DNA of 64,000 nt, taken from the NCBI GenBank assembly GCA_963825525.1, contig CAWGTN010000001.1, positions 1-64,000 of the forward strand. The letters are read 5' to 3'. This document shows, one piece after another, positions 1 through 64,000 of the stretch. The translations under genes were made by a program, and so were the position numbers. Every line of letters starts with the position of its first letter. Positions within the stretch are counted from its first letter, which is position 1. A model generated the notes under the pieces. That model ran no database searches and was not told where the DNA came from. It saw only the letters and a list, made by a program, of their open reading frames with translations. This DNA is from an uncultured Chloroflexia bacterium (lineage in GTDB: Bacteria; Chloroflexota; Limnocylindria; QHBO01).

Positions 1-1
1 A

Positions 2-430
2 GCGTTTAGCCTCGGGCAGCTCATCTTCGGCCCCGAGAAGCAGCGCGGTGAGAACCTCGGCTACTTCTTGCTCGACGCTGGCGGTGTCTTCATCCCGTGC
101 GGTGCCGGTCTCGCGATGATCAGCCGTGGCGCAAGGGCCGGAATCAAGCTCTCCGAGCAGGCTCTTGAACATGTCGTGCAGAGGCATGCCATCAGTGGCG
201 CACTTACGGCGGGCAAGAGCGTCTTCAGTCAGGGGGAGGACATCGCTGGGCTCATTCGTGCCGCTGAATCCCTAGCGCCAGTTCAGCAACCAGGAGGCAA
301 CTTCCAGCGAATCGTCGATGCCGGTCGCGTGATCGGTATCGATCGCGCGACAGGACAGCCAACTTCAATCTACACCGTCATCACCAACGCAGCTGACGGC
401 CTCGTCACGGCGTTTCCGGGCGTGCCGTAG
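2..430 (+). CDS. Polymorphic toxin C-terminal domain (5'-partial; RHS/CdiA-CT-like, probable RNase)
   Basis: Frame is open from position 2. Hydrophobic pre-toxin-like segment (LLDAGGVFIPCGAG), then LEHVVQRH...GKSVF...LVTAFP, typical of EndoU/BECR-like toxin tips. A small acidic ORF follows immediately. Confidence 0.65.
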   Translation, partial: AFSLGQLIFGPEKQRGENLGYFLLDAGGVFIPCGAGLAMISRGARAGIKLSEQALEHVVQRHAISGALTAGKSVFSQGEDIAGLIRAAESLAPVQQPGGNFQRIVDAGRVIGIDRATGQPTSIYTVITNAADGLVTAFPGVP

Positions 431-441
431 GAAGGGGAACG

Positions 442-750
442 ATGGGTCTGAGCGTCGCGCTCGAGGACGAGCAAGGTAGGCGGATCGATGGCTTTGATGA
501 CCCGACGAATATTCTGCATCGTCTCCTTCCCACGGCGGATGATTCAGGTTCGCGCATTCTGCGGTACATCGATTGGTACGGTGACACGGTCTTCAACCGC
601 TATCAGGTGGACGATGTGTTGGAAGAGCTCGAACTGCTCTTGGGGAGAGTTCAGAACGACGCTGAGAGAGAGCTCATTAACCGCATGATCGCCCTCACGC
701 GAAGATGCAGGCATGAGCCGCACCTCTATCTGAAGTTTTACGGTGACTGA
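442..750 (+). CDS. Putative immunity protein
   Basis: 102 aa, acidic, RBS GAAGGGG, 11 nt after the toxin stop. IDWYGDTVFN and terminal YLKFYGD motifs. Confidence 0.6.
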   Translation: MGLSVALEDEQGRRIDGFDDPTNILHRLLPTADDSGSRILRYIDWYGDTVFNRYQVDDVLEELELLLGRVQNDAERELINRMIALTRRCRHEPHLYLKFYGD

Positions 751-1096
751 ACACTAACCGGGTCAAGAATCTGGACAGCTTTCGCGCTCGGAAAGGATGT
801 GTTCGGGGCGCTGCCGCATAGGGACGCAGCGGCGCGCGCGCCCGCTGGGGCACCGGGTCGTTGCCGGTGTCCGGCGTCAAGAAGTCGCGACACTTCGGGC
901 TCGGATAGGTTGGCCTCTCGGCATCCGGCGCTCTGCCAGCCGGTGCATCGACGCCTCTGTACCCTCATTCGTACCCTCAAGCCAGTCGGAACCCACCGGA
1001 GCTGGCAATAGCCCACCGTAACAACCGTACTCAGTCGGACTCCACGGGAGGCTCGCCGCGAATCCGGTATGCGGTACCAAACTCAATCGCTCCTCC

Positions 1097-2470
1097 TCAT
1101 CTGTCGATCGCCTGTGCGGTCATGTCGAGCGCCTCGACCTCCGCGTGGTAGATGGCGCCGATCCGGTCGCCGATCTCCTCCAGGATCGCGGCGATGCGGT
1201 CCGGTGGCAGGGTGAAGGTATCGGCGTAGCGATCTCTGATCGCCCATGCGGTCTCCGCGGCCGCTCCCGCGCGCGACCGTCCCGGCTCGCCGGCCATCAC
1301 CGCTTCGTGCAGTGTCTCGATCGCATCAACCGCCTCGGCAGCACCGTCGAGATCGGGCGGCACGGCCGCGTCGGCCAGCTCCTCCCATTGGTCGGCGACA
1401 CCCCGCCAGGCATGCGCCGCGTCGGCCAGCGCAGCGTTCTCCAGGGCGGCGGCCGCCTCATCGAGTGCCTCGGCATACAGCTCTCGCAAGTGCCCGCCGG
1501 ATGGCCCGACCTGCCCGTCGACGTTTTCATGGATGGCAGACAGCGAGCCGAAGAGGCCGCGGCCGTCGGCGAAGACCTGTGGCCACGCCTTCGCGTTCCG
1601 CTGGTCGGTCATGAGACGGCTCCACTTGCGCCAGGCCGGGAGTGAGAAGGAGTCGGATCGGGATCGCAGGTGATCCACCTGGTCGTCCAGACCAGCCCGC
1701 ATCGCCGCCCGAAGCCGATCGGCCGGGACCGGTCCCGGCGTTGTTCGCAGCCCGACGATCCGGTGCTTGAAGGAGCTGATCCGTCCGCGTGCGGCGGCCA
1801 TCACCGCCGGCGGCACCCGAAATGGATTCCGGCCACGATCATCCACGAGGTACGAGCCATCGGCGTCACGTCCGATGATGACGACGTGCAGGCCGTCGTG
1901 ACCCGCAAGGTCGTCCGGCCGGCACCAGGTCCCGATCGACTGGAGGTCGACCGAGGCGATGACGGGCTCGCCGGCGTCCAGCCGCCCATCGAGCGCCTCA
2001 CGCGCGCCCTTGGCCCCGCCGGTCTCGTGCACATCGGGCTCGATGCCCAGCCGTTCGAGCGTCGTGCCGGTCCAGCCGGGGATCCACGGGTACTGCCACC
2101 GGTTCCGGAACCCGAGCGTGAGGACCGGCCCGCGGTGGATCTTGCCGCGGTGCTCCGCCTGGAACTCCCACAGGATGTAGCCGGCGCCCAGGCCGCCGCC
2201 GATGCCGAGGATCGCTGCTTCGGTCAACGGCTCGCCGGTCAGCCCTGAGATCACGCCCTGATTTGCCAGGACGTTGGCGAGCGTGGCCGTCTCCGGATGC
2301 AGTCCGCCGCGCAGCAGATAGCCCGAAGGGTTGGCAGCATCGGCCGCCGGCTCCGCCGACTGTACGTCTGGGGCGCTCTCGATCAGGGCTCGTCGTGCGG
2401 TGGCGTACCGCTCGCCGGTCTTGGCCATGCGCGCACGCACGACCCGCTTGAAGGCCTTGTCGGTGGTCAT
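1097..2470 (-). CDS. BtrH_N/DUF4872-like (papain-fold peptidase-like) protein with N-terminal basic RMAKTGE peptide
   Basis: 457 aa. LTEAAILGIGGGLG and HVVIIG..D motifs of BtrH-like proteins. N-terminus MTTDKAFKRVVRARMAKTGERYATAR. Confidence 0.7.
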   Translation of the reverse strand: MTTDKAFKRVVRARMAKTGERYATARRALIESAPDVQSAEPAADAANPSGYLLRGGLHPETATLANVLANQGVISGLTGEPLTEAAILGIGGGLGAGYILWEFQAEHRGKIHRGPVLTLGFRNRWQYPWIPGWTGTTLERLGIEPDVHETGGAKGAREALDGRLDAGEPVIASVDLQSIGTWCRPDDLAGHDGLHVVIIGRDADGSYLVDDRGRNPFRVPPAVMAAARGRISSFKHRIVGLRTTPGPVPADRLRAAMRAGLDDQVDHLRSRSDSFSLPAWRKWSRLMTDQRNAKAWPQVFADGRGLFGSLSAIHENVDGQVGPSGGHLRELYAEALDEAAAALENAALADAAHAWRGVADQWEELADAAVPPDLDGAAEAVDAIETLHEAVMAGEPGRSRAGAAAETAWAIRDRYADTFTLPPDRIAAILEEIGDRIGAIYHAEVEALDMTAQAIDR

Positions 2471-2638
2471 CGGTCAGTTCTCCGTCACGGCCGTCGACGC
2501 GCGCGCCCACACCGCCACGTCGCTGGCCGGTCGGATGGTTGACCGGTTCGTCCCGAGGATCCGGATCCCCTTTACCGCCGCATCGCCGAGTCGCGTGGGG
2601 ACTCGGTCTGGTGGTCCGGCGCGGGAGGCGCCGCCGCG
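2471..2638 (-). ncRNA. Candidate structured leader RNA, copy 1
   Basis: Hairpin CCGAGUC-cccacgc-GACUCGG, AAAGGGGAU-ccgg-AUCCUC hairpin, CCGGUC/GACCGG hairpin, and closing stem CCCGCGCCG/CGGUGUGGG. Matches the leader at 12843-13004. Confidence 0.65.
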
Positions 2639-2668
2639 ATTGTACGACGCGGTGAAATCGCGTCGCAA
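2639..2668 (-). promoter_or_regulatory. sigma70-type promoter TTGCGA-18-TACAAT
   Basis: Minus-strand -35 at 2663-2668 and -10 at 2639-2644. Same position relative to the leader as the promoter at 12814-12842. Confidence 0.65.
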
Positions 2669-2772
2669 GCCATCGTCTCGCCGATGCCGTGAGGCGTCAG
2701 CCGTCGCCAGGTGGACGTCCACCGGGCGGTACGCGCCGTCGCGTCTCCGAGCGCTGCCGGGCAGCAGTTGGA

Positions 2773-3814
2773 TCAGGCAGTCGTGGGCGGGGCGGCGACC
2801 CGCGTCACGGCAAAGAGCTCCACGGGCTCTTCGACTCCACGCAGCTCGATCTGCCCGAGGCTCTCAATCGCGACCTCGTCCGGCAGGTCGATGGCTGAGA
2901 CGACGGCGCCCGAAGCGAGAAATGGGCGCTGAAGCCCCTTGCCTGCCTGCTCGATGCGCGCCGCGGTGTTCAGCGTGTCGCCCAGAAAGACGATCTCGTG
3001 CTTGATCGTCCCGATCTCGCCGGTGACCACAGGGCCCAGGTGCAGACCGGCCCAGAAGCTGGGCACGACGCCGAAATCGGCTTCGTAGGCCGAGCGTGCT
3101 GCCTCCAGCGTGTCGGAGATGGCGAACACCGTCCTGACACAGCCCGCGTTTCGCAGCCCGTCCTGTGCCGTCCAGGTGAGGATGACCTCGTCGCCGACGT
3201 AGCGGTGCACCTCACCGCGGTAGCGCACGGCGCTGGCGGAGACGTCGCTGATGAATCGGCTCAGGAAGGCGTGGTAGCGCAGGTTGCCGAGCCGGGTGGC
3301 GATCGGGGTGGACTCGCGCAGGTCGATCAGCAGGAAAGACACGGACCTCCTCGCGAGGACGGTGGTAGCGGCCGACGATCAGGCCGACGAGCACGCCACG
3401 CGCCCAGGAGCCCGTTGACCTGGCCCACGAAGTTGAACACCAGCGCGGCGACGAAGCTCCCGGCAACAGCGATGACGAACTGCTGGTCCACCAGCTCCGC
3501 AGGGACAGGCCAGCGACGGTGAGGAGCGGCAGGCTGACCCCGACCACGATGACGATGATCCACACAAGGCTCCGCGTGACGAGCACCACGAGGAACGGAG
3601 CCTCACGCCATCGGCGCGGAATGAGCCCGATCGCCCAGCTCACGTTGAAGGTGACCATCCCTGCCGTGATCAGCAGGCCGATCACGGCGCCGGCCGCCAT
3701 CGACGCGCCCGCACCGCCGATGAGCCAGCCGAGCCCGAACCCGATCACCGTTCCGGGGGGTACCGTGACCATCAGGACCTGCGCCAGGGTGCGCCACTTC
3801 TCGGCTTCCGTCAC
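2773..3814 (-). CDS. Membrane-anchored class III adenylate/guanylate cyclase (frameshifted)
   Basis: N-terminal TM helices. Cyclase motifs LIDLRESTPIA, YVGDEV, GLHLGPVVTGEIG, GDTLNTAARIE. Frame changes near 3505, 3400 and 3340. Confidence 0.85.
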
Positions 3815-4102
3815 TCGCTCTCGACGCCTTGTTCGGGAAAGTCAAAGTGTAGGAGCACGCACAATCGACCGGGATGGCCTCCCTGGAGGCACGTCGTCGT
3901 GGCGGCCACCACCCCGCAGGTGCTCGGCGGCCCTGAGGCTGCGTCGCGCGACAGCGACCATCCCCGCTCAGGCAGGAGACGTCCTCCATCCCACCGGGTC
4001 GAGCCGCCGCTGCCGCTGACCAGCCCCATGGACGGAATCCGCGGACGGGTGCGTGGCCCGAAGGCGACGGCCCCTGCCGGCGTCCGATCCGTCTCTGCTC
4101 CC

Positions 4103-5032
4103 TCAGTCGGTCGCTTCGCTCCAGATCTCGTCGAGCACCTCGCGCACCCGCTCCGGCTGTGTCAGATCGATGTCGTGTCCGGCGCCCCTGACCCACACGA
4201 AGCGCCCACCCTCGCCGACCTCAGCCATCAGCTCCGTCGTCTCAGCCAGCGGATCGAGGAGCCGGTCGCATAGCGCCGTGTCGCCTCCGCAGTCCTCGTC
4301 GAACATCACGGCGTAGGGGACGGTGGCCGGAAGGGGATCCGCCAGGATGCTGCTCGTCCCGGTCATGTCGATGCCCTCCTGGTTCTCTCCGGCGTACCAC
4401 GAGACTTCGATGGTCTCATGCTGCGCCGGCGTCCAGATGTCTCGAGAGATATCGATCCACGGCACGGAGGGCGGAGACGGATTGATCGATACGAACCCGA
4501 CGACGTCGTCGGGGTGGGCCTGCGCATACATCATCGCGAGAGAGCCGCCGCCCGAGAACCCGACGAGGAAGTACGGCGGCGGTACGTTGGCCGCGCCCAG
4601 GACGTCATGCATCTCCGTGATCAAGTCCGCGGCCGGCCGCGGGCTCACGGCGGGCTCATCGCTCTGGCCGACGCCTGCCCGCGAGTAGCCGCACACCATC
4701 GTATGTCCGGCCAGGTGCTCCTCGATGACCGACAGGTCCGTGTAGTCGCCACCGATGCCGTGGACGAGAATCGCCGCCGGGGCCCCCGTCGGACGGGTCC
4801 CGACGCAGCTGCCGTGGATGTTGCCGCCCATGACGGTCACGTCGAATGGCACCGGGGCGTCGGCTGCTGGCGGCTCGGTGACCGACGGCTCGGTGACCGA
4901 CGGCGCGGGCGCGGATTCCGACGATGCGGGCGCCTCCGCTGTCGTTGACGCGGGCGCCGCCGCACAGCCGGACGCGAGAAGACCCACGATCGTCAGGGCC
5001 GCGATCAATCGGACCTGGAGCCGTGCAGACAT
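4103..5032 (-). CDS. Alpha/beta hydrolase lipoprotein
   Basis: RBS GGAGG, lipobox LASGC, Pro/Ser/Thr linker, HGIGG, GFSGG nucleophile elbow, GAGH. Confidence 0.85.
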   Translation of the reverse strand: MSARLQVRLIAALTIVGLLASGCAAAPASTTAEAPASSESAPAPSVTEPSVTEPPAADAPVPFDVTVMGGNIHGSCVGTRPTGAPAAILVHGIGGDYTDLSVIEEHLAGHTMVCGYSRAGVGQSDEPAVSPRPAADLITEMHDVLGAANVPPPYFLVGFSGGGSLAMMYAQAHPDDVVGFVSINPSPPSVPWIDISRDIWTPAQHETIEVSWYAGENQEGIDMTGTSSILADPLPATVPYAVMFDEDCGGDTALCDRLLDPLAETTELMAEVGEGGRFVWVRGAGHDIDLTQPERVREVLDEIWSEATD

Positions 5033-5197
5033 GTCAGCACCTCCCGTCGGAGCGCTGGAGCTGGAGCGCTCGCCGCGCATGATCGAACCCGTCGTCACCG
5101 TTGCCACTGCCAGCTGCCGTTGTCATTTGGGTCATCTGACGCGATTGCCTCGCTGCAGGTGTTCATCACTTACAACTGACGCGGCAGACGCCATCGG

Positions 5198-6100
5198 TTA
5201 CGTGGTCCGATCCGCCGGCGCGCGGGGATCCAACCAGGCGAATGACCCGGATTCGAGAAGCAGCCGGATGAAGACCTCGTCCGGCACGCCCCGTGTAGGC
5301 GCTGTGGTGTTTTCCATCAGCCGGAAGCAGGCCCTCCCTCCGTCGATTTCGGGCCGGAGGACGATCCGGCCGGAGCCGTTCCAGGGCGTGAGACTCAGTG
5401 CCCCCGAGTGCATGCGATACCGCCCACGATCGAGCTGCTGGCCTTCGTCGGTCTCGAGTCGATACGCGCCATCGTCCATGGTCAGCGTCCACCGCGAATC
5501 TCTGACGGGGACCTCGTCCAGGACAATGTCGACGAAGGCATCGTCCCGTGTCGCACGCATGCGCTTCACGACGTCGTCAGTACGCCAGCGTCGTTCGGAG
5601 ACCCATCGGCCTCGATGGCCGATCAGCGCCTCGCCGAGACGCTCGCGACCCCGGAACAGCCAGATCTTGGCCGCTGCCTCGGTGCAGCCGAGGATCTCGG
5701 CGACACGGCTGATCGGCAGGTCCGCCATGTAGTACAGCCGCACGGCCGCCCGCTCGTGAAGTGGTAGTGCGCCGATCGCTCGCTCGAGGTCCACCGTCGG
5801 GTGATCGTCGAAATGAGGGTGGTCGGGCCCGCTTGCCGCCATCTCTCGATTGACGCGATCGAGCTCGCGGCCCCTGCGCCTCCAGGCCATCCGGCGAGCT
5901 ACGAGCCGAACCCAGGCATCGGGCGCTTCCAGGTGGGCCACCTCCTTCCACCGCTCGAGGGCGGCGATGAATGCGTCCTGTGCAACATCTTCGGCCGCGA
6001 CACCGGCCACCGATTCGACGCTACGGACGGTAGGAGCGAAGTGGATGCGGAAGAACGACGCGAAGTCGGGTGGATCCGGAGGCGTCGCGAGGGCTGTCAT
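5198..6100 (-). CDS. ECF sigma-70 factor with C-terminal extension
   Basis: AEDVAQDAF...AWVRLVARR (region 2); LPLHERAAVRLYY...VAEILG (region 4); about 130 extra C-terminal residues. Confidence 0.85.
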   Translation of the reverse strand: MTALATPPDPPDFASFFRIHFAPTVRSVESVAGVAAEDVAQDAFIAALERWKEVAHLEAPDAWVRLVARRMAWRRRGRELDRVNREMAASGPDHPHFDDHPTVDLERAIGALPLHERAAVRLYYMADLPISRVAEILGCTEAAAKIWLFRGRERLGEALIGHRGRWVSERRWRTDDVVKRMRATRDDAFVDIVLDEVPVRDSRWTLTMDDGAYRLETDEGQQLDRGRYRMHSGALSLTPWNGSGRIVLRPEIDGGRACFRLMENTTAPTRGVPDEVFIRLLLESGSFAWLDPRAPADRTT

Positions 6101-6349
6101 GAGTGCGCGAGGCAAGGGCGAGCGCATCGGGCAGAGGGCGACGCCTGGCTCTTGATCGAGCTTCCGATCACGGGATGCCTCCGCGGTCAGGGCTGGTGAC
6201 GGCCCAGTGTATGCCTCCACGACGTGCTTGCCGAGACTCGAGCTTCGCCTCGCGCTCTGTGGACGATGCTTGGGCGGCTGCGGCGTTCGGCCGAAGCGGA
6301 GACGTAGACCTGCGCGTGCGTGCCCATGCGGACCGACCGGCGCGCGGAC

Positions 6350-8272
6350 TCAACCGCCGATGGCTCGGGCGACGACGACCGCTGCCGCCGCCGACCAGCC
6401 CTGTGGCCGGCATGCGGCGGGGTAGGGGATGGCACGTCCCGACTCGTCGCGCGCCACCCCGGCAAACAGCTCCGGCAATCGCCATTCGAACGACGCCGCC
6501 GCGGCGAGCAGCCCTTCCGCCACGGTGCGGGCCTCCGCGCCGAAGCCGTCGGCGAGCATGCCGTCAATGATCATCGCCGTGTCGTGCGGCCACACCGCGC
6601 CGGCGTGGTATCGCATCGGCCAGTAGCCGCCGTTCGTGGTCGACAGCGTTCGGATGCCGAAGCCCGAGAACAGGGTGGGATCCATGAGGCGCTCGACCAC
6701 GGCGCGCTGCTCGTCGCCGTCGAGCATGCCGGTACCCAGCAGGTGGCCCATGTTCGACGCGATGCCGTCCACGGCGCGGCCCTCGGCATCGAGCGCTACC
6801 GCGGGGTAGCGCGCACCGGTCGCGCCGTCACTGACCCAGAACGCGTCGCGGAAGCGCTCCGCCATCGAGTTGCCCCAGGTTCGCAGCTCGGCAGCTCCAG
6901 ACTGACCGAGGGCGTCGAGCATCTCCGCCGCGTGGTGCGCAGCGCGGACTGCGTAACCCTGCACCTCGCATAGCGCGATCGGCCCATCCGCCAGGGACCC
7001 ATCGGCCCAGCGCACGGCATCACCCGAGTCCTTCCATCCCTGGTTGGCCAGGCCGTGCCCGGTCGGGTCGTGGTAGGTGAGGAAGCCGCGAGGATCCGAG
7101 GCGGCGGCGTCACGCATCCAGCCGATGGCCGCCTCGAGATGCGGCGCGAGCGCCGCGACCTCGTCGATCGGCATCCCCGCGCGCCATGCGTCGTGAAGCA
7201 GCGAGATCCAGAGGGGCGTAGCGTCCACGGTGCCGAAGTAGCGTGGCGGCAGCACCAGCCGCGTGCTGGCACTCGCGTGGTGCGTCGCATCACGTCGCAG
7301 CTCGTGGACGATTCTCCCCGGAGCCTCGGCGGTCGCAGCGTCATGGTCGGTTCCCTGGAGGTGAGCCAGCGCAACGACCGTGCCGTGGGCGATCTGGGGG
7401 GCCGCGGGTACCAGCAGGCTCGCGGCAATGATGCTGTCACGGCCGAAGAGCGTCAGGAACCATGGAGCGCCCGCGGCGATGAATGGTGCCTTGGGCAACC
7501 CGCGCAACGTGAGCTCGAGGCCCTCGAGATCGTCGAATGCCTGGCGCACGAGCCGACCAAGGTCGTGCGCCCGGCCATCCGGAACTGCGACCCGGTCGGC
7601 GGCCGCCGCCAGGGTGCGGGTGGCCGGAGCGGCGACCACCGCTCCGCTGTCGGTGGCATCGAGCGACCACGTTCCGGCGGCCGATCCGCCCGGCGGGGCG
7701 GTAAGGCCCCACGTGATCTCGAAGCCTTTCTCGTCGCGGGTTCGGGCGCCATCGGTCGCGATGCGAACGCCGACCCGACCGTCCGGCGTGGACCAGCCAT
7801 CGTCGGTGGCCAACACCGGCCCGGCCTGTCCGCCGCCGCCCGACTTGACGACGTGCATCGGCGTCGCGTCGGGCGTGATTCGGATGGCGATCGCAACCGC
7901 CACGGGGTGGCTCGACGCGTTGAGCAGGGTGAGCGTCTCGGATACCGCGTCTCCGCCCATGGCTCGCTGACGCACGAGAAGGATCTCCGGATCGACGACG
8001 GCGCCGCCGCGGCGGAGCACAGCGCGGAGCTCCTGGCGCCGTGGAACGCCGTGATCGGTCGACAAGTGCGCGATCGACCATCCATCCGCGCGGATCGCGA
8101 GCTCGCGGACGATGCGGGTGTCGCCGAGGTACACGCCCTGTGCGCCCGCCCCAGCGTCGATCGAACCGTCGGGCGCGCTCCATGCCTGCATGGGTGCGGC
8201 AAGCAGGCACGCCAGGTCGTGGAGGAACGGTTGCTCCGCGATATGGACGTGATTGGGGGCGTCGTCAGCCAT
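6350..8272 (-). CDS. Amylo-alpha-1,6-glucosidase / glycogen debranching-like glycoside hydrolase
   Basis: AAGAPWFLTLFGRDS, YFGTVDATPLW, NQGWKDSGD, YHAGAVWPHD, LPELF, ACRPQGWS motifs. Confidence 0.9.
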   Translation of the reverse strand: MADDAPNHVHIAEQPFLHDLACLLAAPMQAWSAPDGSIDAGAGAQGVYLGDTRIVRELAIRADGWSIAHLSTDHGVPRRQELRAVLRRGGAVVDPEILLVRQRAMGGDAVSETLTLLNASSHPVAVAIAIRITPDATPMHVVKSGGGGQAGPVLATDDGWSTPDGRVGVRIATDGARTRDEKGFEITWGLTAPPGGSAAGTWSLDATDSGAVVAAPATRTLAAAADRVAVPDGRAHDLGRLVRQAFDDLEGLELTLRGLPKAPFIAAGAPWFLTLFGRDSIIAASLLVPAAPQIAHGTVVALAHLQGTDHDAATAEAPGRIVHELRRDATHHASASTRLVLPPRYFGTVDATPLWISLLHDAWRAGMPIDEVAALAPHLEAAIGWMRDAAASDPRGFLTYHDPTGHGLANQGWKDSGDAVRWADGSLADGPIALCEVQGYAVRAAHHAAEMLDALGQSGAAELRTWGNSMAERFRDAFWVSDGATGARYPAVALDAEGRAVDGIASNMGHLLGTGMLDGDEQRAVVERLMDPTLFSGFGIRTLSTTNGGYWPMRYHAGAVWPHDTAMIIDGMLADGFGAEARTVAEGLLAAAASFEWRLPELFAGVARDESGRAIPYPAACRPQGWSAAAAVVVARAIGG

Positions 8273-8300
8273 CGATATCCTCATGCTACGCCCGGCGGGG

Positions 8301-8329
8301 TTGACAACCGGGGCAACGCGATCCACGAT
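8301..8329 (+). promoter_or_regulatory. sigma70 promoter TTGACA-17-CACGAT for the LacI/ABC operon
   Basis: Perfect -35 at 8301-8306 with a 17-nt spacer. Confidence 0.6.
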
Positions 8330-8340
8330 GACGATACCGC

Positions 8341-8356
8341 ATTTGAACGTTCAAAT
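8341..8356. promoter_or_regulatory. LacI-family operator
   Basis: Perfect 16-bp palindrome ATTTGAACGTTCAAAT with central CG, between divergent hydrolase and LacI genes, just downstream of the promoter. Confidence 0.8.
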
Positions 8357-8400
8357 CGACGGGCGAGAGCCTCCGGAAATCCGCAACGGAAGTGGAGAAG

Positions 8401-9480
8401 ATGGGCGCACGGCGACCCACGCTGGAATCGCTTGCCACCGACCTTGGCGTGTCCCGCCAGACGGTGTGGAACGTGCTGAATCGACCTGCGGTCGTCGCCG
8501 AGCCCACTCGCCAGCGCATAGCGGCTGCCATCAGCGCCGCGGGCTACGTCCCTTCCCGCGCCGGCCGACAGCTGCGCACGCAGCGCTCGCACGCCATCGG
8601 CATTCGCCTGATGCCGACCTTCGATGGCATCAACGGACACATCCTGGACACTTTTCTCCACGAGCTGGCCGAGCACGCCCATCGCTCCGACTATCGCCTC
8701 GCGCTGTTCGCCGCTGCCAACGAGACGGACGAGATCGCCACCTATGCCCGGATGCGAGCGTCGAACGAGATCGACGGCGTAGTGCTCACCTCCACGACCA
8801 TCGACGACGAGCGCATCACATGGCTCCTCGAGAACGATGTGCCGTTCGTGTCGTTCGGCCGGCCATGGCGCCGCGACGCCGATGCGACGACCGCACCGCA
8901 TGACTGGGTGGACGTCGACGGAGCCGCGGGGACCGAGGCGGTCACGCGCCACCTCTTGGCGGACGGCCACGTCCGGATCGGCTACCTGTCGTGGCCGGCG
9001 CAGCCGGACGTCGGCGGCGACCGCCTCGCCGGCTGGGAGCGCGCGATGCGTCTCACCTCCGACGAGCTCGACCTCTCCACCCTCATGGCCGAGTGCTCGA
9101 ATGACGTGACCGATGCGCGCCGCGCCGCCCGCGAGCTGCTCGACCGCGGGATCACCGCGTTCGTGTGCGCGTCCGATACGCTGGCGCTCGGCGCGCGAGC
9201 GGCCCTCGGTGCGCGGAGTCCAGCCGCACCACCTGTCCCCATCGTCGGCTTCGACGACACCCCTGTTGCCCGCGCACTGGGCCTCAGCTCAGTCGCTCAG
9301 CCGATCGTCCGCGCGGCACGAACCTCGGTTGCGCTGCTCGTGAGCCGGCTCGCCGGGGAGCGTCCGCCCGAGCATGTCCTGCTTCCCCCGTCACCGGTGT
9401 TCCGCGACTCCGAGATCGCCACACCGTCGTTGTTCGAGAGCGTCGGAACCATCCAGGAGAAGGAGATCACCAACCCATGA
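8401..9480 (+). CDS. LacI-family transcriptional regulator
   Basis: PTLESLATDLGVSRQTVWNVLN HTH; sugar-binding domain with IVGFDD. Confidence 0.92.
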   Translation: MGARRPTLESLATDLGVSRQTVWNVLNRPAVVAEPTRQRIAAAISAAGYVPSRAGRQLRTQRSHAIGIRLMPTFDGINGHILDTFLHELAEHAHRSDYRLALFAAANETDEIATYARMRASNEIDGVVLTSTTIDDERITWLLENDVPFVSFGRPWRRDADATTAPHDWVDVDGAAGTEAVTRHLLADGHVRIGYLSWPAQPDVGGDRLAGWERAMRLTSDELDLSTLMAECSNDVTDARRAARELLDRGITAFVCASDTLALGARAALGARSPAAPPVPIVGFDDTPVARALGLSSVAQPIVRAARTSVALLVSRLAGERPPEHVLLPPSPVFRDSEIATPSLFESVGTIQEKEITNP

Positions 9481-10764
9481 TTCACCGATTTCCGCGCGTG
9501 CCGGCCATCCTCGCCGCTTCCGCGCTCCTGCTCGCCGCCTGCGGCAGCGGATTCGAATCAGAGGCGCCGGGGTCAACGGCACCGGCGTCGGCGGATCCCG
9601 GATCATCGACCGATGCCAGCACGCCGGCCGAGGCCGGGGCCGATCTGACGATCCTCATCGGTTCATCGGGCGACGCCGAGACGAACCTGGTGAACGATCT
9701 TGTGGCCGAGTGGTCGGCCGAGTCCGGCGTGAATGCCGAGGTCGTCGTGGCATCGGACCTCAACCAGCAGCTCTCGCAGGGCTTCAGCTCGAACAGCCCG
9801 CCCGACCTGTTCTACCTCTCGACCGATCAGATGGCCGCTTACGCCGCCACCGATTCGCTCGAGCCATATGCGGAGTCGCTCTCGAACGCCGACGACTTCT
9901 ACCCGAATCTGCGCGAGGCGTTCACCTACGACGGACAGTTCATGTGCGCGCCGAAGGACTTCTCGACATTGGCGCTGATCATCAACTCGGATCATGTGGT
10001 CGGAGGCCGGACTGACCGACGACGACATTCCGACGACGTGGGAGGAGCTCGCCTCGGTCGCCGAGCAGCTGACGACCGACGACCACGTGGGCCTGGCCTA
10101 CGGGCCGGAGGTGCAGCGCATCGGCGTGTTCATGGCCGAGGCCGGTGGAGCGTTCATCGATGACGATGGCACGACGGCGGTCGTCGACTCGCCGGAGAAT
10201 GCCGAGGCGCTCCAGTACGTCAAGGACCAGATGGCGGCCGGCACGTTCTCCTACTCGTCCGACCTCGGCGCGGGCTGGGGCGGCGAGGCGTTCGGCAACG
10301 GCCTGGCGGCCATGGTGATCGAGGGCAACTGGATCGCCGGCGCCATGACGAACGACTTCCCGGACGTCAACTATGTCGTGGCCGAGCTGCCGGAAGGACC
10401 GGGCGGCAAGGGCACGATCCAGTACACGAACTGCTGGGGCATGGCGGCGCTGTCGGACAACATCCCCGGCGCGACATCGCTGGTCGAGCATCTGACCAGC
10501 ACCGAGTCTCAGCTGGCCGCGGCCGAAGCCTTCGGCGTGATGCCGTCGGTGGCATCGGCGGCGGAGGAGTGGAAGGCGGCGTTCCCCGAGTTCGCGGCGT
10601 TCATCGATGGTGCCGAGTACGCCATCAACCTTCCGGCCCAGCCGGGGACCGGCGATGTGATCAGTGACTTCAACTCGCAGCTCGAGACGCTGCCCGCCAC
10701 GGAACCCGAGGCGATCCTCACCAGCGTCCAGCAGAGCCTTCAGGCCGCGCTGGACGATCAGTAG
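9477..10764 (+). CDS. Sugar ABC transporter substrate-binding lipoprotein (frameshift near 9990)
   Basis: ATGA overlap with the LacI stop, lipobox LAAC, PPDLFY, PKDFSTLAL; continues in ORF 9994-10764 (IPTTWEEL). Confidence 0.88.
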
Positions 10765-10779
10765 GCTCTCCTCCACAGT

Positions 10780-10808
10780 CCGGGGTGGCGCGCATCGCGC
10801 CACCCCGG
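10780..10808 (+). terminator. Strong intergenic hairpin after the SBP gene (mRNA-stabilising or partial terminator)
   Basis: CCGGGGTGGCGCG-cat-CGCGCCACCCCGG, 13-bp stem, no U tract. Confidence 0.55.
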
Positions 10809-10874
10809 CACGGTCCACGTTGGACTCCGACGGCACCCGGACGGTGCTGACCTCGTTCACCGCTTGAGGGCGAG

Positions 10875-11913
10875 ATGATAGGTACGCGGTCGCGCGGCTC
10901 GATCCACGGTAACCGGGCCTTGGCGGGATGGCTCTTCGTCACCCCCGCCATCGTCATCATCGGCCTGTTCGTACTCGTGCCGATCGTCATGGCCGCCTGG
11001 GTCAGCGTTTCGGACTGGTCGGGCATCGGTCCGCCCTTCGCCGAGGGCGTGAATTTCGTCGGTGTCGACAACTACGCCGAGCTGCTCGGTGGAACCGGTC
11101 TCGCCACGCGAGATCTCGGCACCGCACTCCGCAACAACCTGTTCTACGTGCTCCTTGTCGTCCCGCTCCAGACCGCCATCGCGCTGGGGCTGGCGATCCT
11201 CGTCAACCGGCGGGTCATGCGCGCCCGCGGCTTCTTCCGCACCGCGTTCTACTTCCCCTCGGTAACCTCGTCGGTCGCCATTGTCGTGCTGTGGCTCTTC
11301 CTGTTCAGCGCCACCGGGCCGGTGAACAAGGTGCTCAGCTGGGTCTGGATCGACGGCCCGAACTGGTTCCAGGACCCGCGCGGCATCTTCCACATCGTCT
11401 TCGGGGCCTTCGGCATCACCGGTGCCGGACAACCCGCTCAGCGGTGCGAACTTCCTGGGGATCAGCGGCTGGGACTGGGTCTCCGGCCCGTCGGTCGCCA
11501 TGAGCGCATTCATCCTCATGGCCGTCTTCACCACCTCGGGCACGTTCATGCTCCTGTTCATCGCCGCCCTCCAGCAGATCAACGCCGAGGTCGAGGAAGC
11601 GGCCATGACCGATGGCGCGAACGCCTGGCAACGCTTCCGGTACGTCACCCTGCCGATGCTCAAGCCGATCGTCTTCACGGTGGTCACGCTCGGCCTGATC
11701 GGGACATGGCAGGTCTTCGACCAGATCTACGTGGGCACGCAGGGTGGCCCGGCGAAGACGACGCTGACGCCGGCCTACCTGTCGTTCAACTCGGCGTTCA
11801 ACAACTATGACTGGCCCCGTGGCGCGGCCATCGCCTTCATCCTGTTCGCGATCATCGTGGTTCTCACCGCCCTCCAGCGGCTGTGGATCGGACGGACCGA
11901 GGTGGGACGATGA
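10875..11913 (+). CDS. Sugar ABC permease (frameshift near 11420)
   Basis: FVGVDNY, FFRTAFYFP, EEAAMTDGANAWQRF (EAA motif). Confidence 0.9.
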
Positions 11914-12744
11914 CTCGACGCGAAGGGCTGTTGGCGTGGGCGCCGTTCGTGGTGCTCATCGTGCTGGCGACCATCTACATCGCGCCGTTCCTCGTGCAGG
12001 TGGTCAACTCATTCCGGCCCGACGCAGATGTCGTTCGCGAGCCACTGTCCCTCGGGCTCGGGTCGTGGACCGCGGCAGCCTACGACCGCTTGTTCACCCG
12101 CAGTGACTTTCCGTTGTGGACCATGAACTCGTTCATCGTCACGCTGTCCGTCACGGTTGGCCGAGTCTTCTTCGTCAGCCTGGCTGGCTATTCGCTGGCG
12201 CGCATCCCGTTCCGGGGCCGCAGTGTCGTGTACGCCCTGCTCATCGCCGTCATGGCGGTACCGGGCGTGGTGCTGTTGATTCCGAAATTCATCGTCATCA
12301 ACCAGCTCGGCATGTACGACTCGTACTCCGGAATGATCATCCCCCTGCTGGCCGATGCTGCGGGCGTGTTCATCATGAAGAACTTCTTCGAGTCGATCCC
12401 CGTCGCCGTCGAGGAGCAGGCTCGCATCGACGGGGCCGGGCGTGTTCCGAATCTTCTGGTCCATCGTGCTGCCGATGTCATTGCCGGCGGTGATGACCAT
12501 CGTCATCCTCTCGTTCCAGGGGTCGTGGAACGAGCTCAGCCACTTCATCGTGTCGACCCAGAGCACCGACCTGACGACGCTCACCAAGGGCGTCGCGCAG
12601 CTCGCGTCCGGGCAGCTGAGCCAGGGCTCCCAGTTCCCGATCAAGCTCGCCGCCGCGCTGCTCATGACCGTCCCCGTCGCCGTGGTGTTCTTCATCTTCC
12701 AGAAGCGGATCATGAACGTCGGTGCCGGCGCAGTGAAGGAGTAG
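11910..12744 (+). CDS. Sugar ABC permease (frameshift near 12440)
   Basis: AGYSLAR, EEQARIDGA then FRIFWSIVLP...SWNE in the next frame. Confidence 0.9.
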
Positions 12745-12813
12745 CGGGAGCTCGAGCGTCGGCCGGACGGCGGAGCACCGGACCGAGGCTGATCCCATCA
12801 CGGCGACATGCGC

Positions 12814-12842
12814 TTGCGGGGGAGTTTGCCCGTGCCTATAGT
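12814..12842 (+). promoter_or_regulatory. sigma70-type promoter TTGCGG-17-TATAGT
   Basis: -35 at 12814-12819 and -10 at 12837-12842. Confidence 0.7.
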
Positions 12843-13004
12843 CGCGGTGGCGTCCTGCCCGACGCCCAAGCTCCGCCGGGTGCCTGCGTGACCCGCTCGA
12901 GGAGTCAAAGGGGATTGGTGTCCTCCGGGCGGACCTGACGGCCACGAAACCTGAGGGTCGTTGCGACGGTGCGCAGGACTGGTGCGGCGGCCGGAGGGCT
13001 TTCG
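12843..13004 (+). ncRNA. Candidate structured leader RNA, copy 2
   Basis: CUCC..CGGGU-gccugcgug-ACCCG..GGAG stem, AAAGGGGAU-uggu-GUCCUC hairpin, closing GUCCUGC/GCAGGAC. Matches 2471-2638. Confidence 0.65.
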
Positions 13005-13982
13005 ATGACCGAGCAGAAGCATCTCAAGGCGCTCATCCGATCCCGGATGGCGCGCACCGGTGAGTCATACACCAGCGCACGCAGCCACACCGTCAGGCAC
13101 GAGGCGCGTCCGACCCTGACGCTGGCGGCCGAGTTCCGGGCCCACGACAAGCACTGCATGACGGCAGTCTTCACCGCCGATGGCGGACACATCGTCAGCG
13201 GCGGCTTCGGCGGCCAGGCACGCATCTGGACACCCGACGGGACCCGGGTCGGCGAATTCGTCGGCCACGAGTCGGCCGTCAGCGTGGTGCGCATCTCGCC
13301 GGACGGAGCCACCGCCATCACCGCCTCATCCGACAAGACCGTCCGTACCTGGGATCTTCCGACGAGACGGCAGATTGCCGTGCTCGGAACGCATCGGAAG
13401 CAGGTCCTGGCACTCGATCTTGACGCGGCGCGGGACCGGGTGTGGAGTGGTGGCCACGATGGCCGGCTCAACGCGTGGACCCTCTCGACAGGGGAGCGTG
13501 TGGCCCAGATCGATCTTGGCGGCAGTGTGTCTTCGGTCGCCGTGCGAGCAACGGATGGGACGGTGGCCGTAGCCACGGTTGGCGCCGGGATCGCGATCCT
13601 GGGTCCTGACGGCGAGGAGATGGTTCGCTTGGCCGAGGACGCCTCCGTCGTCGGCTCGGTGACGTGGGCGACCGACGGCGGCTTCATGCTTGCGTCGGGG
13701 CAACGCGTGGCCACGGTCTGGGCATCGGACACCTGGCAGCTCGTGCGGTCGCTGGAGACGGGGCCGGGGAGCATGCTGCCGGCGGCGCTCAGTGATGACG
13801 GGGGCCGGATGGCGCTCGGATGGGACCATCACGTGGGCCTCTGGAGCGCCGATGAGTCGCAGCAGGGCGTGGTGATCAACGACCTTCCCAAGGGCGTCTA
13901 TGGCCTGGCGTTCTCGCCCGACGGTCGCTCCTTAGCTATGGCGGCGGCGGACGGTCGGGTTCGCGTCTGGTCAGTCACCTAG
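13005..13982 (+). CDS. WD40-repeat protein with N-terminal basic RMARTGE peptide
   Basis: RBS GGAGGG; GH...WD repeats (GHESAVSVVRISPDG, DKTVRTWD). N-terminus MTEQKHLKALIRSRMARTGESYTSAR. Confidence 0.9.
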   Translation: MTEQKHLKALIRSRMARTGESYTSARSHTVRHEARPTLTLAAEFRAHDKHCMTAVFTADGGHIVSGGFGGQARIWTPDGTRVGEFVGHESAVSVVRISPDGATAITASSDKTVRTWDLPTRRQIAVLGTHRKQVLALDLDAARDRVWSGGHDGRLNAWTLSTGERVAQIDLGGSVSSVAVRATDGTVAVATVGAGIAILGPDGEEMVRLAEDASVVGSVTWATDGGFMLASGQRVATVWASDTWQLVRSLETGPGSMLPAALSDDGGRMALGWDHHVGLWSADESQQGVVINDLPKGVYGLAFSPDGRSLAMAAADGRVRVWSVT

Positions 13983-14227
13983 GAGCCTCCCGACCTGCAC
14001 GATGCTGGGGCCGCTCTCGAACGATGACGGTCTGCCGCGAGACGCCCATCACCCGCGCCAGGTCGGCCCGGCCGTGCAGGATCAGTCACGCATGCGGCGC
14101 CTTGGAGAGTGCTGCCAGCGGACGCCGGCAAAAGGGAGCCCGCCGGCGGGGAGTGTCCTCGCGGATCACTCGCCTGACCGACGGGCCCCGAATGCGCCTG
14201 GCGTTCAGAACTGTCTCACCACACGCG

Positions 14228-14911
14228 TCAGGCGGACACAGGTGCTCGCCGAAGGACCGGAACCGAGACCTTCTCGGGCCGAACCGCCCACACCAGGCCA
14301 CCGCCTGCGATCAGGAGAGTTGCGCCGAGTCCTGCGAACAGAGCCGCGAGGCCGAGACCGAGCTGGAGCGCGGAGGCAGTGACGGTCCCGACGCCGAGCT
14401 CACCGATCAGGGCGTGGGCCACGCCGGTCCAGGCTTGTGCGCGGGCCGGACCCTCGATCGGATGCTCGCGATTGAAGTCGGCCCAGTAGCGGCCGTCCAC
14501 CGCGAACTCGTACGTGCCGGCGGCGAACAGCTCGCCGTTGTAGGTGACGTCCTCCGCGAGGACGATGGTCTGGGTCGAGTTCAGGGTGTGATAGGCGACC
14601 GTCGCCATCTGGAACATGTACTCGCTGCCGGTATTGACGATCGGGTCAGCCGGGTCGAGCTCGCCGGCGACGACGGGGTAGCCCCACTCATCGGTCAGCA
14701 GACCCATGATTGCCTGCGCGCCTTCGGGCTCGCCGCGATCGACGAGCTGGCCGGCTTCGTTGTAGCTGAGCTCGACGCCCTGTGCCGCGCTGAACGCGTT
14801 CAGGGATGCCTGTCCCTCCTGGACCTTGAAGAAGGCAAAGCCTCCAGCGACGACGAAGGCGAGGCCGATGAGGCCAAGCACGATGCCGAGGCCCTTCAAT
14901 CGATTGATCAC
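14228..14911 (-). CDS. Hypothetical membrane protein
   Basis: N- and C-terminal TM helices around an acidic extracytoplasmic domain; high-GC codon usage. Confidence 0.75.
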   Translation of the reverse strand: MINRLKGLGIVLGLIGLAFVVAGGFAFFKVQEGQASLNAFSAAQGVELSYNEAGQLVDRGEPEGAQAIMGLLTDEWGYPVVAGELDPADPIVNTGSEYMFQMATVAYHTLNSTQTIVLAEDVTYNGELFAAGTYEFAVDGRYWADFNREHPIEGPARAQAWTGVAHALIGELGVGTVTASALQLGLGLAALFAGLGATLLIAGGGLVWAVRPEKVSVPVLRRAPVSA

Positions 14912-15132
14912 GGTACTTCTCCCGTTTCCCTGTGCGTTCAAAGCCTCATGGCTCCGGTGTGCTCACCTTCGCCGCTGCGCCTGCCTGAGCGCAGTACCGA
15001 ACGGCCCCCTCTCGCCGGCCAGATGGCCCCCGACCGGGAAGTCAGGGGGTCTGCAGTGTGATTTCGTCAAACGAGCCATCCCGGGGTGCGGCGCTACCGC
15101 TTGCGGCGCCGTCGCGGGATCACGTGGGAGTC

Positions 15133-15852
15133 TCAAGGGGCGATCGCCAGACGCGGTCTCTTCCCGATGTTGGTTCGTTGGCGGTCCCCACGCTCGCGCC
15201 TGGGCTGGCGGGAGTCGTCACGGACGAGTGCGGTGAGTGACGGGATGTCATCCCGCTCGAAGGCGTCCGTGTAGCGACCAAGCAGTGCCCGGTGCTCGGG
15301 ACGCATCGGCTCGGGTGCGCCGCATTCCTGCCGGGCGGCGAGCGTGACCCGGGCACGCTGGAGGGCGCTATTGACCGAGGCGACGCTCGTGCCGAGCAGC
15401 TCCGCCGCCTCGCTTGCTCGCCAACGCAGCACCTCGCACATGAGGAGCACGGCGCGCTGGCGCGGCGGGAGGTGCTGGATGGCCACCATGAAGGCCTGGC
15501 GAACGGACTCCCGTGCGAGGACCGCCTCTGCAGGGTCGCCGCCCGATGACCATGGATGTGCATCGGGCGACCTCGGCTCGATCTGTGCCTCGGCATCCGT
15601 CGCAGTGCCGGGATCCATCGGCACTGTCCGGCGCTGCGGATGGGCCAGCATGTCCAGGCAGACGTTTCTCGCGATGCGATACAGCCAGGTGCGCAGCGTG
15701 GCGCGGCCCTCGAATTGCTCGTGTGCGCGCCAAGCCCGCAGGAGCGTCTCCTGGACGGCATCCTCGGCCTCGAACCGGGAGCCCAGCACACGGTACGCGT
15801 AGCCGATCAGCTCTGCCCGGTACCGTTCCAGCGGAGCCTGGTGGATTGTCAT
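15133..15852 (-). CDS. ECF sigma factor (SigG/ECF56-like, C-terminally short)
   Basis: EAEDAVQETLLRAW, LRTWLYRIARNVCLD, LPPRQRAVL, SVNSALQRAR, LLGRYTDAFE. Confidence 0.88.
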   Translation of the reverse strand: MTIHQAPLERYRAELIGYAYRVLGSRFEAEDAVQETLLRAWRAHEQFEGRATLRTWLYRIARNVCLDMLAHPQRRTVPMDPGTATDAEAQIEPRSPDAHPWSSGGDPAEAVLARESVRQAFMVAIQHLPPRQRAVLLMCEVLRWRASEAAELLGTSVASVNSALQRARVTLAARQECGAPEPMRPEHRALLGRYTDAFERDDIPSLTALVRDDSRQPRRERGDRQRTNIGKRPRLAIAP

Positions 15853-16039
15853 GACGTGAGGGTGCATCGGGCGACGGACGGCGTGAAACACCGCCTGCCG
15901 ATGGAGTCACAACGCCAGATGGTGAGTCCCCGGCCTCCACGGCCGATGACGTCGCGCGGCTAGACTTCATCGGACTCCGGAGGCCGGTTGCTGGCGTCCG
16001 AATGCACCTGAAGCAGGTCAATCCACGTCTCCTTCGTCC

Positions 16040-17275
16040 ATGGATGTGTTGCAGCGTGACGTCAGCCGACGGCGGTTCCTCGGGATGGCCGGGTCCGCGG
16101 CCCTGGCGACGATCCTGGCTGCGTGTGGAGCCTCCGCCCGGAGCGCCGCTCCCTCCGCGACGCGTTCAGTGACGCCGAGCCGCAGCCCGGCGCCTCCGCC
16201 GACGGCACCGACTGCCTCGCCCACGCCCTCACCCGCGGGGCTGAGCCTGCGCGATCAGGTCGCCCGGATGCTGCTCGTCGGATTCCGGGGCACGACGGCC
16301 GACGAGGCATCGGCCACGCTGGCCGACATCCGCGACCTGTCCCTGGGTGGCGTCCTGCTCTTTGACGTGGACGTGCCGACCCGCGCCCGCGTCCGGAACA
16401 TCGTCTCGCCGACCCAGCTGCGCGAGCTCACCGCTGCACTGCACGATGCCGCGGGCGGTCGTGGGCTCATCGTCGCCGTCGACCAGGAGGGAGGGCGCGT
16501 TGCGCGTCTCGGTCCGGATCGCGGATTCCCGGCGACGGTCAGCGCGGCCGGCCTGGGTGCCCGCGCGGACGTCGAATTCACCCGGGCCGCCGCCGTCGAG
16601 ATGGCCGGGACCCTGGCTGACGCGGGCATCAACCTCAACCTGGCGCCGGTGGTGGATCTGAATCTCAACCCGGGCAACCCGATCATCGGCGCGCTCGACC
16701 GAAGCTTCGGTGCCGATCCGGAGCTCGTCGTCGCCCAGGCCGAGGCATTCATCAGCGGTCATCGCGATCTCGGGGTGCGAACGGCGCTCAAGCACTTCCC
16801 CGGTCACGGCAGTGCCACGGCCGATACCCACCTGGGCGTGGTGGACGTCACCGGCTCGTGGCGAGAGGTCGAGCTCGATCCGTTCCGCCGGATCGTCGCC
16901 GACGGGCTGTGCGATGCCGTCCTCACCGCCCACGTGTTCAACGCTCGATTGGACCCGGCGCATCCCGCAACCCTCTCCACGCCGATCATCACCGGGATCC
17001 TGCGTGACCAGGTCGGTTGGGATGGGGTGGTGATCAGCGACGATCTGCAGATGGGCGCCATCCGGCAGCAGTTCGGCTACGACGAGGCGGTGGCCCTGGC
17101 CATTGAGGCCGGCGTGGACCTCTTGACGATTGCCAACCAGCAGGTTTTCGAAGAGGGGATCGTGAGCCGGACCTTGGATCTGGTTGAAGAGATGGTGCGC
17201 TCCGGTCGCATCGGGGAGGATCGCATTGCCGCCAGCGTGGAACGCCTGGATCGGTTCGTGAGCAGTCCTCAATGA
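16040..17275 (+). CDS. Tat-exported GH3 beta-N-acetylhexosaminidase (NagZ-like)
   Basis: SRRRFLG Tat motif plus lipobox LAAC; VDQEGG, KHFPGHG, ISDDLQM. Confidence 0.9.
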   Translation: MDVLQRDVSRRRFLGMAGSAALATILAACGASARSAAPSATRSVTPSRSPAPPPTAPTASPTPSPAGLSLRDQVARMLLVGFRGTTADEASATLADIRDLSLGGVLLFDVDVPTRARVRNIVSPTQLRELTAALHDAAGGRGLIVAVDQEGGRVARLGPDRGFPATVSAAGLGARADVEFTRAAAVEMAGTLADAGINLNLAPVVDLNLNPGNPIIGALDRSFGADPELVVAQAEAFISGHRDLGVRTALKHFPGHGSATADTHLGVVDVTGSWREVELDPFRRIVADGLCDAVLTAHVFNARLDPAHPATLSTPIITGILRDQVGWDGVVISDDLQMGAIRQQFGYDEAVALAIEAGVDLLTIANQQVFEEGIVSRTLDLVEEMVRSGRIGEDRIAASVERLDRFVSSPQ

Positions 17276-17351
17276 ACTCCATCGCCCGGGTGATCTGGGC
17301 GATGTTCCGGACCGATCCGATCCGGCCGCGAATGTCCTTCAGGCTCGGCAT
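17274..17351 (-). pseudogene. atpG: Orphan 5' fragment of ATP synthase gamma subunit
   Basis: MPSLKDIRGRIGSVRNIAQITRAMEF matches the conserved AtpG N-terminal helix and has an upstream GGAG RBS. Similarity stops at the GH3 gene end. Confidence 0.65.
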
Positions 17352-17876
17352 CTAGCTGGACTTCTCCATGCGCTGCGCTGCTGCTCGATAGTTCGCGGGA
17401 TTCGCGCATGAGCACCGTTCGGCGTGCGATTTCCGCGATCAATCGAGCGTGTCGACGCTGGAACTGCACGCCGGCGGGCCACTCGTGCGGCCGGTCCATC
17501 GATAGATCGCGGGGATCGCACCTGAACAGCCGGTAATGTGAAATTCCCTCGATCTATCGTCATGAGGCGCTCTTTCCACCCTTGTCGGCATCCGCGTCGG
17601 CATCGGCCTCGGGATCGGCGACATCGGCATCGGCGTCAGGACGGCGACATCGGCGGCTGCGTCCTCGACGACCCGTCCAACGTTGGGACGGAGCCGCCGA
17701 AGATCTCCACCGGGAGGGGGCATGACCATTGATGTTGTGGACAAGTTCGTGGACAGACCCCTTCCGAAATGCGATGGCCGCGGCCTACGATCCGCCCCGG
17801 TCCGTATCCTTGTCGTTCGGATCAATCGCCCGGAATCATCCATCTCAATCAACTGAATCCTGGAGGGTGCCATCGC

Positions 17877-18221
17877 ATGACGCAGCGGCCGTCCGAGTCC
17901 GACGCTGCCGAACGGCGCGGGCCGCACGAGGAGCCACCACCTCCCGACGCGGTCTCATTCATTCGGTACTGCCATCACCGCCGCGGGGTGGGCTGGCCTG
18001 AGCTCTACGACGAGATGTGCGGTGTCGCCGCCCGTCGCGAGTTCCAGGGCTGGGACCACGCCGAGCTGGCGTCGCATGGCCTGACGTTCTCACTGTTCGA
18101 GATGCCGCGCCTTGCCTCGTGGGTGCGTGCCGTCCTGGAGGGCAGCGCCGAAGAGCGCGCGGTGAACGGCCATCGAGGAGCCACGACACCACGCCGACAG
18201 CCGCAGGGCGCGGTCGCCTAG
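17877..18221 (+). CDS. Small hypothetical protein
   Basis: RBS GGAGG; YCHHRRGVGWPELYDEMC globular core; followed by a terminator. Confidence 0.65.
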   Translation: MTQRPSESDAAERRGPHEEPPPPDAVSFIRYCHHRRGVGWPELYDEMCGVAARREFQGWDHAELASHGLTFSLFEMPRLASWVRAVLEGSAEERAVNGHRGATTPRRQPQGAVA

Positions 18222-18246
18222 CCCGCCCTGCGGCTGGATTCACCAG

Positions 18247-18282
18247 GAAAGCCCCGGTTCGCTTCGGCGAATCGGGGCTTTC
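18247..18282. terminator. Bidirectional intrinsic terminator
   Basis: GAAAGCCCCGGTTCGC-ttcg-GCGAATCGGGGCTTTC between convergent genes. Confidence 0.8.
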
Positions 18283-18302
18283 TCCTATCCGAGGTTCGGC
18301 TG

Positions 18303-18602
18303 CTAGTAGGTGTGGCGGCGCGCCATCTCACGCTCGATCATGCGCTCCATGACCATGTACTTCTCGATCCGGCGACGGAGCTCGTTCGCCTCAGGCGTGT
18401 AGAGGTGCACGAACTGCTGGAGCTCCAGGGACAGCTTGCGGCTGAACATCCGCGCGTGGTCGAGGTTGCGACGCAGCAGGACCTGGTCCATGCGTCGCAG
18501 GTGCTCCTCGTTGAGGAGGTCCTCGTCGCGCAGGAGCTCACGATCGGCGTCGAGCTGAGTGCGCTGGAGCTGGACGGGGGTGATGATCGAGTCGTCGGCC
18601 AT
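18303..18602 (-). CDS. Hypothetical helical protein
   Basis: 99-aa ORF with strong codon bias, 12 nt downstream of the receiver gene. Confidence 0.7.
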   Translation of the reverse strand: MADDSIITPVQLQRTQLDADRELLRDEDLLNEEHLRRMDQVLLRRNLDHARMFSRKLSLELQQFVHLYTPEANELRRRIEKYMVMERMIEREMARRHTY

Positions 18603-18614
18603 GACCGGGTCAGT

Positions 18615-19016
18615 CTACCGGCTGGCCGGGACGCCGATGAGGCCCTCGACCATGGACGTGAGCTCGTCGATCCCGAACGGCTTGGGGAGCACATGCACGT
18701 CGCCCACCGTGGCCAGCTCCTCCTCGCGATCCCGAAGGGCGGCGACATCGGCGGAGCAGATCACGATCGGGACCCTGGAGAGCTCGTCGTGAGCGCGGGA
18801 GAGGGTGACGATCTCCCAGCCCGAGGCGGCTCCCAGGATGAGATCCACGATGATCAGGTCCGGCTTCGAGTCCGCGATCTCCGCGATCGAGGTCTCTTCG
18901 CCGTTGTACAGCGACACCTCGTACCCTGCGTCCTCGTCGAGGATGGCGGACATGAGCTCGAGGAATTCCGGGTTGTCGTTGACCACGCTGATTCGCGGTC
19001 GCGTCGCGCTGGGCAT
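18615..19016 (-). CDS. Single-domain response regulator receiver (CheY-like)
   Basis: VVNDN, PDLIIVD (phospho-Asp), VICSA, LPKPF. Confidence 0.9.
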   Translation of the reverse strand: MPSATRPRISVVNDNPEFLELMSAILDEDAGYEVSLYNGEETSIAEIADSKPDLIIVDLILGAASGWEIVTLSRAHDELSRVPIVICSADVAALRDREEELATVGDVHVLPKPFGIDELTSMVEGLIGVPASR

Positions 19017-19099
19017 GCTCAGGGTTTCCTCTGGCGCATCGGATATCGGCCTCAGAGGGCGCGAGTATAGTCCCGGCTCGATCGGTATGCTGATCGCGG

Positions 19100-19175
19100 G
19101 TCCCCGTAGCTCAGAGGACAGAGCAACCGCCTTCTAAGCGGTCGGTCGCAGGTTCGAATCCTGCCGGGGACGCCA
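19100..19175 (+). tRNA. tRNA-Arg(TCT)
   Basis: Acceptor GTCCCCG/CGGGGAC, anticodon arm ACCGC-CT TCT AA-GCGGT, T-loop GGTTCGAATCC, encoded CCA. Confidence 0.96.
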
Positions 19176-19254
19176 CGTACACGGTGCCGCCGATGCCTGG
19201 CGGCCCGGTCATCTCTCTGCCGAATCCTCAAGGACCGGGCCAGCGCGATGCGCA

Positions 19255-20145
19255 TCAGATCCCCGCGATGGCGCGGGGTGCCATGCGTGGCCCGTAGCGC
19301 GGGGCACTGATGCGGCCGATCTCGAGCAGCCGCTGCACCCGCCCGCGCTGTCCCCGGTAGGGCTCGAGCAGCTCGAGCATGCGGGCATCGTCGGCCCGCT
19401 GCTCGCCGGCCAGGGCCCAGGCGACCATGTTCGGGATGTGGAAGTCACCGACGCTGACCGCGTCCGGGTCGCCGAATGCCGTGCGCGCCACCTCGGCCGC
19501 CGTCCATGCGCCGATGCCCGGGAGCGAGATCAGGCGACGCGTCGCCAGCTGGACGTCATTCGCCCCCTCGAGCCATGCACCGCGGGCTGCGGCGCGCCGA
19601 ACGACTTCGGCCCGGCGGCGCTCGAGTCCCAGGGGATGGAAGGCGTGATACGGGAGGCCTGCCAGCTGCTCGGCGCTCGGGGGCACCAACAGCTCGCCCG
19701 GGCCAGGGGCCGGATCGCCATGGGACCGCAGGAGCGCGGCGTAGGCACGCAGGGCCTCGGTCGCGGTGACCTTCTGCTCGAATACGGACGGCACCAGGGC
19801 GTGGAGCACCCGGCCGCTCTTCGGCAGCCGCAGGCCGGGATGTCGCCGCTGGAGATCGCGCAGGATCGGGTGGTGGGCCACGAGGCGTTCGGGCTCATCC
19901 TCCTCGCCGACGAGGGCCGGTGACTGCGCGAGCATCCAATCGGCCCCGTCGCCCCAGGCGTCGGCATCCAGCGTGGATCCATGCACCTCGAGACGAAGTG
20001 TGCCGGGGCCGCTTGGGGTCCGCGTGGCCCACAGCGCGACGCGAGGCGAAAGGCGAATCGTTCGGTCGCCAAGTCCGTGCCTCAATGGGCCGAGCGTCTC
20101 CGCCAGGTCTAGAGGCGCGCGCAGCCGGACTCGGCGCGCGTTCAC
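19255..20145 (-). CDS. DNA-3-methyladenine glycosylase (AlkA/HhH-GPD family)
   Basis: EQKVT, LPGIGAWTA HhH, GDPDAVSVGDFH. Confidence 0.88.
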   Translation of the reverse strand: MNARRVRLRAPLDLAETLGPLRHGLGDRTIRLSPRVALWATRTPSGPGTLRLEVHGSTLDADAWGDGADWMLAQSPALVGEEDEPERLVAHHPILRDLQRRHPGLRLPKSGRVLHALVPSVFEQKVTATEALRAYAALLRSHGDPAPGPGELLVPPSAEQLAGLPYHAFHPLGLERRRAEVVRRAAARGAWLEGANDVQLATRRLISLPGIGAWTAAEVARTAFGDPDAVSVGDFHIPNMVAWALAGEQRADDARMLELLEPYRGQRGRVQRLLEIGRISAPRYGPRMAPRAIAGI

Positions 20146-21146
20146 CGACGCATCGACAGGAGGATGGGGGAACCTCCCGCCTGCGACGCCTCCAGGTCAG
20201 CCCGGGTGCCGATGCCGCGGTAGCCCTCGGTGACGATGACCTGGGCCGAGACCTCGCCCAGGCTGGCGCCCGGGCCGGGGAGGAGGATGACGTCCGGCGC
20301 GTACTCGCGCAGCGCGACCCGCAGGCTGCCGGCGAAGTCATAGGTGATCGTGGGCTGCTCGCGGATCGTGTGCTGGCCAAGGGCCGCCGGGTCCGTTGAC
20401 CATGGCGTGAACCGGACGCCGCGGCCGTCGACCAGGGTGACGTTCGGTGCTTCCCAGGTCAGGTCGGCCAGCCTGACCGATGCCTCGGCCGCCGATCGAG
20501 CGCGGAGCGGGGTGTGCCACGCCTGCTGGCCGGCGGCGCGGAGCGGGAATCGGCGGCTGCCCGACTGCACGGCCGGCAGCTCCCCGGCGATGGTCGACAG
20601 GACCGCCGACGTGGCGCTCAGGATGGCGAAGCCGCCGAGATCGATGGACAGGTGGACCTCCTCGGCGTGTCGCGCCAGGACCGCCTCGAGAGCCGAGATG
20701 TTCGCGCTGTCAGGTCGCCAGTCGGCATCGGTCAGTGAGTAGACGAGCTGGCCGCCGGCATCCTCGTCGACGATCGGCTCCTCGGCGAGGAGTGCCATGG
20801 TCTGGACCAGGCGAAACGCATCGTCGAACGACAGGGCACCCGATGCAGCGAGCGCCGTGTACCACCCGCTGGAGCTGGCCACGACCACGACCACCTCGTG
20901 ATCGTCGGCGATCCGCTCCGCGTCCAACAGGCTCCCCAGGAATGCGAGCGGGCCCGAATGTGCGGAGCGGAGGTGGACGGCCGGGTCGAACCGAGGCGCG
21001 GCGTCGAGCTCCGAGATGGTGGGCAGGTCGTAGTCGCGGCGCAGCTCATCGGCGCGGCGGACCCATGGATGATCGGGAGGCATCGACCCGAGCGACGGTG
21101 GCCCGTAGGAGCCCCGTGATGGGAAGGCGACCGCAGCGCGGGTCAC
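20142..21146 (-). CDS. ACP S-malonyltransferase-like (FabD-like) acyltransferase
   Basis: FPSRGSY, SSSGWYTAL nucleophile region, AWHTP, LPGPG; GTGA-coupled to the upstream dehydrogenase. Confidence 0.75.
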   Translation of the reverse strand: MTRAAVAFPSRGSYGPPSLGSMPPDHPWVRRADELRRDYDLPTISELDAAPRFDPAVHLRSAHSGPLAFLGSLLDAERIADDHEVVVVVASSSGWYTALAASGALSFDDAFRLVQTMALLAEEPIVDEDAGGQLVYSLTDADWRPDSANISALEAVLARHAEEVHLSIDLGGFAILSATSAVLSTIAGELPAVQSGSRRFPLRAAGQQAWHTPLRARSAAEASVRLADLTWEAPNVTLVDGRGVRFTPWSTDPAALGQHTIREQPTITYDFAGSLRVALREYAPDVILLPGPGASLGEVSAQVIVTEGYRGIGTRADLEASQAGGSPILLSMRR

Positions 21147-23413
21147 GATCGCGCCGCCGCGACGTGGCGCCGCCGGCCCACGGCCCGAACGGCGGAGGCC
21201 ACGATCTGGTCGACGCCGACCAGCACGGCCGATGTCGCGGGGCCGAGCGGCACGAACGAGTCGACCGCCCGGACCGAGTTGAGACGCCGCGTCGTGCGGG
21301 TCTCGGCGAGGTCGGCGATGATCGCATCGGCCACGCCGCCCCCGGTGGCCCGGCATTCGTCGACCACCACGACCGTGCCCACCTCGGCGGCCTGCGCGCG
21401 AATCGCCTCGATGGGGAGCGGGCTCAGCCAGCGGAGGTCCAGCACCCGGGCGCGGAGGTCGTGCTCCTCGGCCAGCCGTCGGGCGGCCTGCAGGCTCAAT
21501 CGCAGGCCATTGGCGTAGCTGATCAGGAGGACATCGGCGTCCTCGTCCACCGACCCGTGGACGCCGATCTCACCGGGAACCAGCACCTCGGGCGGCGGGG
21601 GATAGTCGGACAGCCATCCACCGTCGCCGTCGGCGTGGAGATCCTTCTCGTGATAGAGCGCGATCGGCTCCAGGAAGATGACGACCCGCCCGTCCTCGAT
21701 GGCCATCGCCACCGCACCGCGCAGCATGCGAGCCGCATCGTCGCCGCGTGACGGAGTGGCGATCACCAAGCCCGGAATGTCGCGCAGGGCGCCGATCGAG
21801 TTGTCGTTGTGGAAGTGCCCGCCGAACCCCTTCTGGTACGCCAGCCCCGCGACGCGCACAACCATGGGATTTCGGAACTGGCCGGAGCTGAAGAACTGGA
21901 GCGACGCCGCCTCGCCGCGAATCTGGTCCAGCGCGTTGTGGAGATAGGCGAGGTACTGGATCTCCGGGATCGGCAGCAGGCCGATATGGGCGGCACCCTG
22001 GGCGATTCCCAGGATGCTGGTCTCATCGAGCAGGGTGTCGAACACGCGCGCCGCACCGAAGCGCTTCTGGAGGCCGTTCGTGATGTTGTACACGCCGCCC
22101 TTGCGCCCGATGTCCTGGCCGAACAGGAACACCTCGGGCCGGCGCAGCATCTCGTCGGCGAGCGCCGCGTTCAGCTGACCCGCCAGGGTGCGGGACGTTG
22201 GCGCGGTGGCGGACTCCGGCAGCACGCTGCCGAAGGCCGTGGCGCGCTCCTCCGGCGTGGCCAGGGGGACGGTCGCGCGCAAGGCGACGAGGGTCGGATT
22301 GCTGGGTGCGAGGGGTCCCGTCACCTCCTCGGTGGTCTGGAGTCGCGGTCGCCGAACCGCCTCCTCCGCCACCGCAGCGACTCGGTCGCGTGTCTCCCGG
22401 ACGAGGTCGCGCAGCATCTCCGGATCCGCGGCTCCGGTCTCCACCAGGCGGCGGGCGTTGCGCAGGAGGGGGTCATCGGCCTCGATGGCCTCGATCTCGG
22501 GAAGTGATCGGTAGGTCGGCTCGGCGTCGCTGCCGGCGTGGCCCCACAGGCGGATCGTTCGGAGGTGAAGGAAGGCGGGGAGACGGCGTTCGCGGACGTG
22601 CCGGATTGCCGAGCCCACCGAATCCCAGATCTCATCCATCTCGCCGTCGGCACCGAAGTAGGTGAGATGCTCCTGCGATCCGAACGTGCTGGCGATCCAG
22701 CCGTCCGGAGTCGGCACACTGATCCCGGTCCCGTTGTCCTCGCAGATGAGCAACAACGGCATCGGCAGACCAAGGCGGACGGCATAGCGCGCCGTGTTGA
22801 CCGCCGACAGGGCGGTGGCGTGATTGGCGCTGGCGTCGCCGAACGAGCAGGCGACGATGGCATCGGCCGGCAGCCCGTTCGCCACGCCGAGCCGGTTGGC
22901 CCGGGCAAGGCTGAATGCCAGGCCCATGGCCTTCGGCAGGTGGCTGGCGATGGTGCTGGTCTGCGGCGGAACCCAGAGCGCGCGGCTTCCCCAGACCTTG
23001 TGCCGTCCCTGGCTGATCGGGTCGTCGCTGGACGCCACGATGCCGAGCAGCGCGTCGAGCATGGGCGTGCTGCCCGGCAGCTGTCGGGCCCGCGCCATCA
23101 TGAAGCCGCCCGATCGGTAGTGGAGGAAGGCGGGGTCGTCGATCCGCAGCTGCGCCCCGACGATCGCGTTGTTCTCGTGACCGGCCGAGCCGATGGTGTA
23201 GAAGCTCCGGTTCGTCTTCTTCAGCTCACGCGCGATGACATCGAGCTGGCGGGAGGTCAGCTGGTCCTCGAACAGCGCCACCGCGGCCGCCGCCGTCAGC
23301 CCATCCTCTGCCGCCAGCGGGGCGTCGGGCGCCAGCCGACGCGTGGCCGGCTCGGCGGACTCGAGATAGGCGTCGAGCTGTCGCTCGACGATGGCGACGC
23401 GATCCCAGGTCAT
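21143..23413 (-). CDS. Fused E1 alpha/beta TPP-dependent 2-oxoacid (2-oxoisovalerate-like) dehydrogenase
   Basis: FYTIGSAGHE, GDASANH TPP motif, RVFDTLLDE, EIQYLAY, GGHFHN. Confidence 0.9.
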   Translation of the reverse strand: MTWDRVAIVERQLDAYLESAEPATRRLAPDAPLAAEDGLTAAAAVALFEDQLTSRQLDVIARELKKTNRSFYTIGSAGHENNAIVGAQLRIDDPAFLHYRSGGFMMARARQLPGSTPMLDALLGIVASSDDPISQGRHKVWGSRALWVPPQTSTIASHLPKAMGLAFSLARANRLGVANGLPADAIVACSFGDASANHATALSAVNTARYAVRLGLPMPLLLICEDNGTGISVPTPDGWIASTFGSQEHLTYFGADGEMDEIWDSVGSAIRHVRERRLPAFLHLRTIRLWGHAGSDAEPTYRSLPEIEAIEADDPLLRNARRLVETGAADPEMLRDLVRETRDRVAAVAEEAVRRPRLQTTEEVTGPLAPSNPTLVALRATVPLATPEERATAFGSVLPESATAPTSRTLAGQLNAALADEMLRRPEVFLFGQDIGRKGGVYNITNGLQKRFGAARVFDTLLDETSILGIAQGAAHIGLLPIPEIQYLAYLHNALDQIRGEAASLQFFSSGQFRNPMVVRVAGLAYQKGFGGHFHNDNSIGALRDIPGLVIATPSRGDDAARMLRGAVAMAIEDGRVVIFLEPIALYHEKDLHADGDGGWLSDYPPPPEVLVPGEIGVHGSVDEDADVLLISYANGLRLSLQAARRLAEEHDLRARVLDLRWLSPLPIEAIRAQAAEVGTVVVVDECRATGGGVADAIIADLAETRTTRRLNSVRAVDSFVPLGPATSAVLVGVDQIVASAVRAVGRRRHVAAARS

Positions 23414-23470
23414 GCGGCAGTTGGTGACTCGGTGGCAAGGGGGGCCGCGCCATTCTACCGTCGCCCGGGC

Positions 23471-23593
23471 TCATCGGCGAAGCGGGAAGTCTGCTCCTCC
23501 GGTGCAGGCAGCGGCGACCGTCACGAGCGCCAGCTGGAGTGCCATCGCGACGAGCGGCGACCAGAACATGGGGTGTCGAACCAGGCGGAACAC
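23471..23593 (-). CDS. 40-aa small secreted/lipoprotein-like peptide
   Basis: Strong RBS GAGGAGG plus GTG; hydrophobic signal ending VAAAC, then TGGADFPLRR. Confidence 0.55.
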   Translation of the reverse strand: MFRLVRHPMFWSPLVAMALQLALVTVAAACTGGADFPLRR

Positions 23594-23677
23594 GGCGACC
23601 TCCTCGGGGGTGCGGCGCGCTCGCTCGACCGGTTGATGCGAGCAGGGGCGCCCACGGGCATGGGACGCCAGCGGCAC

Positions 23678-23704
23678 TTACCGCGTCGTTACCACCGGCT
23701 TACC
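23678..23704 (-). promoter_or_regulatory. Three direct repeats (GGTAA) with 11-bp period
   Basis: TTACC at 23678, 23689 and 23700 on the + strand; one-helical-turn phasing is typical of OmpR/SARP wHTH sites. Confidence 0.5.
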
Positions 23705-23722
23705 GGGCGGCCGGCACCCGGG

Positions 23723-24556
23723 TCAGCCTCCGACCGAGATCAGCACGATGCCGATCAGCGCCAGCGCCACGCCGGCCTGTCCAAGGCGCGGCAGCCGCTC
23801 CCCGAGGACGAAGCGGGCGAGAATCATGGTCACGATCGGGTACATGCCCGAAAGGGCAGCCGCCAGGCCGATGGGGATGCCGTCGCGCGCGATGACGTAG
23901 AACGCGTTGCCCCCGACATCGAACAGTCCCGCCGCGATCACGATCCGCCACGGGAACCGCGAGCGGTCGAAGCGACCAACGGCAAACGCCAGGGCCAGCC
24001 CAGCCGACATCGTTCGGCTGAAGACGAGTGCCCACAGCGGATCACCGCCACGCGCGGCGAGATCCAGGAGCACGTACCAGGTCCCGAAGCCCACCGCGGC
24101 AACGCCGGCGAGGAGCAGGGCGCGACGCCCAATCTCGGTGCGCGAGGCGGTCCCAGCGGCCGCTGCCGCCGCGGCGGCGCAGCCCACCCCGACCAGCTGC
24201 CAACCACCCACCGTCGATCCCGCCAGGGCACCCACGGTCAGTGGGATGGCCAGCGATCCGGCCCCGCTCAGTGAGGTCACGAGGCCCATCGAACCGAGCG
24301 ACATGCCGCGGTACAGGGCAGCCAGGCCGATCGCACCAGCGATCCCGGCTGAGAGGCCGATCAGCGCCGGCCCGAGCTCCGGGACGGGCGGACGAACGAC
24401 GAGGACGCCGATGAGCAGTGCGACCAACCCGACGACGTGGGCGCCGGCCACCACGACCAGGGCGCCGGCGCGCCGTGCCGCGAAGGCACCGGCAAAGTCG
24501 CCGGCCCCGAACGACAGGGCCGACAGGACGCCGGCGGAGATTCCCAGCGGGGGCAT
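23723..24556 (-). CDS. EamA/DMT family transporter
   Basis: About 10 TM helices; GAGDF, LYRG, YPIVTMILARFVLGERL. Confidence 0.9.
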   Translation of the reverse strand: MPPLGISAGVLSALSFGAGDFAGAFAARRAGALVVVAGAHVVGLVALLIGVLVVRPPVPELGPALIGLSAGIAGAIGLAALYRGMSLGSMGLVTSLSGAGSLAIPLTVGALAGSTVGGWQLVGVGCAAAAAAAAGTASRTEIGRRALLLAGVAAVGFGTWYVLLDLAARGGDPLWALVFSRTMSAGLALAFAVGRFDRSRFPWRIVIAAGLFDVGGNAFYVIARDGIPIGLAAALSGMYPIVTMILARFVLGERLPRLGQAGVALALIGIVLISVGG

Positions 24557-24685
24557 CAATGGACCTCATGCGACCAGTTCGGGGCCGGCTGGACTCTAGC
24601 GGACCTTGACACTCGAGCGTTCCAAACTCGATAGTGCGCGCAGTCTCGAACTGCCCAGTCATTCGACGCCGTCCGAGCCGGCGCG

Positions 24686-25798
24686 GTGGGCATTCGGCGC
24701 GAGGTGCAGTTGGCGGTCGATTCCAGTCGCGCAACCGGTCAGGCGTCGCCGGATGGCGAGGGTGGCGTTCCAGCCGTTCGGCTTGCCGGCGTCAGCAAGC
24801 AGTTCGGCGAGGTCACCGCCGTCGCCGGCATCGATCTCGAGATCGCGGACGGCGAGTTCTTCAGCATGCTCGGCCCGTCGGGGTCCGGCAAGACGACCAC
24901 ACTGCGCATGATCGCCGGCTTCGAGGAGCCGACGGCCGGACGCATCTGGCTGCACGGGCGGGATATCACGGGCGTCCCGCCGTTCGATCGCGACATCAAC
25001 ACCGTATTCCAGGACTACGCACTCTTCCCGCACATGAGCGTCGCCGACAACGTGGGATATGGCCTCGTGGTCCGCAAGATCGCCGCTGCCGAGCGCCGCG
25101 AGCGGGTCACCGATGCACTCGAGATGGTGCGACTGGCCGACTACGGCGCGCGACGCCCGGCACAGCTGAGCGGCGGTCAGCGGCAGCGGGTGGCACTCGC
25201 CCGCGCCCTCGTGAACCGCCCCCGAGTGCTGCTGCTCGACGAGCCGCTGGGCGCTCTCGACCTCAAGCTGCGCGAGGAGATGCAGATCGAGCTCAAGGCC
25301 ATCCAGCAGCAGGTCGGCATCACGTTCATCTACGTGACCCACGACCAGGAGGAGGCGCTCACCATGAGCGACCGCCTGGCCGTATTCAACGCGGGGCGAA
25401 TTGAGCAGGTTGGCTCGCCCGCCGATGTGTACGAGCATCCGACCACCACGTTCGTGGCCGGTTTCGTGGGCACGTCGAATCTCCTGACCGGTGAAGCCGC
25501 CGTGAACGTCATCGGGCGCGATGGCATCTTCACGGTCCGTCCCGAGAAGATCCGAATCGAGGATCGGGACGCGTCCGCTGACGCGGACGAGGCGTCCGCA
25601 CTTGGTCGGATCCGGGAGGTCGTCTACCTCGGCCCGGATACCCGCTACATCGTCGCCCTCGAGGTGGGTGGCGAACTCGTGGTCACCCGACAGAACCTCG
25701 AAACGTCGTCCATGGAGGCGCTCGCCACGCAGGGCCGATCCGTTCGGCTCGTCTGGAAGCGCCGCCACGTGTTGAGCCTCGCGACCAGCGAGCAGTGA
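24686..25798 (+). CDS. Polyamine ABC transporter ATPase (PotA-like)
   Basis: [31 protein letters not shown]-like C-terminus. Confidence 0.92.
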
Positions 25799-25824
25799 TG
25801 GGGGATCCAGAAGGGAACCAGCCA

Positions 25825-26991
25825 ATGAGGCACCTGAGAATTCCGGCGGTCATCATGGTCAACGGTCTGCTCCTGGCGGCATGCAGCTCGGCGGGTCCGT
25901 CCGCCAGCACCGTCAACGAGATCGGCGAAGGGGAGGGAGAGCTCAACCTCGTCATCTGGGCGGGCTACGCGGAGCGTGGCGAGGTTGATGCGGGCTTCGA
26001 CTGGGTCACTCCGTTCGAGGAGGAGACCGGCTGCGAAGTCAACACCACCAACATGACCGATTCCAACAACGGCGTCTCGCTCATCCAGTCCGGTGAGTAC
26101 GACGGCATCTCGGCGTCCGGCGACGCGACGAGCCGGCTGATCGCCAGCGATCTCGTGGCACCCGTCAACACGGACGTCTTCGAGAACTATGGCAACGTGT
26201 TCGATGGTCTCAAGGACCTTCCGCACAACACCGTCGACGGCGTGAACTACGGCGTCCCCCACGGCCGCGGGCCGAACCTGTTGGCGTGGAACACCGAAGA
26301 GGTCACCGAGGCCCCGACCAGCTGGGACATCATCTGGGAGAACGGTGCGGACTACGCCGGTGACATCAGCATCTACGACTCGTCGATCTTCATCGCCGAT
26401 GCGGCGCTGCATCTGATGAAGTCGGAGCCGGATCTCGGGATCACGAACCCGTACCAGCTGACCCAGGAGCAGTTCGACGCCGCGATCGCGCTCCTTGAGG
26501 ATCTCAACGCCAACAATCCGCTGTACTGGGGCACCTTCAGTGACCAGGTGAGCTCGTACGGCGCCGGCGACGTGGTGGTCGGCACCACCTGGCAGTTCCA
26601 GGTCAACCTGCTGCAGGGCGAGGATGCGCCGATCGAGGCAGTCCTTCCCGAAGAAGGGTCCACCGGCTGGTCGGACACCTGGATGATGGCCGCCGAAGCG
26701 GCTCACCCCAACTGCATGCTCATGTGGATGGACCACATGATGTCGCCGGAGGCCAACGGCCAGGCGACCGTCTGGTTCGGTGAGGCGCCGACCAGCCAGG
26801 AGGCGTGCGACTATGCCGAGACGCTGTCGCCCGGCCATTGCGACCTGACGCATGCCACCGACGAGGCGTACTACGACAGGATCTGGTACTGGAGCACGCC
26901 GGAGGAGAGCTGCGCCGATGACGACGACGCAACGACCTGCGTGACCCAGGACGACTGGGTCCAGGCATGGACGACGCTGCGCGGTGCGTGA
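25825..26991 (+). CDS. Polyamine ABC substrate-binding lipoprotein (PotD/YdcS-like)
   Basis: Lipobox LAAC; WAGY, FEEETGC, PEEGSTGWSD. Confidence 0.88.
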   Translation: MRHLRIPAVIMVNGLLLAACSSAGPSASTVNEIGEGEGELNLVIWAGYAERGEVDAGFDWVTPFEEETGCEVNTTNMTDSNNGVSLIQSGEYDGISASGDATSRLIASDLVAPVNTDVFENYGNVFDGLKDLPHNTVDGVNYGVPHGRGPNLLAWNTEEVTEAPTSWDIIWENGADYAGDISIYDSSIFIADAALHLMKSEPDLGITNPYQLTQEQFDAAIALLEDLNANNPLYWGTFSDQVSSYGAGDVVVGTTWQFQVNLLQGEDAPIEAVLPEEGSTGWSDTWMMAAEAAHPNCMLMWMDHMMSPEANGQATVWFGEAPTSQEACDYAETLSPGHCDLTHATDEAYYDRIWYWSTPEESCADDDDATTCVTQDDWVQAWTTLRGA

Positions 26992-27020
26992 CCGCGTGAG
27001 CCGATCCGAGTGATCTCCCG

Positions 27021-27054
27021 AATGCTCCCCGGGGGCCAGCCTCCGGGGAGCATT
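27021..27054 (+). terminator. Intergenic hairpin after the SBP gene
   Basis: AATGCTCCCCGG...CCGGGGAGCATT followed by TGTT. Confidence 0.55.
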
Positions 27055-27083
27055 TGTTCCCTTTCCATGCGAGCCATCCGCCG

Positions 27084-27989
27084 ATGACTGTCCCGGCCAT
27101 TCCCGAAGCGGCGCCTACGCCCGGGCGCGCGAGGCGATTTGCGACGTGGCTCCACGCTCGCCCTCGGGCGCAGCGCCGACTGCTCCTGTCCGGGCCGCTG
27201 GCGTGGATGGTGCTGGCCTACTTCGGCTCCCTGGCGATCCTGCTGCTCAGCGCCTTCTGGGCCAAGGACTCGTTCACCGGGCGCGTCGAACCGTTCGAGT
27301 GGAGCCTCGATGCTTTCGACGACCTGATCTCGAACGCCGTGTATCGGACGATCGCCCTGCGCACGATCGCAATCGCGGCCCTGGTGACGTTGACGGACGC
27401 CCTGCTTGCCTTCCCGATCGCGTACTACATGGCGCGGGTGGCGTCGCCTCGAGTCAGGGGCGCACTGATCGTGGCAATCCTCATGCCGCTGTGGGCCGCC
27501 TATCTCGTCAAGGTCTACGCCTGGAGGACGATCCTCCAGGGCAACGGCTTCCTCGAGTGGGCCCTGGGGCCGTTGGGCGTGGACGCGCCCGGCCTCGGGC
27601 AGATCGCCAACTCGTGGCTCGTCCTCAGCTACCTGTGGCTGCCCTACATGATCCTGCCCATCTACGCGGGCCTGGAGCGCATCCCCGGTTCGCTGCTCGA
27701 GGCCTCGTCCGACCTCGGCGCAAAGAGCGGGACCACGTTCCGACGCGTGATCCTGCCGCTCGTCTTCCCGTCCCTGGTGGCGGGCTCCATCTTCACGTTC
27801 TCGCTGACGCTCGGCGACTACATCACGCCCGACCTGGTGAGCGATGCGAAGTTCATCGGCAATGTCATCTACGACAACTCGAGCCTGGGCAACGTGCCGC
27901 TGGCCGCCGCGTACTCGCTCCTGCCGATCGCGATCATGGTCGGCTACCTCCTGGTGGCGCGCCGTCTCGGCGCGTTCGACTCGCTGTGA
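27084..27989 (+). CDS. Polyamine ABC permease (PotB-like)
   Basis: LPYMILPIY, LLEASSDLGA, LTLGDYITP. Confidence 0.9.
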   Translation: MTVPAIPEAAPTPGRARRFATWLHARPRAQRRLLLSGPLAWMVLAYFGSLAILLLSAFWAKDSFTGRVEPFEWSLDAFDDLISNAVYRTIALRTIAIAALVTLTDALLAFPIAYYMARVASPRVRGALIVAILMPLWAAYLVKVYAWRTILQGNGFLEWALGPLGVDAPGLGQIANSWLVLSYLWLPYMILPIYAGLERIPGSLLEASSDLGAKSGTTFRRVILPLVFPSLVAGSIFTFSLTLGDYITPDLVSDAKFIGNVIYDNSSLGNVPLAAAYSLLPIAIMVGYLLVARRLGAFDSL

Positions 27990-28001
27990 CGGAGGGCCAG
28001 G

Positions 28002-28802
28002 ATGTCTGAATCGCGGTGGGTTCGCATCGGCCTGCGCATCGCGACCGGGGCGGTGATCGTCTTTCTCTACCTCCCGCTCGTGATCCTCGTGATCTACGCC
28101 TTCAATCCGTCGCGCCTGCAGGCGTGGCCACCGACCGGGTTCACGCTCGATTGGTTCGGCGAGGCGGCAGGCAATCCGGCGATCCGTCGAGCGCTCGTGA
28201 ACTCGCTGCTGGCCGGCACCGGCGCGACCGCCGTCGCCCTGGTCCTCGGGACGGCCGCGGCCCTGGCCGTGCAGCGCTTCGCGTTCTTCGGGCGCGACAC
28301 GATCTCGTTCCTGTTCGTGCTGCCGATCGCCCTGCCGGGCGTGGTGACCGGGATCGCGCTGCGCACCACGTTCCAGACCGCGGGGGTCGACTTCGGCCTC
28401 GGCACGATCATCGTCGGCCACGCCACGTTCTGCGTGGTGATCGCCTATAACAACGTCATCGCCCGCCTGCGGCGGCTGCCGCGCACGCCTGAGGAGGCGT
28501 CGGCGGACCTCGGTGCCGACACCTGGACCACGTTCCGCCGCATCACGCTGCCCGGCATGGGGACCGCCCTGCTGTCCGGCGGCCTCCTGGCGTTCGCGCT
28601 GTCGTTCGACGAGATCATCGTCACCAACTTCACCGCCGGGCCGGGGACCCAGACGATCCCGATGTGGATCTTCGCGGCCATTCAGCGCCCCACGGAGCTG
28701 CCCGTCGTCAACGTCGTGGCCTTCGTACTCATCGTGGTATCGACCGTTCCCGTCTACTTCGCCCAGCGGATCAGCGCCGGAGTCGCGGGGGGCCGCACCT
28801 GA
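28002..28802 (+). CDS. Polyamine ABC permease (PotC-like)
   Basis: FLYLP, EEASADLGA, LSFDE. Confidence 0.9.
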   Translation: MSESRWVRIGLRIATGAVIVFLYLPLVILVIYAFNPSRLQAWPPTGFTLDWFGEAAGNPAIRRALVNSLLAGTGATAVALVLGTAAALAVQRFAFFGRDTISFLFVLPIALPGVVTGIALRTTFQTAGVDFGLGTIIVGHATFCVVIAYNNVIARLRRLPRTPEEASADLGADTWTTFRRITLPGMGTALLSGGLLAFALSFDEIIVTNFTAGPGTQTIPMWIFAAIQRPTELPVVNVVAFVLIVVSTVPVYFAQRISAGVAGGRT

Positions 28803-28897
28803 CCGGATAGTCCCGGTGCGTGATGTCCCGTCCCGTCGTAGGCTGGGTGACGACACCGGCCGTCCGAGCGCCGGATCGCAGGGGAGATCGTCCAGCC

Positions 28898-30682
28898 GTG
28901 TCCGTATCCGAACCGATCCAGCCCGTCGGGCGCACGCCCGCCTGGCGCACCGTCGTGATCGCGGTCGTCGCGGTCCTGGCCATCGCCATCGGCGCCTTCG
29001 CCGGATCGGTGCTTCTCACGAACCGAACCGCGGCAATGGGATCGGGATCGGCCTACGTTCCCGCGGACGCCGCCTTCTTCGTCGAGCTTCGGGTCGACCC
29101 GTCGGTCGATCAGGATGCCGCGCTGCGTGACATCCTCGGTCGCTTCCCCGAGATCCCCGAGGTCGACCTTGAACGCCCGCTCTACGCGCAGGCGATCGAG
29201 TCCATCGAGGAGATGCTCGATGCCGAGGACGCGGGGATCAGCTGGGCGGACGACGTTGCGCCATGGTTCGACGGTCGCGTCTCGCTCACCGTCACGGACA
29301 TTCCGTTGACGGCCATGGGTGCCCCCATGGACCCGATGGATCCCATGGCGATGCCCGAGGTCCCACCCATGCTCGTGATGCTGGGCGTGACGGACCGCTC
29401 AGAGGCCGAGGGGGCAATCGGTCGCATCCTCGCCGCAGGCGGCAACGGCATGCCGGCTCTGTCGACGATCGAGCACCGCGGCGTGGTGATCCACGTGGTG
29501 GAAGACTCCGAGCTCGGTGCCTACGCACTCACCGATGACCAACTGGTGTTCGGCACCAACGCCGAGACGATCCAGGCGGCAATCGATACACACGCCGATG
29601 GTGACGCCAGCCTCGCCGATCTGCCGGAAATGTCCCGTCTGATCGCCCAGCTCCCCGACGATTGGCTCATGTTCGCGACATTCGACTTCACCGACATGAT
29701 GGCCCAGGCCATGGCCGAGAGTGCCAGCGCAGCGCCGGCCATTGCCGACGCGTTCAACTCGCTGATGGCGGGCCAGCCGCTGCGAGGGGCGATGGCCGTC
29801 TCGGCGGCCGAGGGCCGCCTCGTCATCGATGGCGCGTCCGACTCCGCCACCGGCGCCTTCGCCCGCGAGAACGCGCGGCGCAACCTGGCGGCGGAGGTCC
29901 CGGGCGACGCGCTCTACTTCAGCGAGGCCGGAGACATCGGCACCATGCTCGCCGCGGTCATCGGACCGATGAAGGAGGCGATGGCCGAGACGCCCGGTGC
30001 CGCCGACGAGATCAGCCAGATGGAGGCGGCGCTGGGCGCCGACCTCGAGGAGCTCGTGAGCTGGATCGACGACGGGGCGATGGCCATCGGCGCGACCGAC
30101 GGCGAGCCGTGGGCCGGGCTGGTCCTGGTTCCCAGCGACATGGACGCGGCACAACGGCGCCTGGGTCAGCTCGGAACATTCGCCGGCCTCGCCGCCCTCG
30201 ATCCGAGCAGCGGGCTGTCGGTCAGCGAGGAGGACGTCGATGGCGTGAGCGTCACGACCATCACCTGGACTGATCCGAACGCCTTCCCGGATGCCGGCAT
30301 GGACATGGGCATGCCGAGCTTCGGCGGGCTGGTGGTCGAGTACGCGGTCACCGATGACCGCGCCGTCGTCGGTGTCGGCGATGCGTTCGTCCGCCGTGCG
30401 CTTGCCCTGGGCTCCGGCGATGGACTCGCGGCCGAGGCGCGCTACGCGGACGCGGTCGAGGCGTTCGGTGGGGCCGAGAACGCGGGCGTGGCGTGGCTCG
30501 ACTTCGCCGGCGTCCGTGAAGCGATCGAGGAAACCCTGGGGCCGCTCATCGAGGCGGGCGATCCCGATGGCATGTACGCGTCCGAGATCCGCCCCTGGCT
30601 GCTCCCGCTCGATCGTTTCATCTCGGTGACGCGCGTCGACGGCGACGTCACGATCCAGCGTGGCGCGCTGCTGTTCGAGTGA
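28898..30682 (+). CDS. Membrane-anchored DUF3352-like protein
   Basis: N-terminal TM, YVPADA, DVAPWFDG, two repeated acidic halves. Confidence 0.65.
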   Translation: MSVSEPIQPVGRTPAWRTVVIAVVAVLAIAIGAFAGSVLLTNRTAAMGSGSAYVPADAAFFVELRVDPSVDQDAALRDILGRFPEIPEVDLERPLYAQAIESIEEMLDAEDAGISWADDVAPWFDGRVSLTVTDIPLTAMGAPMDPMDPMAMPEVPPMLVMLGVTDRSEAEGAIGRILAAGGNGMPALSTIEHRGVVIHVVEDSELGAYALTDDQLVFGTNAETIQAAIDTHADGDASLADLPEMSRLIAQLPDDWLMFATFDFTDMMAQAMAESASAAPAIADAFNSLMAGQPLRGAMAVSAAEGRLVIDGASDSATGAFARENARRNLAAEVPGDALYFSEAGDIGTMLAAVIGPMKEAMAETPGAADEISQMEAALGADLEELVSWIDDGAMAIGATDGEPWAGLVLVPSDMDAAQRRLGQLGTFAGLAALDPSSGLSVSEEDVDGVSVTTITWTDPNAFPDAGMDMGMPSFGGLVVEYAVTDDRAVVGVGDAFVRRALALGSGDGLAAEARYADAVEAFGGAENAGVAWLDFAGVREAIEETLGPLIEAGDPDGMYASEIRPWLLPLDRFISVTRVDGDVTIQRGALLFE

Positions 30683-30996
30683 GCCCATCGCCCGAGCCGC
30701 TGCGCGATGGTCGGGAAGGGGAGTCGGGCGTTCCCGCGGCCGAGGATCGGCTGCGCGCCATGGGCGTGCGGCCGACGACCTGGAGCAACGGACCGGGTGA
30801 TCGCTACGCAGCCCACGAGCATGCGACCGTCAAGCTGCTGATCTGCGCCGAGGGCTCGATCACGTTCCTGGTCGGCGACGAGGGGCAGCCACTCGAGCTC
30901 ACGGTCGGTGACGGAATCATGCTTCCGGCGGGGACGCGCCACGCCGCCGTGGTCGGCCCGCACGGGTGCACGTGCGTCGAGGGACATCGCAGCTAG
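30679..30996 (+). CDS. Cupin domain protein
   Basis: YAAHEH...EGSITF...GDGIMLPAGTRHAAVVG. Confidence 0.85.
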   Translation: MSPSPEPLRDGREGESGVPAAEDRLRAMGVRPTTWSNGPGDRYAAHEHATVKLLICAEGSITFLVGDEGQPLELTVGDGIMLPAGTRHAAVVGPHGCTCVEGHRS

Positions 30997-31292
30997 GCGT
31001 GCGGTCCCCGGCGCGAGGCCACTTCTCGGGCCTCCTTCTCGAAGCGGTTGTCGTCGTACCAGCGTTTCCCGGCTCGTCGGGCTCGCAGCGAGTCCGTCAG
31101 ATAGGCGATCGGAAAGGCCAACCCGTGCCGGGCCCACTGCCGCACGTGCTGGAGCTCATGCTCGAGCTCGGCGCCCTCCAGCGGCCGCCAGGCGTAGATC
31201 CGGTTGCCGATGGTGATCGCCAGCCAGTCCTTCACGATCAGTGAGCCGATGACGCGCAGCCACGGCCAGACGTGGACTCGATGCGTCGTCAC
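30993..31292 (-). CDS. Small HExxH zincin-like protein (DUF4157-like)
   Basis: AITIGNRI, LEHELQHVRQW, NRFEKEA. Confidence 0.75.
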   Translation of the reverse strand: MTTHRVHVWPWLRVIGSLIVKDWLAITIGNRIYAWRPLEGAELEHELQHVRQWARHGLAFPIAYLTDSLRARRAGKRWYDDNRFEKEAREVASRRGPHA

Positions 31293-32218
31293 CGGCCGGC
31301 ACGATTGAGCAGGAGGTCGCGGCGGTCGCCCCAGTGCTCGAGGAAGCGGTAGAAGTTCCGCTTGCTGAGCCGATCCCGCTCAGCATCGGGCAACGACGCG
31401 TAGCCGCGGTGCTCGTGACGCGTCAGCGGGAGCGGATCGGTACGGATCGCTCGCCAGCCCGCGTCACGGACCGCGAAGCTGAAGTCGAGATCCGCATTGC
31501 GATAGAACCGGAATCGACGATCGAATCCCTCGACTGTGCGCAGTGCATCGCGGCGGACGGCCAGGCAATAGCCCTCGATGGCATCCACCTCGCCCGGCGG
31601 CGCATCCTCGAACTCGCGACCGTCGCCGCTCGTGACCCCCCAGCCGCCGGCAACTCCGACCGTGGGATCGTCGAACGCGGCCATCAGCGGCTCCACGAAG
31701 TCGCCGATCGGCTCGAGCGATGTGTCGAGCAGGACCGTGATCTCGCCACGGGAGCGGCGCAGCCCGAGGTTGCGTGCATCGGCCCAGCCGAGGCGCTGGC
31801 TCGTGCGCAGCACGATCGTCTCGTCGGGGAGTGGGTGATCGACATCGGCCTCCGGCGCGTTCGCGACCATCACGAGCTCGAACGGCACGCTGGGTGGGTG
31901 AGCCCGGAGCCCAAGCAACAGTCGGGCAAGGTCCTCCGGATGGTCGTCGGCCACGACCTGGATCGAGACGGCCAGCGTCGGCGGATCATCCAGCAGCGAC
32001 GCCAGGTCGTTGGGATCGGCGTACCCGGTCTGGGCCGGTTGCGGCGGCAGCAACGGTCGAGCGGTCGAGCCGCCGGCGCTGTCCTGGACCTCCCAGCCCA
32101 TGGCCGCCAACTCGTCACGGAGCGCATCCGCCTCCTCCCAGCGCCGCTCGTCGCGCGCGGCTCGTCGCTTGGTGAGGAGCGCGCGGACTTCGGCGGGGGG
32201 TTTGCCCTCACGGGACAT
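31289..32218 (-). CDS. GT2 glycosyltransferase with N-terminal CysRS C-terminal-like domain
   Basis: RRAARDERRWEEADALRDELAAMGWEVQD, then ARNLGL, LLDTS, GFD..F.FY..ADLDFSF. Confidence 0.8.
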   Translation of the reverse strand: MSREGKPPAEVRALLTKRRAARDERRWEEADALRDELAAMGWEVQDSAGGSTARPLLPPQPAQTGYADPNDLASLLDDPPTLAVSIQVVADDHPEDLARLLLGLRAHPPSVPFELVMVANAPEADVDHPLPDETIVLRTSQRLGWADARNLGLRRSRGEITVLLDTSLEPIGDFVEPLMAAFDDPTVGVAGGWGVTSGDGREFEDAPPGEVDAIEGYCLAVRRDALRTVEGFDRRFRFYRNADLDFSFAVRDAGWRAIRTDPLPLTRHEHRGYASLPDAERDRLSKRNFYRFLEHWGDRRDLLLNRAGR

Positions 32219-32367
32219 CGGCAGAAGTACTCCTGGAAATGACCGAACGTACCGGGTCGTTCGAGATCACCGCAACCTTACTATCCGACCACGAGCCGCA
32301 TCCACCGCACCTGCCCGGTGCGAACGGCCCGTTGCAGTGCCCCAATACGAGGGATGACATACCACCC

Positions 32368-32553
32368 ATGATGACGAACGAGGTCGGAAAGCTGCTGACG
32401 GCGGCCGAAGTCGCCGAAATGCTGCATCTCCACGTGAACACCGTGAAGCGCCTCGGGGATCGTGGGGAGCTCCCCTTCTTCCGCGTGTGCAAGCGTGGTG
32501 ACCGTCGCTTCCGCTACGACGACGTGCTCGAGTTCCTCCACCGCAGCAAGTAG
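32368..32553 (+). CDS. Excisionase/BldC-like HTH_17 DNA-binding protein
   Basis: LLTAAEVAEMLHLHVNTVKR...GELP...GDRRFRYDDV. Confidence 0.85.
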   Translation: MMTNEVGKLLTAAEVAEMLHLHVNTVKRLGDRGELPFFRVCKRGDRRFRYDDVLEFLHRSK

Positions 32554-32668
32554 CGCCATATCTGCTCCCGGTTCGTCCGGGGCGTGCCCCTGCCAGGGGG
32601 CTGTGCAAACGACCGCCGAGGTGCCATTTCTCGGCGGTCGTTCGCATGTGTCGCATAATCGACGGCCA

Positions 32669-33835
32669 ATGAACGACGAAACGAACGACCTCGAAGAGGC
32701 GCGACAGCTCCTTGACGGTGGCGATCACGAGGCGGCCATCCGCCGAGCCGAGCCGCTCACCAGCCAGTCGAACGCGGACACGGCGGGTGATGCATGGCTC
32801 GTCATCGGCATGGCCCGCTACCGCCTGGACGACGAACCGGGCGCGATGAGCGCGTGGCGCTCGGCCGCTGATGCGGGCGGAGCAAGCGCGTGGCTCGGCT
32901 GGCGGAGCGTCGCCGAGCAGAACGTCCGCGACGGGGACCTGGAGGCGGCGATCACCGCGTACCGGGAGGCTGACCGGCGCGCCCCGGCCGCCGAGCGAGG
33001 ACCCATCGCCAATCGGATCGCCTGGCTCCTCAAGGAGACCGGCCACGATTTCGCCGCACGCCGGCAGTTCAACAAGGCTCGCGGCGCCTATGCGACCTAC
33101 GTCCCCCTGGTGACGTACGCCATCATCGGGATCTGCGTTGCGCTGTTCGGCATCGACGCCTTCCTGACGCAGGGCGCCACGCTGGGCGGGGGGTTCCTCG
33201 GTGGTCAGCCCGGACCGCTGGGCCAGGACAATCTCATCAACGGCTTCTACGTCGCGAGCGGTGAGTGGTGGCGGATCATCACCAGCGCGTTCTTCCACCT
33301 CGGCCCGATCCACCTGGCGTTCAACATGTACGTGCTCTACCTGTACGGCCAGCTGGCGGAGCGCATGTACGGGCGCATCGAATTCGCGGCGATCTACCTG
33401 CTGTGCGCCGCCGGCGGCAGCGTCCTCACCATCCTGGTCGAGCCGCAGCAGTTCGCGGCCGGGGCGTCCGGGGCCATCTTCGGCATCATCGGCCTGCTGT
33501 TCGTTGTCTCGCGTCGCCACCACGCGGTCCTCGGTCGTGAGGCTCGGTCGATGATGGCCGGCATCGGGACCTACCTGGTGTTCCTCCTGGTCTTCACCTT
33601 CCTGGTTCCGGGGATCAGCCTGACCGGACATCTCGGCGGGCTCATCGTCGGGGCGATCCTGGGGTTCCTCCTGCCGCCCACGGGCGTCGAGACCCTGAGC
33701 GGCATGTGGCGCACTCCCACCGGTGCGCGCCTCTCGGGCGCCATGCCGCCGCCATTGCGTGCCGCGGTCTACGGCAGCGTGGCCGGCCTGCTCGTCCTGG
33801 GCTCGTACGTGGCGGCGGGCCTGACCGTCGGTTGA
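32669..33835 (+). CDS. Rhomboid intramembrane serine protease with N-terminal TPR-like region
   Basis: EWWRIITSAFFH, HLAFNM, GASG, GHLGG; helical repeats at the N-terminus. Confidence 0.9.
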   Translation: MNDETNDLEEARQLLDGGDHEAAIRRAEPLTSQSNADTAGDAWLVIGMARYRLDDEPGAMSAWRSAADAGGASAWLGWRSVAEQNVRDGDLEAAITAYREADRRAPAAERGPIANRIAWLLKETGHDFAARRQFNKARGAYATYVPLVTYAIIGICVALFGIDAFLTQGATLGGGFLGGQPGPLGQDNLINGFYVASGEWWRIITSAFFHLGPIHLAFNMYVLYLYGQLAERMYGRIEFAAIYLLCAAGGSVLTILVEPQQFAAGASGAIFGIIGLLFVVSRRHHAVLGREARSMMAGIGTYLVFLLVFTFLVPGISLTGHLGGLIVGAILGFLLPPTGVETLSGMWRTPTGARLSGAMPPPLRAAVYGSVAGLLVLGSYVAAGLTVG

Positions 33836-33860
33836 CCGCCGGGACCGGCGCCCGTAGGAT
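33832..33860 (+). promoter_or_regulatory. Promoter TTGACC-17-TAGGAT of the trp leader
   Basis: -35 at 33832-33837 and -10 at 33855-33860. Confidence 0.65.
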
Positions 33861-33869
33861 GCCGATCCC

Positions 33870-34125
33870 AACCGAACAGCGGCATCGACCGGGACGAGTA
33901 CCCGATGACGACGGCCCACACGAGCGAGCCGGGATGGTGAGAGCCGGCATGGACCGCATCGAGGAATGGACCCGCGAGCCTCGCCACGAATCGCTCGACG
34001 CGAGCGACAAGCGGCGACGAACCGACCCACCGTTAGCCGGGTCGACAAGTGCGGACCATTCGGTCCGAACGAGTGTGGCACCGCGGAAAACGCCTCCGTC
34101 TCTCGAGATGGAGGCGTTCGTGTTG
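33870..34125 (+). ncRNA. Trp T-box riboswitch
   Basis: GAGUA, AGCGAG and UGGUGAGA stem-I motifs; specifier GAA-UGG-A (UGG at 33967-33969); T-box AACGAGUGUGGCACCGCG (34068-34085); terminator AACGCCUCCGUCUC/GAGAUGGAGGCGUU (34089-34118); lies upstream of trpD. Confidence 0.9.
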
Positions 34126-34145
34126 CTCAGCCAAGGATGGATCTC

Positions 34146-35192
34146 ATGTCGACAGCCAGCCCCGAGCTCAGCGAGCATCGCCCGGCCGTGAGCGCGGCGG
34201 TCGAGCTCGTCGCTGCGGGTGCCGTGCTGCCCGCGCCACTGGCCGAGGCGGCCATGGAAGAGCTCATGGCGGGCTCGGCTCCGCCCACCCAGGTCGCCGC
34301 GCTGCTCGCGATGCTCCGCGTGCGCGGCGAGACGCCGGAAGAGCTGGCGGCATTTGCACGTGTCATGCGCAGCCGAGCGGTCCGCGTCGATGCGCCCGAT
34401 GGATCGGTTGACCTCTGCGGCACCGGTGCCGACGGTGCGGGCACGTTCAACATCTCGACCCTTGCAGCCTTCGTCGTGGCCGGCGCGGGCGTCCCGGTCG
34501 CCAAGCACGGCAACCGTGCCGTCACGAGCCGATGCGGGTCAGCGGACTTCGTGGAGGCGCTGGGCATCCCGCTCGACCCGGGACCCGAGGCCACCGGCCG
34601 CCGCATTCGCCAGACGGGGTTCGGTTTCATCTTTGCGCCGGCGTACCACCCGGCGATGAAGCATGCCGCACCGATCCGACGAGAGCTGCCGATCCGCACC
34701 GCGTTCAACCTGCTCGGGCCGATCATCTCGCCGGCCGGGGTCCGCCGCCAGCTCCTTGGTGTCGCCGATGAACGCCTGCTGCCGCTCATGGCCGGTGCGT
34801 TGGCCCGACTCGACACCGACCGCGCGCTCGTCGTCCACTCCGGCGACGGCCTGGACGAGCTGTCGCTGGCCGGGCCGAATCGAGCCATGCTGGTCGAGGG
34901 GCGGATGGTCGGCGAGCTCTCCATCGATCCGGAGGAGCTCGGCCTGGCTCGCGCGCCGCGCAGCGCCTTTGCCGGTGGCGATGCGCAGCTCAACAGCGCC
35001 ATCGCGCTCAGCGTGCTCGGTGGCGAGCCGGGGGCCGCACGCGACGTCGTGGTGCTCAACGCCGGGGCCGCCCTGTTCGTGTCGGGCGCGGCGACCGACG
35101 TCGCCGAGGGGATTGCCATGGCAGCCGATGCCGTGGACTCGGGCGCCGCCGCCAACGTGGTCGAGGCATCGGCCCGTTTCGAGGACCACTGA
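34146..35192 (+). CDS. trpD: Anthranilate phosphoribosyltransferase
   Basis: [32 protein letters not shown]. Confidence 0.95.
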
Positions 35193-35196
35193 GCCG

Positions 35197-37863
35197 ATGC
35201 CCTCGACGGTTCTGAATGACCTTCTCATCGCGGCACGGCGACGATCTCGGGCTGACGCGCGCGTCACCCCCCTTTCCGAGCTGCGCCGCGATATCGCCCG
35301 CCTGCCGGCTGCGCGACGATTCGAGGCAGCGCTGCGGTACGACGACCGCGTGGCGCTGGTCGCCGAGGCGAAGCGGGCCTCGCCGTCAAGCGGCGAGTTC
35401 GCGGTGGCCCGTGGATCGGCGGCGATCGTGGAGCTCGCCCGGGGGTACGCGGCGGCCGGCGCCGCGGCGCTCTCGATCCTCACCGAGCCGACGCGGTTCG
35501 GTGGCAGCGACGACGACCTCGTGGCCGCCGCGCGCATCGGCCTGCCGGTGCTGCGCAAGGATTTCGTCGTCGATCGCTACGGCATCTGGCAGGCCCGCTG
35601 GCTCGGCGCGGACGCCGTGCTGCTCATCGTGCGGGCGCTTGGGCCGGACGAGCTCCGCTCGCTCATCGAGGAGGCCGGACGCGCCGGGGTCGACGCGCTG
35701 GTGGAGGTGCATGACGAGCGCGAGCTCGATACGGCGCTCGAGGCGGACGCGACGCTCATCGGCGTGAACGCGCGCAACCTCGAGACCCTGGCGGTGGACC
35801 TCGCCGCATCTCTGCCGCTGATCGCTCATGCGGCGGATGCGGGTGCGACGGTGGTGGCGGAGAGCGGGATGTCCTCGGCCGCGGACGTCGCCCAGGCCGG
35901 CGCCTGCGGGGCACATGCGGTGCTGATCGGGACCGCGCTGCTTCGTGAGCCGGACCCGGCGGCGGCCGCGGCAGGCATGGTGGCGGCGGCGCCGCAACGG
36001 AGACCGACGGCACGGCTGCCGTATCCCTCGCGGCCGGCGGTCAAGGCCTGCGGGCTGCGGGACCGCGCGTCGGTGCAGGCGGCCATCGCGGCGGATGCCG
36101 ATCTTGCCGGGTTCATCCTCGACCCCGCGTCCCCGCGCAGCGTCGACGTCGGGCGCGCGGCGGAGCTCATCGGCTCGATGCGCCGGCCGCGGCCCGTGCT
36201 CGTGTTCCGGGCTCCCACGCACCGGGAGGTCACGGACGCGGTTGAGGCGACGAAGGCGTCCGCCATTCAGCTCGCAGGGTTCGATGCACCGCCGGCGTGG
36301 CTCGGCGGGCTCGGCTCGACGGTCGACACCGTGATCGGCGTGCTCCACCAACCGGCCTCCGTGCGACAGGCCCTGCTGGCCGCCGAAGCATGGATCGCCG
36401 GCGGGGCGACCCACCTTCTGCTCGAGGGGGCCGCGCGCGGCGCCGGCGGGGGATCGGGCAGCGGCGCGCCGCGCGACATCGCGCGACGCCTCAACCGGAT
36501 CGTGCCGGTCGGAATCGCGGGGGGCCTGACACCGGCCACTGTCGCCGGAGCGGTGCGGGACGCCCGCCCGGCCCTCGTCGACGCGGCGAGCGGACTGGAG
36601 CGCGATGGCACATCGGATCCCCGGCGCATCGGTGCCTTCGTGCGCAATGCTCGCCGGGAGGCCGCCGGCGGTGACCGGGTCGATGTCACGGGCCGCTTCG
36701 GCCGCTTCGGGGGGCGCTTCGTGCCGGAGACGCTCATTCCTCCGCTGGAAAACCTTGAGGCTGCCTGGTCGGCCGCCGGCAGAGACCGTGGCTACCGCGA
36801 CGACCTCGAGCGCCTGTACCGCGACTTCGTCGGCCGTCCGACGCCGATCTTTGCGATTCCTCCAGACGCCCTGCGGGGGCGGGGCGGGCGTGGGGCGACG
36901 CTGTGGCTCAAGCGAGAGGACCTCGCCCACACCGGCGCCCACAAGATCAACAACGCGGTGGGACAGACCCTGCTGGCCCAGCGCATGGGGAAGCCGCGCA
37001 TCATCGCCGAGACCGGTGCCGGGCAGCATGGCGTTGCGACGGCCACCGCGTGCGCGCTGCTCGGCCTGAAGTGCGTCGTCTACATGGGCACCACCGACAT
37101 CGAGCGCCAGGCGCCGAACGTACGACGGATGGACCTGCTGGGCGCTGAGGTCCGGCCGGTGTCGACGGGCAACGGCACCCTGCGCGACGCTCTGAACGAG
37201 GCGCTGCGTGACTGGGTCGCCAACGTGGAGGACACGTTCTACGTTCTCGGCTCGGCTGCCGGCCCGCATCCCTACCCGGAGATGGTGGCCACGCTGCAGT
37301 CGGTCATCGGTCGCGAGAGTCGCGCCCAGATGCTCGAGGCCATCGGTCGCATGCCGGACGCGGTGGTGGCGTGCGTCGGTGGCGGCAGCAACGCCATCGG
37401 GATCATGCGGCCGTTCATCGATACCGCCACGCGGCTCATCGGGGTCGAGGCGGGAGGACGCGGTGACGGGCTGGGCGACAACGCGGCGTCGCTCGGCCTC
37501 GGAGCGCCGGGCGTGCTGCACGGTGCCTTCACCATGCTCACCCAGGACGCTGCCGGACAGGTGGTCGAGCCGCACTCGGTCAGCGCCGGACTCGACTATC
37601 CGGGCGTTGGGCCGCAGCTCGCCGCACTCGCCGAGTCCGGCCGCATGGAGGTGGCACGTGCCACGGACGCCGAGGCCCTCGCGGCCACGGGGTGGCTGGC
37701 TCGCACCTGCGGAATCATCCCGGCCCTCGAATCCGCGCACGCCCTGGCGGCGGCACTCCGCATGCTGCCGGAGCTCGACGGCGATGCCCACCTCCTCATC
37801 AACCTCTCCGGCCGGGGCGACAAGGACATGGGCATCCTGGACCACGAGCTTGCCACCACATGA
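35197..37863 (+). CDS. trpB: TrpC-TrpF-TrpB fusion (IGP synthase, PRA isomerase, Trp synthase beta)
   Basis: [21 protein letters not shown] (TrpC); VKACGL/IAGGLTP/DAASGLE (TrpF); [29 protein letters not shown] (TrpB); all in one 888-aa frame. Confidence 0.9.
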
Positions 37864-38681
37864 CCGGCGCCGGCCGCATTCGCGATGCGTTCGATGCCGC
37901 AGCCGCCGATGGGCGGACGGCGCTCGTCGCCTACCTGCTGTCGGGCTTTCCCAGCGAGGCCGATGCGGTCGCGGCCGCCGAGGCAGCGCTCGATGCGGGC
38001 GCCGACATCATTGAAGTCGGCGTCCCGTTCAGCGACCCACTGGCCGATGGGCCGACCATCGCGGACGCCGGCCGCGTCTCGCTTGCGGCCGGTGGAGGCC
38101 TTCCGTCGGCACGGCGGCTGGTCGCCGCCCTGCGCGACCGAGGCCATCGGCAGCCGATCATGGTGATGACGTATCTCAACCCGCTGCTGGCCGCCGGAGA
38201 GCACGAGACCCTCGACGGCCTGCGCGAAGCCGGGGCTGACGGGCTCATCGTTCCGGACCTGCCCGCCGGCGCAATGCCGCGGATGGAGCGATTGGCAGCC
38301 GACCTGGGCCTCGCGATGTCGTTCCTCGTGGCGCCGAACACCTCGGAACGGCGGATCGAGGCGGCGATCGCGGCGTCGACCGGCTTCGTGTACGTCGTGC
38401 CGTTGCTCGGCGTGACCGGTGCGCGTGACACGGTCGCGGCGGGTGCTTCGGAGCTCATCGGGACCGTTCGCCGGCAGGCGGACGGACGCGTCCCGGTGGC
38501 CGCCGGCTTCGGCCTGAGCACGGCGGCCCAGGTCGCGGACCTTGCACCGGTCGCCGACGGACTCATCATCGGCTCGGCACTGGTTGCCGCCCTGCGGGAC
38601 GGTGGCCCGGCGCGAATGGGGGACCTGGTGCGGGAGCTTGCCGCCGCCACGTCACCCGGACCGGGTCCTGTGCGATCCTGA
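37860..38681 (+). CDS. trpA: Tryptophan synthase alpha
   Basis: [33 protein letters not shown]. Confidence 0.95.
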
Positions 38682-38685
38682 GCCC

Positions 38686-39438
38686 ATGTGCTTCGACCAT
38701 GACGCTCGACCACCACTCCCACCGATCCGCGGCTCGGCACTCGATGCCCGCGAGCTGACCCTCCACAGCCGGGACGGAACGGCCGTGAGCGCCTACGCCG
38801 CGCTCGCCGAGCCGTCTGCCGATCTCGGAATAGTCATCGTGCCGGACGTGCGCGGGCTGCACCCGTACTACGAGGAGCTGGCCCTTCGCTTTGCCGAGGC
38901 CGGGATCCACGCGATCGCCATCGACCTCTACGCGCGCACGGCCGGCGACGTCCCGCGCGGCCCGGAGTTCGTCCACGAGCCGCATGTCACGCGGCTGGAT
39001 CCGGCGCAGGTCAACGATGACGTCGCGGCGGCGTCCGCCTGGCTCGGCGGTCACGCCACCTCGATCTTCAGCATCGGCTTCTGCCTTGGTGGCCGGATCA
39101 GCCTGGTCCAGGCCAGCACCGGCCTGGGGCTGACGGGCGTCATCGGCCTGTATCCGTGGCCGGTCGGACCGCACCGCTCGGGAATTCCGGCGCCGGCCGA
39201 CCTTGCGCCGGAGTTCGCGTGCCCGGTGCTGGCCATCTACGGTGGGGCGGACACGGCCATCCCGCAGGAACAGCGAGCCGCATTCGACGAGGCGCTCGAC
39301 CGCGCGGGCGTGACCCATCGAAGCGTGACGTACGAAGGTGCGCCGCACTCGTTCTTCGACCGCCGCGCGGAGGAGCACGCCGATGCCAACGCCGCCGCCT
39401 GGGGCGAGATCCTCCAGTTCGTGGGAGCCGGCAGCTAG
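38686..39438 (+). CDS. Dienelactone hydrolase family protein
   Basis: PDVRGL, GFCLGG, GAPHSFF. Confidence 0.9.
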   Translation: MCFDHDARPPLPPIRGSALDARELTLHSRDGTAVSAYAALAEPSADLGIVIVPDVRGLHPYYEELALRFAEAGIHAIAIDLYARTAGDVPRGPEFVHEPHVTRLDPAQVNDDVAAASAWLGGHATSIFSIGFCLGGRISLVQASTGLGLTGVIGLYPWPVGPHRSGIPAPADLAPEFACPVLAIYGGADTAIPQEQRAAFDEALDRAGVTHRSVTYEGAPHSFFDRRAEEHADANAAAWGEILQFVGAGS

Positions 39439-40319
39439 GCGCCGACCGGCGTGCGCTCCTGTGACGAGGGCCGTGCCTCGGCGGGGCGAATCGGCCGCAG
39501 GTAGAGCGCCAGCACGGCCACGACGTAGACGAGCCAGCTGATGAAGGTGACCCACTCCGGCGTGCTCGTGTACCCGACCAGGGCACGCAGGATGGAGCCG
39601 ATGACGCCCAGGGCGCCGGCATCGGGCTCATGCGGCAGGACGGCGCTGATGTCGAACGCCTGCGATGTCCCGACCGTGATCCAGCCGACCTCGACGAACT
39701 CGTGGACGGCGTGCGAGAGGAGCCCCGCGGCGATGAAGATCAGGGCGATCCCCGTCCAGCTGAAGAACGTGCGCAGGTTGATGACGCGCGCCCCGCGATA
39801 CAGCCCGTAGCCGATCGCGACGGCGATCAGGAGGCCGATGATCGCTCCGACCAGCGTGCTGCTCGCCTCCGAGCCCGCCGCGGTCGCCTGGCCCATGAGG
39901 AAGAGCGACGTCTCGATGCCTTCGCGGATGACCGCGGTGAAGGCCAGGATGCCGAGTCCGAATACGCCGCCCTCCATCAGCGCGCGATCCACCCCGGCCT
40001 GGAGCTGGCCCTTGATGTTCGCGGATGTTCGACGCATCCAGAACAGCATCCAGGTCACGACCGCCGCCGCGGTGAGCATGGCGAAGCCCTCGAAGATCTG
40101 CTCCGCCGGCGCTTCGAATCCGCCCACCGTGTTGAAGAGCAGGAGGCCGACGGCCACGCTCAGGACGATGGCGGCTCCTGCGCCCAGCCAGATCTTTCCG
40201 AAATGCCGTTGGTTTCCGGTCTTGGCGAGGTACGCCAGGATGATGCTGACGATGAGCGCCGCCTCGACGCCCTCACGGAGCCCGGTCAGCAGTCCGGTCG
40301 TCAAGAATCCGAAGTCCAA
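39435..40319 (-). CDS. efeU: FTR1/EfeU iron permease
   Basis: Two REGxE motifs (REGVE, REGIE); about 7 TM helices. Confidence 0.9.
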   Translation of the reverse strand: MDFGFLTTGLLTGLREGVEAALIVSIILAYLAKTGNQRHFGKIWLGAGAAIVLSVAVGLLLFNTVGGFEAPAEQIFEGFAMLTAAAVVTWMLFWMRRTSANIKGQLQAGVDRALMEGGVFGLGILAFTAVIREGIETSLFLMGQATAAGSEASSTLVGAIIGLLIAVAIGYGLYRGARVINLRTFFSWTGIALIFIAAGLLSHAVHEFVEVGWITVGTSQAFDISAVLPHEPDAGALGVIGSILRALVGYTSTPEWVTFISWLVYVVAVLALYLRPIRPAEARPSSQERTPVGA

Positions 40320-40353
40320 GGTCGTTTCCTCTCAGCGTGGGTGGTGAACGCGA

Positions 40354-40385
40354 GTAAGGCTACCCTTACGTCATTCGTTCGTCAA
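40354..40385 (-). promoter_or_regulatory. efeU promoter TTGACG-17-TAGCCT overlapped by a DtxR/IdeR-like box
   Basis: Near-palindrome GTAAGGCTACCCTTAC (40354-40369) covers the -10 and resembles the TAGGTTAGCCTAA core. Confidence 0.6.
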
Positions 40386-40474
40386 TCCGAATCACTGACG
40401 AACGGGTCGGGATTCGACGCGGCATGCGTCCGACTAGAATCAGGGCTCCCGACACCGACCTCCACGGAGACCAC

Positions 40475-41671
40475 ATGATCGATTTCTCACTGACCGATGC
40501 CCAGCGCGAAGTGCAGCGCACCGCGCGCGCCTTTGCCGAGCGGGAGATCCTCCCGCGCATCGGCGAGATGGATGCCACCGCGACGTATGACCGCTCCCTC
40601 TACGAGAAGATGGGATCGGAGGGCCTGCTGGGCCTGCCGATTCCGGAGCAGTACGGCGGGGCCGGCATGGACTACATCGCCTTCGCGCTGCTGTGCGAGG
40701 AGATGGAGCGTGCCGATACGGCCTTCCGCGTGATCCTCAGCGTGCACACCGGGCTGAACTCGCTGACCCTGCTCCAGTGGGGGAGCGAGGAGCAGAAGCA
40801 GCAGTACCTCGTCCCGCAGGCGCGCGGCGAGAAGATCGCCACCTTCGGGCTGACCGAGCCGGGCGTCGGATCGGACGCCGGCAATCTCGCCACCACCGCG
40901 CGCCGCGACGGTGATCGCTACATCCTCAACGGCAGCAAGATCTGGATCAGCCTGGCCGACACTGCGGACCACTTCCTGGTCTTCGCCAACGTCGATCGCA
41001 GCAAGGGCCACAAGGGCATCACCGCCTTCATCGTGGAGCGCTCGTTCCCCGGCTTCAGCTCCGAGTCGCTGCACGGCAAGCTCGGGGTCCGGGCCGGCAA
41101 CACCGGGATCCTGACCTTCAGCGACTGCGAGGTGCCGGCCGCCAACCGGGTCGGCGAGGAGGGCGAGGGCTTCACCATCGCCATGAGCGCCATCGACCAG
41201 GGCCGCTACACCGTGGCCGCCGGCTCGGTCGGGCTGGCGCAGGCGTGCCTCGACGCATCGGTCAAGTACGCGCACGAGCGCCAGGCGTTCGGCTCCGAGA
41301 TCGGGCAGCACCAGCTGGTGAAGCAGATGATCTCGAAGATGTACGCCGGCATCGAGTCCGGACGCCTCCTCGTCTTCAAGGCCGGCTGGAAGAAGAACGC
41401 CGGAGAGCGCAACACGCGCGAGACCGGCCTGGCGAAGTGGTACTGCACCGACCACGCGGTTGCGTCGGCGCTGGACGCGATCCAGATCCACGGCGCCTAC
41501 GGCTACAGCAACGAGTATCCGGTCGAGCGCTACCTGCGCAACAGCAAGGGCTCGGTGATCTACGAGGGAACGTCGCAGATCCACACCCTGATGCAGGCCG
41601 ATTACCTGCTCGGCTATCGCAAGGACAAGGCCCTGCGCATGCCGCAGCCCGCGTTCGAAGGCGAGATGTAG
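40475..41671 (+). CDS. Acyl-CoA dehydrogenase
   Basis: FGLTEPGVGSD, LNGSKIWIS, QIHGAYGY, IYEGTSQI. Confidence 0.95.
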   Translation: MIDFSLTDAQREVQRTARAFAEREILPRIGEMDATATYDRSLYEKMGSEGLLGLPIPEQYGGAGMDYIAFALLCEEMERADTAFRVILSVHTGLNSLTLLQWGSEEQKQQYLVPQARGEKIATFGLTEPGVGSDAGNLATTARRDGDRYILNGSKIWISLADTADHFLVFANVDRSKGHKGITAFIVERSFPGFSSESLHGKLGVRAGNTGILTFSDCEVPAANRVGEEGEGFTIAMSAIDQGRYTVAAGSVGLAQACLDASVKYAHERQAFGSEIGQHQLVKQMISKMYAGIESGRLLVFKAGWKKNAGERNTRETGLAKWYCTDHAVASALDAIQIHGAYGYSNEYPVERYLRNSKGSVIYEGTSQIHTLMQADYLLGYRKDKALRMPQPAFEGEM

Positions 41672-41676
41672 ATCCG

Positions 41677-42225
41677 GTGAGCCGCACGATCGAGCTGATC
41701 GCCGGCCTGCTGCTGGTGGCCGTTGCCATCCTGCTGCTGGCCAGCGAGCCGTTGATCGACTTCGTTCGGGGACTCGGGGTGAGCGACGACGTGCTGCGCT
41801 GGTGGCCGGTGCTGCTCATCGGCATGTCGCTCTTCTTCCTGGTGCCCGGCTTCCTCGGCGGTCCGACGCGACGCCTGCGCGCCGGGATGGTCATTCCGGG
41901 AGCCATCCTGGCCGGCGTGGGCGGGGCGCTGCTCTACACCAGTCTCACCGACCGTTGGGGCGCATGGGCATACCTGTGGAGCGTCTTCCCGTTCAGCTTC
42001 GGCCTCGGGATGTACGCGGCCGGCTGGATCGCCGACGCGCCGGCCTTCAAGTGGATCGGCGCCGGGATCGCCGTCGGCGGCGTGGTGGCCTACCTCGTCT
42101 TCGCGACAGCCTTCGGAGGCGAGGCGTTCCGACTGGTCGCCGCCATCGGCATCCTGGCGTTGGGCCTCGCCCTGACGGTCGGCGGCCTCGCCGAGCGGCT
42201 CAGCCGGAAGTCGCCCACGTCCTAA
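41677..42225 (+). CDS. Membrane protein (LiaF/LiaI-like WWP motif)
   Basis: Hydrophobic helices, WWPVLLI, WAYLW. Confidence 0.7.
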   Translation: MSRTIELIAGLLLVAVAILLLASEPLIDFVRGLGVSDDVLRWWPVLLIGMSLFFLVPGFLGGPTRRLRAGMVIPGAILAGVGGALLYTSLTDRWGAWAYLWSVFPFSFGLGMYAAGWIADAPAFKWIGAGIAVGGVVAYLVFATAFGGEAFRLVAAIGILALGLALTVGGLAERLSRKSPTS

Positions 42226-44219
42226 CCGCTCGGCCTTCCTCGGCGCACGTGCTCGTCGAACCACGCCAGCAGCCGCTCCATGCGGTCGATGCGGCGATCC
42301 GGGCGGCCGGAGGTTCGCATGCCGTGGTGCTCCTCGGGATAGAGGATGAGCTCCACCTCGCGGCCGAGGACCTTGAGCGCGGTGAAGAATTGCTCGTTGT
42401 CCGACGCGGGACAGATCCGATCCTCTTCGGCCTGCAGCATGAGCAGCGGCGTCCGGACGCGGGCGGCGTTCCGAAGGGGCGACGACTGCCACAGCGCTCG
42501 CATGCCCTTGTCGGTCAGCGGATCCCCGAGGCCGGCCCGACGGTTGTAGTAGACGCCGAAGAACGAGTTCGCCCAGGTGCTGACCTGATTGGCGACGCCG
42601 TTCTCGGATGACGCGGCGGCAAAGCGATCCGTCACCCCGATCAGCCACTGGGTCAGGAACCCGCCGTACGACAACCCCATGACCGCCAGGCGGTCGGGGT
42701 CGGCGAGTCCTCGCGCCACGAGCGCGTCGACGGCCGCCATCGCATCCTCGGCATCGGCATCACCCCAGCTGGCCGAGAGCCCCCTGACCCACTCCGACCC
42801 GAACGTGGCCGAGCCGCGAATGTTCGGCATGAGGACCCGGTAGCCGGCGGCGCACAGGGCCAGGCCATCCATCGTGCCACCTGGCCCCCACGCGCCAGTC
42901 GGTCCGCCGTGGACGTGGAGGACGGTCGGCAGGCGGCGGCGGCCGGCGCCGGCGGGCGAGGCCAGCCAGGCGTGAATCGGCCCGGCCGGGCCATCGAGCT
43001 CGAGCTCGGTGAGCTCGACCGCCGGGAAGCGGCGCAGCCATCCGGATCCCTCGCGCGTCACCTGGCGCAGCCGCCCGGACTCGACAGCGTGGACGTCGGC
43101 CGCGCCACCGTCGACGGCGGCAGAGACGACGATCCGGCCGCGTGCAGCGGCGATCCCGGAGGCGGCAAGCGGCAATGTCGGGTCCACCAGCGGCTCCGTC
43201 AGCGCGTCCAGGGTGACGCGGAACGGGACGTTCCGTCCGCGCATGCCGATCATGACCGCCAGCGTCGCGTCGTCCAGCCAGACCGGCGCGAGGCTGCCCT
43301 CGGTCATCTGCAGGTCGCACCACGCCCACTCGCCGAGGGGACGATCGAGCTCGGCCGTCAACGAACGCGGTCGCCCGCTCGGAAGCTCCACGACCCACAG
43401 CTGGGGCGGGACGTCGTCCGGTGGGTCGTCGACGTCCGTGCCGATGAACGCCAGGTGCCGCCCATCGGGGGAGTAGCTCGGGTAGTCGGCATCGCCGGCC
43501 AGGCTGACGAGCTCGCGGATGCGCGGACGACGCGCCTCGGTCCCGACGCTCCACACCTGAATGCGCGGGGCGATCGTGGTGTCGGCGCCGCGATCGGCGC
43601 TGAACGCGATCCGTTCACCGTCCGGTGCCCAGGTCGGATTGAGGACGTCGAAGTCACCGCTCGTGAGCTGCCGCGGTCGGGCACCGTCCCGGGTGGCGAC
43701 CACCCACAGGTGCGCGCGTCGCGCCACGTGACCCGAATCGTCGTCACGAAAGTCCAGCCGGGTGAGGCGCCTCGCGATCGGCGTTCGGCCCTTCGGATCG
43801 TCGCCGATCACGAACCGCTGATCGCCAGCCGGGGCCACCAGGGCCAGCCGCCCTCCATCGGGGCTCCAGCGAGCCGCCGACGCTCCGTGCTTCAGCGATG
43901 TCAGCTGCCACGGCTCGCCACCGTCGAGTGGAAGGATCCATAGCTGTCCGGTGCCCGTCGCCCCGCCGGTGATCGGCGACCGCACGAACGCGATGAGGGT
44001 CCCGTCCGGCGAGATCTGCGGTGCGGTGTCGCGGACCGAGCCGCGGGTGAGCTGGCGCGACCGGCCTCCACGATACGGCCTCACCCAGAGGTGCGACTCG
44101 TACGAGCCACCGCGCACGCGCCGTAATACGTACACGATGGATTCGCCGTCCGGCGAGATCTCGAATGCCTCGAGGGCGATCTGGGCGCGAACGAGCGCGC
44201 TCGGCGTTGCTTTCGTCAT
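42222..44219 (-). CDS. S9 family peptidase (acylaminoacyl peptidase-like)
   Basis: PD40-like SPDG repeats, HGGP, GLSYGG, EDRIC, YPEEHH. Confidence 0.92.
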   Translation of the reverse strand: MTKATPSALVRAQIALEAFEISPDGESIVYVLRRVRGGSYESHLWVRPYRGGRSRQLTRGSVRDTAPQISPDGTLIAFVRSPITGGATGTGQLWILPLDGGEPWQLTSLKHGASAARWSPDGGRLALVAPAGDQRFVIGDDPKGRTPIARRLTRLDFRDDDSGHVARRAHLWVVATRDGARPRQLTSGDFDVLNPTWAPDGERIAFSADRGADTTIAPRIQVWSVGTEARRPRIRELVSLAGDADYPSYSPDGRHLAFIGTDVDDPPDDVPPQLWVVELPSGRPRSLTAELDRPLGEWAWCDLQMTEGSLAPVWLDDATLAVMIGMRGRNVPFRVTLDALTEPLVDPTLPLAASGIAAARGRIVVSAAVDGGAADVHAVESGRLRQVTREGSGWLRRFPAVELTELELDGPAGPIHAWLASPAGAGRRRLPTVLHVHGGPTGAWGPGGTMDGLALCAAGYRVLMPNIRGSATFGSEWVRGLSASWGDADAEDAMAAVDALVARGLADPDRLAVMGLSYGGFLTQWLIGVTDRFAAASSENGVANQVSTWANSFFGVYYNRRAGLGDPLTDKGMRALWQSSPLRNAARVRTPLLMLQAEEDRICPASDNEQFFTALKVLGREVELILYPEEHHGMRTSGRPDRRIDRMERLLAWFDEHVRRGRPSG

Positions 44220-44386
44220 GGTTGCCGAGTATGCCGAGCGCAGGATCGGGCGGTGATGCGGATTCCGCAGGAATGCCGGAAACGTTGACCGGATTCCGTG
44301 GGGTATGCCATCCTCGGCCGAACCAAAGCGGCTGTCCCGCCCCGGGCATCCAACTGCCGCTGTAGCGACTGGAGGTAGGTGGGACA

Positions 44387-46091
44387 GTGCGAACTCGTCG
44401 TTTCCTGGCCAGCATGACGGTCCTCGGCCTGGTCCTCGCCGCGTGCGGGACCTCGCAGGGGTCCCCAAGCGCTGGCGCATCGCAGCCAGATGGCGGGACG
44501 CCGTCCGACGGGGGAACCGCAACCGGTGGGACCGTGCGCATCGGTTGGGGAGGATCGCCCGACAGCCTGAATCCCGGCAATGGCGTGCTGGCCGAGTCCT
44601 ACACGCTCTATCCGCTCGATGTATGACGTGCCCATCGACATCACCTCGGACGGGGAGTACGTCCCGGAGCTGGCGACCTCGTGGGATGTCTCCGATGACG
44701 GCCTGACCTGGACGCTCGACATCGTCGACGGCGCCACCTTCCACGACGGCGAGCCGCTGACCGCCGAGGACGTGGCCTACTCGATTCAGCTCTACAAGGA
44801 CACCGAGGACTTCCCGTTCCTGCCGTCCTACGCGGCGTACTTCGAGACCATCGAGGCGCCGGACGCCAACACGGTGGTCCTCACCACCGCGGAGCCGCTC
44901 GGCAACTTCGAGGCGAACATGGTCTTCATGTACGTCATCCCGAAGCACATCTGGGAGACCGAGGACGACCCGGTCGCCTTCGACAACCTCGACATGATCG
45001 GATCGGGACCCTTCAAGGTGGCCGAGTACTCGCAGGGCGAGTTCGTCGAGCTCGAGACCAACACCGAGTACTGGCAGACGCCCGCCAACATCGACGGCGT
45101 GATCTTCCAGACGATTGACAATCCCGATGCGCGCGCCACCGCGCTGACCACCGGTGAGGTCGATGCCATCACCGAGTTCCCGGCGACCGCGGTGAGCACC
45201 CTGCAGAATGCCGAGAACGTCAACGTCCACATTGCCGATATCGGAGCGGGCGGTGCTTTCCGCGACGTGTTCTTCAACGTGGTTTCAGACGAGGACTGCC
45301 CCGCCGAGGACGGTGTGTGCTCGGGACATCCGGCGCTGAAGGACCTGGCCGTGCGCCAGGCGTTGGCGACCGCCACCGACAAGGAGCAGATCATCGACGT
45401 CGCGACGCTGGGGACGAGCTCAGCGGGCCTGTCGGTCGTGCCCCCGGGACTGGGCGACTTCTACGCCAGCGACGTGCAGGACTACGCCTACGACGTGGAC
45501 GCAGCGAACGCACTGCTCGACGACGCAGGCTACGAGGACTCCGACGGTGACGGCGTACGTGAGTGCCTGGCCGACCAGGACTGCGACGACCTCACGTTCC
45601 GGTTCAACTACGCCGATGACATCGACACGGCGCCGCGCGAAGCGGAGTTGCTGCAGGGCATGTGGGCCGACATCGGGGTTCAGATCGAGATCCAGGGATT
45701 GGATCCCGACACGCTCACCAGCGTGTGCTGCCCGACGTTCGACTATGACGTGATGCTGTGGGGCTGGGGCTCGGATCCGGACCCGGCCTTCCTCCTGGGC
45801 GTTGCCCTGTGCGGGGAGATCGACACGGGCTTCAGCGAGACCGGGTACTGCAATCCCGCGTTCGATGAGCTCTACGATCGGCAGGGCATCGAGACCGACC
45901 CGACGGCTCGGGTGGAGATGATCCACGAGATGCAGCAGATCCTGGTGGAAGATGTCCCGTACATCATTCCGTACTACCAGGTCTCGATCCAGGCATGGCG
46001 GACCGATACGTTCAGCGGCTGGCTGGACATCGACCCGACGCTGGGCCTGGAGGACGCGGCCAACCTGATCGCCCTGCGACCGGCCGAGTAG
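44387..46091 (+). CDS. Peptide/nickel ABC substrate-binding lipoprotein (frameshift near 44610)
   Basis: Lipobox LAAC in ORF 44387; PELATSW, FHDGEPLTAEDV, GSGPF in the next frame. Confidence 0.9.
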
Positions 46092-46100
46092 GACCCACCG

Positions 46101-46140
46101 CAGCGCGGGGTCGGCGCTCGTGACGCTCGGCCCCGCGCTG
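46101..46140 (+). terminator. Intergenic hairpin after the SBP gene
   Basis: CAGCGCGGGGTCG...CGGCCCCGCGCTG. Confidence 0.5.
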
Positions 46141-46181
46141 TCCAGCCCGATGCACTCCGATGCTTCGCGCAGGCCCAGCGC

Positions 46182-47189
46182 ATGAGTGGACGGGGCGGTT
46201 ACCTCCTGCGCAAGATCGGCTGGGCGCTGCTCACGATCTTCGTTGTCATCACCTTCAACTTCGTCCTGTTCCGTGTGCTGCCGGGTGACCCCGCGAAGTC
46301 CGGGCTGCGTGACCCGCGGCTGAATCCGGCGGCTGTCGAGGCGCTGCGCGAGCGATTCGGGCTCGACAAGCCGGTGTTCATCAATCTCGATGGCGGCAAC
46401 CCGTTCGACTCGCAGTACGTCGCGTACTTCGCAGCCCTGAGCCGCGGTGACCTGGGAACGAGCTACGCGTTTCGCGACAAGCCGGTGGGTGACCTCATCG
46501 GCCAGGCCCTGGGGAACACCCTGTGGCTGATCATTCCGTCGCAGTTCCTCGCCATCCTGTTCGGCGCCGGCCTCGGCCTTTTCGCGGCATGGCGGCGCGG
46601 CCGGCCGTTGGACGTGAGCGCGCTCACCTTCAGCCTGTTCATGTGGTCGCTGCCGACGTTCTTCCTGGGGATCATCCTGCTCGTCGCCGGCGCGAACTGG
46701 CTCGGGCTGCCCACCGCCGGGCGGATCACGATCGGCGCGGGGTTCGAATCGTTCTGGGACGTCGCCATCGACGTGGCCCGCCATCTGATCCTGCCGACGC
46801 TGACCCTCACCCTCGTCCTGCTGGGCGAGTACATGCTCATCATGCGCAGCAGCGTGCTCGACGTCTTCGGCGAGGACTACATCCTCACGGCGCGCGCCAA
46901 GGGCCTCTCCACCTACCGGATCATCCGCCACCACGCCCTGCGCAACGCGATCCTGCCGATGGTCACGCTCATCGCCCTCAACCTGGGCTTCACCGTCTCC
47001 GGGGCGATCCAGGTCGAGGCCGTCTACTCGTGGCCGGGCCTCGGGGCGCTGACGGTGAATGCCGTCGGCGACCGCGACTACCCGGTCCTCCAGGGCGCGT
47101 TCCTGCTGATCGCCGTGGCCGTCGTGCTGGCGAACCTGATCGCTGAGCTCGTCTATGGCTGGCTCGATCCCCGGGTGAGCGAGGGATGA
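46182..47189 (+). CDS. Peptide ABC permease (DppB-like)
   Basis: PGDP, GDLGTS, EDYILTARAKGL, HALRNA, RDYP. Confidence 0.92.
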   Translation: MSGRGGYLLRKIGWALLTIFVVITFNFVLFRVLPGDPAKSGLRDPRLNPAAVEALRERFGLDKPVFINLDGGNPFDSQYVAYFAALSRGDLGTSYAFRDKPVGDLIGQALGNTLWLIIPSQFLAILFGAGLGLFAAWRRGRPLDVSALTFSLFMWSLPTFFLGIILLVAGANWLGLPTAGRITIGAGFESFWDVAIDVARHLILPTLTLTLVLLGEYMLIMRSSVLDVFGEDYILTARAKGLSTYRIIRHHALRNAILPMVTLIALNLGFTVSGAIQVEAVYSWPGLGALTVNAVGDRDYPVLQGAFLLIAVAVVLANLIAELVYGWLDPRVSEG

Positions 47190-47193
47190 GCCG

Positions 47194-49137
47194 ATGAGCG
47201 TGCTGATCGAGGCGACGGCGCCAAAGGCCGTCGAGGCGCGTGCCTGGTGGCGCTCCTTCCTTCACCATCGGATGGGGATGATCGGGGCGGGCATGCTCGC
47301 CATCGCGCTCTTCGTCGCCGTGGCGGCACCGCTGCTCGCGCCGTACGACCCGTACGCGACGGTCCGCGTCAGCATCCTCGACATCTACCAGGCCCCATCG
47401 GGCCAGCACCTGCTCGGGACCGATGACGGCGGCAAGGACGTCTTCTCATCGCTGCTGTATGGAGCGCGGGTCTCGCTCATCGTCGGGTTTGCGGCGGCAG
47501 CGATCGCCCTGTTCATCGGCGGGCTGGTCGGCATCGTGGCGGGCTACCGCGGTGGCTGGGTCGGATCGCTCCTCATGCGGATCACCGACTTCTTCCTCGT
47601 CATCCCGGACCTGGCGCTCCAGATCGTGCTCGTGGCGATCATCGGCCCGTCGCTGGGCACGATCATCCTGGTCATCGGCGCCCTGGGCTGGACGACGACC
47701 GCGCGGCTGGTGCGATCGCAGGCGCTCACCGTGAGGGAGCGCAAGTACGTGATGCGGGCTCGCGCCATCGGCGCCGGTGATGCGCACATCCTGCGCCGGC
47801 ACATCCTGCCTGCGGTGCTGCCGCTGATGCTGGCGAACATGGTGCTGGTCATCAGCCTGGCGATCCTGTCGGAGTCGACGCTCGCATTCCTGGGCCTCGG
47901 GGACCCGACGGTCATCAGCTGGGGCCAGATGCTGAACTTCGCCTTCGGCCGTGGCGCCGTGACCGCGGGCGCATGGTGGGCCCTCCTTCCACCCGGATTC
48001 GCGATCGTGTGGGTCGTGCTCGGAACGACGCTCCTCGGCACGGCGCTGGAGGATGCGCTCAACCCGCGCCTGAAGCGACACCACCTCGAGACGCCCGGTG
48101 AGGACGTCGCGACCGATCGTGCGGTCCCGGCGCTCGACATCCCATCCGCCGGGGTAGCAGATGCTGGTCCCATCCTCCGCGTTCGGGACCTGTCGATCGA
48201 GTTCGACACGCCATCGGGTCCGCAGCGAGCGGTGGATGGGGTGAGCTTCGACCTCCTCCGGGGGCAGACCCTGGGTCTGGTGGGTGAGTCGGGCTGTGGC
48301 AAGACGACCACGGTGCTCGGCATCCTGCGCCTCCTGCCGCCGGGCGGTCGCGTGGTGTCAGGGAGCGTCTGGTTCGAGGGCGAGGACCTGCTGAGCCTGG
48401 ACGGCGGCGCGCTGCGCGCGTTCCGATGGACCCGCCTGTCGCTTGTCTTTCAGGGGGCGATGAACGCCCTCAACCCGGTGCGCACGGTGGGTGATCAGAT
48501 CGTCGAGGCGATCCGCCTGCACGACACCGAGATCAGCAAGGCGGAGGCGCTCGATCGCTGCGCCGACCTGCTCGAGCGCGTCGGGATCGGCCGCCGGCGA
48601 GCCGGCGAGTATCCGCACACCTACTCGGGTGGGATGCGCCAGCGCGCCATGATCGCCCTGGCGCTCGCCTGCGATCCCGACGTGATCGTGGCGGACGAGC
48701 CGACGACGGCGCTGGACGTGATGATCCAGGCCCAGATCCTCGAGCTCCTGAGCGGGATCGCGCGCGACTTCGGGACAGGGATCATCCTGGTGACTCATGA
48801 CCTCGGGGTCGTCGCCCAGGCATGCGACCGAGTCGTGGTCATGTACGGCGGCGGCGTTGCCGAGGAGAACGACGCGGCGACGTTGTTCCGCGACCCGCAG
48901 CATCCGTACACGCAGGAGCTGCTGCAGTCGTTCCCGGACCTCGCGCATCCCGATCGCCCGCTGCGCGGCATCCCCGGGTCACCACCGCGGCTGGACGACA
49001 TGCCCGTCGGCTGCCGCTTTGCTCCTCGATGTCCGCACGCCTTCGATCGGTGCCGGACCGAGCGTCCGCCTGAGTACGGCGTCACCGGCGGACGGGCAGC
49101 ATGCTTCCTGCTGGACCCGGAGGGGGAGCGCCCGTGA
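47194..49137 (+). CDS. Peptide ABC permease-ATPase fusion (DppC-DppD)
   Basis: HLLGTD..GKD permease region followed in frame by GESGCGKT, SGGMRQR, ADEPTTALD. Confidence 0.9.
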   Translation: MSVLIEATAPKAVEARAWWRSFLHHRMGMIGAGMLAIALFVAVAAPLLAPYDPYATVRVSILDIYQAPSGQHLLGTDDGGKDVFSSLLYGARVSLIVGFAAAAIALFIGGLVGIVAGYRGGWVGSLLMRITDFFLVIPDLALQIVLVAIIGPSLGTIILVIGALGWTTTARLVRSQALTVRERKYVMRARAIGAGDAHILRRHILPAVLPLMLANMVLVISLAILSESTLAFLGLGDPTVISWGQMLNFAFGRGAVTAGAWWALLPPGFAIVWVVLGTTLLGTALEDALNPRLKRHHLETPGEDVATDRAVPALDIPSAGVADAGPILRVRDLSIEFDTPSGPQRAVDGVSFDLLRGQTLGLVGESGCGKTTTVLGILRLLPPGGRVVSGSVWFEGEDLLSLDGGALRAFRWTRLSLVFQGAMNALNPVRTVGDQIVEAIRLHDTEISKAEALDRCADLLERVGIGRRRAGEYPHTYSGGMRQRAMIALALACDPDVIVADEPTTALDVMIQAQILELLSGIARDFGTGIILVTHDLGVVAQACDRVVVMYGGGVAEENDAATLFRDPQHPYTQELLQSFPDLAHPDRPLRGIPGSPPRLDDMPVGCRFAPRCPHAFDRCRTERPPEYGVTGGRAACFLLDPEGERP

Positions 49138-50153
49138 GCGAGCCGATCCAGCCCGAGCCGATCCTGCGCGTCGAGGGGCTGTTCAAGGAGTTCCCGGGCC
49201 GGACCACGTTCGGCGACTGGGTCCGGCGGCGCCCGGCGCCACCGGTGCGCGCGGTCGATGGGATCTCGTTCGAGCTCCGCGCCGGCGAGATCCTTGCGCT
49301 CGTCGGTGAGTCCGGCTGCGGAAAGACGACCACGGGCAACCTGCTCATGGGACTCCTGCCGCCGAGCGGTGGGCGAGTGATGCTCGATGGCGAGGAGGTC
49401 GGCGCGCTGTCAGGCCGTGGTCTGCGCCAGCTTCGACGCCGCGTGCAGATGGTCTTCCAGGACCCGTACGAGTCGCTGAACCCCCGCATGACGGTCGGTG
49501 ACATCGTCGCGGAGCCGTTGCGCGTCCACCGGGTGGCGACGTCCGACGACGACCTGCGGGCACGCGTCGCGACCGCCCTCACCTCGGCTGGCCTGGCGCC
49601 TGCCGACGCGTACCTCGCGCGCTACCCATTCGAGATGTCTGGCGGGCAGCGGCAGCGCGTCGTGATCGCTGCGGCCCTGGCACTTGAGCCATCCCTCCTT
49701 GTCGCCGATGAGCCGGTCAGCATGCTCGACGTCAGCATCCGCGCCGAGATCCTCAACCTGCTCTCCAGCCTGGCCCGAGATCACGGGATCGGGATCGTGA
49801 TGATCACCCACGACCTCTCGACCGTGGCCGCCTACGCCGATCGAATCGCGGTGATGTACCTGGGACGCATCGTCGAGCATGGCCCGACGCGCCAGGTCCT
49901 GTCGGATCCGCAGCACCCGTATGCGCGCGCACTGCTGTCGGTGGTCCCGGTGCCCGATCCCTCGCTCCGGCGGACGCCGGTCATCCTGAGCGGCGAGACG
50001 CCGGATCCCTCGCGGATTCCCTCGGGGTGTCGCTTCCATCCGCGCTGCCCGCTCGCCTTCGACCGATGTCCGCAGGTCGATCCTCGGCTCATCGACGTCG
50101 GGCCTGACCACCAGGCCGCCTGTCTCCTGCTGGGGGACGGCAGCGGTCGCTGA
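49134..50153 (+). CDS. Peptide ABC ATPase (DppF-like)
   Basis: GESGCGKT, SGGQRQR, DEPVSMLD, GCRFHPRC. Confidence 0.92.
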   Translation: MSEPIQPEPILRVEGLFKEFPGRTTFGDWVRRRPAPPVRAVDGISFELRAGEILALVGESGCGKTTTGNLLMGLLPPSGGRVMLDGEEVGALSGRGLRQLRRRVQMVFQDPYESLNPRMTVGDIVAEPLRVHRVATSDDDLRARVATALTSAGLAPADAYLARYPFEMSGGQRQRVVIAAALALEPSLLVADEPVSMLDVSIRAEILNLLSSLARDHGIGIVMITHDLSTVAAYADRIAVMYLGRIVEHGPTRQVLSDPQHPYARALLSVVPVPDPSLRRTPVILSGETPDPSRIPSGCRFHPRCPLAFDRCPQVDPRLIDVGPDHQAACLLLGDGSGR

Positions 50154-50173
50154 AGGCGGCGGCCGCTGGCGTT

Positions 50174-50716
50174 TCAGCTGGCGAGCAGGCTCGCGACGCT
50201 CACCAGCGCGACCATGACGGCGACGGCCAGCGATGGGCCGAAGCGAACCACCCGGGACCGCAGGCGGCTGACGATTGCCGCCACGATGGCTGCCAGCGTG
50301 GCGCCCGCCACGCCTCCGGCTGCCGCGGCAACGGCGTGGGCCAGGGTGGGTGAGGCACTGCCGATCTGGCGCTCACCGGCCGTCACCACGCCGAGGACGA
50401 CCACGACGAGCGCGCCGAACAGCCCGGCTCCGAGCGTCGCGGTACCCGCGCGCGCTGCCCCGACCTGGGTGGCGCCGGTGGCGGCGGCTCCGCCCGCGAG
50501 GAACGATGCGACGAGGAATGTTCCCGGTAGCGCCCCGTTGGCGTCCACCGGGGGCGCGGCGATGAACCACGTGAGCGCGATGATCGGTCCGGCCAGCATC
50601 CCGAGCGCTGCGACCCAGGTGAGTGGACGTGTCCAGTCCTCGGGGTCCTCCGGCGGCACGACGGCGCCGAGGCGCACGCTGACCGGGACGAGGTCGTCGT
50701 CCGGCGCTTCGCTCAT
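50174..50716 (-). CDS. Hypothetical membrane protein
   Basis: VVPPEDPEDWTRPLTW then hydrophobic helices; translationally coupled to the upstream ligase. Confidence 0.7.
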   Translation of the reverse strand: MSEAPDDDLVPVSVRLGAVVPPEDPEDWTRPLTWVAALGMLAGPIIALTWFIAAPPVDANGALPGTFLVASFLAGGAAATGATQVGAARAGTATLGAGLFGALVVVVLGVVTAGERQIGSASPTLAHAVAAAAGGVAGATLAAIVAAIVSRLRSRVVRFGPSLAVAVMVALVSVASLLAS

Positions 50717-51984
50717 GCCGCCGAGCTGGCGCTCACCGCGTCCGATGAGGAGCTCAATCGCAGGCCAAGGATGCGGCCGCCGAGCTCCCCGACCTGGCGA
50801 CCGGCATCGGCAGCCAGCCCGAGATCGTCGGTGGCCAGCGCCAGGCGGGCGAGCGCGTCGAGCTCGGCGGTCGCCGTCGGCGTGTCGAGATCGTCATTCA
50901 TGGCGTCGATGAATCGCCGCCGGTGCTCGGCCACGAGGGGGTGGGAGGGCATGCCGTCCGGCGCATGACCCTTGGCGGCCAGCTCATCGGCCCGTTGCGT
51001 GGCCTGGCGCAGGAGCGAGGCGGCAGCCGCCGACGCCTCGAGGTCACCATCGGCGAATTCGACCTCGGAGCGGTAGTGATGTGAGACGAGGTAGTGGCGG
51101 ATCGTGTCCCCCGAATAGGTGCACAGGAGGTCGCGGACCAGCACCAGGTTGCCCAGCGACTTGCTCATCTTGTGGCCCTGGTAGCTCAGCATCCCGGCGT
51201 GGGTCCAGAACGCGACCGCCGGACGATCCCCGGTGGCGTGCTCCGACTGGGCCAGCTCCGATTCGTGGTGGGGAAAGAGGAGATCGCCACCGCCGCCGTG
51301 GATCTCGAATCGCGTCCCCAGGTAGGCCATGGCCATGGCGGAGCACTCGATGTGCCAGCCGGGCCGTCCCGGACCCCAGGGCGCCGGCCACGCCGGCTCG
51401 TCGGGCAGGGAGCGCTGCCAGAGCACGAAGTCGAGCGGTTCGCGCTTGCCGGGCATGTCCGGGTCGTTCCCGCGCTCGTTGGCGATCGGCAGCATGTCGG
51501 TCGGAGACAGCTTGGAGAGCTGCCCGTAGTCCGGGTCGGCCGCCACGTTGAAGTAGACGTTGCCATCGGCGACATAGGCGAGCTGCCTGTCAAGCAGGGA
51601 GCCGATGAGCTCGACCATCTGCGGAATGTGCTCGCTCGCCCGCGGGTAGTGATCGGGCGGCAGCCAGTTCAGCGCCGCCATCTCGGTCAGGAACGTCGTC
51701 ACGTGGCGATTCCCGAGCTCCAGGTAGTCCTCGCCCGTCTCGCGGGCCTTGCGCAGCATGTCGTCGTCGACGTCGGTGAGATTCTGGACGTAGGTCACGT
51801 CGTGCCCAAGAAACTCGAGATACCGATGGAGCACGTCGAAGCTCACGTAGGTGAAGGCGTGCCCGAGGTGGCCCGTGTCGTACGGGGTCACGCCACAGAC
51901 GTAGAGTCCTACCGAGTCGCGGTCGCCGATCGGCGCGAATGGATGAAGGCCGCCGCGCCGGGCGTCATGAAGTCGAAGGGTCAC
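50713..51984 (-). CDS. MshC-like cysteine ligase (CysRS paralogue without anticodon domain)
   Basis: YVCGVTPYDTGHLGHA, ERGNDPD, GRPGWHIEC, KMSKSLGNLV; ends soon after the DDLDT helix; TAGAAT -10 just upstream (probably leaderless). Confidence 0.8.
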   Translation of the reverse strand: MTLRLHDARRGGLHPFAPIGDRDSVGLYVCGVTPYDTGHLGHAFTYVSFDVLHRYLEFLGHDVTYVQNLTDVDDDMLRKARETGEDYLELGNRHVTTFLTEMAALNWLPPDHYPRASEHIPQMVELIGSLLDRQLAYVADGNVYFNVAADPDYGQLSKLSPTDMLPIANERGNDPDMPGKREPLDFVLWQRSLPDEPAWPAPWGPGRPGWHIECSAMAMAYLGTRFEIHGGGGDLLFPHHESELAQSEHATGDRPAVAFWTHAGMLSYQGHKMSKSLGNLVLVRDLLCTYSGDTIRHYLVSHHYRSEVEFADGDLEASAAAASLLRQATQRADELAAKGHAPDGMPSHPLVAEHRRRFIDAMNDDLDTPTATAELDALARLALATDDLGLAADAGRQVGELGGRILGLRLSSSSDAVSASSAA

Positions 51985-52077
51985 GCTGCGAATTCTAAAG
52001 CGGTTCGCAGAATTCGCCCGGGACGCTGGACCGGACCGATAGAATCGGCCGACAGGCGGGGGTCTGCTGCCGACCAC

Positions 52078-52205
52078 ATGAGCCGAATGGGAGCCCGATT
52101 TTGGAAGTGCTGCGCTGGCTACTCTTCTTTGCGATCGCGATGTTTCTGATGGTCGCCGGCATCTTCTTCGTGATGGGCAGGCCGCTGCCGCTGCCGCGAT
52201 TCTGA
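52078..52205 (+). CDS. Small single-TM peptide (probable 1-nt frameshift)
   Basis: MSRMGARFWK then VLRWLLFFAIAMFLMVAGIFFVMGRPLPLPRF in a shifted frame; TAGAAT at 52040. Confidence 0.4.
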
Positions 52206-52209
52206 GGCG

Positions 52210-52656
52210 TCACCACAGCTCCGGCTTGGTGCTCATGAGGAAGCCGATGACGCCGATGACCCCTGCCATCCCGTAGGCAACCCATCGCTGGCGCCGCGCG
52301 CGTCGTGACCATGTCTCATTGTCCGCGTCGCTTCGCAGGCCGACCATGCGCCGCAGGTTGGGTCGGCTCACGAAGGCCGCGACGGCGAGATTGAGGGCGT
52401 ACAGGCCCAATGCGATGAGCAACCACGGTTGCGCCAGGAGCTCCGGTCCCAGAATCCACAGCATGGCGGCGCCGGTGATCGCCAGGCCGCCAGCGATGAT
52501 GATCGTGCCCGTGCCCTGGGCGGCCATCAGAAGGCGCGTCACCGGCCCGGCCGCTCCGTCTCCGCGCCGCAGCACGAACGGGAGCAGGACACTCGGCAGC
52601 AGCAGCGCGACGGCCAGCGCGATGTGCGTGACCAGAAGGATCGGGAACCAGTTCAT
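52210..52656 (-). CDS. DUF2269-like membrane protein
   Basis: Four TM helices; N-terminal H, ITG, terminal LMSTKP. Confidence 0.75.
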   Translation of the reverse strand: MNWFPILLVTHIALAVALLLPSVLLPFVLRRGDGAAGPVTRLLMAAQGTGTIIIAGGLAITGAAMLWILGPELLAQPWLLIALGLYALNLAVAAFVSRPNLRRMVGLRSDADNETWSRRARRQRWVAYGMAGVIGVIGFLMSTKPELW

Positions 52657-52682
52657 GGTGATCCGATCCTAGCGCAGCGCGG

Positions 52683-53030
52683 TCAGCGACCCTTGGTGAA
52701 CCCCCGGTGGACCCCCAGCCGGCGCAGAAGCGTCGGGATGTTGATGGCCCATCCCACGCCCAGCGGACGCGGCGTGAAGATCTTCGGCGACTTCGGGTTC
52801 CAGTACGCGCTGCGCACGGACTCGATGGACGGCATGCGGAAGTCATACGGCACGAAGCCGAGCAGGCGTCCGTTCCAGGTGCGCTCGGCCTTGGGCTTTC
52901 GCATCTCCGTGTAAATGGCGCCCACCACCGCGCCGATGACGGCCATCTTGAGAAGTGATGTCAGGGCGTCGACCTCGTTGCGGGTGGCCTGCGCCTTTCG
53001 CGAGAGATCGTCACGTACGTTGTCGATCAT
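52683..53030 (-). CDS. DUF5808-like protein
   Basis: VPYDFR, YWNP, PRPLGVGWAIN. Confidence 0.7.
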   Translation of the reverse strand: MIDNVRDDLSRKAQATRNEVDALTSLLKMAVIGAVVGAIYTEMRKPKAERTWNGRLLGFVPYDFRMPSIESVRSAYWNPKSPKIFTPRPLGVGWAINIPTLLRRLGVHRGFTKGR

Positions 53031-53104
53031 GGGTCCTCCTTGGCGGTGCGTCACGCAAGCGCCGTGCCGGGCCCGCCTGCTGCGTAAACTCTAGCGCGCC
53101 ACCC

Positions 53105-54073
53105 ATGAGCACGCCCGAAGCCCTTCCTTTCCTGAGCGGCGACCGCATCCGCGAGGCCGTGCCGATGCCGGATCTGCTCGACGCGATCGAGGCGGCATAT
53201 CGCGACGTTGCCGCCGGCCGCGATCGTTCACCGCTTCGCGCTCACGTGGAGCTCGGCGATGGCTCACTGCTCCTCATGCCCGGCGTGCGGGCGGGCGGGG
53301 ATGGGGCGACGGTCAAGCTCGTCACCGTCATGCCCGGCAACGCCGAGCGGGGATTGCCGACGATCCACGCGCTCGTCGTCTGGTTCGACGCCAGCACGGG
53401 GCAGCCGCGGGCGCTGCTCGACGGGGCGGCCGTGACCGCCATGCGCACCGGTGCCGCCTCGGGCGTCGGCACGCGACTCCTGGCGCGGCCGGATGCCGAG
53501 ACACTGACCGTGATCGGGGCAGGGGTCCAGGCGGAGTGGCAGATCCGGGCCGTTCTCGCCGCTCGGCCCATCCGCCGGGTCCTCGTGGTGGGACGGGATG
53601 CCATCCGCCGCGACGCCTTCGCCGCCCGCATGGCCGATGCGCTGGGCCTTGACGTCACCGGAGCCGCCGATGCGGAGCACGCCGTCCGCCAGGCCGATGT
53701 CATCTGCTGCGCCACGACGTCCTCCGAGCCGGTCTTCGAGGCCGACTGGCTCACGCCCGGCGTGCACGTGAACGGGATCGGCGCGTTTCAGCTCTCCATG
53801 GTCGAGATTCCGCCCGAGGCCTTCGCTCGAGCGTCACTGGTGGCCATCGACTCTCGCGACGCCGCGATGGCCGAGGCGGGGGACGTGGTTGCCGCCATCG
53901 AGCGTGGATTCGTGGCGGCCGATGCGCTGGTGGAGATCGGGACCGTGGATGCCGCCTGGGCCGGTTCTCGCCCGGCCGACGCGATCACGATCTTCAAGTC
54001 GGTGGGCCTTGCCCTCCAGGACGTGGCCGCCGCGGAGCTCATCGTTCGGCGGCTCTCCCGGGATGAGCCCTAG
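53105..54073 (+). CDS. Ornithine cyclodeaminase / mu-crystallin family protein
   Basis: LLMP, VKLV, TAMRTGAAS, GAGVQA, FKSVGLALQD. Confidence 0.92.
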   Translation: MSTPEALPFLSGDRIREAVPMPDLLDAIEAAYRDVAAGRDRSPLRAHVELGDGSLLLMPGVRAGGDGATVKLVTVMPGNAERGLPTIHALVVWFDASTGQPRALLDGAAVTAMRTGAASGVGTRLLARPDAETLTVIGAGVQAEWQIRAVLAARPIRRVLVVGRDAIRRDAFAARMADALGLDVTGAADAEHAVRQADVICCATTSSEPVFEADWLTPGVHVNGIGAFQLSMVEIPPEAFARASLVAIDSRDAAMAEAGDVVAAIERGFVAADALVEIGTVDAAWAGSRPADAITIFKSVGLALQDVAAAELIVRRLSRDEP

Positions 54074-55218
54074 CCGGCGGCTCGAAGTCCCGCCGGGAGT
54101 GTGGGGAGTGCCCGTTCGATCACGAATCGCGCGATGAGCGCGCGCATCACTGGTGAATAGCGGCGTGACGGCTGGCTGAAGGTCGCGGCTCGCGCTCGTT
54201 CATCGGCCATGCGCTCGAACCGGACGGCGGCGTGATCGGCCATGTCGCGAATGTCGACGACGGCCGTGGTGAGGGCTGGCGCACCGGCGGCCACCGACTC
54301 GATGGTTGAGCCGCCGGCGTCAGCCACTGACACGACGATCGGCTTCGGATTGGCCGGTGGTGGAGGTGGCGGAGCTGACAGGCCTGCCTGGCCACCGCCC
54401 GGCGCCGGGCCGACCGGCGTGGCCGGAGCGGGGGCCGGCGCCAACGTCGGTGCGGCGGTTGGGGCCGGGGTGGCGGGTGCCGGGGTCGCGGTCGGCGATC
54501 CGGGCGCCGGAGTCGAGCTGGGCGGAGGTGTGGGCGCGAGGGTCGGAGCCGGCGTGGGCACAGGTGTCGGAGCGGGCGTTGCGGGCGGCGGCGCTGCGGG
54601 CGGCGCGGCGCTGACGACCACGCCCGTGTAGTACGTCGCCAGGATCTGCGCCGCGCTCTTGCCGGCGAGGCCACACGTCTGCGTGCCCCACTGGAACATC
54701 TGCCAGCCATTGGCGTTGGCGCCACACGATTCGCCCGGGGCGCCGGCGTTGTAGTACGTGGCGAAAATCCGGCCGTTCCTGTGGGCGAGCGTGCCCCAGG
54801 TGGCGTCGACGGCCGACGCCATCGCGGGGTAGGTGGTGCGCGACGGGTCGTAGTGCTGGTCGCGGGTCGAGTCGAAGACGTCGAAGCAGTCGCCGGCGGT
54901 GTTGACGTAGCCGCGCCAATGGATCACCTGGTACCAGGCGTAGTTTTTGACGGCGAGCGCGCCGGATCGGATCGACTCGGTCGTCCATGAGCTGATCCAT
55001 TCGCGCGACAGGACGTTCTTCACATAGGTCCGGAAATCGACCGTGTCGACCGCGCCGGTCGTCGTGCGATAGACACGAATCGTCGCCGGCGGGACCGTCT
55101 CGGATGCGTACGTGCCGCACGGCCCGGCCGCAACGGCGGGTCGGGGACCGGCGGGCAGGGTCGCAAGACAGAGGAGGATCGCGGCGAGCAGGCTCGCCAC
55201 GCGGGGTGATCGCTGCAT
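54070..55218 (-). CDS. Secreted SpoIID/LytB-domain protein with Pro/Ala/Thr linker
   Basis: Signal peptide, YVKNVLSRE, DSTRDQHY, QWG, ILATYY. Confidence 0.8.
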   Translation of the reverse strand: MQRSPRVASLLAAILLCLATLPAGPRPAVAAGPCGTYASETVPPATIRVYRTTTGAVDTVDFRTYVKNVLSREWISSWTTESIRSGALAVKNYAWYQVIHWRGYVNTAGDCFDVFDSTRDQHYDPSRTTYPAMASAVDATWGTLAHRNGRIFATYYNAGAPGESCGANANGWQMFQWGTQTCGLAGKSAAQILATYYTGVVVSAAPPAAPPPATPAPTPVPTPAPTLAPTPPPSSTPAPGSPTATPAPATPAPTAAPTLAPAPAPATPVGPAPGGGQAGLSAPPPPPPANPKPIVVSVADAGGSTIESVAAGAPALTTAVVDIRDMADHAAVRFERMADERARAATFSQPSRRYSPVMRALIARFVIERALPTLPAGLRAAG

Positions 55219-55282
55219 GGAGTCCGCACCCTATCGGCCTCCAAACCGCACCGCACCCGACCGAAAGTACCGCGGCCGCGGG

Positions 55283-56163
55283 TCAGTCGGCCCAGCGATG
55301 GACCCGTTCACGGACGGTGTCGAACCCGAGCTCGTCGCACAGCGCCACGAACTCGGCGCGCGGAACGCCATGCCATTCGAGCGAATCGAGGGTCGGCGTG
55401 CGAGAGATGTCGGCGTCGCGGTTCAGGATTGCCAGCCGCCGATACAGGAGCGCATCGGCCCGCTGCTGATCGAGCGTCGCGGCCAGCCGAGATGCATTCC
55501 GCAGAGGCACGTCCCAATCGAGCGCCGAGGGCGGGATGTCCTCGAGATGCTTCCAGCGCGCCAGCACCGCCGATGCGCTCTTGGCACCCCACCCCGGCAG
55601 GCCGGGGAAACCGTCGCTGCTGTCGCCGACGAGTGCGAGATAGTCGGGGATGCTGTCCGGCTCGACCCCGAACTTGCCGATGATGCCGGCTTCGTCGTAC
55701 GTGATCTGCCGCATCCGATCGCGGAGCACGATCCGGTCGCTGGCGACAGCTGCCCGAGGTCCTTGTCGACGGAGCAGATGACGATCTGTTCGATCCGCGG
55801 ATCGCTGCCGAACCGATCGATCGCGGCCGCGATGCCGTCATCGGCCTCGTCGGCGACCATCGGCCAGACGGCCATGCCCAGGGCTTCCAGCGCGCGCTCG
55901 GCGTCGCGGAACTGGGCCAGGAGATCGGGATCCATGCCGGCGCTCGATTTGTAGCCGGGGAAGAGGTCGTTGCGCCACGACTCGATGACGTAGTCAGTCG
56001 CCGCGCCGATGTGGGTGACGTCCGGCTCCCGGAGGAGCGACAGCATCGAGTCCACGATGCCCTGGACCGCGTTCACCGGACGCCCATCCGGCGCTCGGCG
56101 TGGTGGGCGGGAGTAGTAGGCGCGAAAGAGTTCGAACGTGGCATCGACGAGGTGGAGCTTCAT
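55283..56163 (-). CDS. 5'-3' exonuclease / flap endonuclease (frameshift near 55740)
   Basis: LVDATFELFRAY, EADD, SVDKDL, LVGDSSDGFPGLPGWGAKSA. Confidence 0.9.
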
Positions 56164-56187
56164 CGGGGTCGAGCATACACATGGGGC

Positions 56188-56234
56188 TTGACACGGTTCG
56201 GGCAGCGCGTATAGTTCCGTTAGGTTATATAACC
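56188..56234 (+). promoter_or_regulatory. Promoter TTGACA-16-TATAGT plus palindromic ArsR operator GGTTATATAACC
   Basis: Perfect 12-bp palindrome at 56223-56234 just before the ArsR start. Confidence 0.7.
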
Positions 56235-56239
56235 GAAAG

Positions 56240-56620
56240 GTGATCGAGATGGGGAATGCGGACCAGCTCAGCGCGACCTTCGCCGCACTCGCCGATCCGA
56301 CGCGGCGCGCAATCCTCGCGCGTCTGGCGGTGGGCGAGGCATCGGTCAAGGAGCTGACGCTGCTGTCCGACATGACCCAGCCCGCGGTCTCGAAGCATCT
56401 CCGGGTGCTGGAGCGAGCGGGATTGATCGAGCAGGGGAGGCATGCGCAATGGCGACCACGCCGGTTGCGTGCCGATCCGCTCCGGGACGTGGCCGACTGG
56501 GTCGGCACGTATCGGCCGCACTGGGAGGAGCGCTTCGATCGGCTCGACGCCTTCCTCCGCGATCTCAATGAACGGCAGCAACCGCAGGAAGGAACCGACG
56601 ATGACCGCGACCAGGACTGA
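56240..56620 (+). CDS. ArsR/SmtB-family regulator
   Basis: FAALADPTRRAIL, QPAVSKHLRVLERAGLI. Confidence 0.92.
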   Translation: MIEMGNADQLSATFAALADPTRRAILARLAVGEASVKELTLLSDMTQPAVSKHLRVLERAGLIEQGRHAQWRPRRLRADPLRDVADWVGTYRPHWEERFDRLDAFLRDLNERQQPQEGTDDDRDQD

Positions 56621-57101
56621 CCGAGGCAGCACCGACTCCACGACGATCTACTCGGAGAACGGTGACCTCACCTACGAGCGCATCTTCGCCGCGCCACGCG
56701 AGGCCGTGTGGAAGGCGAACACCGATGCCGAGCTCATTCCCCTGTGGTGGGGACCGCACGGAACGTCCACCACCGTCGCCGAGATGGACGTTCGTCCCGG
56801 TGGTGCGTGGCGCTTCGTGAGCAGCGGCCCGGATCGCGAGGACGTCGCGTTCTACGGCGAGTACCTCGAGGTGGTGCCGCCGGAGCGCATCAAGTGGACG
56901 TTCATGTTCGACGTCGAAGGTGTGGGTCCGCAGGGCGGGCCCGAGACGCTCACGCTGGAGGATCTGGGCGACGGGCGAACCCTGATGCGGGCCGTGTCGC
57001 ACATGGGATCCGAGGAGATCATCGAGCAGGCGCTGGCGACGGGCATGACGCAGGGCGCGATCGAGACGTGGGATCGGCTGGAGGCACTGTTGGCGGCTTA
57101 G
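56601..57101 (+). CDS. SRPBCC/AHSA1 domain protein
   Basis: ERIFAAPREAVW, WWGP, DVRPGGAWR. Confidence 0.88.
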   Translation: MTATRTDRGSTDSTTIYSENGDLTYERIFAAPREAVWKANTDAELIPLWWGPHGTSTTVAEMDVRPGGAWRFVSSGPDREDVAFYGEYLEVVPPERIKWTFMFDVEGVGPQGGPETLTLEDLGDGRTLMRAVSHMGSEEIIEQALATGMTQGAIETWDRLEALLAA

Positions 57102-57299
57102 TTGAGCGAGCCTCAACCACGTTGACCGGGTCCGACCGGGCCCGGTCGCTTGGTGAGCGGGAAATCGCGCAGTAAGCCGCTGGTAATCGACGGGGCGCAT
57201 GATCGGCGCAGCGGTGTGGGAAGCGTGCCCTGCGCCGCCGGCCCGGGTTATCCGGCCAGGGCCGGCGGCCCACGCCGCACCATCACGTGGGAGCCCGCC

Positions 57300-58065
57300 G
57301 TGCGATACGAGCTCATCGGACGCGGACTGCGGGCCTTGCGGCATCCGGCACGGCTTGCGCCAGGCAGGACGTCGCCGCAGCGCTGCGGAGCTGAGCCGCG
57401 CGGTGATCTCCGACCTCGAACACGGCCGGATCGAACACCATTCGTTGGCAGCGCTGGTGTCAGCGGCTCATGCGCTCGGGGCGACGCTTCGGATCGACCT
57501 CGGCATGCCGGGCGGTGATCTCCATCGGTTGCTGGATGCCGACCATGCGTGGCTCCAGGCCGAATGGGCAGGGCTGCTCGAGCGTTCCGGCTGGCTGGCC
57601 GAGGCGGAGCGCACGTTCAACCATTACGGCGAACGAGGCAGCATCGATCTGATCGCGTGGCACCCGCCGAGCCGAGTGCTGCTTGTTGTCGAGATCAAGA
57701 CCGTGATTGTCGACGTGCAGGATCTGCTCGCCGGCATCGATCGTAAGGTGCGCATCGGCGAGATCCTCGCTCGGCAGCACGGGCGGACCGTTTCAAGCGT
57801 CGTTCCGGCGCTGATCATTGCCGAAGGCTCGACGTCGCGGCGCCGCCTCCAGTCGCACGCGGCCCTGTTCCGTCGGTTCGCGCTGCGTGGACGTTCGGCT
57901 GTCGCCTGGCTGCGGGCTCCCGCTGCGGGCGTGGCGCCGACGGGGATCCTGTGCATGTCCAAATTGTCAGGTGCGCATCCTGGCGACCGTAGACGCGCTG
58001 GGCGTCAGCGAGTGCGGCTCCGCACTCGGGATCCACGCTCAGAGTCCGATGCTCGACGGGCATGA
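57300..58065 (+). CDS. XRE HTH plus PD-(D/E)xK nuclease-like protein (frameshifted N-terminus)
   Basis: IGRGLRALR..GLRQ..SRAVISDLEHG HTH split across frames; ERGSIDLIAW...VVEIKT nuclease-like motif. Confidence 0.65.
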
Positions 58066-58086
58066 CGGCGCCGATATCGCGCCTAG

Positions 58087-58213
58087 CGTCGCCAGGATGC
58101 GCAGGTGACGACAGAACGGCCGCTTGGCGCGGATACCGTCGCCAGGATGCGCAGGTGACGACAGACCGGCCGCTCAGGGCCGATACCGTCGCCGAGATGC
58201 GCAGGTGACGACA
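58087..58213 (+). repeat. Tandem 50-bp repeat (about 2.5 units) with palindromic core
   Basis: CGTCGCCAGGATGCGCAGGTGACGACA at 58087, 58137 and 58187 (third copy has GA for AG); inverted 16-bp copy at 57972-57987. Confidence 0.9.
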
Positions 58214-58222
58214 CGCGTCGCG

Positions 58223-59969
<1,747 letters not shown>

Positions 59970-60037
59970 GGGTTCCATCTTGGGGGCAGGGCCGATGTCC
60001 CCGCAACCGTGACGCCGCAACGTGGCAGGATTCGCCC

Positions 60038-62062
60038 ATGAGCGATGACTTCGATTTCGATGCCTACCTTCGTCTGCCTCGCCTCTCGGGCCTCGGCGCC
60101 TCACCCGACGGCCAACGCCTGGTCGTCAGCGTCGGGCGGCCGGCACCCGATGGCAAGAAGATGCACTCGTCCCTGTGGGAGCTGGATGCCAGCGGCGATG
60201 AGCGACCGCGCCGCCTGACTCGATCCGCACCGGGTGAGAGCGCGGCCACGTTCGCCCGTGACGGCTCGATCCTCTTCACCTCGAGCCGGCCGGATCCGGA
60301 TCGCGGGCCGGACGACGGAGCGGATGACGAAGAGATCTCCGGCCTGTGGCTGCTGCCGCCGAACGGTGGCGAGGCGCGCCTGCTGGCGGCGCCGTCGGGC
60401 GGCGTCGATGCGGTGGTCTCCGCTCGGGACGCCGATGTCGTGGTCTATGCAGCGTCGGTCTTCCCGGGAACCCGGGACGCGGCGAGCGACCTCGAGCGTC
60501 ACAAGGCACGGAAGAAGGCCGGTGTCGACGCGCTCCTGTTCGAGACCGTCCCGATCGGTCATTGGGACTCGTACCACGGACCACGGGAACGGCACCTGTT
60601 CGCTGCGCCGATGCCGGCGGGCGAGGATCGCATCGGCGACCCGAAGGACCTGACGCCGGACGCGGGCATCGCCCTCACCGAGCAGGGCTTCGACGTGACC
60701 CCGGACGGCGCCACGATCGTCACCGGGTGGGTGACGAGTGACGAGATCGGCCGGACCGACTTCGGGCTCATGGCGATCGATCGCGCGACAGGCGAGCATC
60801 GGCGGATCACGACCGAGGACAGCTGGTTCGACAGCCCGGCCTGCTCACCCGACGGCCGCTGGGTGGCCTGCGTGCGCTCGGACAAGGACGTTCCGGAGCG
60901 AGTCGGCGACGCCACGCTGTGGCTGATCGACCTGGCGACCGGGGACGGGCGCGATCTCACCCCCGACCTCGACCTCTGGCCGCAGCACCCTGTCTGGTCG
61001 GAGGACGGGACGGCCATCTGGTTCACCACCGATCGACAGGGCGCCGGTGCCGTGTTCCGCCACGACATCGGCTCCTCGACCACGACCCTCGTGGCCGACG
61101 ACGGCACCTTCACCGACCTGTCGGTCCATGCCGCCGGCGGGCCGGTGGCACTCAGCAATTCGTACGCGGATCCTCCCCATCCGGTTCGCCTTGGCGAAGA
61201 CGGCGCGAGCCAGCGCCTGCGCAGCTTCGCCGAACTCGATGCCGATGCCATCGCGAAGCTCCCGGGACGTGTGGAGCGCGTCCGCGCCGAGGCATCGGAC
61301 GGACAGGAGATCGGGTCGTGGCTGGTGCTGCCGCGCGACGCGTCCGCGGCGGCGCCGGTTCCGCTCGTGGTGTTCGTTCACGGCGGGCCGATCGGCAGCT
61401 GGAACGCGTGGACGTGGCGCTGGAACGCGCACCTGCTGGCGGCGAAGGGCTACGCGGTCCTGATGCCCGATCCCGCGATCTCCACCGGCTACGGCCACGC
61501 CTTCGTCCAGCGCGGCTGGGGCCGATGGGGCGCCGAGCCCTACACCGATGTCATGGCTGCCGTGGATGCCGCTCTGGAGCGGCCAGAGCTCGATACGGAG
61601 CGCACGGCTCTCATGGGTGGTTCGTTCGGCGGCTACATGGCGAACTGGGTGGCCGGCAACACCGACCGCTTCCGGGCCATCGTGACCCACGCCAGCCTGT
61701 GGGAGCTTCGCGGCTTCCATGGCACCACCGACTACGGCCCGGACTGGGAGCGGGAATTCGGCGATCCGTACACGGATCCGTCGCGCTACGAGGAATGGAG
61801 CCCCAGCCGGCTGCTTGCCAATATCCGCACCCCGATGCTGGTCATCCACGGCCAACGTGACCTGCGTGTACCCGTCAGCGAGGGACTGCGGCTATGGACC
61901 GACCTGCGGCGCCACAACGTTCCCGCGAGGTTCCTCTACTTCCCCGACGAGAATCACTGGATCCTCAAGCCGCAGAACGCGCGCCTCTGGTACGAGACCG
62001 TCTGGGCGTTCCTGGATGAGCACGTTCGTGGCGCCGAATGGCGCCGGCCGTCATTGCTGTGA
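60038..62062 (+). CDS. S9 family peptidase
   Basis: HGGP, GGSFGG, DLRVP, FPDENH. Confidence 0.92.
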
Positions 62063-62212
62063 CGATTGCGGCACGCCGAGTGCATGAGGAGGCGGCATGT
62101 TTGGATTGATTCGCCGCTTCGTCGTTGGCTGGCTGCTCGTGAGGCTGCTTCGCCGATTCACCCAGGGCTCGTCTCGGACGAAACCCCGCCGCTAGTCCCC
62201 CGGCAAGACCGG

Positions 62213-63164
62213 TCAGCGGGCGCGGGCGGCCTCGCGCTCGAGGATCTGCGCCCGCTTGGCCTCGAACCGCGACGCCTGGGCGTCGAGGTTGGTGAGGAAC
62301 GCGCGAAGCTCGGTGCGGCGCCGCTCGGCCGACGGGTCAATGCCCTCGAGTTCGAAGACGCCCCAATGCGCCAGGAGCGGCCAGACGACGTCGTCGTGAT
62401 GGACCCGCAGGTCGTAGATACCGGCCTTCGCCATCTGGGCGGCCTTGCGGGTGAAGTTCACCATCCCTGATCCGGGCATCTGGAAGTCCATGATCTCGTC
62501 CGCGATCGCATGCACGGCGGCGGACGGGATCGATCTTCATGGCCTCCGACAGCATGTCCCGATAGAAGACCATGTGAAGGTTTTCGTCGGATGCGATGCG
62601 GGTCATGATCCTGTCCGCCACCGGGTCGGACGAGTAGCGCCCCGTGTTGCGGTGGCTGATCCGCGTCGCCAGCTCCTGGAACGCCACGTAGGCCAGGCCG
62701 CGCAGGACGTTGCCACCATCATCGTGGTCATAGGCGGTCTGCAGCTGGTTCATGCGTCCGCGCTCCAGCGCAATCGGATCGATGTTGCGGGTCACCACGA
62801 GGTAGTCGCGCAGCACGATGGCATGGCGCCCTTCCTCGGCGGTCCATCGGTTCACCCAGTTGATCCACGGGCCGTCGCCGCGGCCGAACATTCGGTGGAT
62901 CTCGCGGTGATAGCTCGGCAGGTTGTCCTCGGTCAGGAGGTTGACCTCGAACGCGATCTGCGCCACGCCGCTGATGCGGGGCTGGTCCGGCGTCCAGGGA
63001 TCCTTGTCGAAATCACGGCCCATCGAATACGGGATGTAGTCGTGTGGGAACCACTCCTTGGCCATGCCGAGGTGGCGGTTCAGCAGCATCTCGGCCGCGG
63101 GCTCGAGCTCGGTCAGGAGGTCGCGGGGAGGCGTGAAGGAGGGGGTCTCGATCTGGGTCGTCAT
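62213..63164 (-). CDS. Acyl-ACP desaturase (DesA-like; frameshift near 62520)
   Basis: LLTEDNLPSY, WTAEEGRH, FQELAT, DENLH diiron motifs; FQMPG in the next frame. Confidence 0.9.
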
Positions 63165-63265
63165 CGGGTGCTCCGGTAGCGGGAAGGCGCACCGCTGACC
63201 GACGCGCAGGAATGATACGTTTGAAGTTTATCGTCGCATGAATCGGGCCAACATGCGCGTCGGCC

Positions 63266-63685
63266 TCAGGTTCGTCGTTGATCCTCGCCGTGGATGCCGC
63301 GCCCCTCGAGCAGGCGGACGAGACCGTCGATGTCGTCGACCGTGACCGTGAGTGACTCCATTCGTCCACCAAGGACGTAGCGAGAGGGGACCCATTCCTC
63401 GAAGCACAGGCACACTCCGCCATGCGTGCTGGTGCCGAAGGTGAAGCCCCGATCGGCGCCGGACGCGTGCGGGCCGATCGCCCTCCAGAAGCGATAGGGC
63501 CCGGTGATCAGGTACCCGCTCACGTTTTCCATCGGCGTCTCGAGGCTGAACGGGCCGAATCGGGCCAGCAGGCGTCCGTCGGCGGTGATGGTGACCTGGG
63601 CTGCGCCCGGCTTGACGCCGAGGAGTCGGAGCGGCCACCGCCACGGATTGGCGAATCTCAGGGGAAAGGTCGCGTCCCCGCTCAT
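63266..63685 (-). CDS. Hypothetical protein (PH-like fold suspected)
   Basis: ARFGPF, ITGPY, DRGFTFG, LTVTVDD. Confidence 0.65.
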   Translation of the reverse strand: MSGDATFPLRFANPWRWPLRLLGVKPGAAQVTITADGRLLARFGPFSLETPMENVSGYLITGPYRFWRAIGPHASGADRGFTFGTSTHGGVCLCFEEWVPSRYVLGGRMESLTVTVDDIDGLVRLLEGRGIHGEDQRRT

Positions 63686-63690
63686 GACGG

Positions 63691-64000
63691 TCAGGGGTAG
63701 AGGCCGCGCAGGGTCGTGGCCTCGGCCACCCGACCCACCGCGACCATCATCGCCGCGGCGCGCAGGTCGACCTTCTGGGCTTCGGCCATCGCGCGGACCC
63801 CGGCCATCGCCTCGTCCATGATGCGATCGAGCTGTGCCGTGATCTCGTCCCGCGACCAGAAGAACGCCTGCATGTCCTGCACCCACTCGAAGTAGCCGAG
63901 CACCGTCCCGCCCGATGTGCAGATGATGTCCGGGATGACCGTCACGCCACGGTCGGCGAGGATCGCGTCGGCCGACGGGGTGACTCCGCCGTTCGCCACC
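63691..64000 (-). CDS. Glu/Leu/Phe/Val dehydrogenase, C-terminal part (5'-partial)
   Basis: ANG, IPDI...GG...YFEWVQ, LRAAA, RGLYP terminus. Confidence 0.88.
   Translation of the reverse strand, partial: VANGGVTPSADAILADRGVTVIPDIICTSGGTVLGYFEWVQDMQAFFWSRDEITAQLDRIMDEAMAGVRAMAEAQKVDLRAAAMMVAVGRVAEATTLRGLYP

What the first reader, a model, noticed from the sequence alone, without database searches (positions are those of the whole stretch)
2471..2638. Covarying alternative pairing (pseudoknot or switch) inside the shared leader RNA
Seen: in both copies the first hairpin loop is complementary to the same 3' segment that closes the outer stem. Copy 1: loop CCCACGC (2599-2593) pairs with GUGUGGG (2512-2506), which also pairs with 5' CCCGCGC. 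Copy 2: loop CCUGCGU (12883-12889) pairs with GCGCAGG (12971-12977), which overlaps the partner of 5' GUCCUGC (12852-12858). All three segments change together between copies. Inference: two mutually exclusive folds about 30 nt upstream of the start codon, a riboswitch-like design whose ligand could be the encoded peptide or a metabolite.
Basis: partly seen in the sequence, partly recalled or inferred. Interest (0 to 1): 0.75.

Follow-up and report, generated by a model that had tools for sequence, protein, structure and literature searches.

The report
Kissing-loop leader RNA with conserved peptide
The flagged pairing is a real contact between two hairpin loops in a widespread, uncatalogued mRNA leader that hides the ribosome-binding site and always precedes genes starting with the same 30-residue basic peptide.

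Summary
In both window copies a 7-nt hairpin loop (L3: 2599-2593; 12883-12889) is complementary to a 7-nt segment further 3' (2512-2506; 12971-12977).

Homologues show this is a conserved, covarying contact. 116 of 119 distinct leaders keep at least 6 contiguous pairs. On a 95-row alignment, 5 of the 7 pairs show compensatory changes.

The 3' partner does not close an outer stem. It is the 7-nt apical loop of a long hairpin whose base pairs with the Shine-Dalgarno sequence, so the contact is an intramolecular kissing loop.

Its GCGC is the 3' strand of a local hairpin, P1. Its CCC forms a second, newly found pseudoknot with the GGG after hairpin P4 (96 of 111). Its match to the 3' segment is not conserved, so mutually exclusive folds are not supported.

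The leader matches no Rfam family. It is coupled across at least six phyla to an N-terminal basic helical hairpin that matches no Pfam family. That peptide is fused to unrelated domains.

I read it as a translational control leader. Autoregulation by the peptide is plausible but untested.

The parts
2639..2668 (-). Copy 1 promoter-like site: TTGCGA (2668-2663), 18-nt spacer, TACAAT (2644-2639). It places the RNA 5' end a few nt before P1.
   Evidence: 1 site found against 0.0 expected in shuffles. A TTGAC...TAnnnT site is visible at the same place upstream of the homologues printed (read by eye, not scored).
2618..2632 (-). Copy 1 P1 hairpin: GGCGC / loop CUCCC / GCGCC. The loop CCC (2625-2623) is the 5' strand of pseudoknot PK2.
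   Evidence: helix 1: 97.3% paired, 4 of 5 pairs change on both sides. for PK2.
2575..2614 (-). Copy 1 P2 (CCACC 2614-2610 with GGCGG 2579-2575, one A.C mismatch) enclosing P3 (2606-2600 with 2592-2586).
   Evidence: helices 2 and 3: 98.7% and 97.9% paired, and all 11 pairs change on both sides. Coordinates.
2593..2599 (-). Copy 1 L3, the 7-nt loop CCCACGC of P3: 5' strand of the kissing interaction (PK1).
2555..2570 (-). Copy 1 P4 hairpin GGGGAU / CCGG / AUCCUC, preceded by the conserved UAAA (2574-2571). The stem is nearly invariant in sequence and has a conserved G.U pair.
   Evidence: helix 5: 95.4% paired. First four pairs: GC 94; GU 76 / GC 17; GC 89; GC 72 / GU 12. The distal pairs covary.
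2552..2554 (-). Copy 1 GGG directly after P4: 3' strand of PK2, pairing with CCC 2625-2623.
   Evidence: 96 of 111 distinct 5' domains fully paired. Shuffled tails averaged 56.8, maximum 67 in 2000 shuffles.
2471..2545 (-). Copy 1 long 3' hairpin (P5-P7). Its base pairs UCCG (2535-2532) with CGGA (2484-2481), overlapping the Shine-Dalgarno GGAG (2483-2480). It also pairs CGGUCA (2545-2540) with UGACCG (2476-2471), next to the AUG.
   Evidence: folds. helices 6-11: all 28 pairs change on both sides. The anti-SD:SD helix is 85.8% paired.
2506..2512 (-). Copy 1 L7, the 7-nt apical loop GUGUGGG of the 3' hairpin: 3' strand of the kissing interaction.
   Evidence: the apical loop in the unconstrained fold is exactly this heptamer..
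1097..2470 (-). Copy 1 gene (457 aa). Codons 1-33 (2470-2372) encode the conserved basic N-terminal peptide. The rest is BtrH_N + DUF4872.
12849..12866 (+). Copy 2 P1 hairpin GGCGUC / CUGCCC / GACGCC. CCC 12858-12860 is the PK2 strand. A TATAGT -10-like hexamer lies at 12837-12842.
   Evidence: One search found no promoter at its threshold; the -10-like hexamer was read by alignment with copy 1 only.
12870..12905 (+). Copy 2 P2 (GCUCC 12870-12874 with GGAGU 12901-12905) enclosing P3 (12877-12881 with 12891-12895). The L3 core CCUGCGU is at 12883-12889.
12910..12929 (+). Copy 2 P4 (GGGGA 12910-12914 with UCCUC 12921-12925), one spacer C, then GGG 12927-12929 (PK2 partner of CCC 12858-12860).
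   Evidence: The 1-nt offset and the coordinates were read by eye.
12946..13004 (+). Copy 2 long 3' hairpin. CGAAACCU (12946-12953) pairs with GGG.CUUUCG (12996-13004), covering part of the Shine-Dalgarno GGAGGG (12993-12998). The tip carries L7, GCGCAGG, at 12971-12977.
13005..13982 (+). Copy 2 gene (325 aa). Codons 1-33 (13005-13103) encode the conserved N-terminal peptide. The rest is a WD40 beta-propeller.

Best explanation
Window 2638-2471 (minus strand), and its paralogue at about 12849-13004 (plus strand), are copies of an uncatalogued 5' leader RNA of about 155-175 nt.

Shown by comparative analysis:
- A 5' domain of three hairpin units: P1, P2-P3 and P4.
- A short pseudoknot (PK2) that locks this domain: the last three nt of the P1 loop (CCC) pair with the three nt after P4 (GGG).
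- A long 3' hairpin whose lower helix pairs an anti-SD strand with the Shine-Dalgarno sequence.
- A kissing loop (PK1): the 7-nt apical loop of the 3' hairpin (L7) is the full complement of the 7-nt loop of P3 (L3).

It is a tertiary contact that docks the tip of the SD-sequestering hairpin onto the 5' domain. It is not one of two exclusive folds.

Inferred: the leader controls translation initiation in cis. The docked, closed form keeps the ribosome-binding site paired, and an effector that changes docking or hairpin stability sets the rate of initiation.

Inferred with less confidence (about 0.3): the effector is the product itself. Every gene behind this leader begins with the same basic peptide of about 30 residues, predicted to be a helical hairpin. 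It would bind the leader, for example the kissing complex, much as Rop binds the ColE1 kissing complex (Rop-ColE1 is recalled, from no call). That would make promoter, leader and peptide a portable autoregulatory cassette.
For: Structure of PK1:
- 98.5% of cells paired, and 5 of 7 pairs change on both sides: U-A 39 / C-G 25 / U-G 12; C-G 74 / U-A 4; A-U 65 / G-C 8 / C-G 2 / G-U 2; C-G 75 / A-U 3; G-C 73 / G-U 5 / A-U 1 (95 distinct rows, 16-17 of them gapped at PK1).
- Loop/partner types include CUCACGC/GCGUGAG, CCCACGC/GCGUGGG, CCUGCGC/GCGCAGG, CUCGCGC/GCGCGAG, CCCGCGC/GCGCGGG, CCCCAGC/GCUGGGG, CCCCGAC/GUCGGGG, CCCCGGC/GCCGGGG and ACCGCACC/GGUGCGGU.

L7 is a hairpin tip: in 108 of 116 leaders the complement is centred within 2 nt of the tip of the deepest hairpin, in an unconstrained fold of the 3' domain that made no use of the complementarity.

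PK2: 96 of 111 fully paired. 41 of 44 leaders with a non-GGG tail pair with their own loop (CUC/GAG 16, GCC/GGC 4, CCG/CGG 4, and others), and none of those tails would pair with CCC.

SD sequestration: the anti-SD:SD helix is 85.8% paired and 7 of 7 of its pairs covary. Positions -15 to -5 are on average 68% paired. No terminator-like site is present.

The whole structure beats both controls: 0 of 500 shuffles reach the observed values, and slid partners pair at 40-46% against 91.3%.

Coupling to the peptide:
- Of 49 leaders found by RNA model alone, 48 are followed by the peptide ORF. The 49th has ATA at the start position.
- Of 80 loci found by peptide alone, 77 have the 5' domain 80-160 nt upstream on the same strand. 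The other 3 have weak or cut matches.

The peptide itself:
- 10 invariant residues, 5 of them Lys or Arg.
- Predicted helix 3-18, turn, helix 22-29 at pLDDT 85-97, followed by a disordered linker.
- 3775 cluster representatives at E <= 0.001, nearly always at residues 1-31.
- Fused to DUF4287, BtrH_N/DUF4872, WD40, AHSA1, DUF305, OmdA, PG_binding_1 and DUF4142.
Against: - No experiment or expression data. The transcript ends, the fold in vivo and any regulation are all inferred.
- The AUG itself is unpaired in 74 of 119 folds, and only 62 of 119 have at least 70% of the SD window paired. Occlusion may be partial.
- A 7-bp kissing contact present in every state would be architectural and need not be regulated.
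- For the peptide-as-effector step there is no direct evidence. The peptide matches no RNA-binding family. Co-inheritance could instead reflect one shared trans-acting factor plus a peptide with another role, such as targeting or a degron.
- Residue 6 of the peptide tracks the loop class, but it also tracks lineage.
- Sequences are related, so the shuffle controls overstate significance. Alignments A6 and A10 were fitted to my model's nested helices, though not to PK1, PK2 or the alternative pairing.
Confidence: 0.6

Rival explanations
1. One reading: a two-state switch. The 3' heptamer pairs either with L3 or with the 5' segment (P1 loop plus P1 3' strand), giving mutually exclusive folds that set SD access.
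For: - In both window copies the 5' segment is complementary to the 3' segment over 9 and 7 contiguous pairs. The duplexes are calculated to be stable (-17.9 and -14.6 kcal/mol).
- 7 or more contiguous pairs occur in 17 of 46 leaders and 38 of 73.
- In the BtrH-type group the match reaches 8-11 pairs (L134 10, L159 11).
Against: - In the commonest class (partner GCGUGAG) only 3-5 contiguous pairs remain in 16 of 19 leaders.
- One of the seven pairs is unpaired in 37 of 79 rows, and another in 14 of 79.
- Where the partner diverges (GCUGGGG, GCCGGGG, GCGCAGG) only 4 off-register pairs remain.
- The 5' segment's two halves have their own covarying partners: the P1 stem and PK2.
- The alternative would cost P1, PK2 and part of the apical stem.
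Confidence: 0.1
2. A metabolite- or ion-sensing riboswitch. The double-pseudoknotted 5' domain is an aptamer. Ligand binding changes the docking of L7 and so the stability of the SD-sequestering hairpin.
For: - A compact, pseudoknotted 5' domain with nearly invariant joining nucleotides (AC before P2, CAAA before P4, the GGGG...CCUC stem with a conserved G.U).
- An adjacent SD-sequestering helix.
- Wide distribution across phyla.
- The two-subdomain layout with a variable linker recalls ZTP-type riboswitches (recalled, from no call).
Against: - The downstream genes share no function. They share only the N-terminal peptide, fused to at least 8 unrelated Pfam domains. A metabolite sensor gives no reason for that peptide to be conserved with the RNA in 77 of 80 plus 48 of 49 cases.
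- No ligand can be proposed from the gene context.
Confidence: 0.2
3. A regulon leader recognised by a separate trans-acting factor (an RNA-binding protein, an sRNA or the ribosome). The N-terminal peptide would have an unrelated role, such as a targeting signal, a degron or nucleic-acid tethering. The two travel together because they mark one co-regulated protein set.
For: The coupling evidence is the same as for the best explanation. The peptide has no recognisable RNA-binding family. P4 is sequence-invariant and resembles an SD / anti-SD pair, which suggests a sequence-specific partner (the resemblance is by eye).
Against: No candidate factor was found or searched for. Keeping two independent features glued together through many domain swaps and at least six phyla is more simply explained if they interact.
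Confidence: 0.2
4. A constitutive structural 5' element, for example an mRNA-stabilising or folding module, with no regulated switch.
For: All helices and both pseudoknots are mutually compatible, so one static fold explains all the covariation.
Against: A stabiliser does not need to pair with the SD (helix 7), nor to keep near-invariant single-stranded nucleotides and a strict link to a peptide.
Confidence: 0.1

Closest known systems
ColE1 RNA I / RNA II kissing complex and its binding protein Rop (recalled from the literature, not from a call)
   Same: Two hairpins whose 7-nt loops are fully complementary. A small helical-hairpin protein is associated with the system.
   Different: Here both loops lie in one mRNA leader (intramolecular). 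The setting is translation, not plasmid replication. The peptide is about 30 residues and fused to other domains. Its binding to the RNA is unproven, and its self-association gave no verdict.
Autogenous translational operators in mRNA leaders (ribosomal protein S15 pseudoknot, ThrRS operator, phage T4 gp32; recalled)
   Same: A structured, pseudoknotted leader overlapping the ribosome-binding site of the gene whose product would bind it.
   Different: The putative binding module is a short N-terminal tag shared by unrelated proteins, not the whole protein. No mimicry of a known cellular RNA target is evident. Binding has not been tested.
Two-subdomain riboswitches held together by long-range pseudoknots or loop-loop contacts (ZTP/pfl; purine L2-L3; guanidine-II kissing hairpins; recalled)
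   Same: A tertiary loop contact joins separate structural units next to an SD-controlling helix, with a variable linker between the units.
   Different: No Rfam model of these or any other class matches. The loops are 7 nt, fully Watson-Crick complementary and free to covary, rather than conserved ligand-contacting nucleotides. The gene association is with a peptide, not a pathway.
Unnamed motif cluster upstream of proteins with a 'YndB-like N-terminal domain' in bioRxiv 10.64898/2026.10.21.760802 (passages seen; figures and supplements not seen)
   Same: A conserved non-coding motif directly upstream of proteins with no Pfam annotation. YndB is recalled to be of the AHSA1/SRPBCC kind, the fold found in the commonest gene type here.
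   Different: In my proteins the AHSA1-like domain is C-terminal and the N-terminus is the basic peptide. The preprint passages give no sequence, structure or taxa, so identity cannot be judged.

Membership tests
Any Rfam 15 family (4227 covariance models) | Score at or above the family's gathering threshold | tested here: not met
   whole window, only a tRNA and ASdes, both elsewhere; window 2300-2800 at E <= 10, best match mir-2766 at 21.7 bits against a gathering score of 60; 20 homologous loci from several phyla, 0 matches.
Riboswitch (metabolite-binding cis-regulatory RNA) | Conserved structured domain in a 5' UTR, supported by covariation | tested here: met
Riboswitch (metabolite-binding cis-regulatory RNA) | Expression platform: a helix that hides the SD, or a terminator | tested here: met
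   Anti-SD:SD helix 85.8% paired, 7 of 7 pairs covary. No terminator-like site.
Riboswitch (metabolite-binding cis-regulatory RNA) | Association with genes of one pathway or transport function | tested here: not met
   Downstream proteins carry DUF4287, BtrH_N/DUF4872, WD40, AHSA1, DUF305, OmdA, PG_binding_1 or DUF4142. Only the N-terminal peptide is shared.
Riboswitch (metabolite-binding cis-regulatory RNA) | Direct, selective binding of a small ligand | not testable with these tools
   Needs in-line probing, ITC or similar.
   L3:L7 is supported. The 5' segment:L7 pairing is unpaired at one position in 37 of 79 rows and shows no consistent compensation.
ColE1-type kissing complex | Two hairpin loops of about 7 nt that are fully complementary | tested here: met
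ColE1-type kissing complex | Formed between two separate antisense RNAs | tested here: not met
   Both loops lie 80-110 nt apart on one strand of one leader.
Autogenous translational operator | The encoded protein binds its own leader | not testable with these tools
   Only indirect evidence: strict co-occurrence and a basic helical hairpin.
Guanidine-II (mini-ykkC) riboswitch | Two small hairpins with conserved ACGR tetraloops (feature recalled) | tested here: not met
   The loops are 7 nt and vary (for example CCUGCGC, CCCCAGC). No Rfam match.
   No ribozyme family of Rfam matched. Cleavage itself cannot be tested here.
Ribbon-helix-helix DNA-binding domain (considered for the peptide) | N-terminal beta-strand followed by two helices, forming a dimer | tested here: inconclusive
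   AlphaFold2 predicts a helix from residue 3 and no strand. No Pfam, NCBIfam or PDB sequence match.

The most novel reading that the evidence does not exclude
Promoter, double-pseudoknotted leader and the first 30 or so codons form one portable autoregulatory cassette. The N-terminal basic helical hairpin of the nascent or finished protein binds the leader's kissing-loop complex and clamps the SD-sequestering hairpin shut. Any protein that acquires the cassette would then limit its own synthesis. Such a self-contained RNA-peptide feedback module, grafted onto at least 8 unrelated protein families in at least 6 bacterial phyla, would be a kind of gene-control unit not described so far.
Probability: 0.3. 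Interest if true: 0.9.

Novelty: new variant of a known kind. Interest (0 to 1): 0.75.

Why it matters
Three reasons.

1. This is a large RNA family that Rfam 15 does not hold. 545 tblastn-confirmed loci came from one capped scan of species-representative genomes. There are 3775 protein cluster representatives. Two pseudoknots are supported by covariation, so it is a ready target for structure and function work.

2. Its strict link to a short N-terminal peptide, rather than to a pathway, is unusual for a structured leader. It points to either an RNA-peptide feedback cassette or a hidden regulon across soil and freshwater phyla: Chloroflexota, Actinomycetota, Gemmatimonadota, Acidobacteriota, Planctomycetota and Dormiibacterota. 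It would also give a first handle on thousands of proteins of unknown function.

3. An intramolecular 7-bp kissing loop that ties an expression-platform hairpin to a sensor domain is a design principle of interest for RNA engineering.

Tried and rejected
- **Single-sequence folding:** energies no better than shuffles, so uninformative at 69% G+C.
- **blastn of copy 1 against its own genome:** found only itself and missed copy 2, so covariance models were needed.
- **tblastn with the short peptides at loose settings:** only the two true copies stood out. The rest was noise.
- **RNAalifold on a MAFFT alignment:** recovered only the 5' helices, because the 3' domain was misaligned. Replaced by models R1 and R2.
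- **Cross-class swap test of loops against whole 3' domains:** confounded by G.U pairs and by chance matches in G+C-rich sequence (180 of 666 swaps gave 7 or more). I rely on the position-specific counts instead.
- **Model-fitted alignment of PK2:** 85.1% paired, because loop insertions were not right-anchored.
- **Peptide identity:**
  - Pfam, NCBIfam and PDB sequences (best E 1.1) gave nothing.
  - ESM Atlas (best score 0.83, below the level of a lead worth quoting) gave nothing.
  - The ribbon-helix-helix idea was not borne out by the fold.
- **Self-association of the peptide (complex prediction):** no verdict (scores 0.24 and 0.20; the mark is 0.42). This is no evidence either way.
- **Expression:** The look-up of sequencing runs gave only small shares (0.11 or less), kept as contigs. 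No habitat or expression claim is made.
- **Ribozyme reading:** no Rfam ribozyme match. Not pursued.
- **An alternative pairing of the SD-like P4 strand with the anti-SD strand:** looked at by eye only. The anti-SD strand varies while P4 does not, so I dropped it without a count.
- **Literature:**
  - Full-text searches for DUF4287 and for DUF4872/BtrH found no description of this leader or peptide.
  - Full-text searches for kissing loop + structured noncoding RNA + Actinobacteria + candidate riboswitch, and for RNA motif + Micromonospora + pseudoknot + Shine-Dalgarno + unknown function, also found none.
  - For those papers I saw only the search listings.
  - For bioRxiv 10.64898/2026.10.21.760802 I saw passages only. 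Its figures and supplements, which could show whether its motif cluster is this RNA, were not available.

**Unpublished genomes.** G059 (locus L076), G006 (L086) and G148 (L091) are flagged unpublished. They are counted in:
- the genome tallies;
- the 48 matches;
- the 46 rows;
- the '48 of 49'.

They were left out of A5, A6, A10 and R2, and out of all counts.
Full report
**What is at the coordinates.** Window 2638-2471 (minus strand) lies between a promoter-like site and the ATG at 2470. The promoter-like site is TTGCGA, 18 nt, TACAAT at 2668-2639. The ATG opens a 457-residue ORF. A second stretch at about 12849-13004 (plus strand) precedes a 325-residue ORF. The two stretches align at 74% column identity. 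Both ORFs start with a similar basic peptide. They continue as unrelated proteins: BtrH_N + DUF4872 in one and WD40 in the other. No Rfam family matches the leader, either at gathering thresholds over the whole window or at E <= 10 over 2300-2800. Folding either copy alone gives energies no better than shuffles, so the question could only be settled with homologues.

**Finding homologues.**
- The own genome (2.58 Mb, 4 contigs) holds only these two copies. blastn does not even connect them.
- A pattern for the most conserved hairpin found 42 places in 32 of 101 related genomes. The reversed control found 4. By eye, 16 of the 30 loci printed were true leaders, each followed by the same peptide.
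- Model R1 covers the 5' domain. It found the leader in:
  - 26 of 63 genomes of the genus;
  - 18 of 151 genomes sampled from the class, in two families: 10 of 50 and 7 of 44, not counting the window's own genome;
  - 4 of 151 genomes sampled from the phylum, being the own genome and three of one distant genus.
- Three matching genomes are flagged unpublished. I left them out of all later alignments and counts.

- In 48 of 49 leaders the 7-nt loop of hairpin P3 (L3) has a contiguous complement of 7 or more nt at a constant distance downstream. The count is 45 of 46 without the unpublished genomes.
- When the 3' domain is folded with that heptamer kept single-stranded, the heptamer sits at the tip of one long hairpin. 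The base of that hairpin pairs an anti-SD strand with the Shine-Dalgarno sequence.
- I then defined the tip without using complementarity, from an unconstrained fold of the 3' domain. In 108 of 116 leaders the tip of the deepest hairpin lies within 2 nt of the centre of the complement.
- Both partners are therefore hairpin loops of about 7 nt, and the pairing is compatible with every helix.
- On a full-length alignment made with model R2 (A10, 95 distinct rows, published genomes only) the seven pairs are 98.5% paired. Five of them change on both sides.
- The whole structure is 91.3% paired, against 70.0% in shuffles and 40-46% with slid partners.

**A second, independent data set.**
- I aligned the first 33 residues of 41 downstream proteins (A7). 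The invariant residues are K5, K8, R12, R14, T18, G19, E20, Y22, A25 and R26.
- I searched with the peptide alone. The representative library holds 3775 clusters at E <= 0.001 and 629 at E <= 1e-10. The match is almost always at residues 1-31.
- By their record titles these 80 come from Chloroflexota, Actinomycetota (Micromonospora, Lentzea, Isoptericola, Planobispora, Solirubrobacteraceae, Acidimicrobiales), Gemmatimonadota, Acidobacteriota, Planctomycetota and Dormiibacterota.
- The closest titles (88-91% identity) are Chloroflexota MAGs. The window's genome is therefore probably of that phylum (inference).
- R1 found the 5' domain on the coding strand, 80-160 nt upstream of the peptide, in 77 of these 80 loci. 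The other three have a diverged match (E 0.01 and 0.012) or are cut by the end of the locus.
- These leaders add many new loop/partner types, each complementary: CUCGCGC/GCGCGAG, CCCGCGC/GCGCGGG, CCCACAC/GUGUGGG, CCCCAGC/GCUGGGG, CCCCGAC/GUCGGGG, CCCCGGC/GCCGGGG, ACCGCACC/GGUGCGGU and UCUCACGCA/UGCGUGAGA.
- The four apparent exceptions turn out to have a one-nucleotide bulge, a single mismatch or a mis-parsed loop.
- Twenty of these loci gave no Rfam match at gathering thresholds.

**The third strand.** Across the family this does not hold.
- Seven or more contiguous pairs occur in 17 of 46 leaders and 38 of 73.
- In the commonest class only 3-5 pairs remain in 16 of 19 leaders.
- On A10 one of the seven pairs is unpaired in 37 of 79 rows, and another in 14 of 79 (the same picture appears on A6).
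- Where the heptamer has diverged, the 5' segment does not follow it.

The segment has better partners.
- Its GCGC is the 3' strand of hairpin P1. The fifth pair of P1 varies C-G 55, U-A 16, A-U 5, G-C 3.
- Its CCC pairs with the GGG that follows hairpin P4. I noticed this second pseudoknot (PK2) in the alignment and counted it with the loop right-anchored.
- 96 of 111 distinct 5' domains are fully paired, and 105 of 111 with a one-nucleotide offset. Shuffled tails gave a mean of 56.8 and a maximum of 67 in 2000 shuffles.
- 41 of the 44 leaders whose tail is not GGG pair with their own loop: CUC/GAG 16, GCC/GGC 4, CCG/CGG 4, CCG/UGG 3, GUC/GAC 2, UCC/GGA 2, CUU/AAG 1, UCG/CGA 1 and others.

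It is not maintained, so I do not read it as a switch. A lineage-specific alternative in the BtrH-type group, where the match is 8-11 pairs, cannot be excluded.

**What the leader looks like as a whole.**
- 5' end a few nt after the -10 hexamer.
- P1.
- P2 enclosing P3 with loop L3.
- A conserved CAAA.
- P4, a nearly invariant GGGG...CCUC stem with a conserved G.U pair.
- GGG (PK2).
- A linker of about 5-10 nt.
- A long hairpin (helices 6-11, all 28 pairs covarying) that carries the SD in its 3' strand and L7 at its tip.
- The AUG.

No terminator-like site is present. G.U pairs in P4 and in the kissing helix fix the strand as the mRNA strand.

**What it probably does.**
- The SD-pairing helix covaries: 85.8% paired, 7 of 7 pairs. 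A role in translation initiation is therefore the natural reading.
- Occlusion is partial in simple folds. The SD window is 68% paired on average, and the AUG is free in 74 of 119 folds.
- The striking fact is the coupling to the peptide. It holds in both directions: 48 of 49 from the RNA side, and 77 of 80, or 80 of 80 with the weak matches, from the peptide side.
- The peptide is fused to DUF4287 (12 of 54), BtrH_N (10), DUF4872 (5), WD40 (3), AHSA1 (3), DUF305, OmdA, PG_binding_1 and DUF4142.
- AlphaFold2 predicts helix 3-18, a turn at the invariant T-G-E, and helix 22-29, at pLDDT 85-97. A disordered linker follows, and then the variable domains.
- A basic helical hairpin that always travels with a kissing-loop RNA suggests that the product binds its own leader. 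Helical-hairpin proteins that recognise kissing complexes (Rop) and autogenous operators (S15, ThrRS) are the precedents I recall.
- This step is inference. The peptide matches no known family. The dimer prediction gave no verdict. No expression data could be obtained.

**Novelty.** The leader is not in Rfam 15 and the peptide is not in Pfam or NCBIfam. Four full-text searches found no description. One 2026 preprint mentions an unnamed motif upstream of unannotated proteins with a YndB-like domain (passages only). I cannot tell whether it is the same RNA. The kind of element, a structured SD-sequestering leader with pseudoknots, is known. Two things are new: the 7-bp intramolecular kissing contact to the tip of the expression hairpin, and the obligatory partnership with an N-terminal peptide shared by unrelated proteins.

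Noticed in passing
window 2552-2554 with 2623-2625; 12927-12929 with 12858-12860: A second pseudoknot (the last 3 nt of the P1 loop pair with the 3 nt after P4).
   Followed up: yes
window 2372-2470 (-) and 13005-13103 (+): A conserved N-terminal peptide of about 30 residues (invariant K5 K8 R12 R14 T18 G19 E20 Y22 A25 R26) with no Pfam, NCBIfam or PDB match. There are 3775 cluster representatives in public data, fused to many unrelated domains. It is predicted to be a helical hairpin.
   Followed up: yes
window 2555-2570 and 12910-12925: Hairpin P4 is almost invariant in sequence (AAAGGGG...CCUC, with a conserved G.U pair). By eye it looks like a Shine-Dalgarno / anti-Shine-Dalgarno pair. Sequence conservation inside a helix suggests a sequence-specific partner.
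   Followed up: partly
L-loci (e.g. L151, L082, L108; L174, L184, L185): Peptide residue 6 tracks the kissing-loop class: His with CCUGCGC-type loops, Asp with CCCCAGC/CCCCGAC-type loops. It also tracks lineage, so this is only a lead for a peptide-loop contact.
   Followed up: partly
L162:181-307 and L162:1046-1204; L075 (two matches separated by a run of N): Some genomes carry two leader copies on the same strand within about 1 kb. In L162 the upstream copy looks truncated in P4.
   Followed up: no
L088 (same place as L042), L071, L074, L067, L081: One copy has ATA at the start-codon position and a frame break in the peptide. Several DUF4287-type ORFs are cut short (104-134 aa instead of about 220). 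These are pseudogenes or MAG assembly errors.
   Followed up: no
window 62767-62834 (+): Rfam match to ASdes TB sRNA (56.5 bits against a gathering score of 40, E 1.2e-10). The window's genome is probably not an actinobacterium. The match may reflect a conserved desaturase coding region.
   Followed up: no
window 19100-19172 (+): A tRNA gene (71.6 bits). From the printed alignment the anticodon reads UCU (Arg).
   Followed up: no

What the first reader, a model, noticed from the sequence alone, without database searches (positions are those of the whole stretch)
12814..13082. Portable promoter + structured leader RNA + basic N-terminal peptide cassette shared by two unrelated genes (second copy at 2393-2668, minus strand)
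Seen: the WD40 gene (13005) and the BtrH-like gene (2470) are unrelated except for their first 26 aa, MTEQKHLKALIRSRMARTGESYTSAR vs MTTDKAFKRVVRARMAKTGERYATAR (14/26 identical, Arg/Lys-rich). Their upstream DNA shares one layout. (1) gcTTGCG(A/G)-17/18-TA(C/T)A(A/G)T followed by cgcgg(c/t)ggcg. (2) A hairpin with a CC..CG(C/U) loop followed by GAC (CCGAGUC/GACUCGG vs CGGGU/ACCCG). (3) An invariant AAAGGGGAU opening a GGGGAU-N4-(A/G)UCCUC hairpin. (4) GGG(A)CG(A/G)ACC, a variable stem, CGGUG, then the ATG, 168 vs 162 nt after the -10. The stems differ in sequence but keep pairing. Inference: a cis RNA and its cognate RNA-binding peptide travel together and are grafted onto different effector domains, as an autoregulatory switch or an RNA-tagged ribonucleoprotein. 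I do not recognise a named Rfam or Pfam family for it.
Basis: partly seen in the sequence, partly recalled or inferred. Interest (0 to 1): 0.92.

Follow-up and report, generated by a model that had tools for sequence, protein, structure and literature searches.

The report
Portable leader RNA plus peptide cassette
Two unrelated genes in this window share a folded 160-base RNA leader and a 26-residue basic N-terminal peptide, and the same undescribed pair sits in front of many different enzymes in about ten bacterial phyla, so it looks like a reusable control module.

Summary
Both window genes (WD40, 13005-13982 +; BtrH-like, 2470-1097 -) carry a ~160-nt 5' leader and then a conserved basic peptide (MTxxKxxKxxxRxRMxKTGExYxxAR).

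The leader folds into P1, P2/P2a, P3 and a P5/P6 arm whose 3' strand holds the Shine-Dalgarno. Covariation is strong. On 98 leaders from other phyla, none used to build the model, 88.6% of cells pair against 39-52% when partners are slid, and 47 of 54 pairs show double changes.

Coupling is near-absolute:
- Peptide-first: 74 of 75 and 79 of 80 loci have the RNA.
- RNA-first: 34 of 35 hits examined are followed by the peptide ORF; the exception is a weak false positive.

At least 8 effector families carry the cassette, and at least 3,826 protein clusters carry the peptide. Neither Rfam 15 nor Pfam matches either part.

The most likely function, which is inferred and untested, is that the helical-hairpin peptide binds its own leader and represses translation.

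The parts
12814..12842 (+). Promoter-like TTGCGG-17-TATAGT of the WD40 copy; the -10 is at 12837-12842
   Evidence: Read. The sigma-70 scan did not pass it. A TANNNT hexamer ends 5-9 nt before P1 in 139 of 160 distinct leaders, against 0 of 160 in a control window.
12848..13004 (+). Leader RNA, WD40 copy (whole 5' UTR)
   Evidence: R1 hit at 12848-13007, 72.9 bits. No Rfam match at E<=10.
12849..12866 (+). P1 hairpin (GGCG.../...CGCC). Loop 12857-12861 (GCCCG) is the 5' strand of pseudoknot PK2.
   Evidence: Column mapping; pair counts.
12870..12905 (+). P2 (12870-12874 with 12901-12905) enclosing hairpin P2a (12877-12895). The P2a loop 12883-12889 (CCUGCGU) is the 5' strand of kissing pseudoknot PK1.
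12906..12930 (+). CAAA junction, P3 hairpin GGGGAU/GUCCUC (12910-12925), then CGGGC (12926-12930), the 3' strand of PK2
12971..12977 (+). P6 loop GCGCAGG, the 3' strand of PK1 (pairs with 12883-12889)
12993..12998 (+). Shine-Dalgarno GGAGGG, in the 3' strand of the P5 arm
   Evidence: Sequence; MFE fold; helix 7.
13005..13094 (+). Coding region of the conserved basic N-terminal peptide (residues 1-30) of the WD40 protein
   Evidence: AlphaFold2 model: helix 5-18, turn, helix 22-29.
13005..13982 (+). WD40 beta-propeller gene (P0001, 325 aa)
   Evidence: Pfam WD40 78.3 bits; model pLDDT 92.2.
2639..2668 (-). Promoter-like TTGCGA-18-TACAAT of the BtrH-like copy
   Evidence: Sigma-70 scan, 9 of 12 matches; 0.0 expected in shuffles.
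2471..2633 (-). Leader RNA, BtrH-like copy
   Evidence: R1 hit at 2468-2633, 97.7 bits. No credible Rfam match.
2618..2632 (-). P1 hairpin. Loop 2627-2623 (CUCCC) is the 5' strand of PK2.
2575..2614 (-). P2 (2614-2610 with 2579-2575) enclosing P2a (2605-2586). The P2a loop 2599-2593 (CCCACGC) is the 5' strand of PK1.
2550..2574 (-). UAAA junction, P3 GGGGAU/AUCCUC (2570-2555), then GGGAC (2554-2550), the 3' strand of PK2
2506..2512 (-). P6 loop GUGUGGG, the 3' strand of PK1
2480..2483 (-). Shine-Dalgarno GGAG. It is paired in both the MFE and the centroid fold, as is the spacer up to the ATG.
2381..2470 (-). Coding region of the conserved N-terminal peptide (residues 1-30) of the BtrH-like protein
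   Evidence: Model: helix 3-18, turn, helix 22-32, then a low-confidence linker 34-57.
1097..2470 (-). BtrH_N + DUF4872 gene (P0002, 457 aa)
   Evidence: Pfam. Foldseek best matches are AziU2-U3, CcbD and CtaG.

Best explanation
SHOWN. This is a previously uncatalogued, widespread 5' leader RNA of about 155-180 nt that begins at the transcription start. Its parts are:
- P1, with a near-invariant GGCG/CGCC stem.
- P2 enclosing hairpin P2a.
- A CAAA junction and the P3 hairpin (GGGGA.../...UCCUC).
- A long P5 arm capped by hairpin P6.
- Two pseudoknots: the 7-nt P2a loop kisses the 7-nt P6 loop, and the P1 loop pairs with the 5 nt after P3.

The Shine-Dalgarno lies in the 3' strand of P5. The ORF that follows always opens with a ~30-residue basic peptide, predicted as a helix-turn-helix hairpin joined by a linker (long and low-confidence in the BtrH-like protein, residues 34-57; short in the WD40 protein, residues 30-37) to whatever domain comes next.

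INFERRED. The peptide is the cognate RNA-binding module. Once made, the protein binds the folded leader of its own mRNA, and of any paralogous cassette mRNA. The likely contact is the kissing-loop/P1 region. Binding locks the P5/P6 arm onto the 5' domain, keeps the Shine-Dalgarno paired, and represses translation (negative feedback). The variable C-terminal domain may modulate this, for example by ligand or substrate binding, which would make each fusion a one-component, RNA-level regulator of itself.
For: STRUCTURE
- On a sequence-only MAFFT alignment of 74 leaders, 32 pairs are 95.3% paired, against 27-52% when partners are slid. 22 of 32 pairs show changes on both sides, and 0 of 500 shuffles reach the observed values.
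- PK2 is 85.4% paired against 28-57% slid, with 5 of 5 pairs doubly changed.
- On 98 leaders from other phyla that were not used to build the model, 54 pairs are 88.6% paired against 39-52% slid, and 47 of 54 are doubly changed. The two pseudoknots are not part of the model: PK1 is 97.0% paired and PK2 86.1%.
- PK1 occurs in 8 different fully Watson-Crick versions.

COUPLING
- Peptide-first: 74 of 75 sources in the class have the leader; the miss, L077, has only 88 nt upstream before its contig ends. 79 of 80 multi-phylum loci have it.
- RNA-first: 5 of 5 places in 151 genomes, 4 of 4 whole genomes have a single hit each, at the peptide gene, and 29 of 30 loci from 101 actinomycete genomes.

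SELECTION ON THE PEPTIDE IS AT THE PROTEIN LEVEL
- Codon use at invariant residues matches background, and Ser21 uses both AGC/AGT and TCN codons.
- In the 52-sequence BtrH-family alignment the only invariant columns are 9 peptide residues.

PEPTIDE SHAPE AND CHARGE
- It is basic: 9 K/R against 2 D/E in residues 1-30 of P0002.
- It is modelled as a helical hairpin before the effector domain in two unrelated proteins, followed by a low-confidence linker in P0002.

TRANSLATIONAL CONTROL
- The consensus GAGGG/GAAGG Shine-Dalgarno forms the 3' strand of P5a: 80.5% paired, 7 of 7 pairs doubly changed, on a model-fitted alignment.
- It is paired in the MFE and centroid folds of the BtrH copy.
- The unpaired probability of the SD 5-mer is 0.29 native against 0.40 after shuffling the upstream sequence, and is lower in 83 of 120 leaders.

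RNA RATHER THAN DNA
- G-U is the commonest pair at one P3 position (77 of 96).
- Reverse-strand scores are 21-27 bits against 60-131 bits forward.
Against: - There are no binding or expression data of any kind. The peptide-RNA contact is inference from co-occurrence.
- The peptide matches no known RNA-binding family: Pfam and NCBIfam and a PDB profile search.
- One peptide gene, L148 from Arthrobacter, has no leader. The peptide can therefore work without this RNA.
- Leader and peptide codons are physically adjacent, and grafts were rare: 8 label changes on the cassette tree. Part of the co-occurrence may be simple linkage.
- Single-sequence folding energies are no better than shuffles: z = +0.25 and -0.44.
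- SD occlusion is only modestly above what GC-rich shuffles give.
- I found no conserved alternative 'ON' fold.
- The P5/P6 pair counts come from an alignment fitted to the model.
Confidence: 0.5

Rival explanations
1. The leader is a riboswitch for a small molecule, an ion or another trans factor. The peptide has a separate shared role in the proteins, such as anchoring to nucleic acid or to a complex. The two co-occur because all cassette genes belong to one response.
For: A compact double-pseudoknot fold with near-invariant junction nucleotides (CAAC, CAAAGGGG, CUCGGGA) and an SD-holding helix is typical riboswitch anatomy. The fused domains have a small-molecule-handling flavour: APH, CN_hydrolase, SRPBCC/AHSA1 and a BtrH/CcbD-like amide synthase fold. 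In S. meliloti the neighbours are GNAT, GrpB and a DHFR-family gene.
Against: A riboswitch would be expected in front of at least some genes without the peptide. None was seen among 34 true RNA-first hits. The effectors share no obvious metabolite. Neighbouring genes in the window are unrelated sugar-use genes.
Confidence: 0.2
2. The peptide's main target is another cellular RNA, for example rRNA or the ribosome, which tethers the enzymes there. The leader is a mimic of that site, used for feedback in the way ribosomal-protein leaders are.
For: The logic is the same as for ribosomal-protein operators (recalled knowledge). L148 keeps the peptide without the leader, so the peptide has a leader-independent role. 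Several effector types (CN_hydrolase, a papain-like fold, Clp_N) could plausibly act on nascent or damaged proteins; this is speculation.
Against: There is no sequence likeness between the two window leaders and the genome's own 16S or 23S rRNA beyond chance words: the best is 11 nt at E = 0.13, and none of the conserved core words occurs in the rRNA. The peptide does not hit any ribosomal-protein Pfam family.
Confidence: 0.13
3. A co-translational cis mechanism. The nascent N-terminal peptide acts on the translating ribosome or on its own 5' leader as it emerges, by arrest or cis-capture. The mature protein does not act in trans.
For: The peptide is always at the extreme N-terminus, directly after the leader.
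Against: Known arrest peptides regulate downstream cistrons and are not fused to diverse enzymes (recalled). The peptide is modelled as a folded helical hairpin. There is no test.
Confidence: 0.07
4. The conserved stretch is a DNA operator and the peptide is a DNA-binding tag (a transcriptional autorepressor), as in one-component regulators.
For: The element starts right at the -10/TSS, where operators often lie.
Against: Conservation follows RNA pairing rules, including G-U pairs and long-range pseudoknots. Model scores are strongly strand-asymmetric. The peptide matches no HTH or RHH family.
Confidence: 0.04
5. No function is shared: a recent duplication or a chance likeness between two genes of this genome.
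For: None, beyond the fact that the two copies lie 10.5 kb apart.
Against: The same pair is found in about ten phyla, with compensatory changes and purifying selection.
Confidence: 0.01

Closest known systems
Ribosomal-protein mRNA leaders, for example the E. coli rpsO (S15) pseudoknot operator and the rpmI-rplT (L20) long-range pseudoknot (recalled, not tested here)
   Same: A structured, pseudoknotted 5' leader that holds the ribosome-binding site and is presumably bound by the product of the gene it precedes, giving translational feedback.
   Different: Here the putative binder is a ~30-residue N-terminal tag shared by at least 8 unrelated non-ribosomal proteins. No rRNA mimicry was seen at the sequence level. 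Binding has not been shown.
Arginine-rich N-terminal peptides that bind RNA hairpins: lambda/P22 N with boxB, and the helical hairpin of HIV Rev with the RRE (recalled)
   Same: A short basic helical peptide at the N-terminus acts as an autonomous RNA-recognition module beside a variable remainder. The target RNA lies in the 5' part of a transcript.
   Different: The recognition target here would be a 160-nt double-pseudoknot fold, not a single hairpin. There is no antitermination context and no sequence likeness.
Rop (Rom) protein binding the ColE1 RNA I/RNA II kissing complex (recalled)
   Same: A helix-turn-helix hairpin protein, and an RNA loop-loop helix made of two fully complementary 7-nt loops. 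L2a is 7 nt in 91 of 98 rows and L6 is 7 nt in 64 of 98.
   Different: The kiss here is intramolecular, within an mRNA leader. The peptide helices are shorter (16 and about 10 residues). Whether the peptide dimerises is unknown. This is an analogy only.
Pseudoknotted riboswitches with SD sequestration, such as SAM-II, preQ1 and ZTP (recalled); all Rfam 15 families were scanned
   Same: A compact aptamer-like fold with covarying helices, conserved junctions and the SD in a helix.
   Different: No Rfam family matches. The genes share no pathway. The obligatory peptide has no counterpart in riboswitch regulons.
Downstream-peptide motif (glutamine-II riboswitch), an RNA motif followed by ORFs with a conserved short peptide (recalled)
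   Same: An RNA motif whose downstream ORFs share a conserved peptide.
   Different: There the ORFs are tiny stand-alone peptides in cyanobacteria. Here the peptide is the N-terminal module of large, diverse proteins. There is no Rfam hit.
RNA-binding regulatory domains fused to sensor domains: CAT domain of BglG/SacY with RAT RNA, and the ANTAR domain (recalled)
   Same: A small RNA-binding module coupled to variable sensory or enzymatic domains that controls a leader RNA.
   Different: Those act by antitermination on other genes' leaders through defined Pfam domains. This peptide matches no Pfam family and sits on its own mRNA's product.

Membership tests
Any Rfam 15 family (4227 models) | Covariance-model score at or above the gathering threshold, or at least a credible E-value | tested here: not met
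   Whole window at gathering threshold: only a tRNA and ASdes elsewhere. Both leaders at E<=10: chance-level hits only, best 20 bits against a gathering score of 40. Twenty leaders from other phyla at E<=0.5: only a tRNA and a microRNA model at 27 of 76 bits.
Riboswitch (as a kind) | Conserved structured aptamer with covariation | tested here: met
Riboswitch (as a kind) | Expression platform (SD or terminator controlled by the fold) | tested here: inconclusive
   The SD is in P5a (fitted alignment). The SD unpaired probability is 0.29 against 0.40 in shuffles. No terminator was found and no conserved alternative fold.
Riboswitch (as a kind) | Downstream genes cohere around one ligand's metabolism or transport | tested here: not met
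   Effectors are WD40, BtrH_N+DUF4872, DUF4287+AHSA1, CN_hydrolase, APH, Clp_N and others. The only shared element is the peptide.
Riboswitch (as a kind) | Direct binding of a small ligand | not testable with these tools
   Needs in-line probing, ITC or similar.
Protein-binding autoregulatory leader (ribosomal-protein type) | The gene product binds its own leader | not testable with these tools
   Inferred from co-occurrence only.
Protein-binding autoregulatory leader (ribosomal-protein type) | The leader mimics the protein's primary RNA site (rRNA) | tested here: not met
   BLASTN-short and motif scan against the genome's own 16S and 23S rRNA gave chance-level words only. This was a sequence-level test only; structural mimicry was not tested.
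Known nucleic-acid-binding peptide or domain families (Pfam, NCBIfam, PDB sequences) | Significant profile match of the N-terminal 30-44 residues | tested here: not met
   Pfam at E<=10 on 2 peptides and on 72 peptides: scattered chance hits, at most 4 of 72 for any family. NCBIfam on the full proteins: nothing at the N-terminus. PDB profile search: one hit at E = 0.6.
Arginine-rich-motif / helical-hairpin RNA binders | Basic, helical, autonomous N-terminal module | tested here: met
   9 K/R against 2 D/E in residues 1-30. Helix-turn-helix at pLDDT 76-93, followed by a linker that is long and low-confidence in P0002 (34-57) and short in P0001 (30-37), in two unrelated proteins.
Arginine-rich-motif / helical-hairpin RNA binders | Specific RNA binding | not testable with these tools
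   Needs EMSA, ITC or CLIP.
Rop-like recognition of a kissing complex | Two fully complementary 7-nt hairpin loops forming a loop-loop helix | tested here: met
   PK1 is 97-98% paired, with 8 Watson-Crick versions. Loop lengths are 7 nt in 91 of 98 rows (L2a) and 64 of 98 rows (L6).
Rop-like recognition of a kissing complex | Helical-hairpin protein acting as a dimeric four-helix bundle on the kiss | not testable with these tools
   No usable computational answer here; needs biophysics.

The most novel reading that the evidence does not exclude
This is a new kind of modular gene-control device: a self-contained promoter-proximal RNA (double pseudoknot with an intramolecular 7-bp kissing loop) together with its cognate ~30-residue helical-hairpin peptide. 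Evolution has bolted the pair onto at least eight unrelated protein families in about ten bacterial phyla. Any protein that carries the tag thereby senses and limits its own synthesis at the level of translation, and that of its paralogues, possibly by Rop-like clamping of the kissing loop. It would be the first natural 'plug-and-play' RNA-peptide autoregulatory cassette in bacteria, and a ready-made orthogonal part for synthetic biology.
Probability: 0.42. Interest if true: 0.93.

Novelty: new variant of a known kind. Interest (0 to 1): 0.87.

Why it matters
- A 160-nt, double-pseudoknot leader present in Actinomycetota (including Streptomyces, Nonomuraea and Micromonospora), Chloroflexota, Acidobacteriota, Gemmatimonadota, Planctomycetota, Myxococcota, rhizobial megaplasmids and others has escaped Rfam. 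Its partner peptide, found in at least 3,826 protein clusters, has escaped Pfam.
- The strict RNA-peptide coupling makes a clear hypothesis directly testable with a synthetic 33-mer and an in-vitro transcript.
- If confirmed, it adds a new class of RNA-binding module and a new logic: a portable self-limiting tag. That would join riboswitches and ribosomal-protein leaders in the repertoire of bacterial translational control.
- It also flags thousands of 'hypothetical' proteins (BtrH/CcbD-like, DUF4287-SRPBCC, WD40, nitrilase-like, APH, Clp_N) as one co-regulated set whose biology is unknown.
- On the practical side, it corrects start-codon calls such as the rhizobial CDS that begins inside the leader.

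Tried and rejected
- BLASTN of the 269-nt finding in 41 related genomes found only 2 orthologous WD40 loci and missed the second copy in the same genome. Plain DNA similarity is too weak, so I moved to profile and covariance-model searches.
- A word-indexed protein search with residues 1-40 of P0001 returned almost only WD40 orthologues: 78 of 79 candidates.
- A small upstream ORF after the SD-like AAAGGGGA was considered and dropped. No start codon sits at a usable distance in the BtrH copy (reading).
- A resemblance of the peptide to ribosomal proteins bL34, bL35 and bS21 and to RHH, HTH and SAP motifs was recalled from memory. None is supported by Pfam, so all were dropped.
- rRNA mimicry at the sequence level: chance only.
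- Thermodynamic stability: z = +0.25 and -0.44, no signal.
- ESM Atlas feature search with the peptide: no usable hit.
- Phage collection, tblastn with the peptide: no match.
- Complex prediction with two copies of the 33-residue peptide (alignment A6): verdict 'no answer' (score 0.01 against a mark of 0.42). This counts neither for nor against dimerisation.
- The look-up of sequencing runs (kind rna) on window 12800-13400: no RNA holder listed. No read laying was possible, so the TSS and expression remain untested.

Literature. Six full-text searches found nothing on this RNA or peptide:
- DUF4872 / DUF4287 / BtrH_N.
- SRPBCC + riboswitch.
- Structured noncoding RNA + WD40 + Actinobacteria.
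- Four peptide strings.
- BtrH / riboswitch / RNA motif.
- Riboswitch candidate + phylum names + pseudoknot.

For these I saw listings and abstract starts only. In Weinberg et al. 2017 (PMC5737381) I saw only the 'find' passages: no mention of WD40, nitrilase, N-terminal, kissing or Streptomyces in the main text. 'Not in print' therefore means not found by these searches.
Full report
1. THE OBSERVATION

The WD40 gene (13005-13982, +; P0001) and the BtrH_N/DUF4872 gene (2470-1097, -; P0002) are unrelated by Pfam. They share 14 of their first 26 residues and an upstream layout of about 160 nt.

In the window's own genome (2.58 Mb, 4 contigs, 68.5% G+C) a peptide regex finds only these two ORFs. 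AAAGGGGAT occurs 5 times, and 2 of those are the leaders. No Rfam 15 family matches either leader, at gathering score or at E<=10. No Pfam or NCBIfam model covers the peptide.

2. THE PEPTIDE IS A WIDESPREAD N-TERMINAL MODULE

A 30-column profile of four peptides (A3) was searched in six frames over 401 genomes of the window's class. It matched 68 genomes, by family 35/153, 5/92, 27/137, 0/16 and 0/2. This tally includes three unpublished genomes, G115, G141 and G006.

I read 75 sources: the window plus 74 loci, leaving out L032 from unpublished G115. By their C-terminal parts the ORFs fall into three main families:
- About 215-254 aa with weak DUF4287 and AHSA1/SRPBCC matches (49 loci; Pfam, mostly below the curated cut-offs).
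- BtrH_N+DUF4872 (20 loci).
- WD40 (4 loci).
There are also a few short or frameshifted ORFs.

Of these, 552 were confirmed. The best 80 carry record titles from:
- Actinomycetota: Nonomuraea, Streptomyces, Lentzea, Micromonospora, Actinoplanes, Nocardiopsis, Arthrobacter, Solirubrobacterales and others.
- Chloroflexota.
- Acidobacteriota: Thermoanaerobaculia, Vicinamibacteria, Blastocatellia, Holophagales.
- Gemmatimonadota, Planctomycetota, Myxococcota.
- Latescibacterota, Krumholzibacteriia, Dormiibacterota.
- A Heliomicrobium-labelled MAG.

tblastn against plasmids added Rhizobium and Sinorhizobium megaplasmids and Streptomyces plasmids (16 records). A 42-column profile against 5.8 billion protein clusters, searching the longer lengths, gave 3,826 clusters at E<=0.001 among the 8,000 candidates that were scored. 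Where sources give names, they are only 'hypothetical protein', 'DUF4287', 'YndB with AHSA1/START domain' or 'WD40 repeat protein'.

Its closest peptide matches come from records titled Chloroflexia, Limnocylindrales and Limnocylindria, so Chloroflexota is my inference.

3. THE LEADER IS A STRUCTURED RNA WITH TWO PSEUDOKNOTS

Aligning the upstream regions shows the following elements in order:
- A -10-like hexamer.
- P1, GGCG.../...CGCC, with a (A/C)UCCC-type loop.
- P2, enclosing hairpin P2a with a 7-nt loop.
- A CAAA junction.
- P3, GGGGA.../...UCCUC.
- A long P5 arm capped by hairpin P6, also with a 7-nt loop.
- The Shine-Dalgarno in the 3' strand of P5.

The P2a and P6 loops are complementary and covary; this is PK1. 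The P1 loop pairs with the five bases after P3; this is PK2.

On the MAFFT alignment A4 (74 leaders, not fitted to any structure):
- 32 pairs are 95.3% paired, against 82.6% in column shuffles and 27.4-51.8% when partners are slid by 1-3 columns.
- 22 of 32 pairs show changes on both sides.
- 0 of 500 shuffles reach any observed measure.
- PK2 alone is 85.4% paired against 27.6-56.8% slid, with 5 of 5 pairs doubly changed.

I built covariance model R1 (162 positions, 42 nested pairs, no pseudoknots) from A4 and aligned to it 98 leaders from other phyla, none of them in the training set. On that set, 54 pairs including both pseudoknots are 88.6% paired, against 67.6% shuffled and 39.0-52.4% slid. 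47 of 54 pairs are doubly changed.
- PK1 is 97.0% paired and PK2 86.1%. Neither could have been favoured by the model.
- The nested helices P5a, P5b and P6 (80.5%, 76.6% and 79.0%) are on a model-fitted alignment and lean towards the structure.
- P1 is almost invariant: G-C 96 of 96, G-C 96 of 96, C-G 95 of 96, G-C 93 of 96.
- PK1 occurs in eight fully Watson-Crick versions, plus wobble variants: CCCACGC/GCGUGGG 16, CUCACGC/GCGUGAG 13, CCCCAGC/GCUGGGG 12, CCUGCGC/GCGCAGG 5, CCCCGGC/GCCGGGG 3, UCCACGC/GCGUGGA 2, CCCGCGC/GCGCGGG 2 and UCCCAGC/GCUGGGA 1.
- All seven positions pair in 57 of the 81 rows where both loops had letters. The 20 rows with none paired are rows whose 3' part is not aligned to the consensus columns; I did not examine them further.

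Against this, single-sequence folding energy is unremarkable: z = +0.25 and -0.44.

4. RNA AND PEPTIDE ARE COUPLED IN BOTH DIRECTIONS

Peptide-first:
- R1 hits directly upstream of the start codon in 74 of 75 class-level sources (60-131 bits). The miss, L077, has only 88 nt before its contig ends. Six reverse-strand hits score 21-27 bits.
- In 79 of the 80 multi-phylum loci R1 also hits: 78 at E<=1e-6 and L118 as a partial match of 29 bits.
- The single real exception is L148 (Arthrobacter sp. MYb227). Neither the locus with filters off nor the whole genome gives a hit.

RNA-first:
- The own genome has only the two known copies.
- A sample of 151 genomes of the phylum has 5 places in 4 genomes. 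All precede the peptide ORF.
- Four whole genomes from other phyla have one hit each, at the peptide gene.
- Among 101 genomes of the family of a Nonomuraea genome, 23 genomes have 34 places. Of the 30 loci delivered, 29 are followed by the peptide ORF. Three of those carry variant peptides (TG changed to TA or TD, or Y to R). The weakest hit (L191, 32 bits) lies inside a translational-GTPase gene and is a false positive.
- The rhizobial plasmid genes, which are CN_hydrolase, also carry the leader (45.9 and 48.8 bits), with a CCCCAGC/GCUGGGG kiss.

No leader was seen in front of an ORF that lacks the peptide.

5. THE PEPTIDE

- Invariant or nearly invariant residues are M1, K5, K8, V11, R12, R14, T18, G19, E20, Y22, A25 and R26.
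- Codon use at these positions follows the background of the same genes, and Ser21 is encoded by both AGC/AGT and TCN codons. Selection is therefore on the protein, not on an RNA structure running into the ORF (176 distinct sequences).
- In the 52-sequence BtrH-family alignment the only invariant columns are nine peptide residues.
- AlphaFold2 models place the peptide as a helix-turn-helix hairpin ahead of a linker. P0002: helices 3-18 and 22-32, pLDDT 76-84, linker 34-57 at low confidence, overall pLDDT 92.0. P0001: helices 5-18 and 22-29, pLDDT 83-93, overall 92.2.
- The P0002 domain resembles carrier-protein-dependent amide synthases of the papain-like fold: AziU2-U3 at E = 1.9e-8, CcbD at 1.6e-6 and CtaG at 1.4e-4.

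6. EFFECTOR DIVERSITY AND HISTORY

Among 183 cassette ORFs, BLAST clustering of the parts after residue 32 gives families of 84 (BtrH-like), 79 (DUF4287/SRPBCC), 7 (WD40), 3, 2 and 2 members, plus singletons. Pfam adds CN_hydrolase (L189), APH (L145), Clp_N x3 (L151) and a weak DUF1835 (L183); L180 and P0080 have no match.

On a FastTree of 170 distinct cassettes (leader plus 90 nt of ORF, midpoint-rooted) the effector label changes 8 times. The minimum possible for 8 labels is 7. With shuffled labels the mean is 66 and the minimum 58. For this tree I dropped ORFs shorter than 150 aa, loci with less than 185 nt upstream, and loci containing N. Grafting was therefore rare, and each effector family carries its own cassette lineage.

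7. PROMOTER AND EXPRESSION PLATFORM

The RNA therefore probably starts at P1 and is the whole 5' UTR. The -35 is weak: the scan passes the BtrH copy only.

The SD core lies in P5a and is paired in the MFE and centroid folds of the BtrH copy. In a pseudoknot-free partition function its unpaired probability is 0.29, against 0.40 after shuffling the upstream part. It is lower in 83 of 120 leaders, which is a modest effect.

8. HOW IT MOST LIKELY WORKS

Shown: the RNA fold, the coupling, protein-level selection on the peptide and the tethered helical hairpin. Everything else is inferred.

My best reading (0.5) is translational autoregulation. The basic hairpin binds the folded leader and stabilises the state in which P5/P6 is docked by the kiss and the SD is paired. 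The leader is never found without the peptide, while the peptide is once found without the leader. This suggests the RNA needs the peptide more than the reverse.

The rivals are:
- A riboswitch or other factor-sensing RNA, with the peptide doing something else (0.2).
- A peptide whose main target is another RNA such as rRNA, with the leader as a mimic (0.13). No sequence mimicry was seen.
- A nascent-chain cis mechanism (0.07).
- A DNA operator (0.04).
- Chance (0.01).

9. COMPARISON AND NOVELTY

Functionally the closest known systems are ribosomal-protein leaders with pseudoknots, N-terminal arginine-rich peptides that bind RNA hairpins, and, for geometry, Rop on a 7-bp kissing complex. All three are recalled knowledge, not tested here. 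Membership in any Rfam or Pfam family was tested and not met.

Six literature searches and one paper look-up found no description. Supplements are closed and could hold a related motif.

I rate it a new variant of a known kind, namely a protein- or ligand-responsive mRNA leader. Its unprecedented feature is an obligate, portable peptide partner.

10. LIMITS

- There are no experimental data, no RNA-seq and no complete census.
- Relatedness of the sequences inflates shuffle-based statistics, so the slid-partner controls and the untrained pseudoknots are the stronger evidence.

Noticed in passing
window 62767-62834 (+): Rfam ASdes TB sRNA match, 56.5 bits against a gathering score of 40, in a genome that looks like Chloroflexota. 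It is probably a conserved stretch of a coding region rather than an sRNA.
   Followed up: no
window 19100-19172 (+): tRNA gene, 71.6 bits.
   Followed up: no
window 4103-17275: Around and between the two cassette genes lie ordinary sugar-use genes: a GDE_N_bis/MGH1-like glycoside hydrolase (6350-8326 -), a LacI-type regulator (8392-9480 +), a solute-binding protein (9165-10163 +), GH3 (16040-17275 +) and an alpha/beta hydrolase (4103-5107 -). No link to the cassette was seen.
   Followed up: partly
L200 1393-2493 (Rhizobium leguminosarum pRL31b3, HA464_33810): The annotated CDS starts 108 nt upstream of the peptide ATG, inside the leader RNA (R1 hit 1354-1503). This is probably a mis-called start. 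The S. meliloti orthologue is annotated from the peptide ATG.
   Followed up: partly
L148 1501-2742 (Arthrobacter sp. MYb227): A BtrH-like gene with the peptide but no leader RNA. The only such case among 80 loci.
   Followed up: yes
L170 1501-1760: A strong leader (107 bits) followed by a decayed peptide: TTG start and KTDESH in place of KTGESY. It may be a cassette in decay.
   Followed up: partly
L044, L048, L052, L059, L077, L028; protein P0019: Several cassette ORFs are short or frameshifted, at 104-189 aa with out-of-family tails. They are either pseudogenes or assembly errors in MAGs.
   Followed up: no
L199 20-3075 (S. meliloti LMB1 plasmid pB): The cassette CN_hydrolase gene sits beside a GNAT acetyltransferase, a GrpB-family gene and a DHFR-family gene, a neighbourhood with a detoxification or resistance flavour.
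   Followed up: no
protein P0080 (275 aa, metagenome): Its first 30 residues are 83% identical to the WD40 protein's peptide, yet the remainder is unrelated and has no Pfam match. It may be a recent graft. Its DNA could not be fetched.
   Followed up: partly
G612, G587, G624 (relatives of a Nonomuraea genome): Up to 4 leader copies per genome. Several paralogous cassettes would be cross-regulated if the peptide acts in trans.
   Followed up: no
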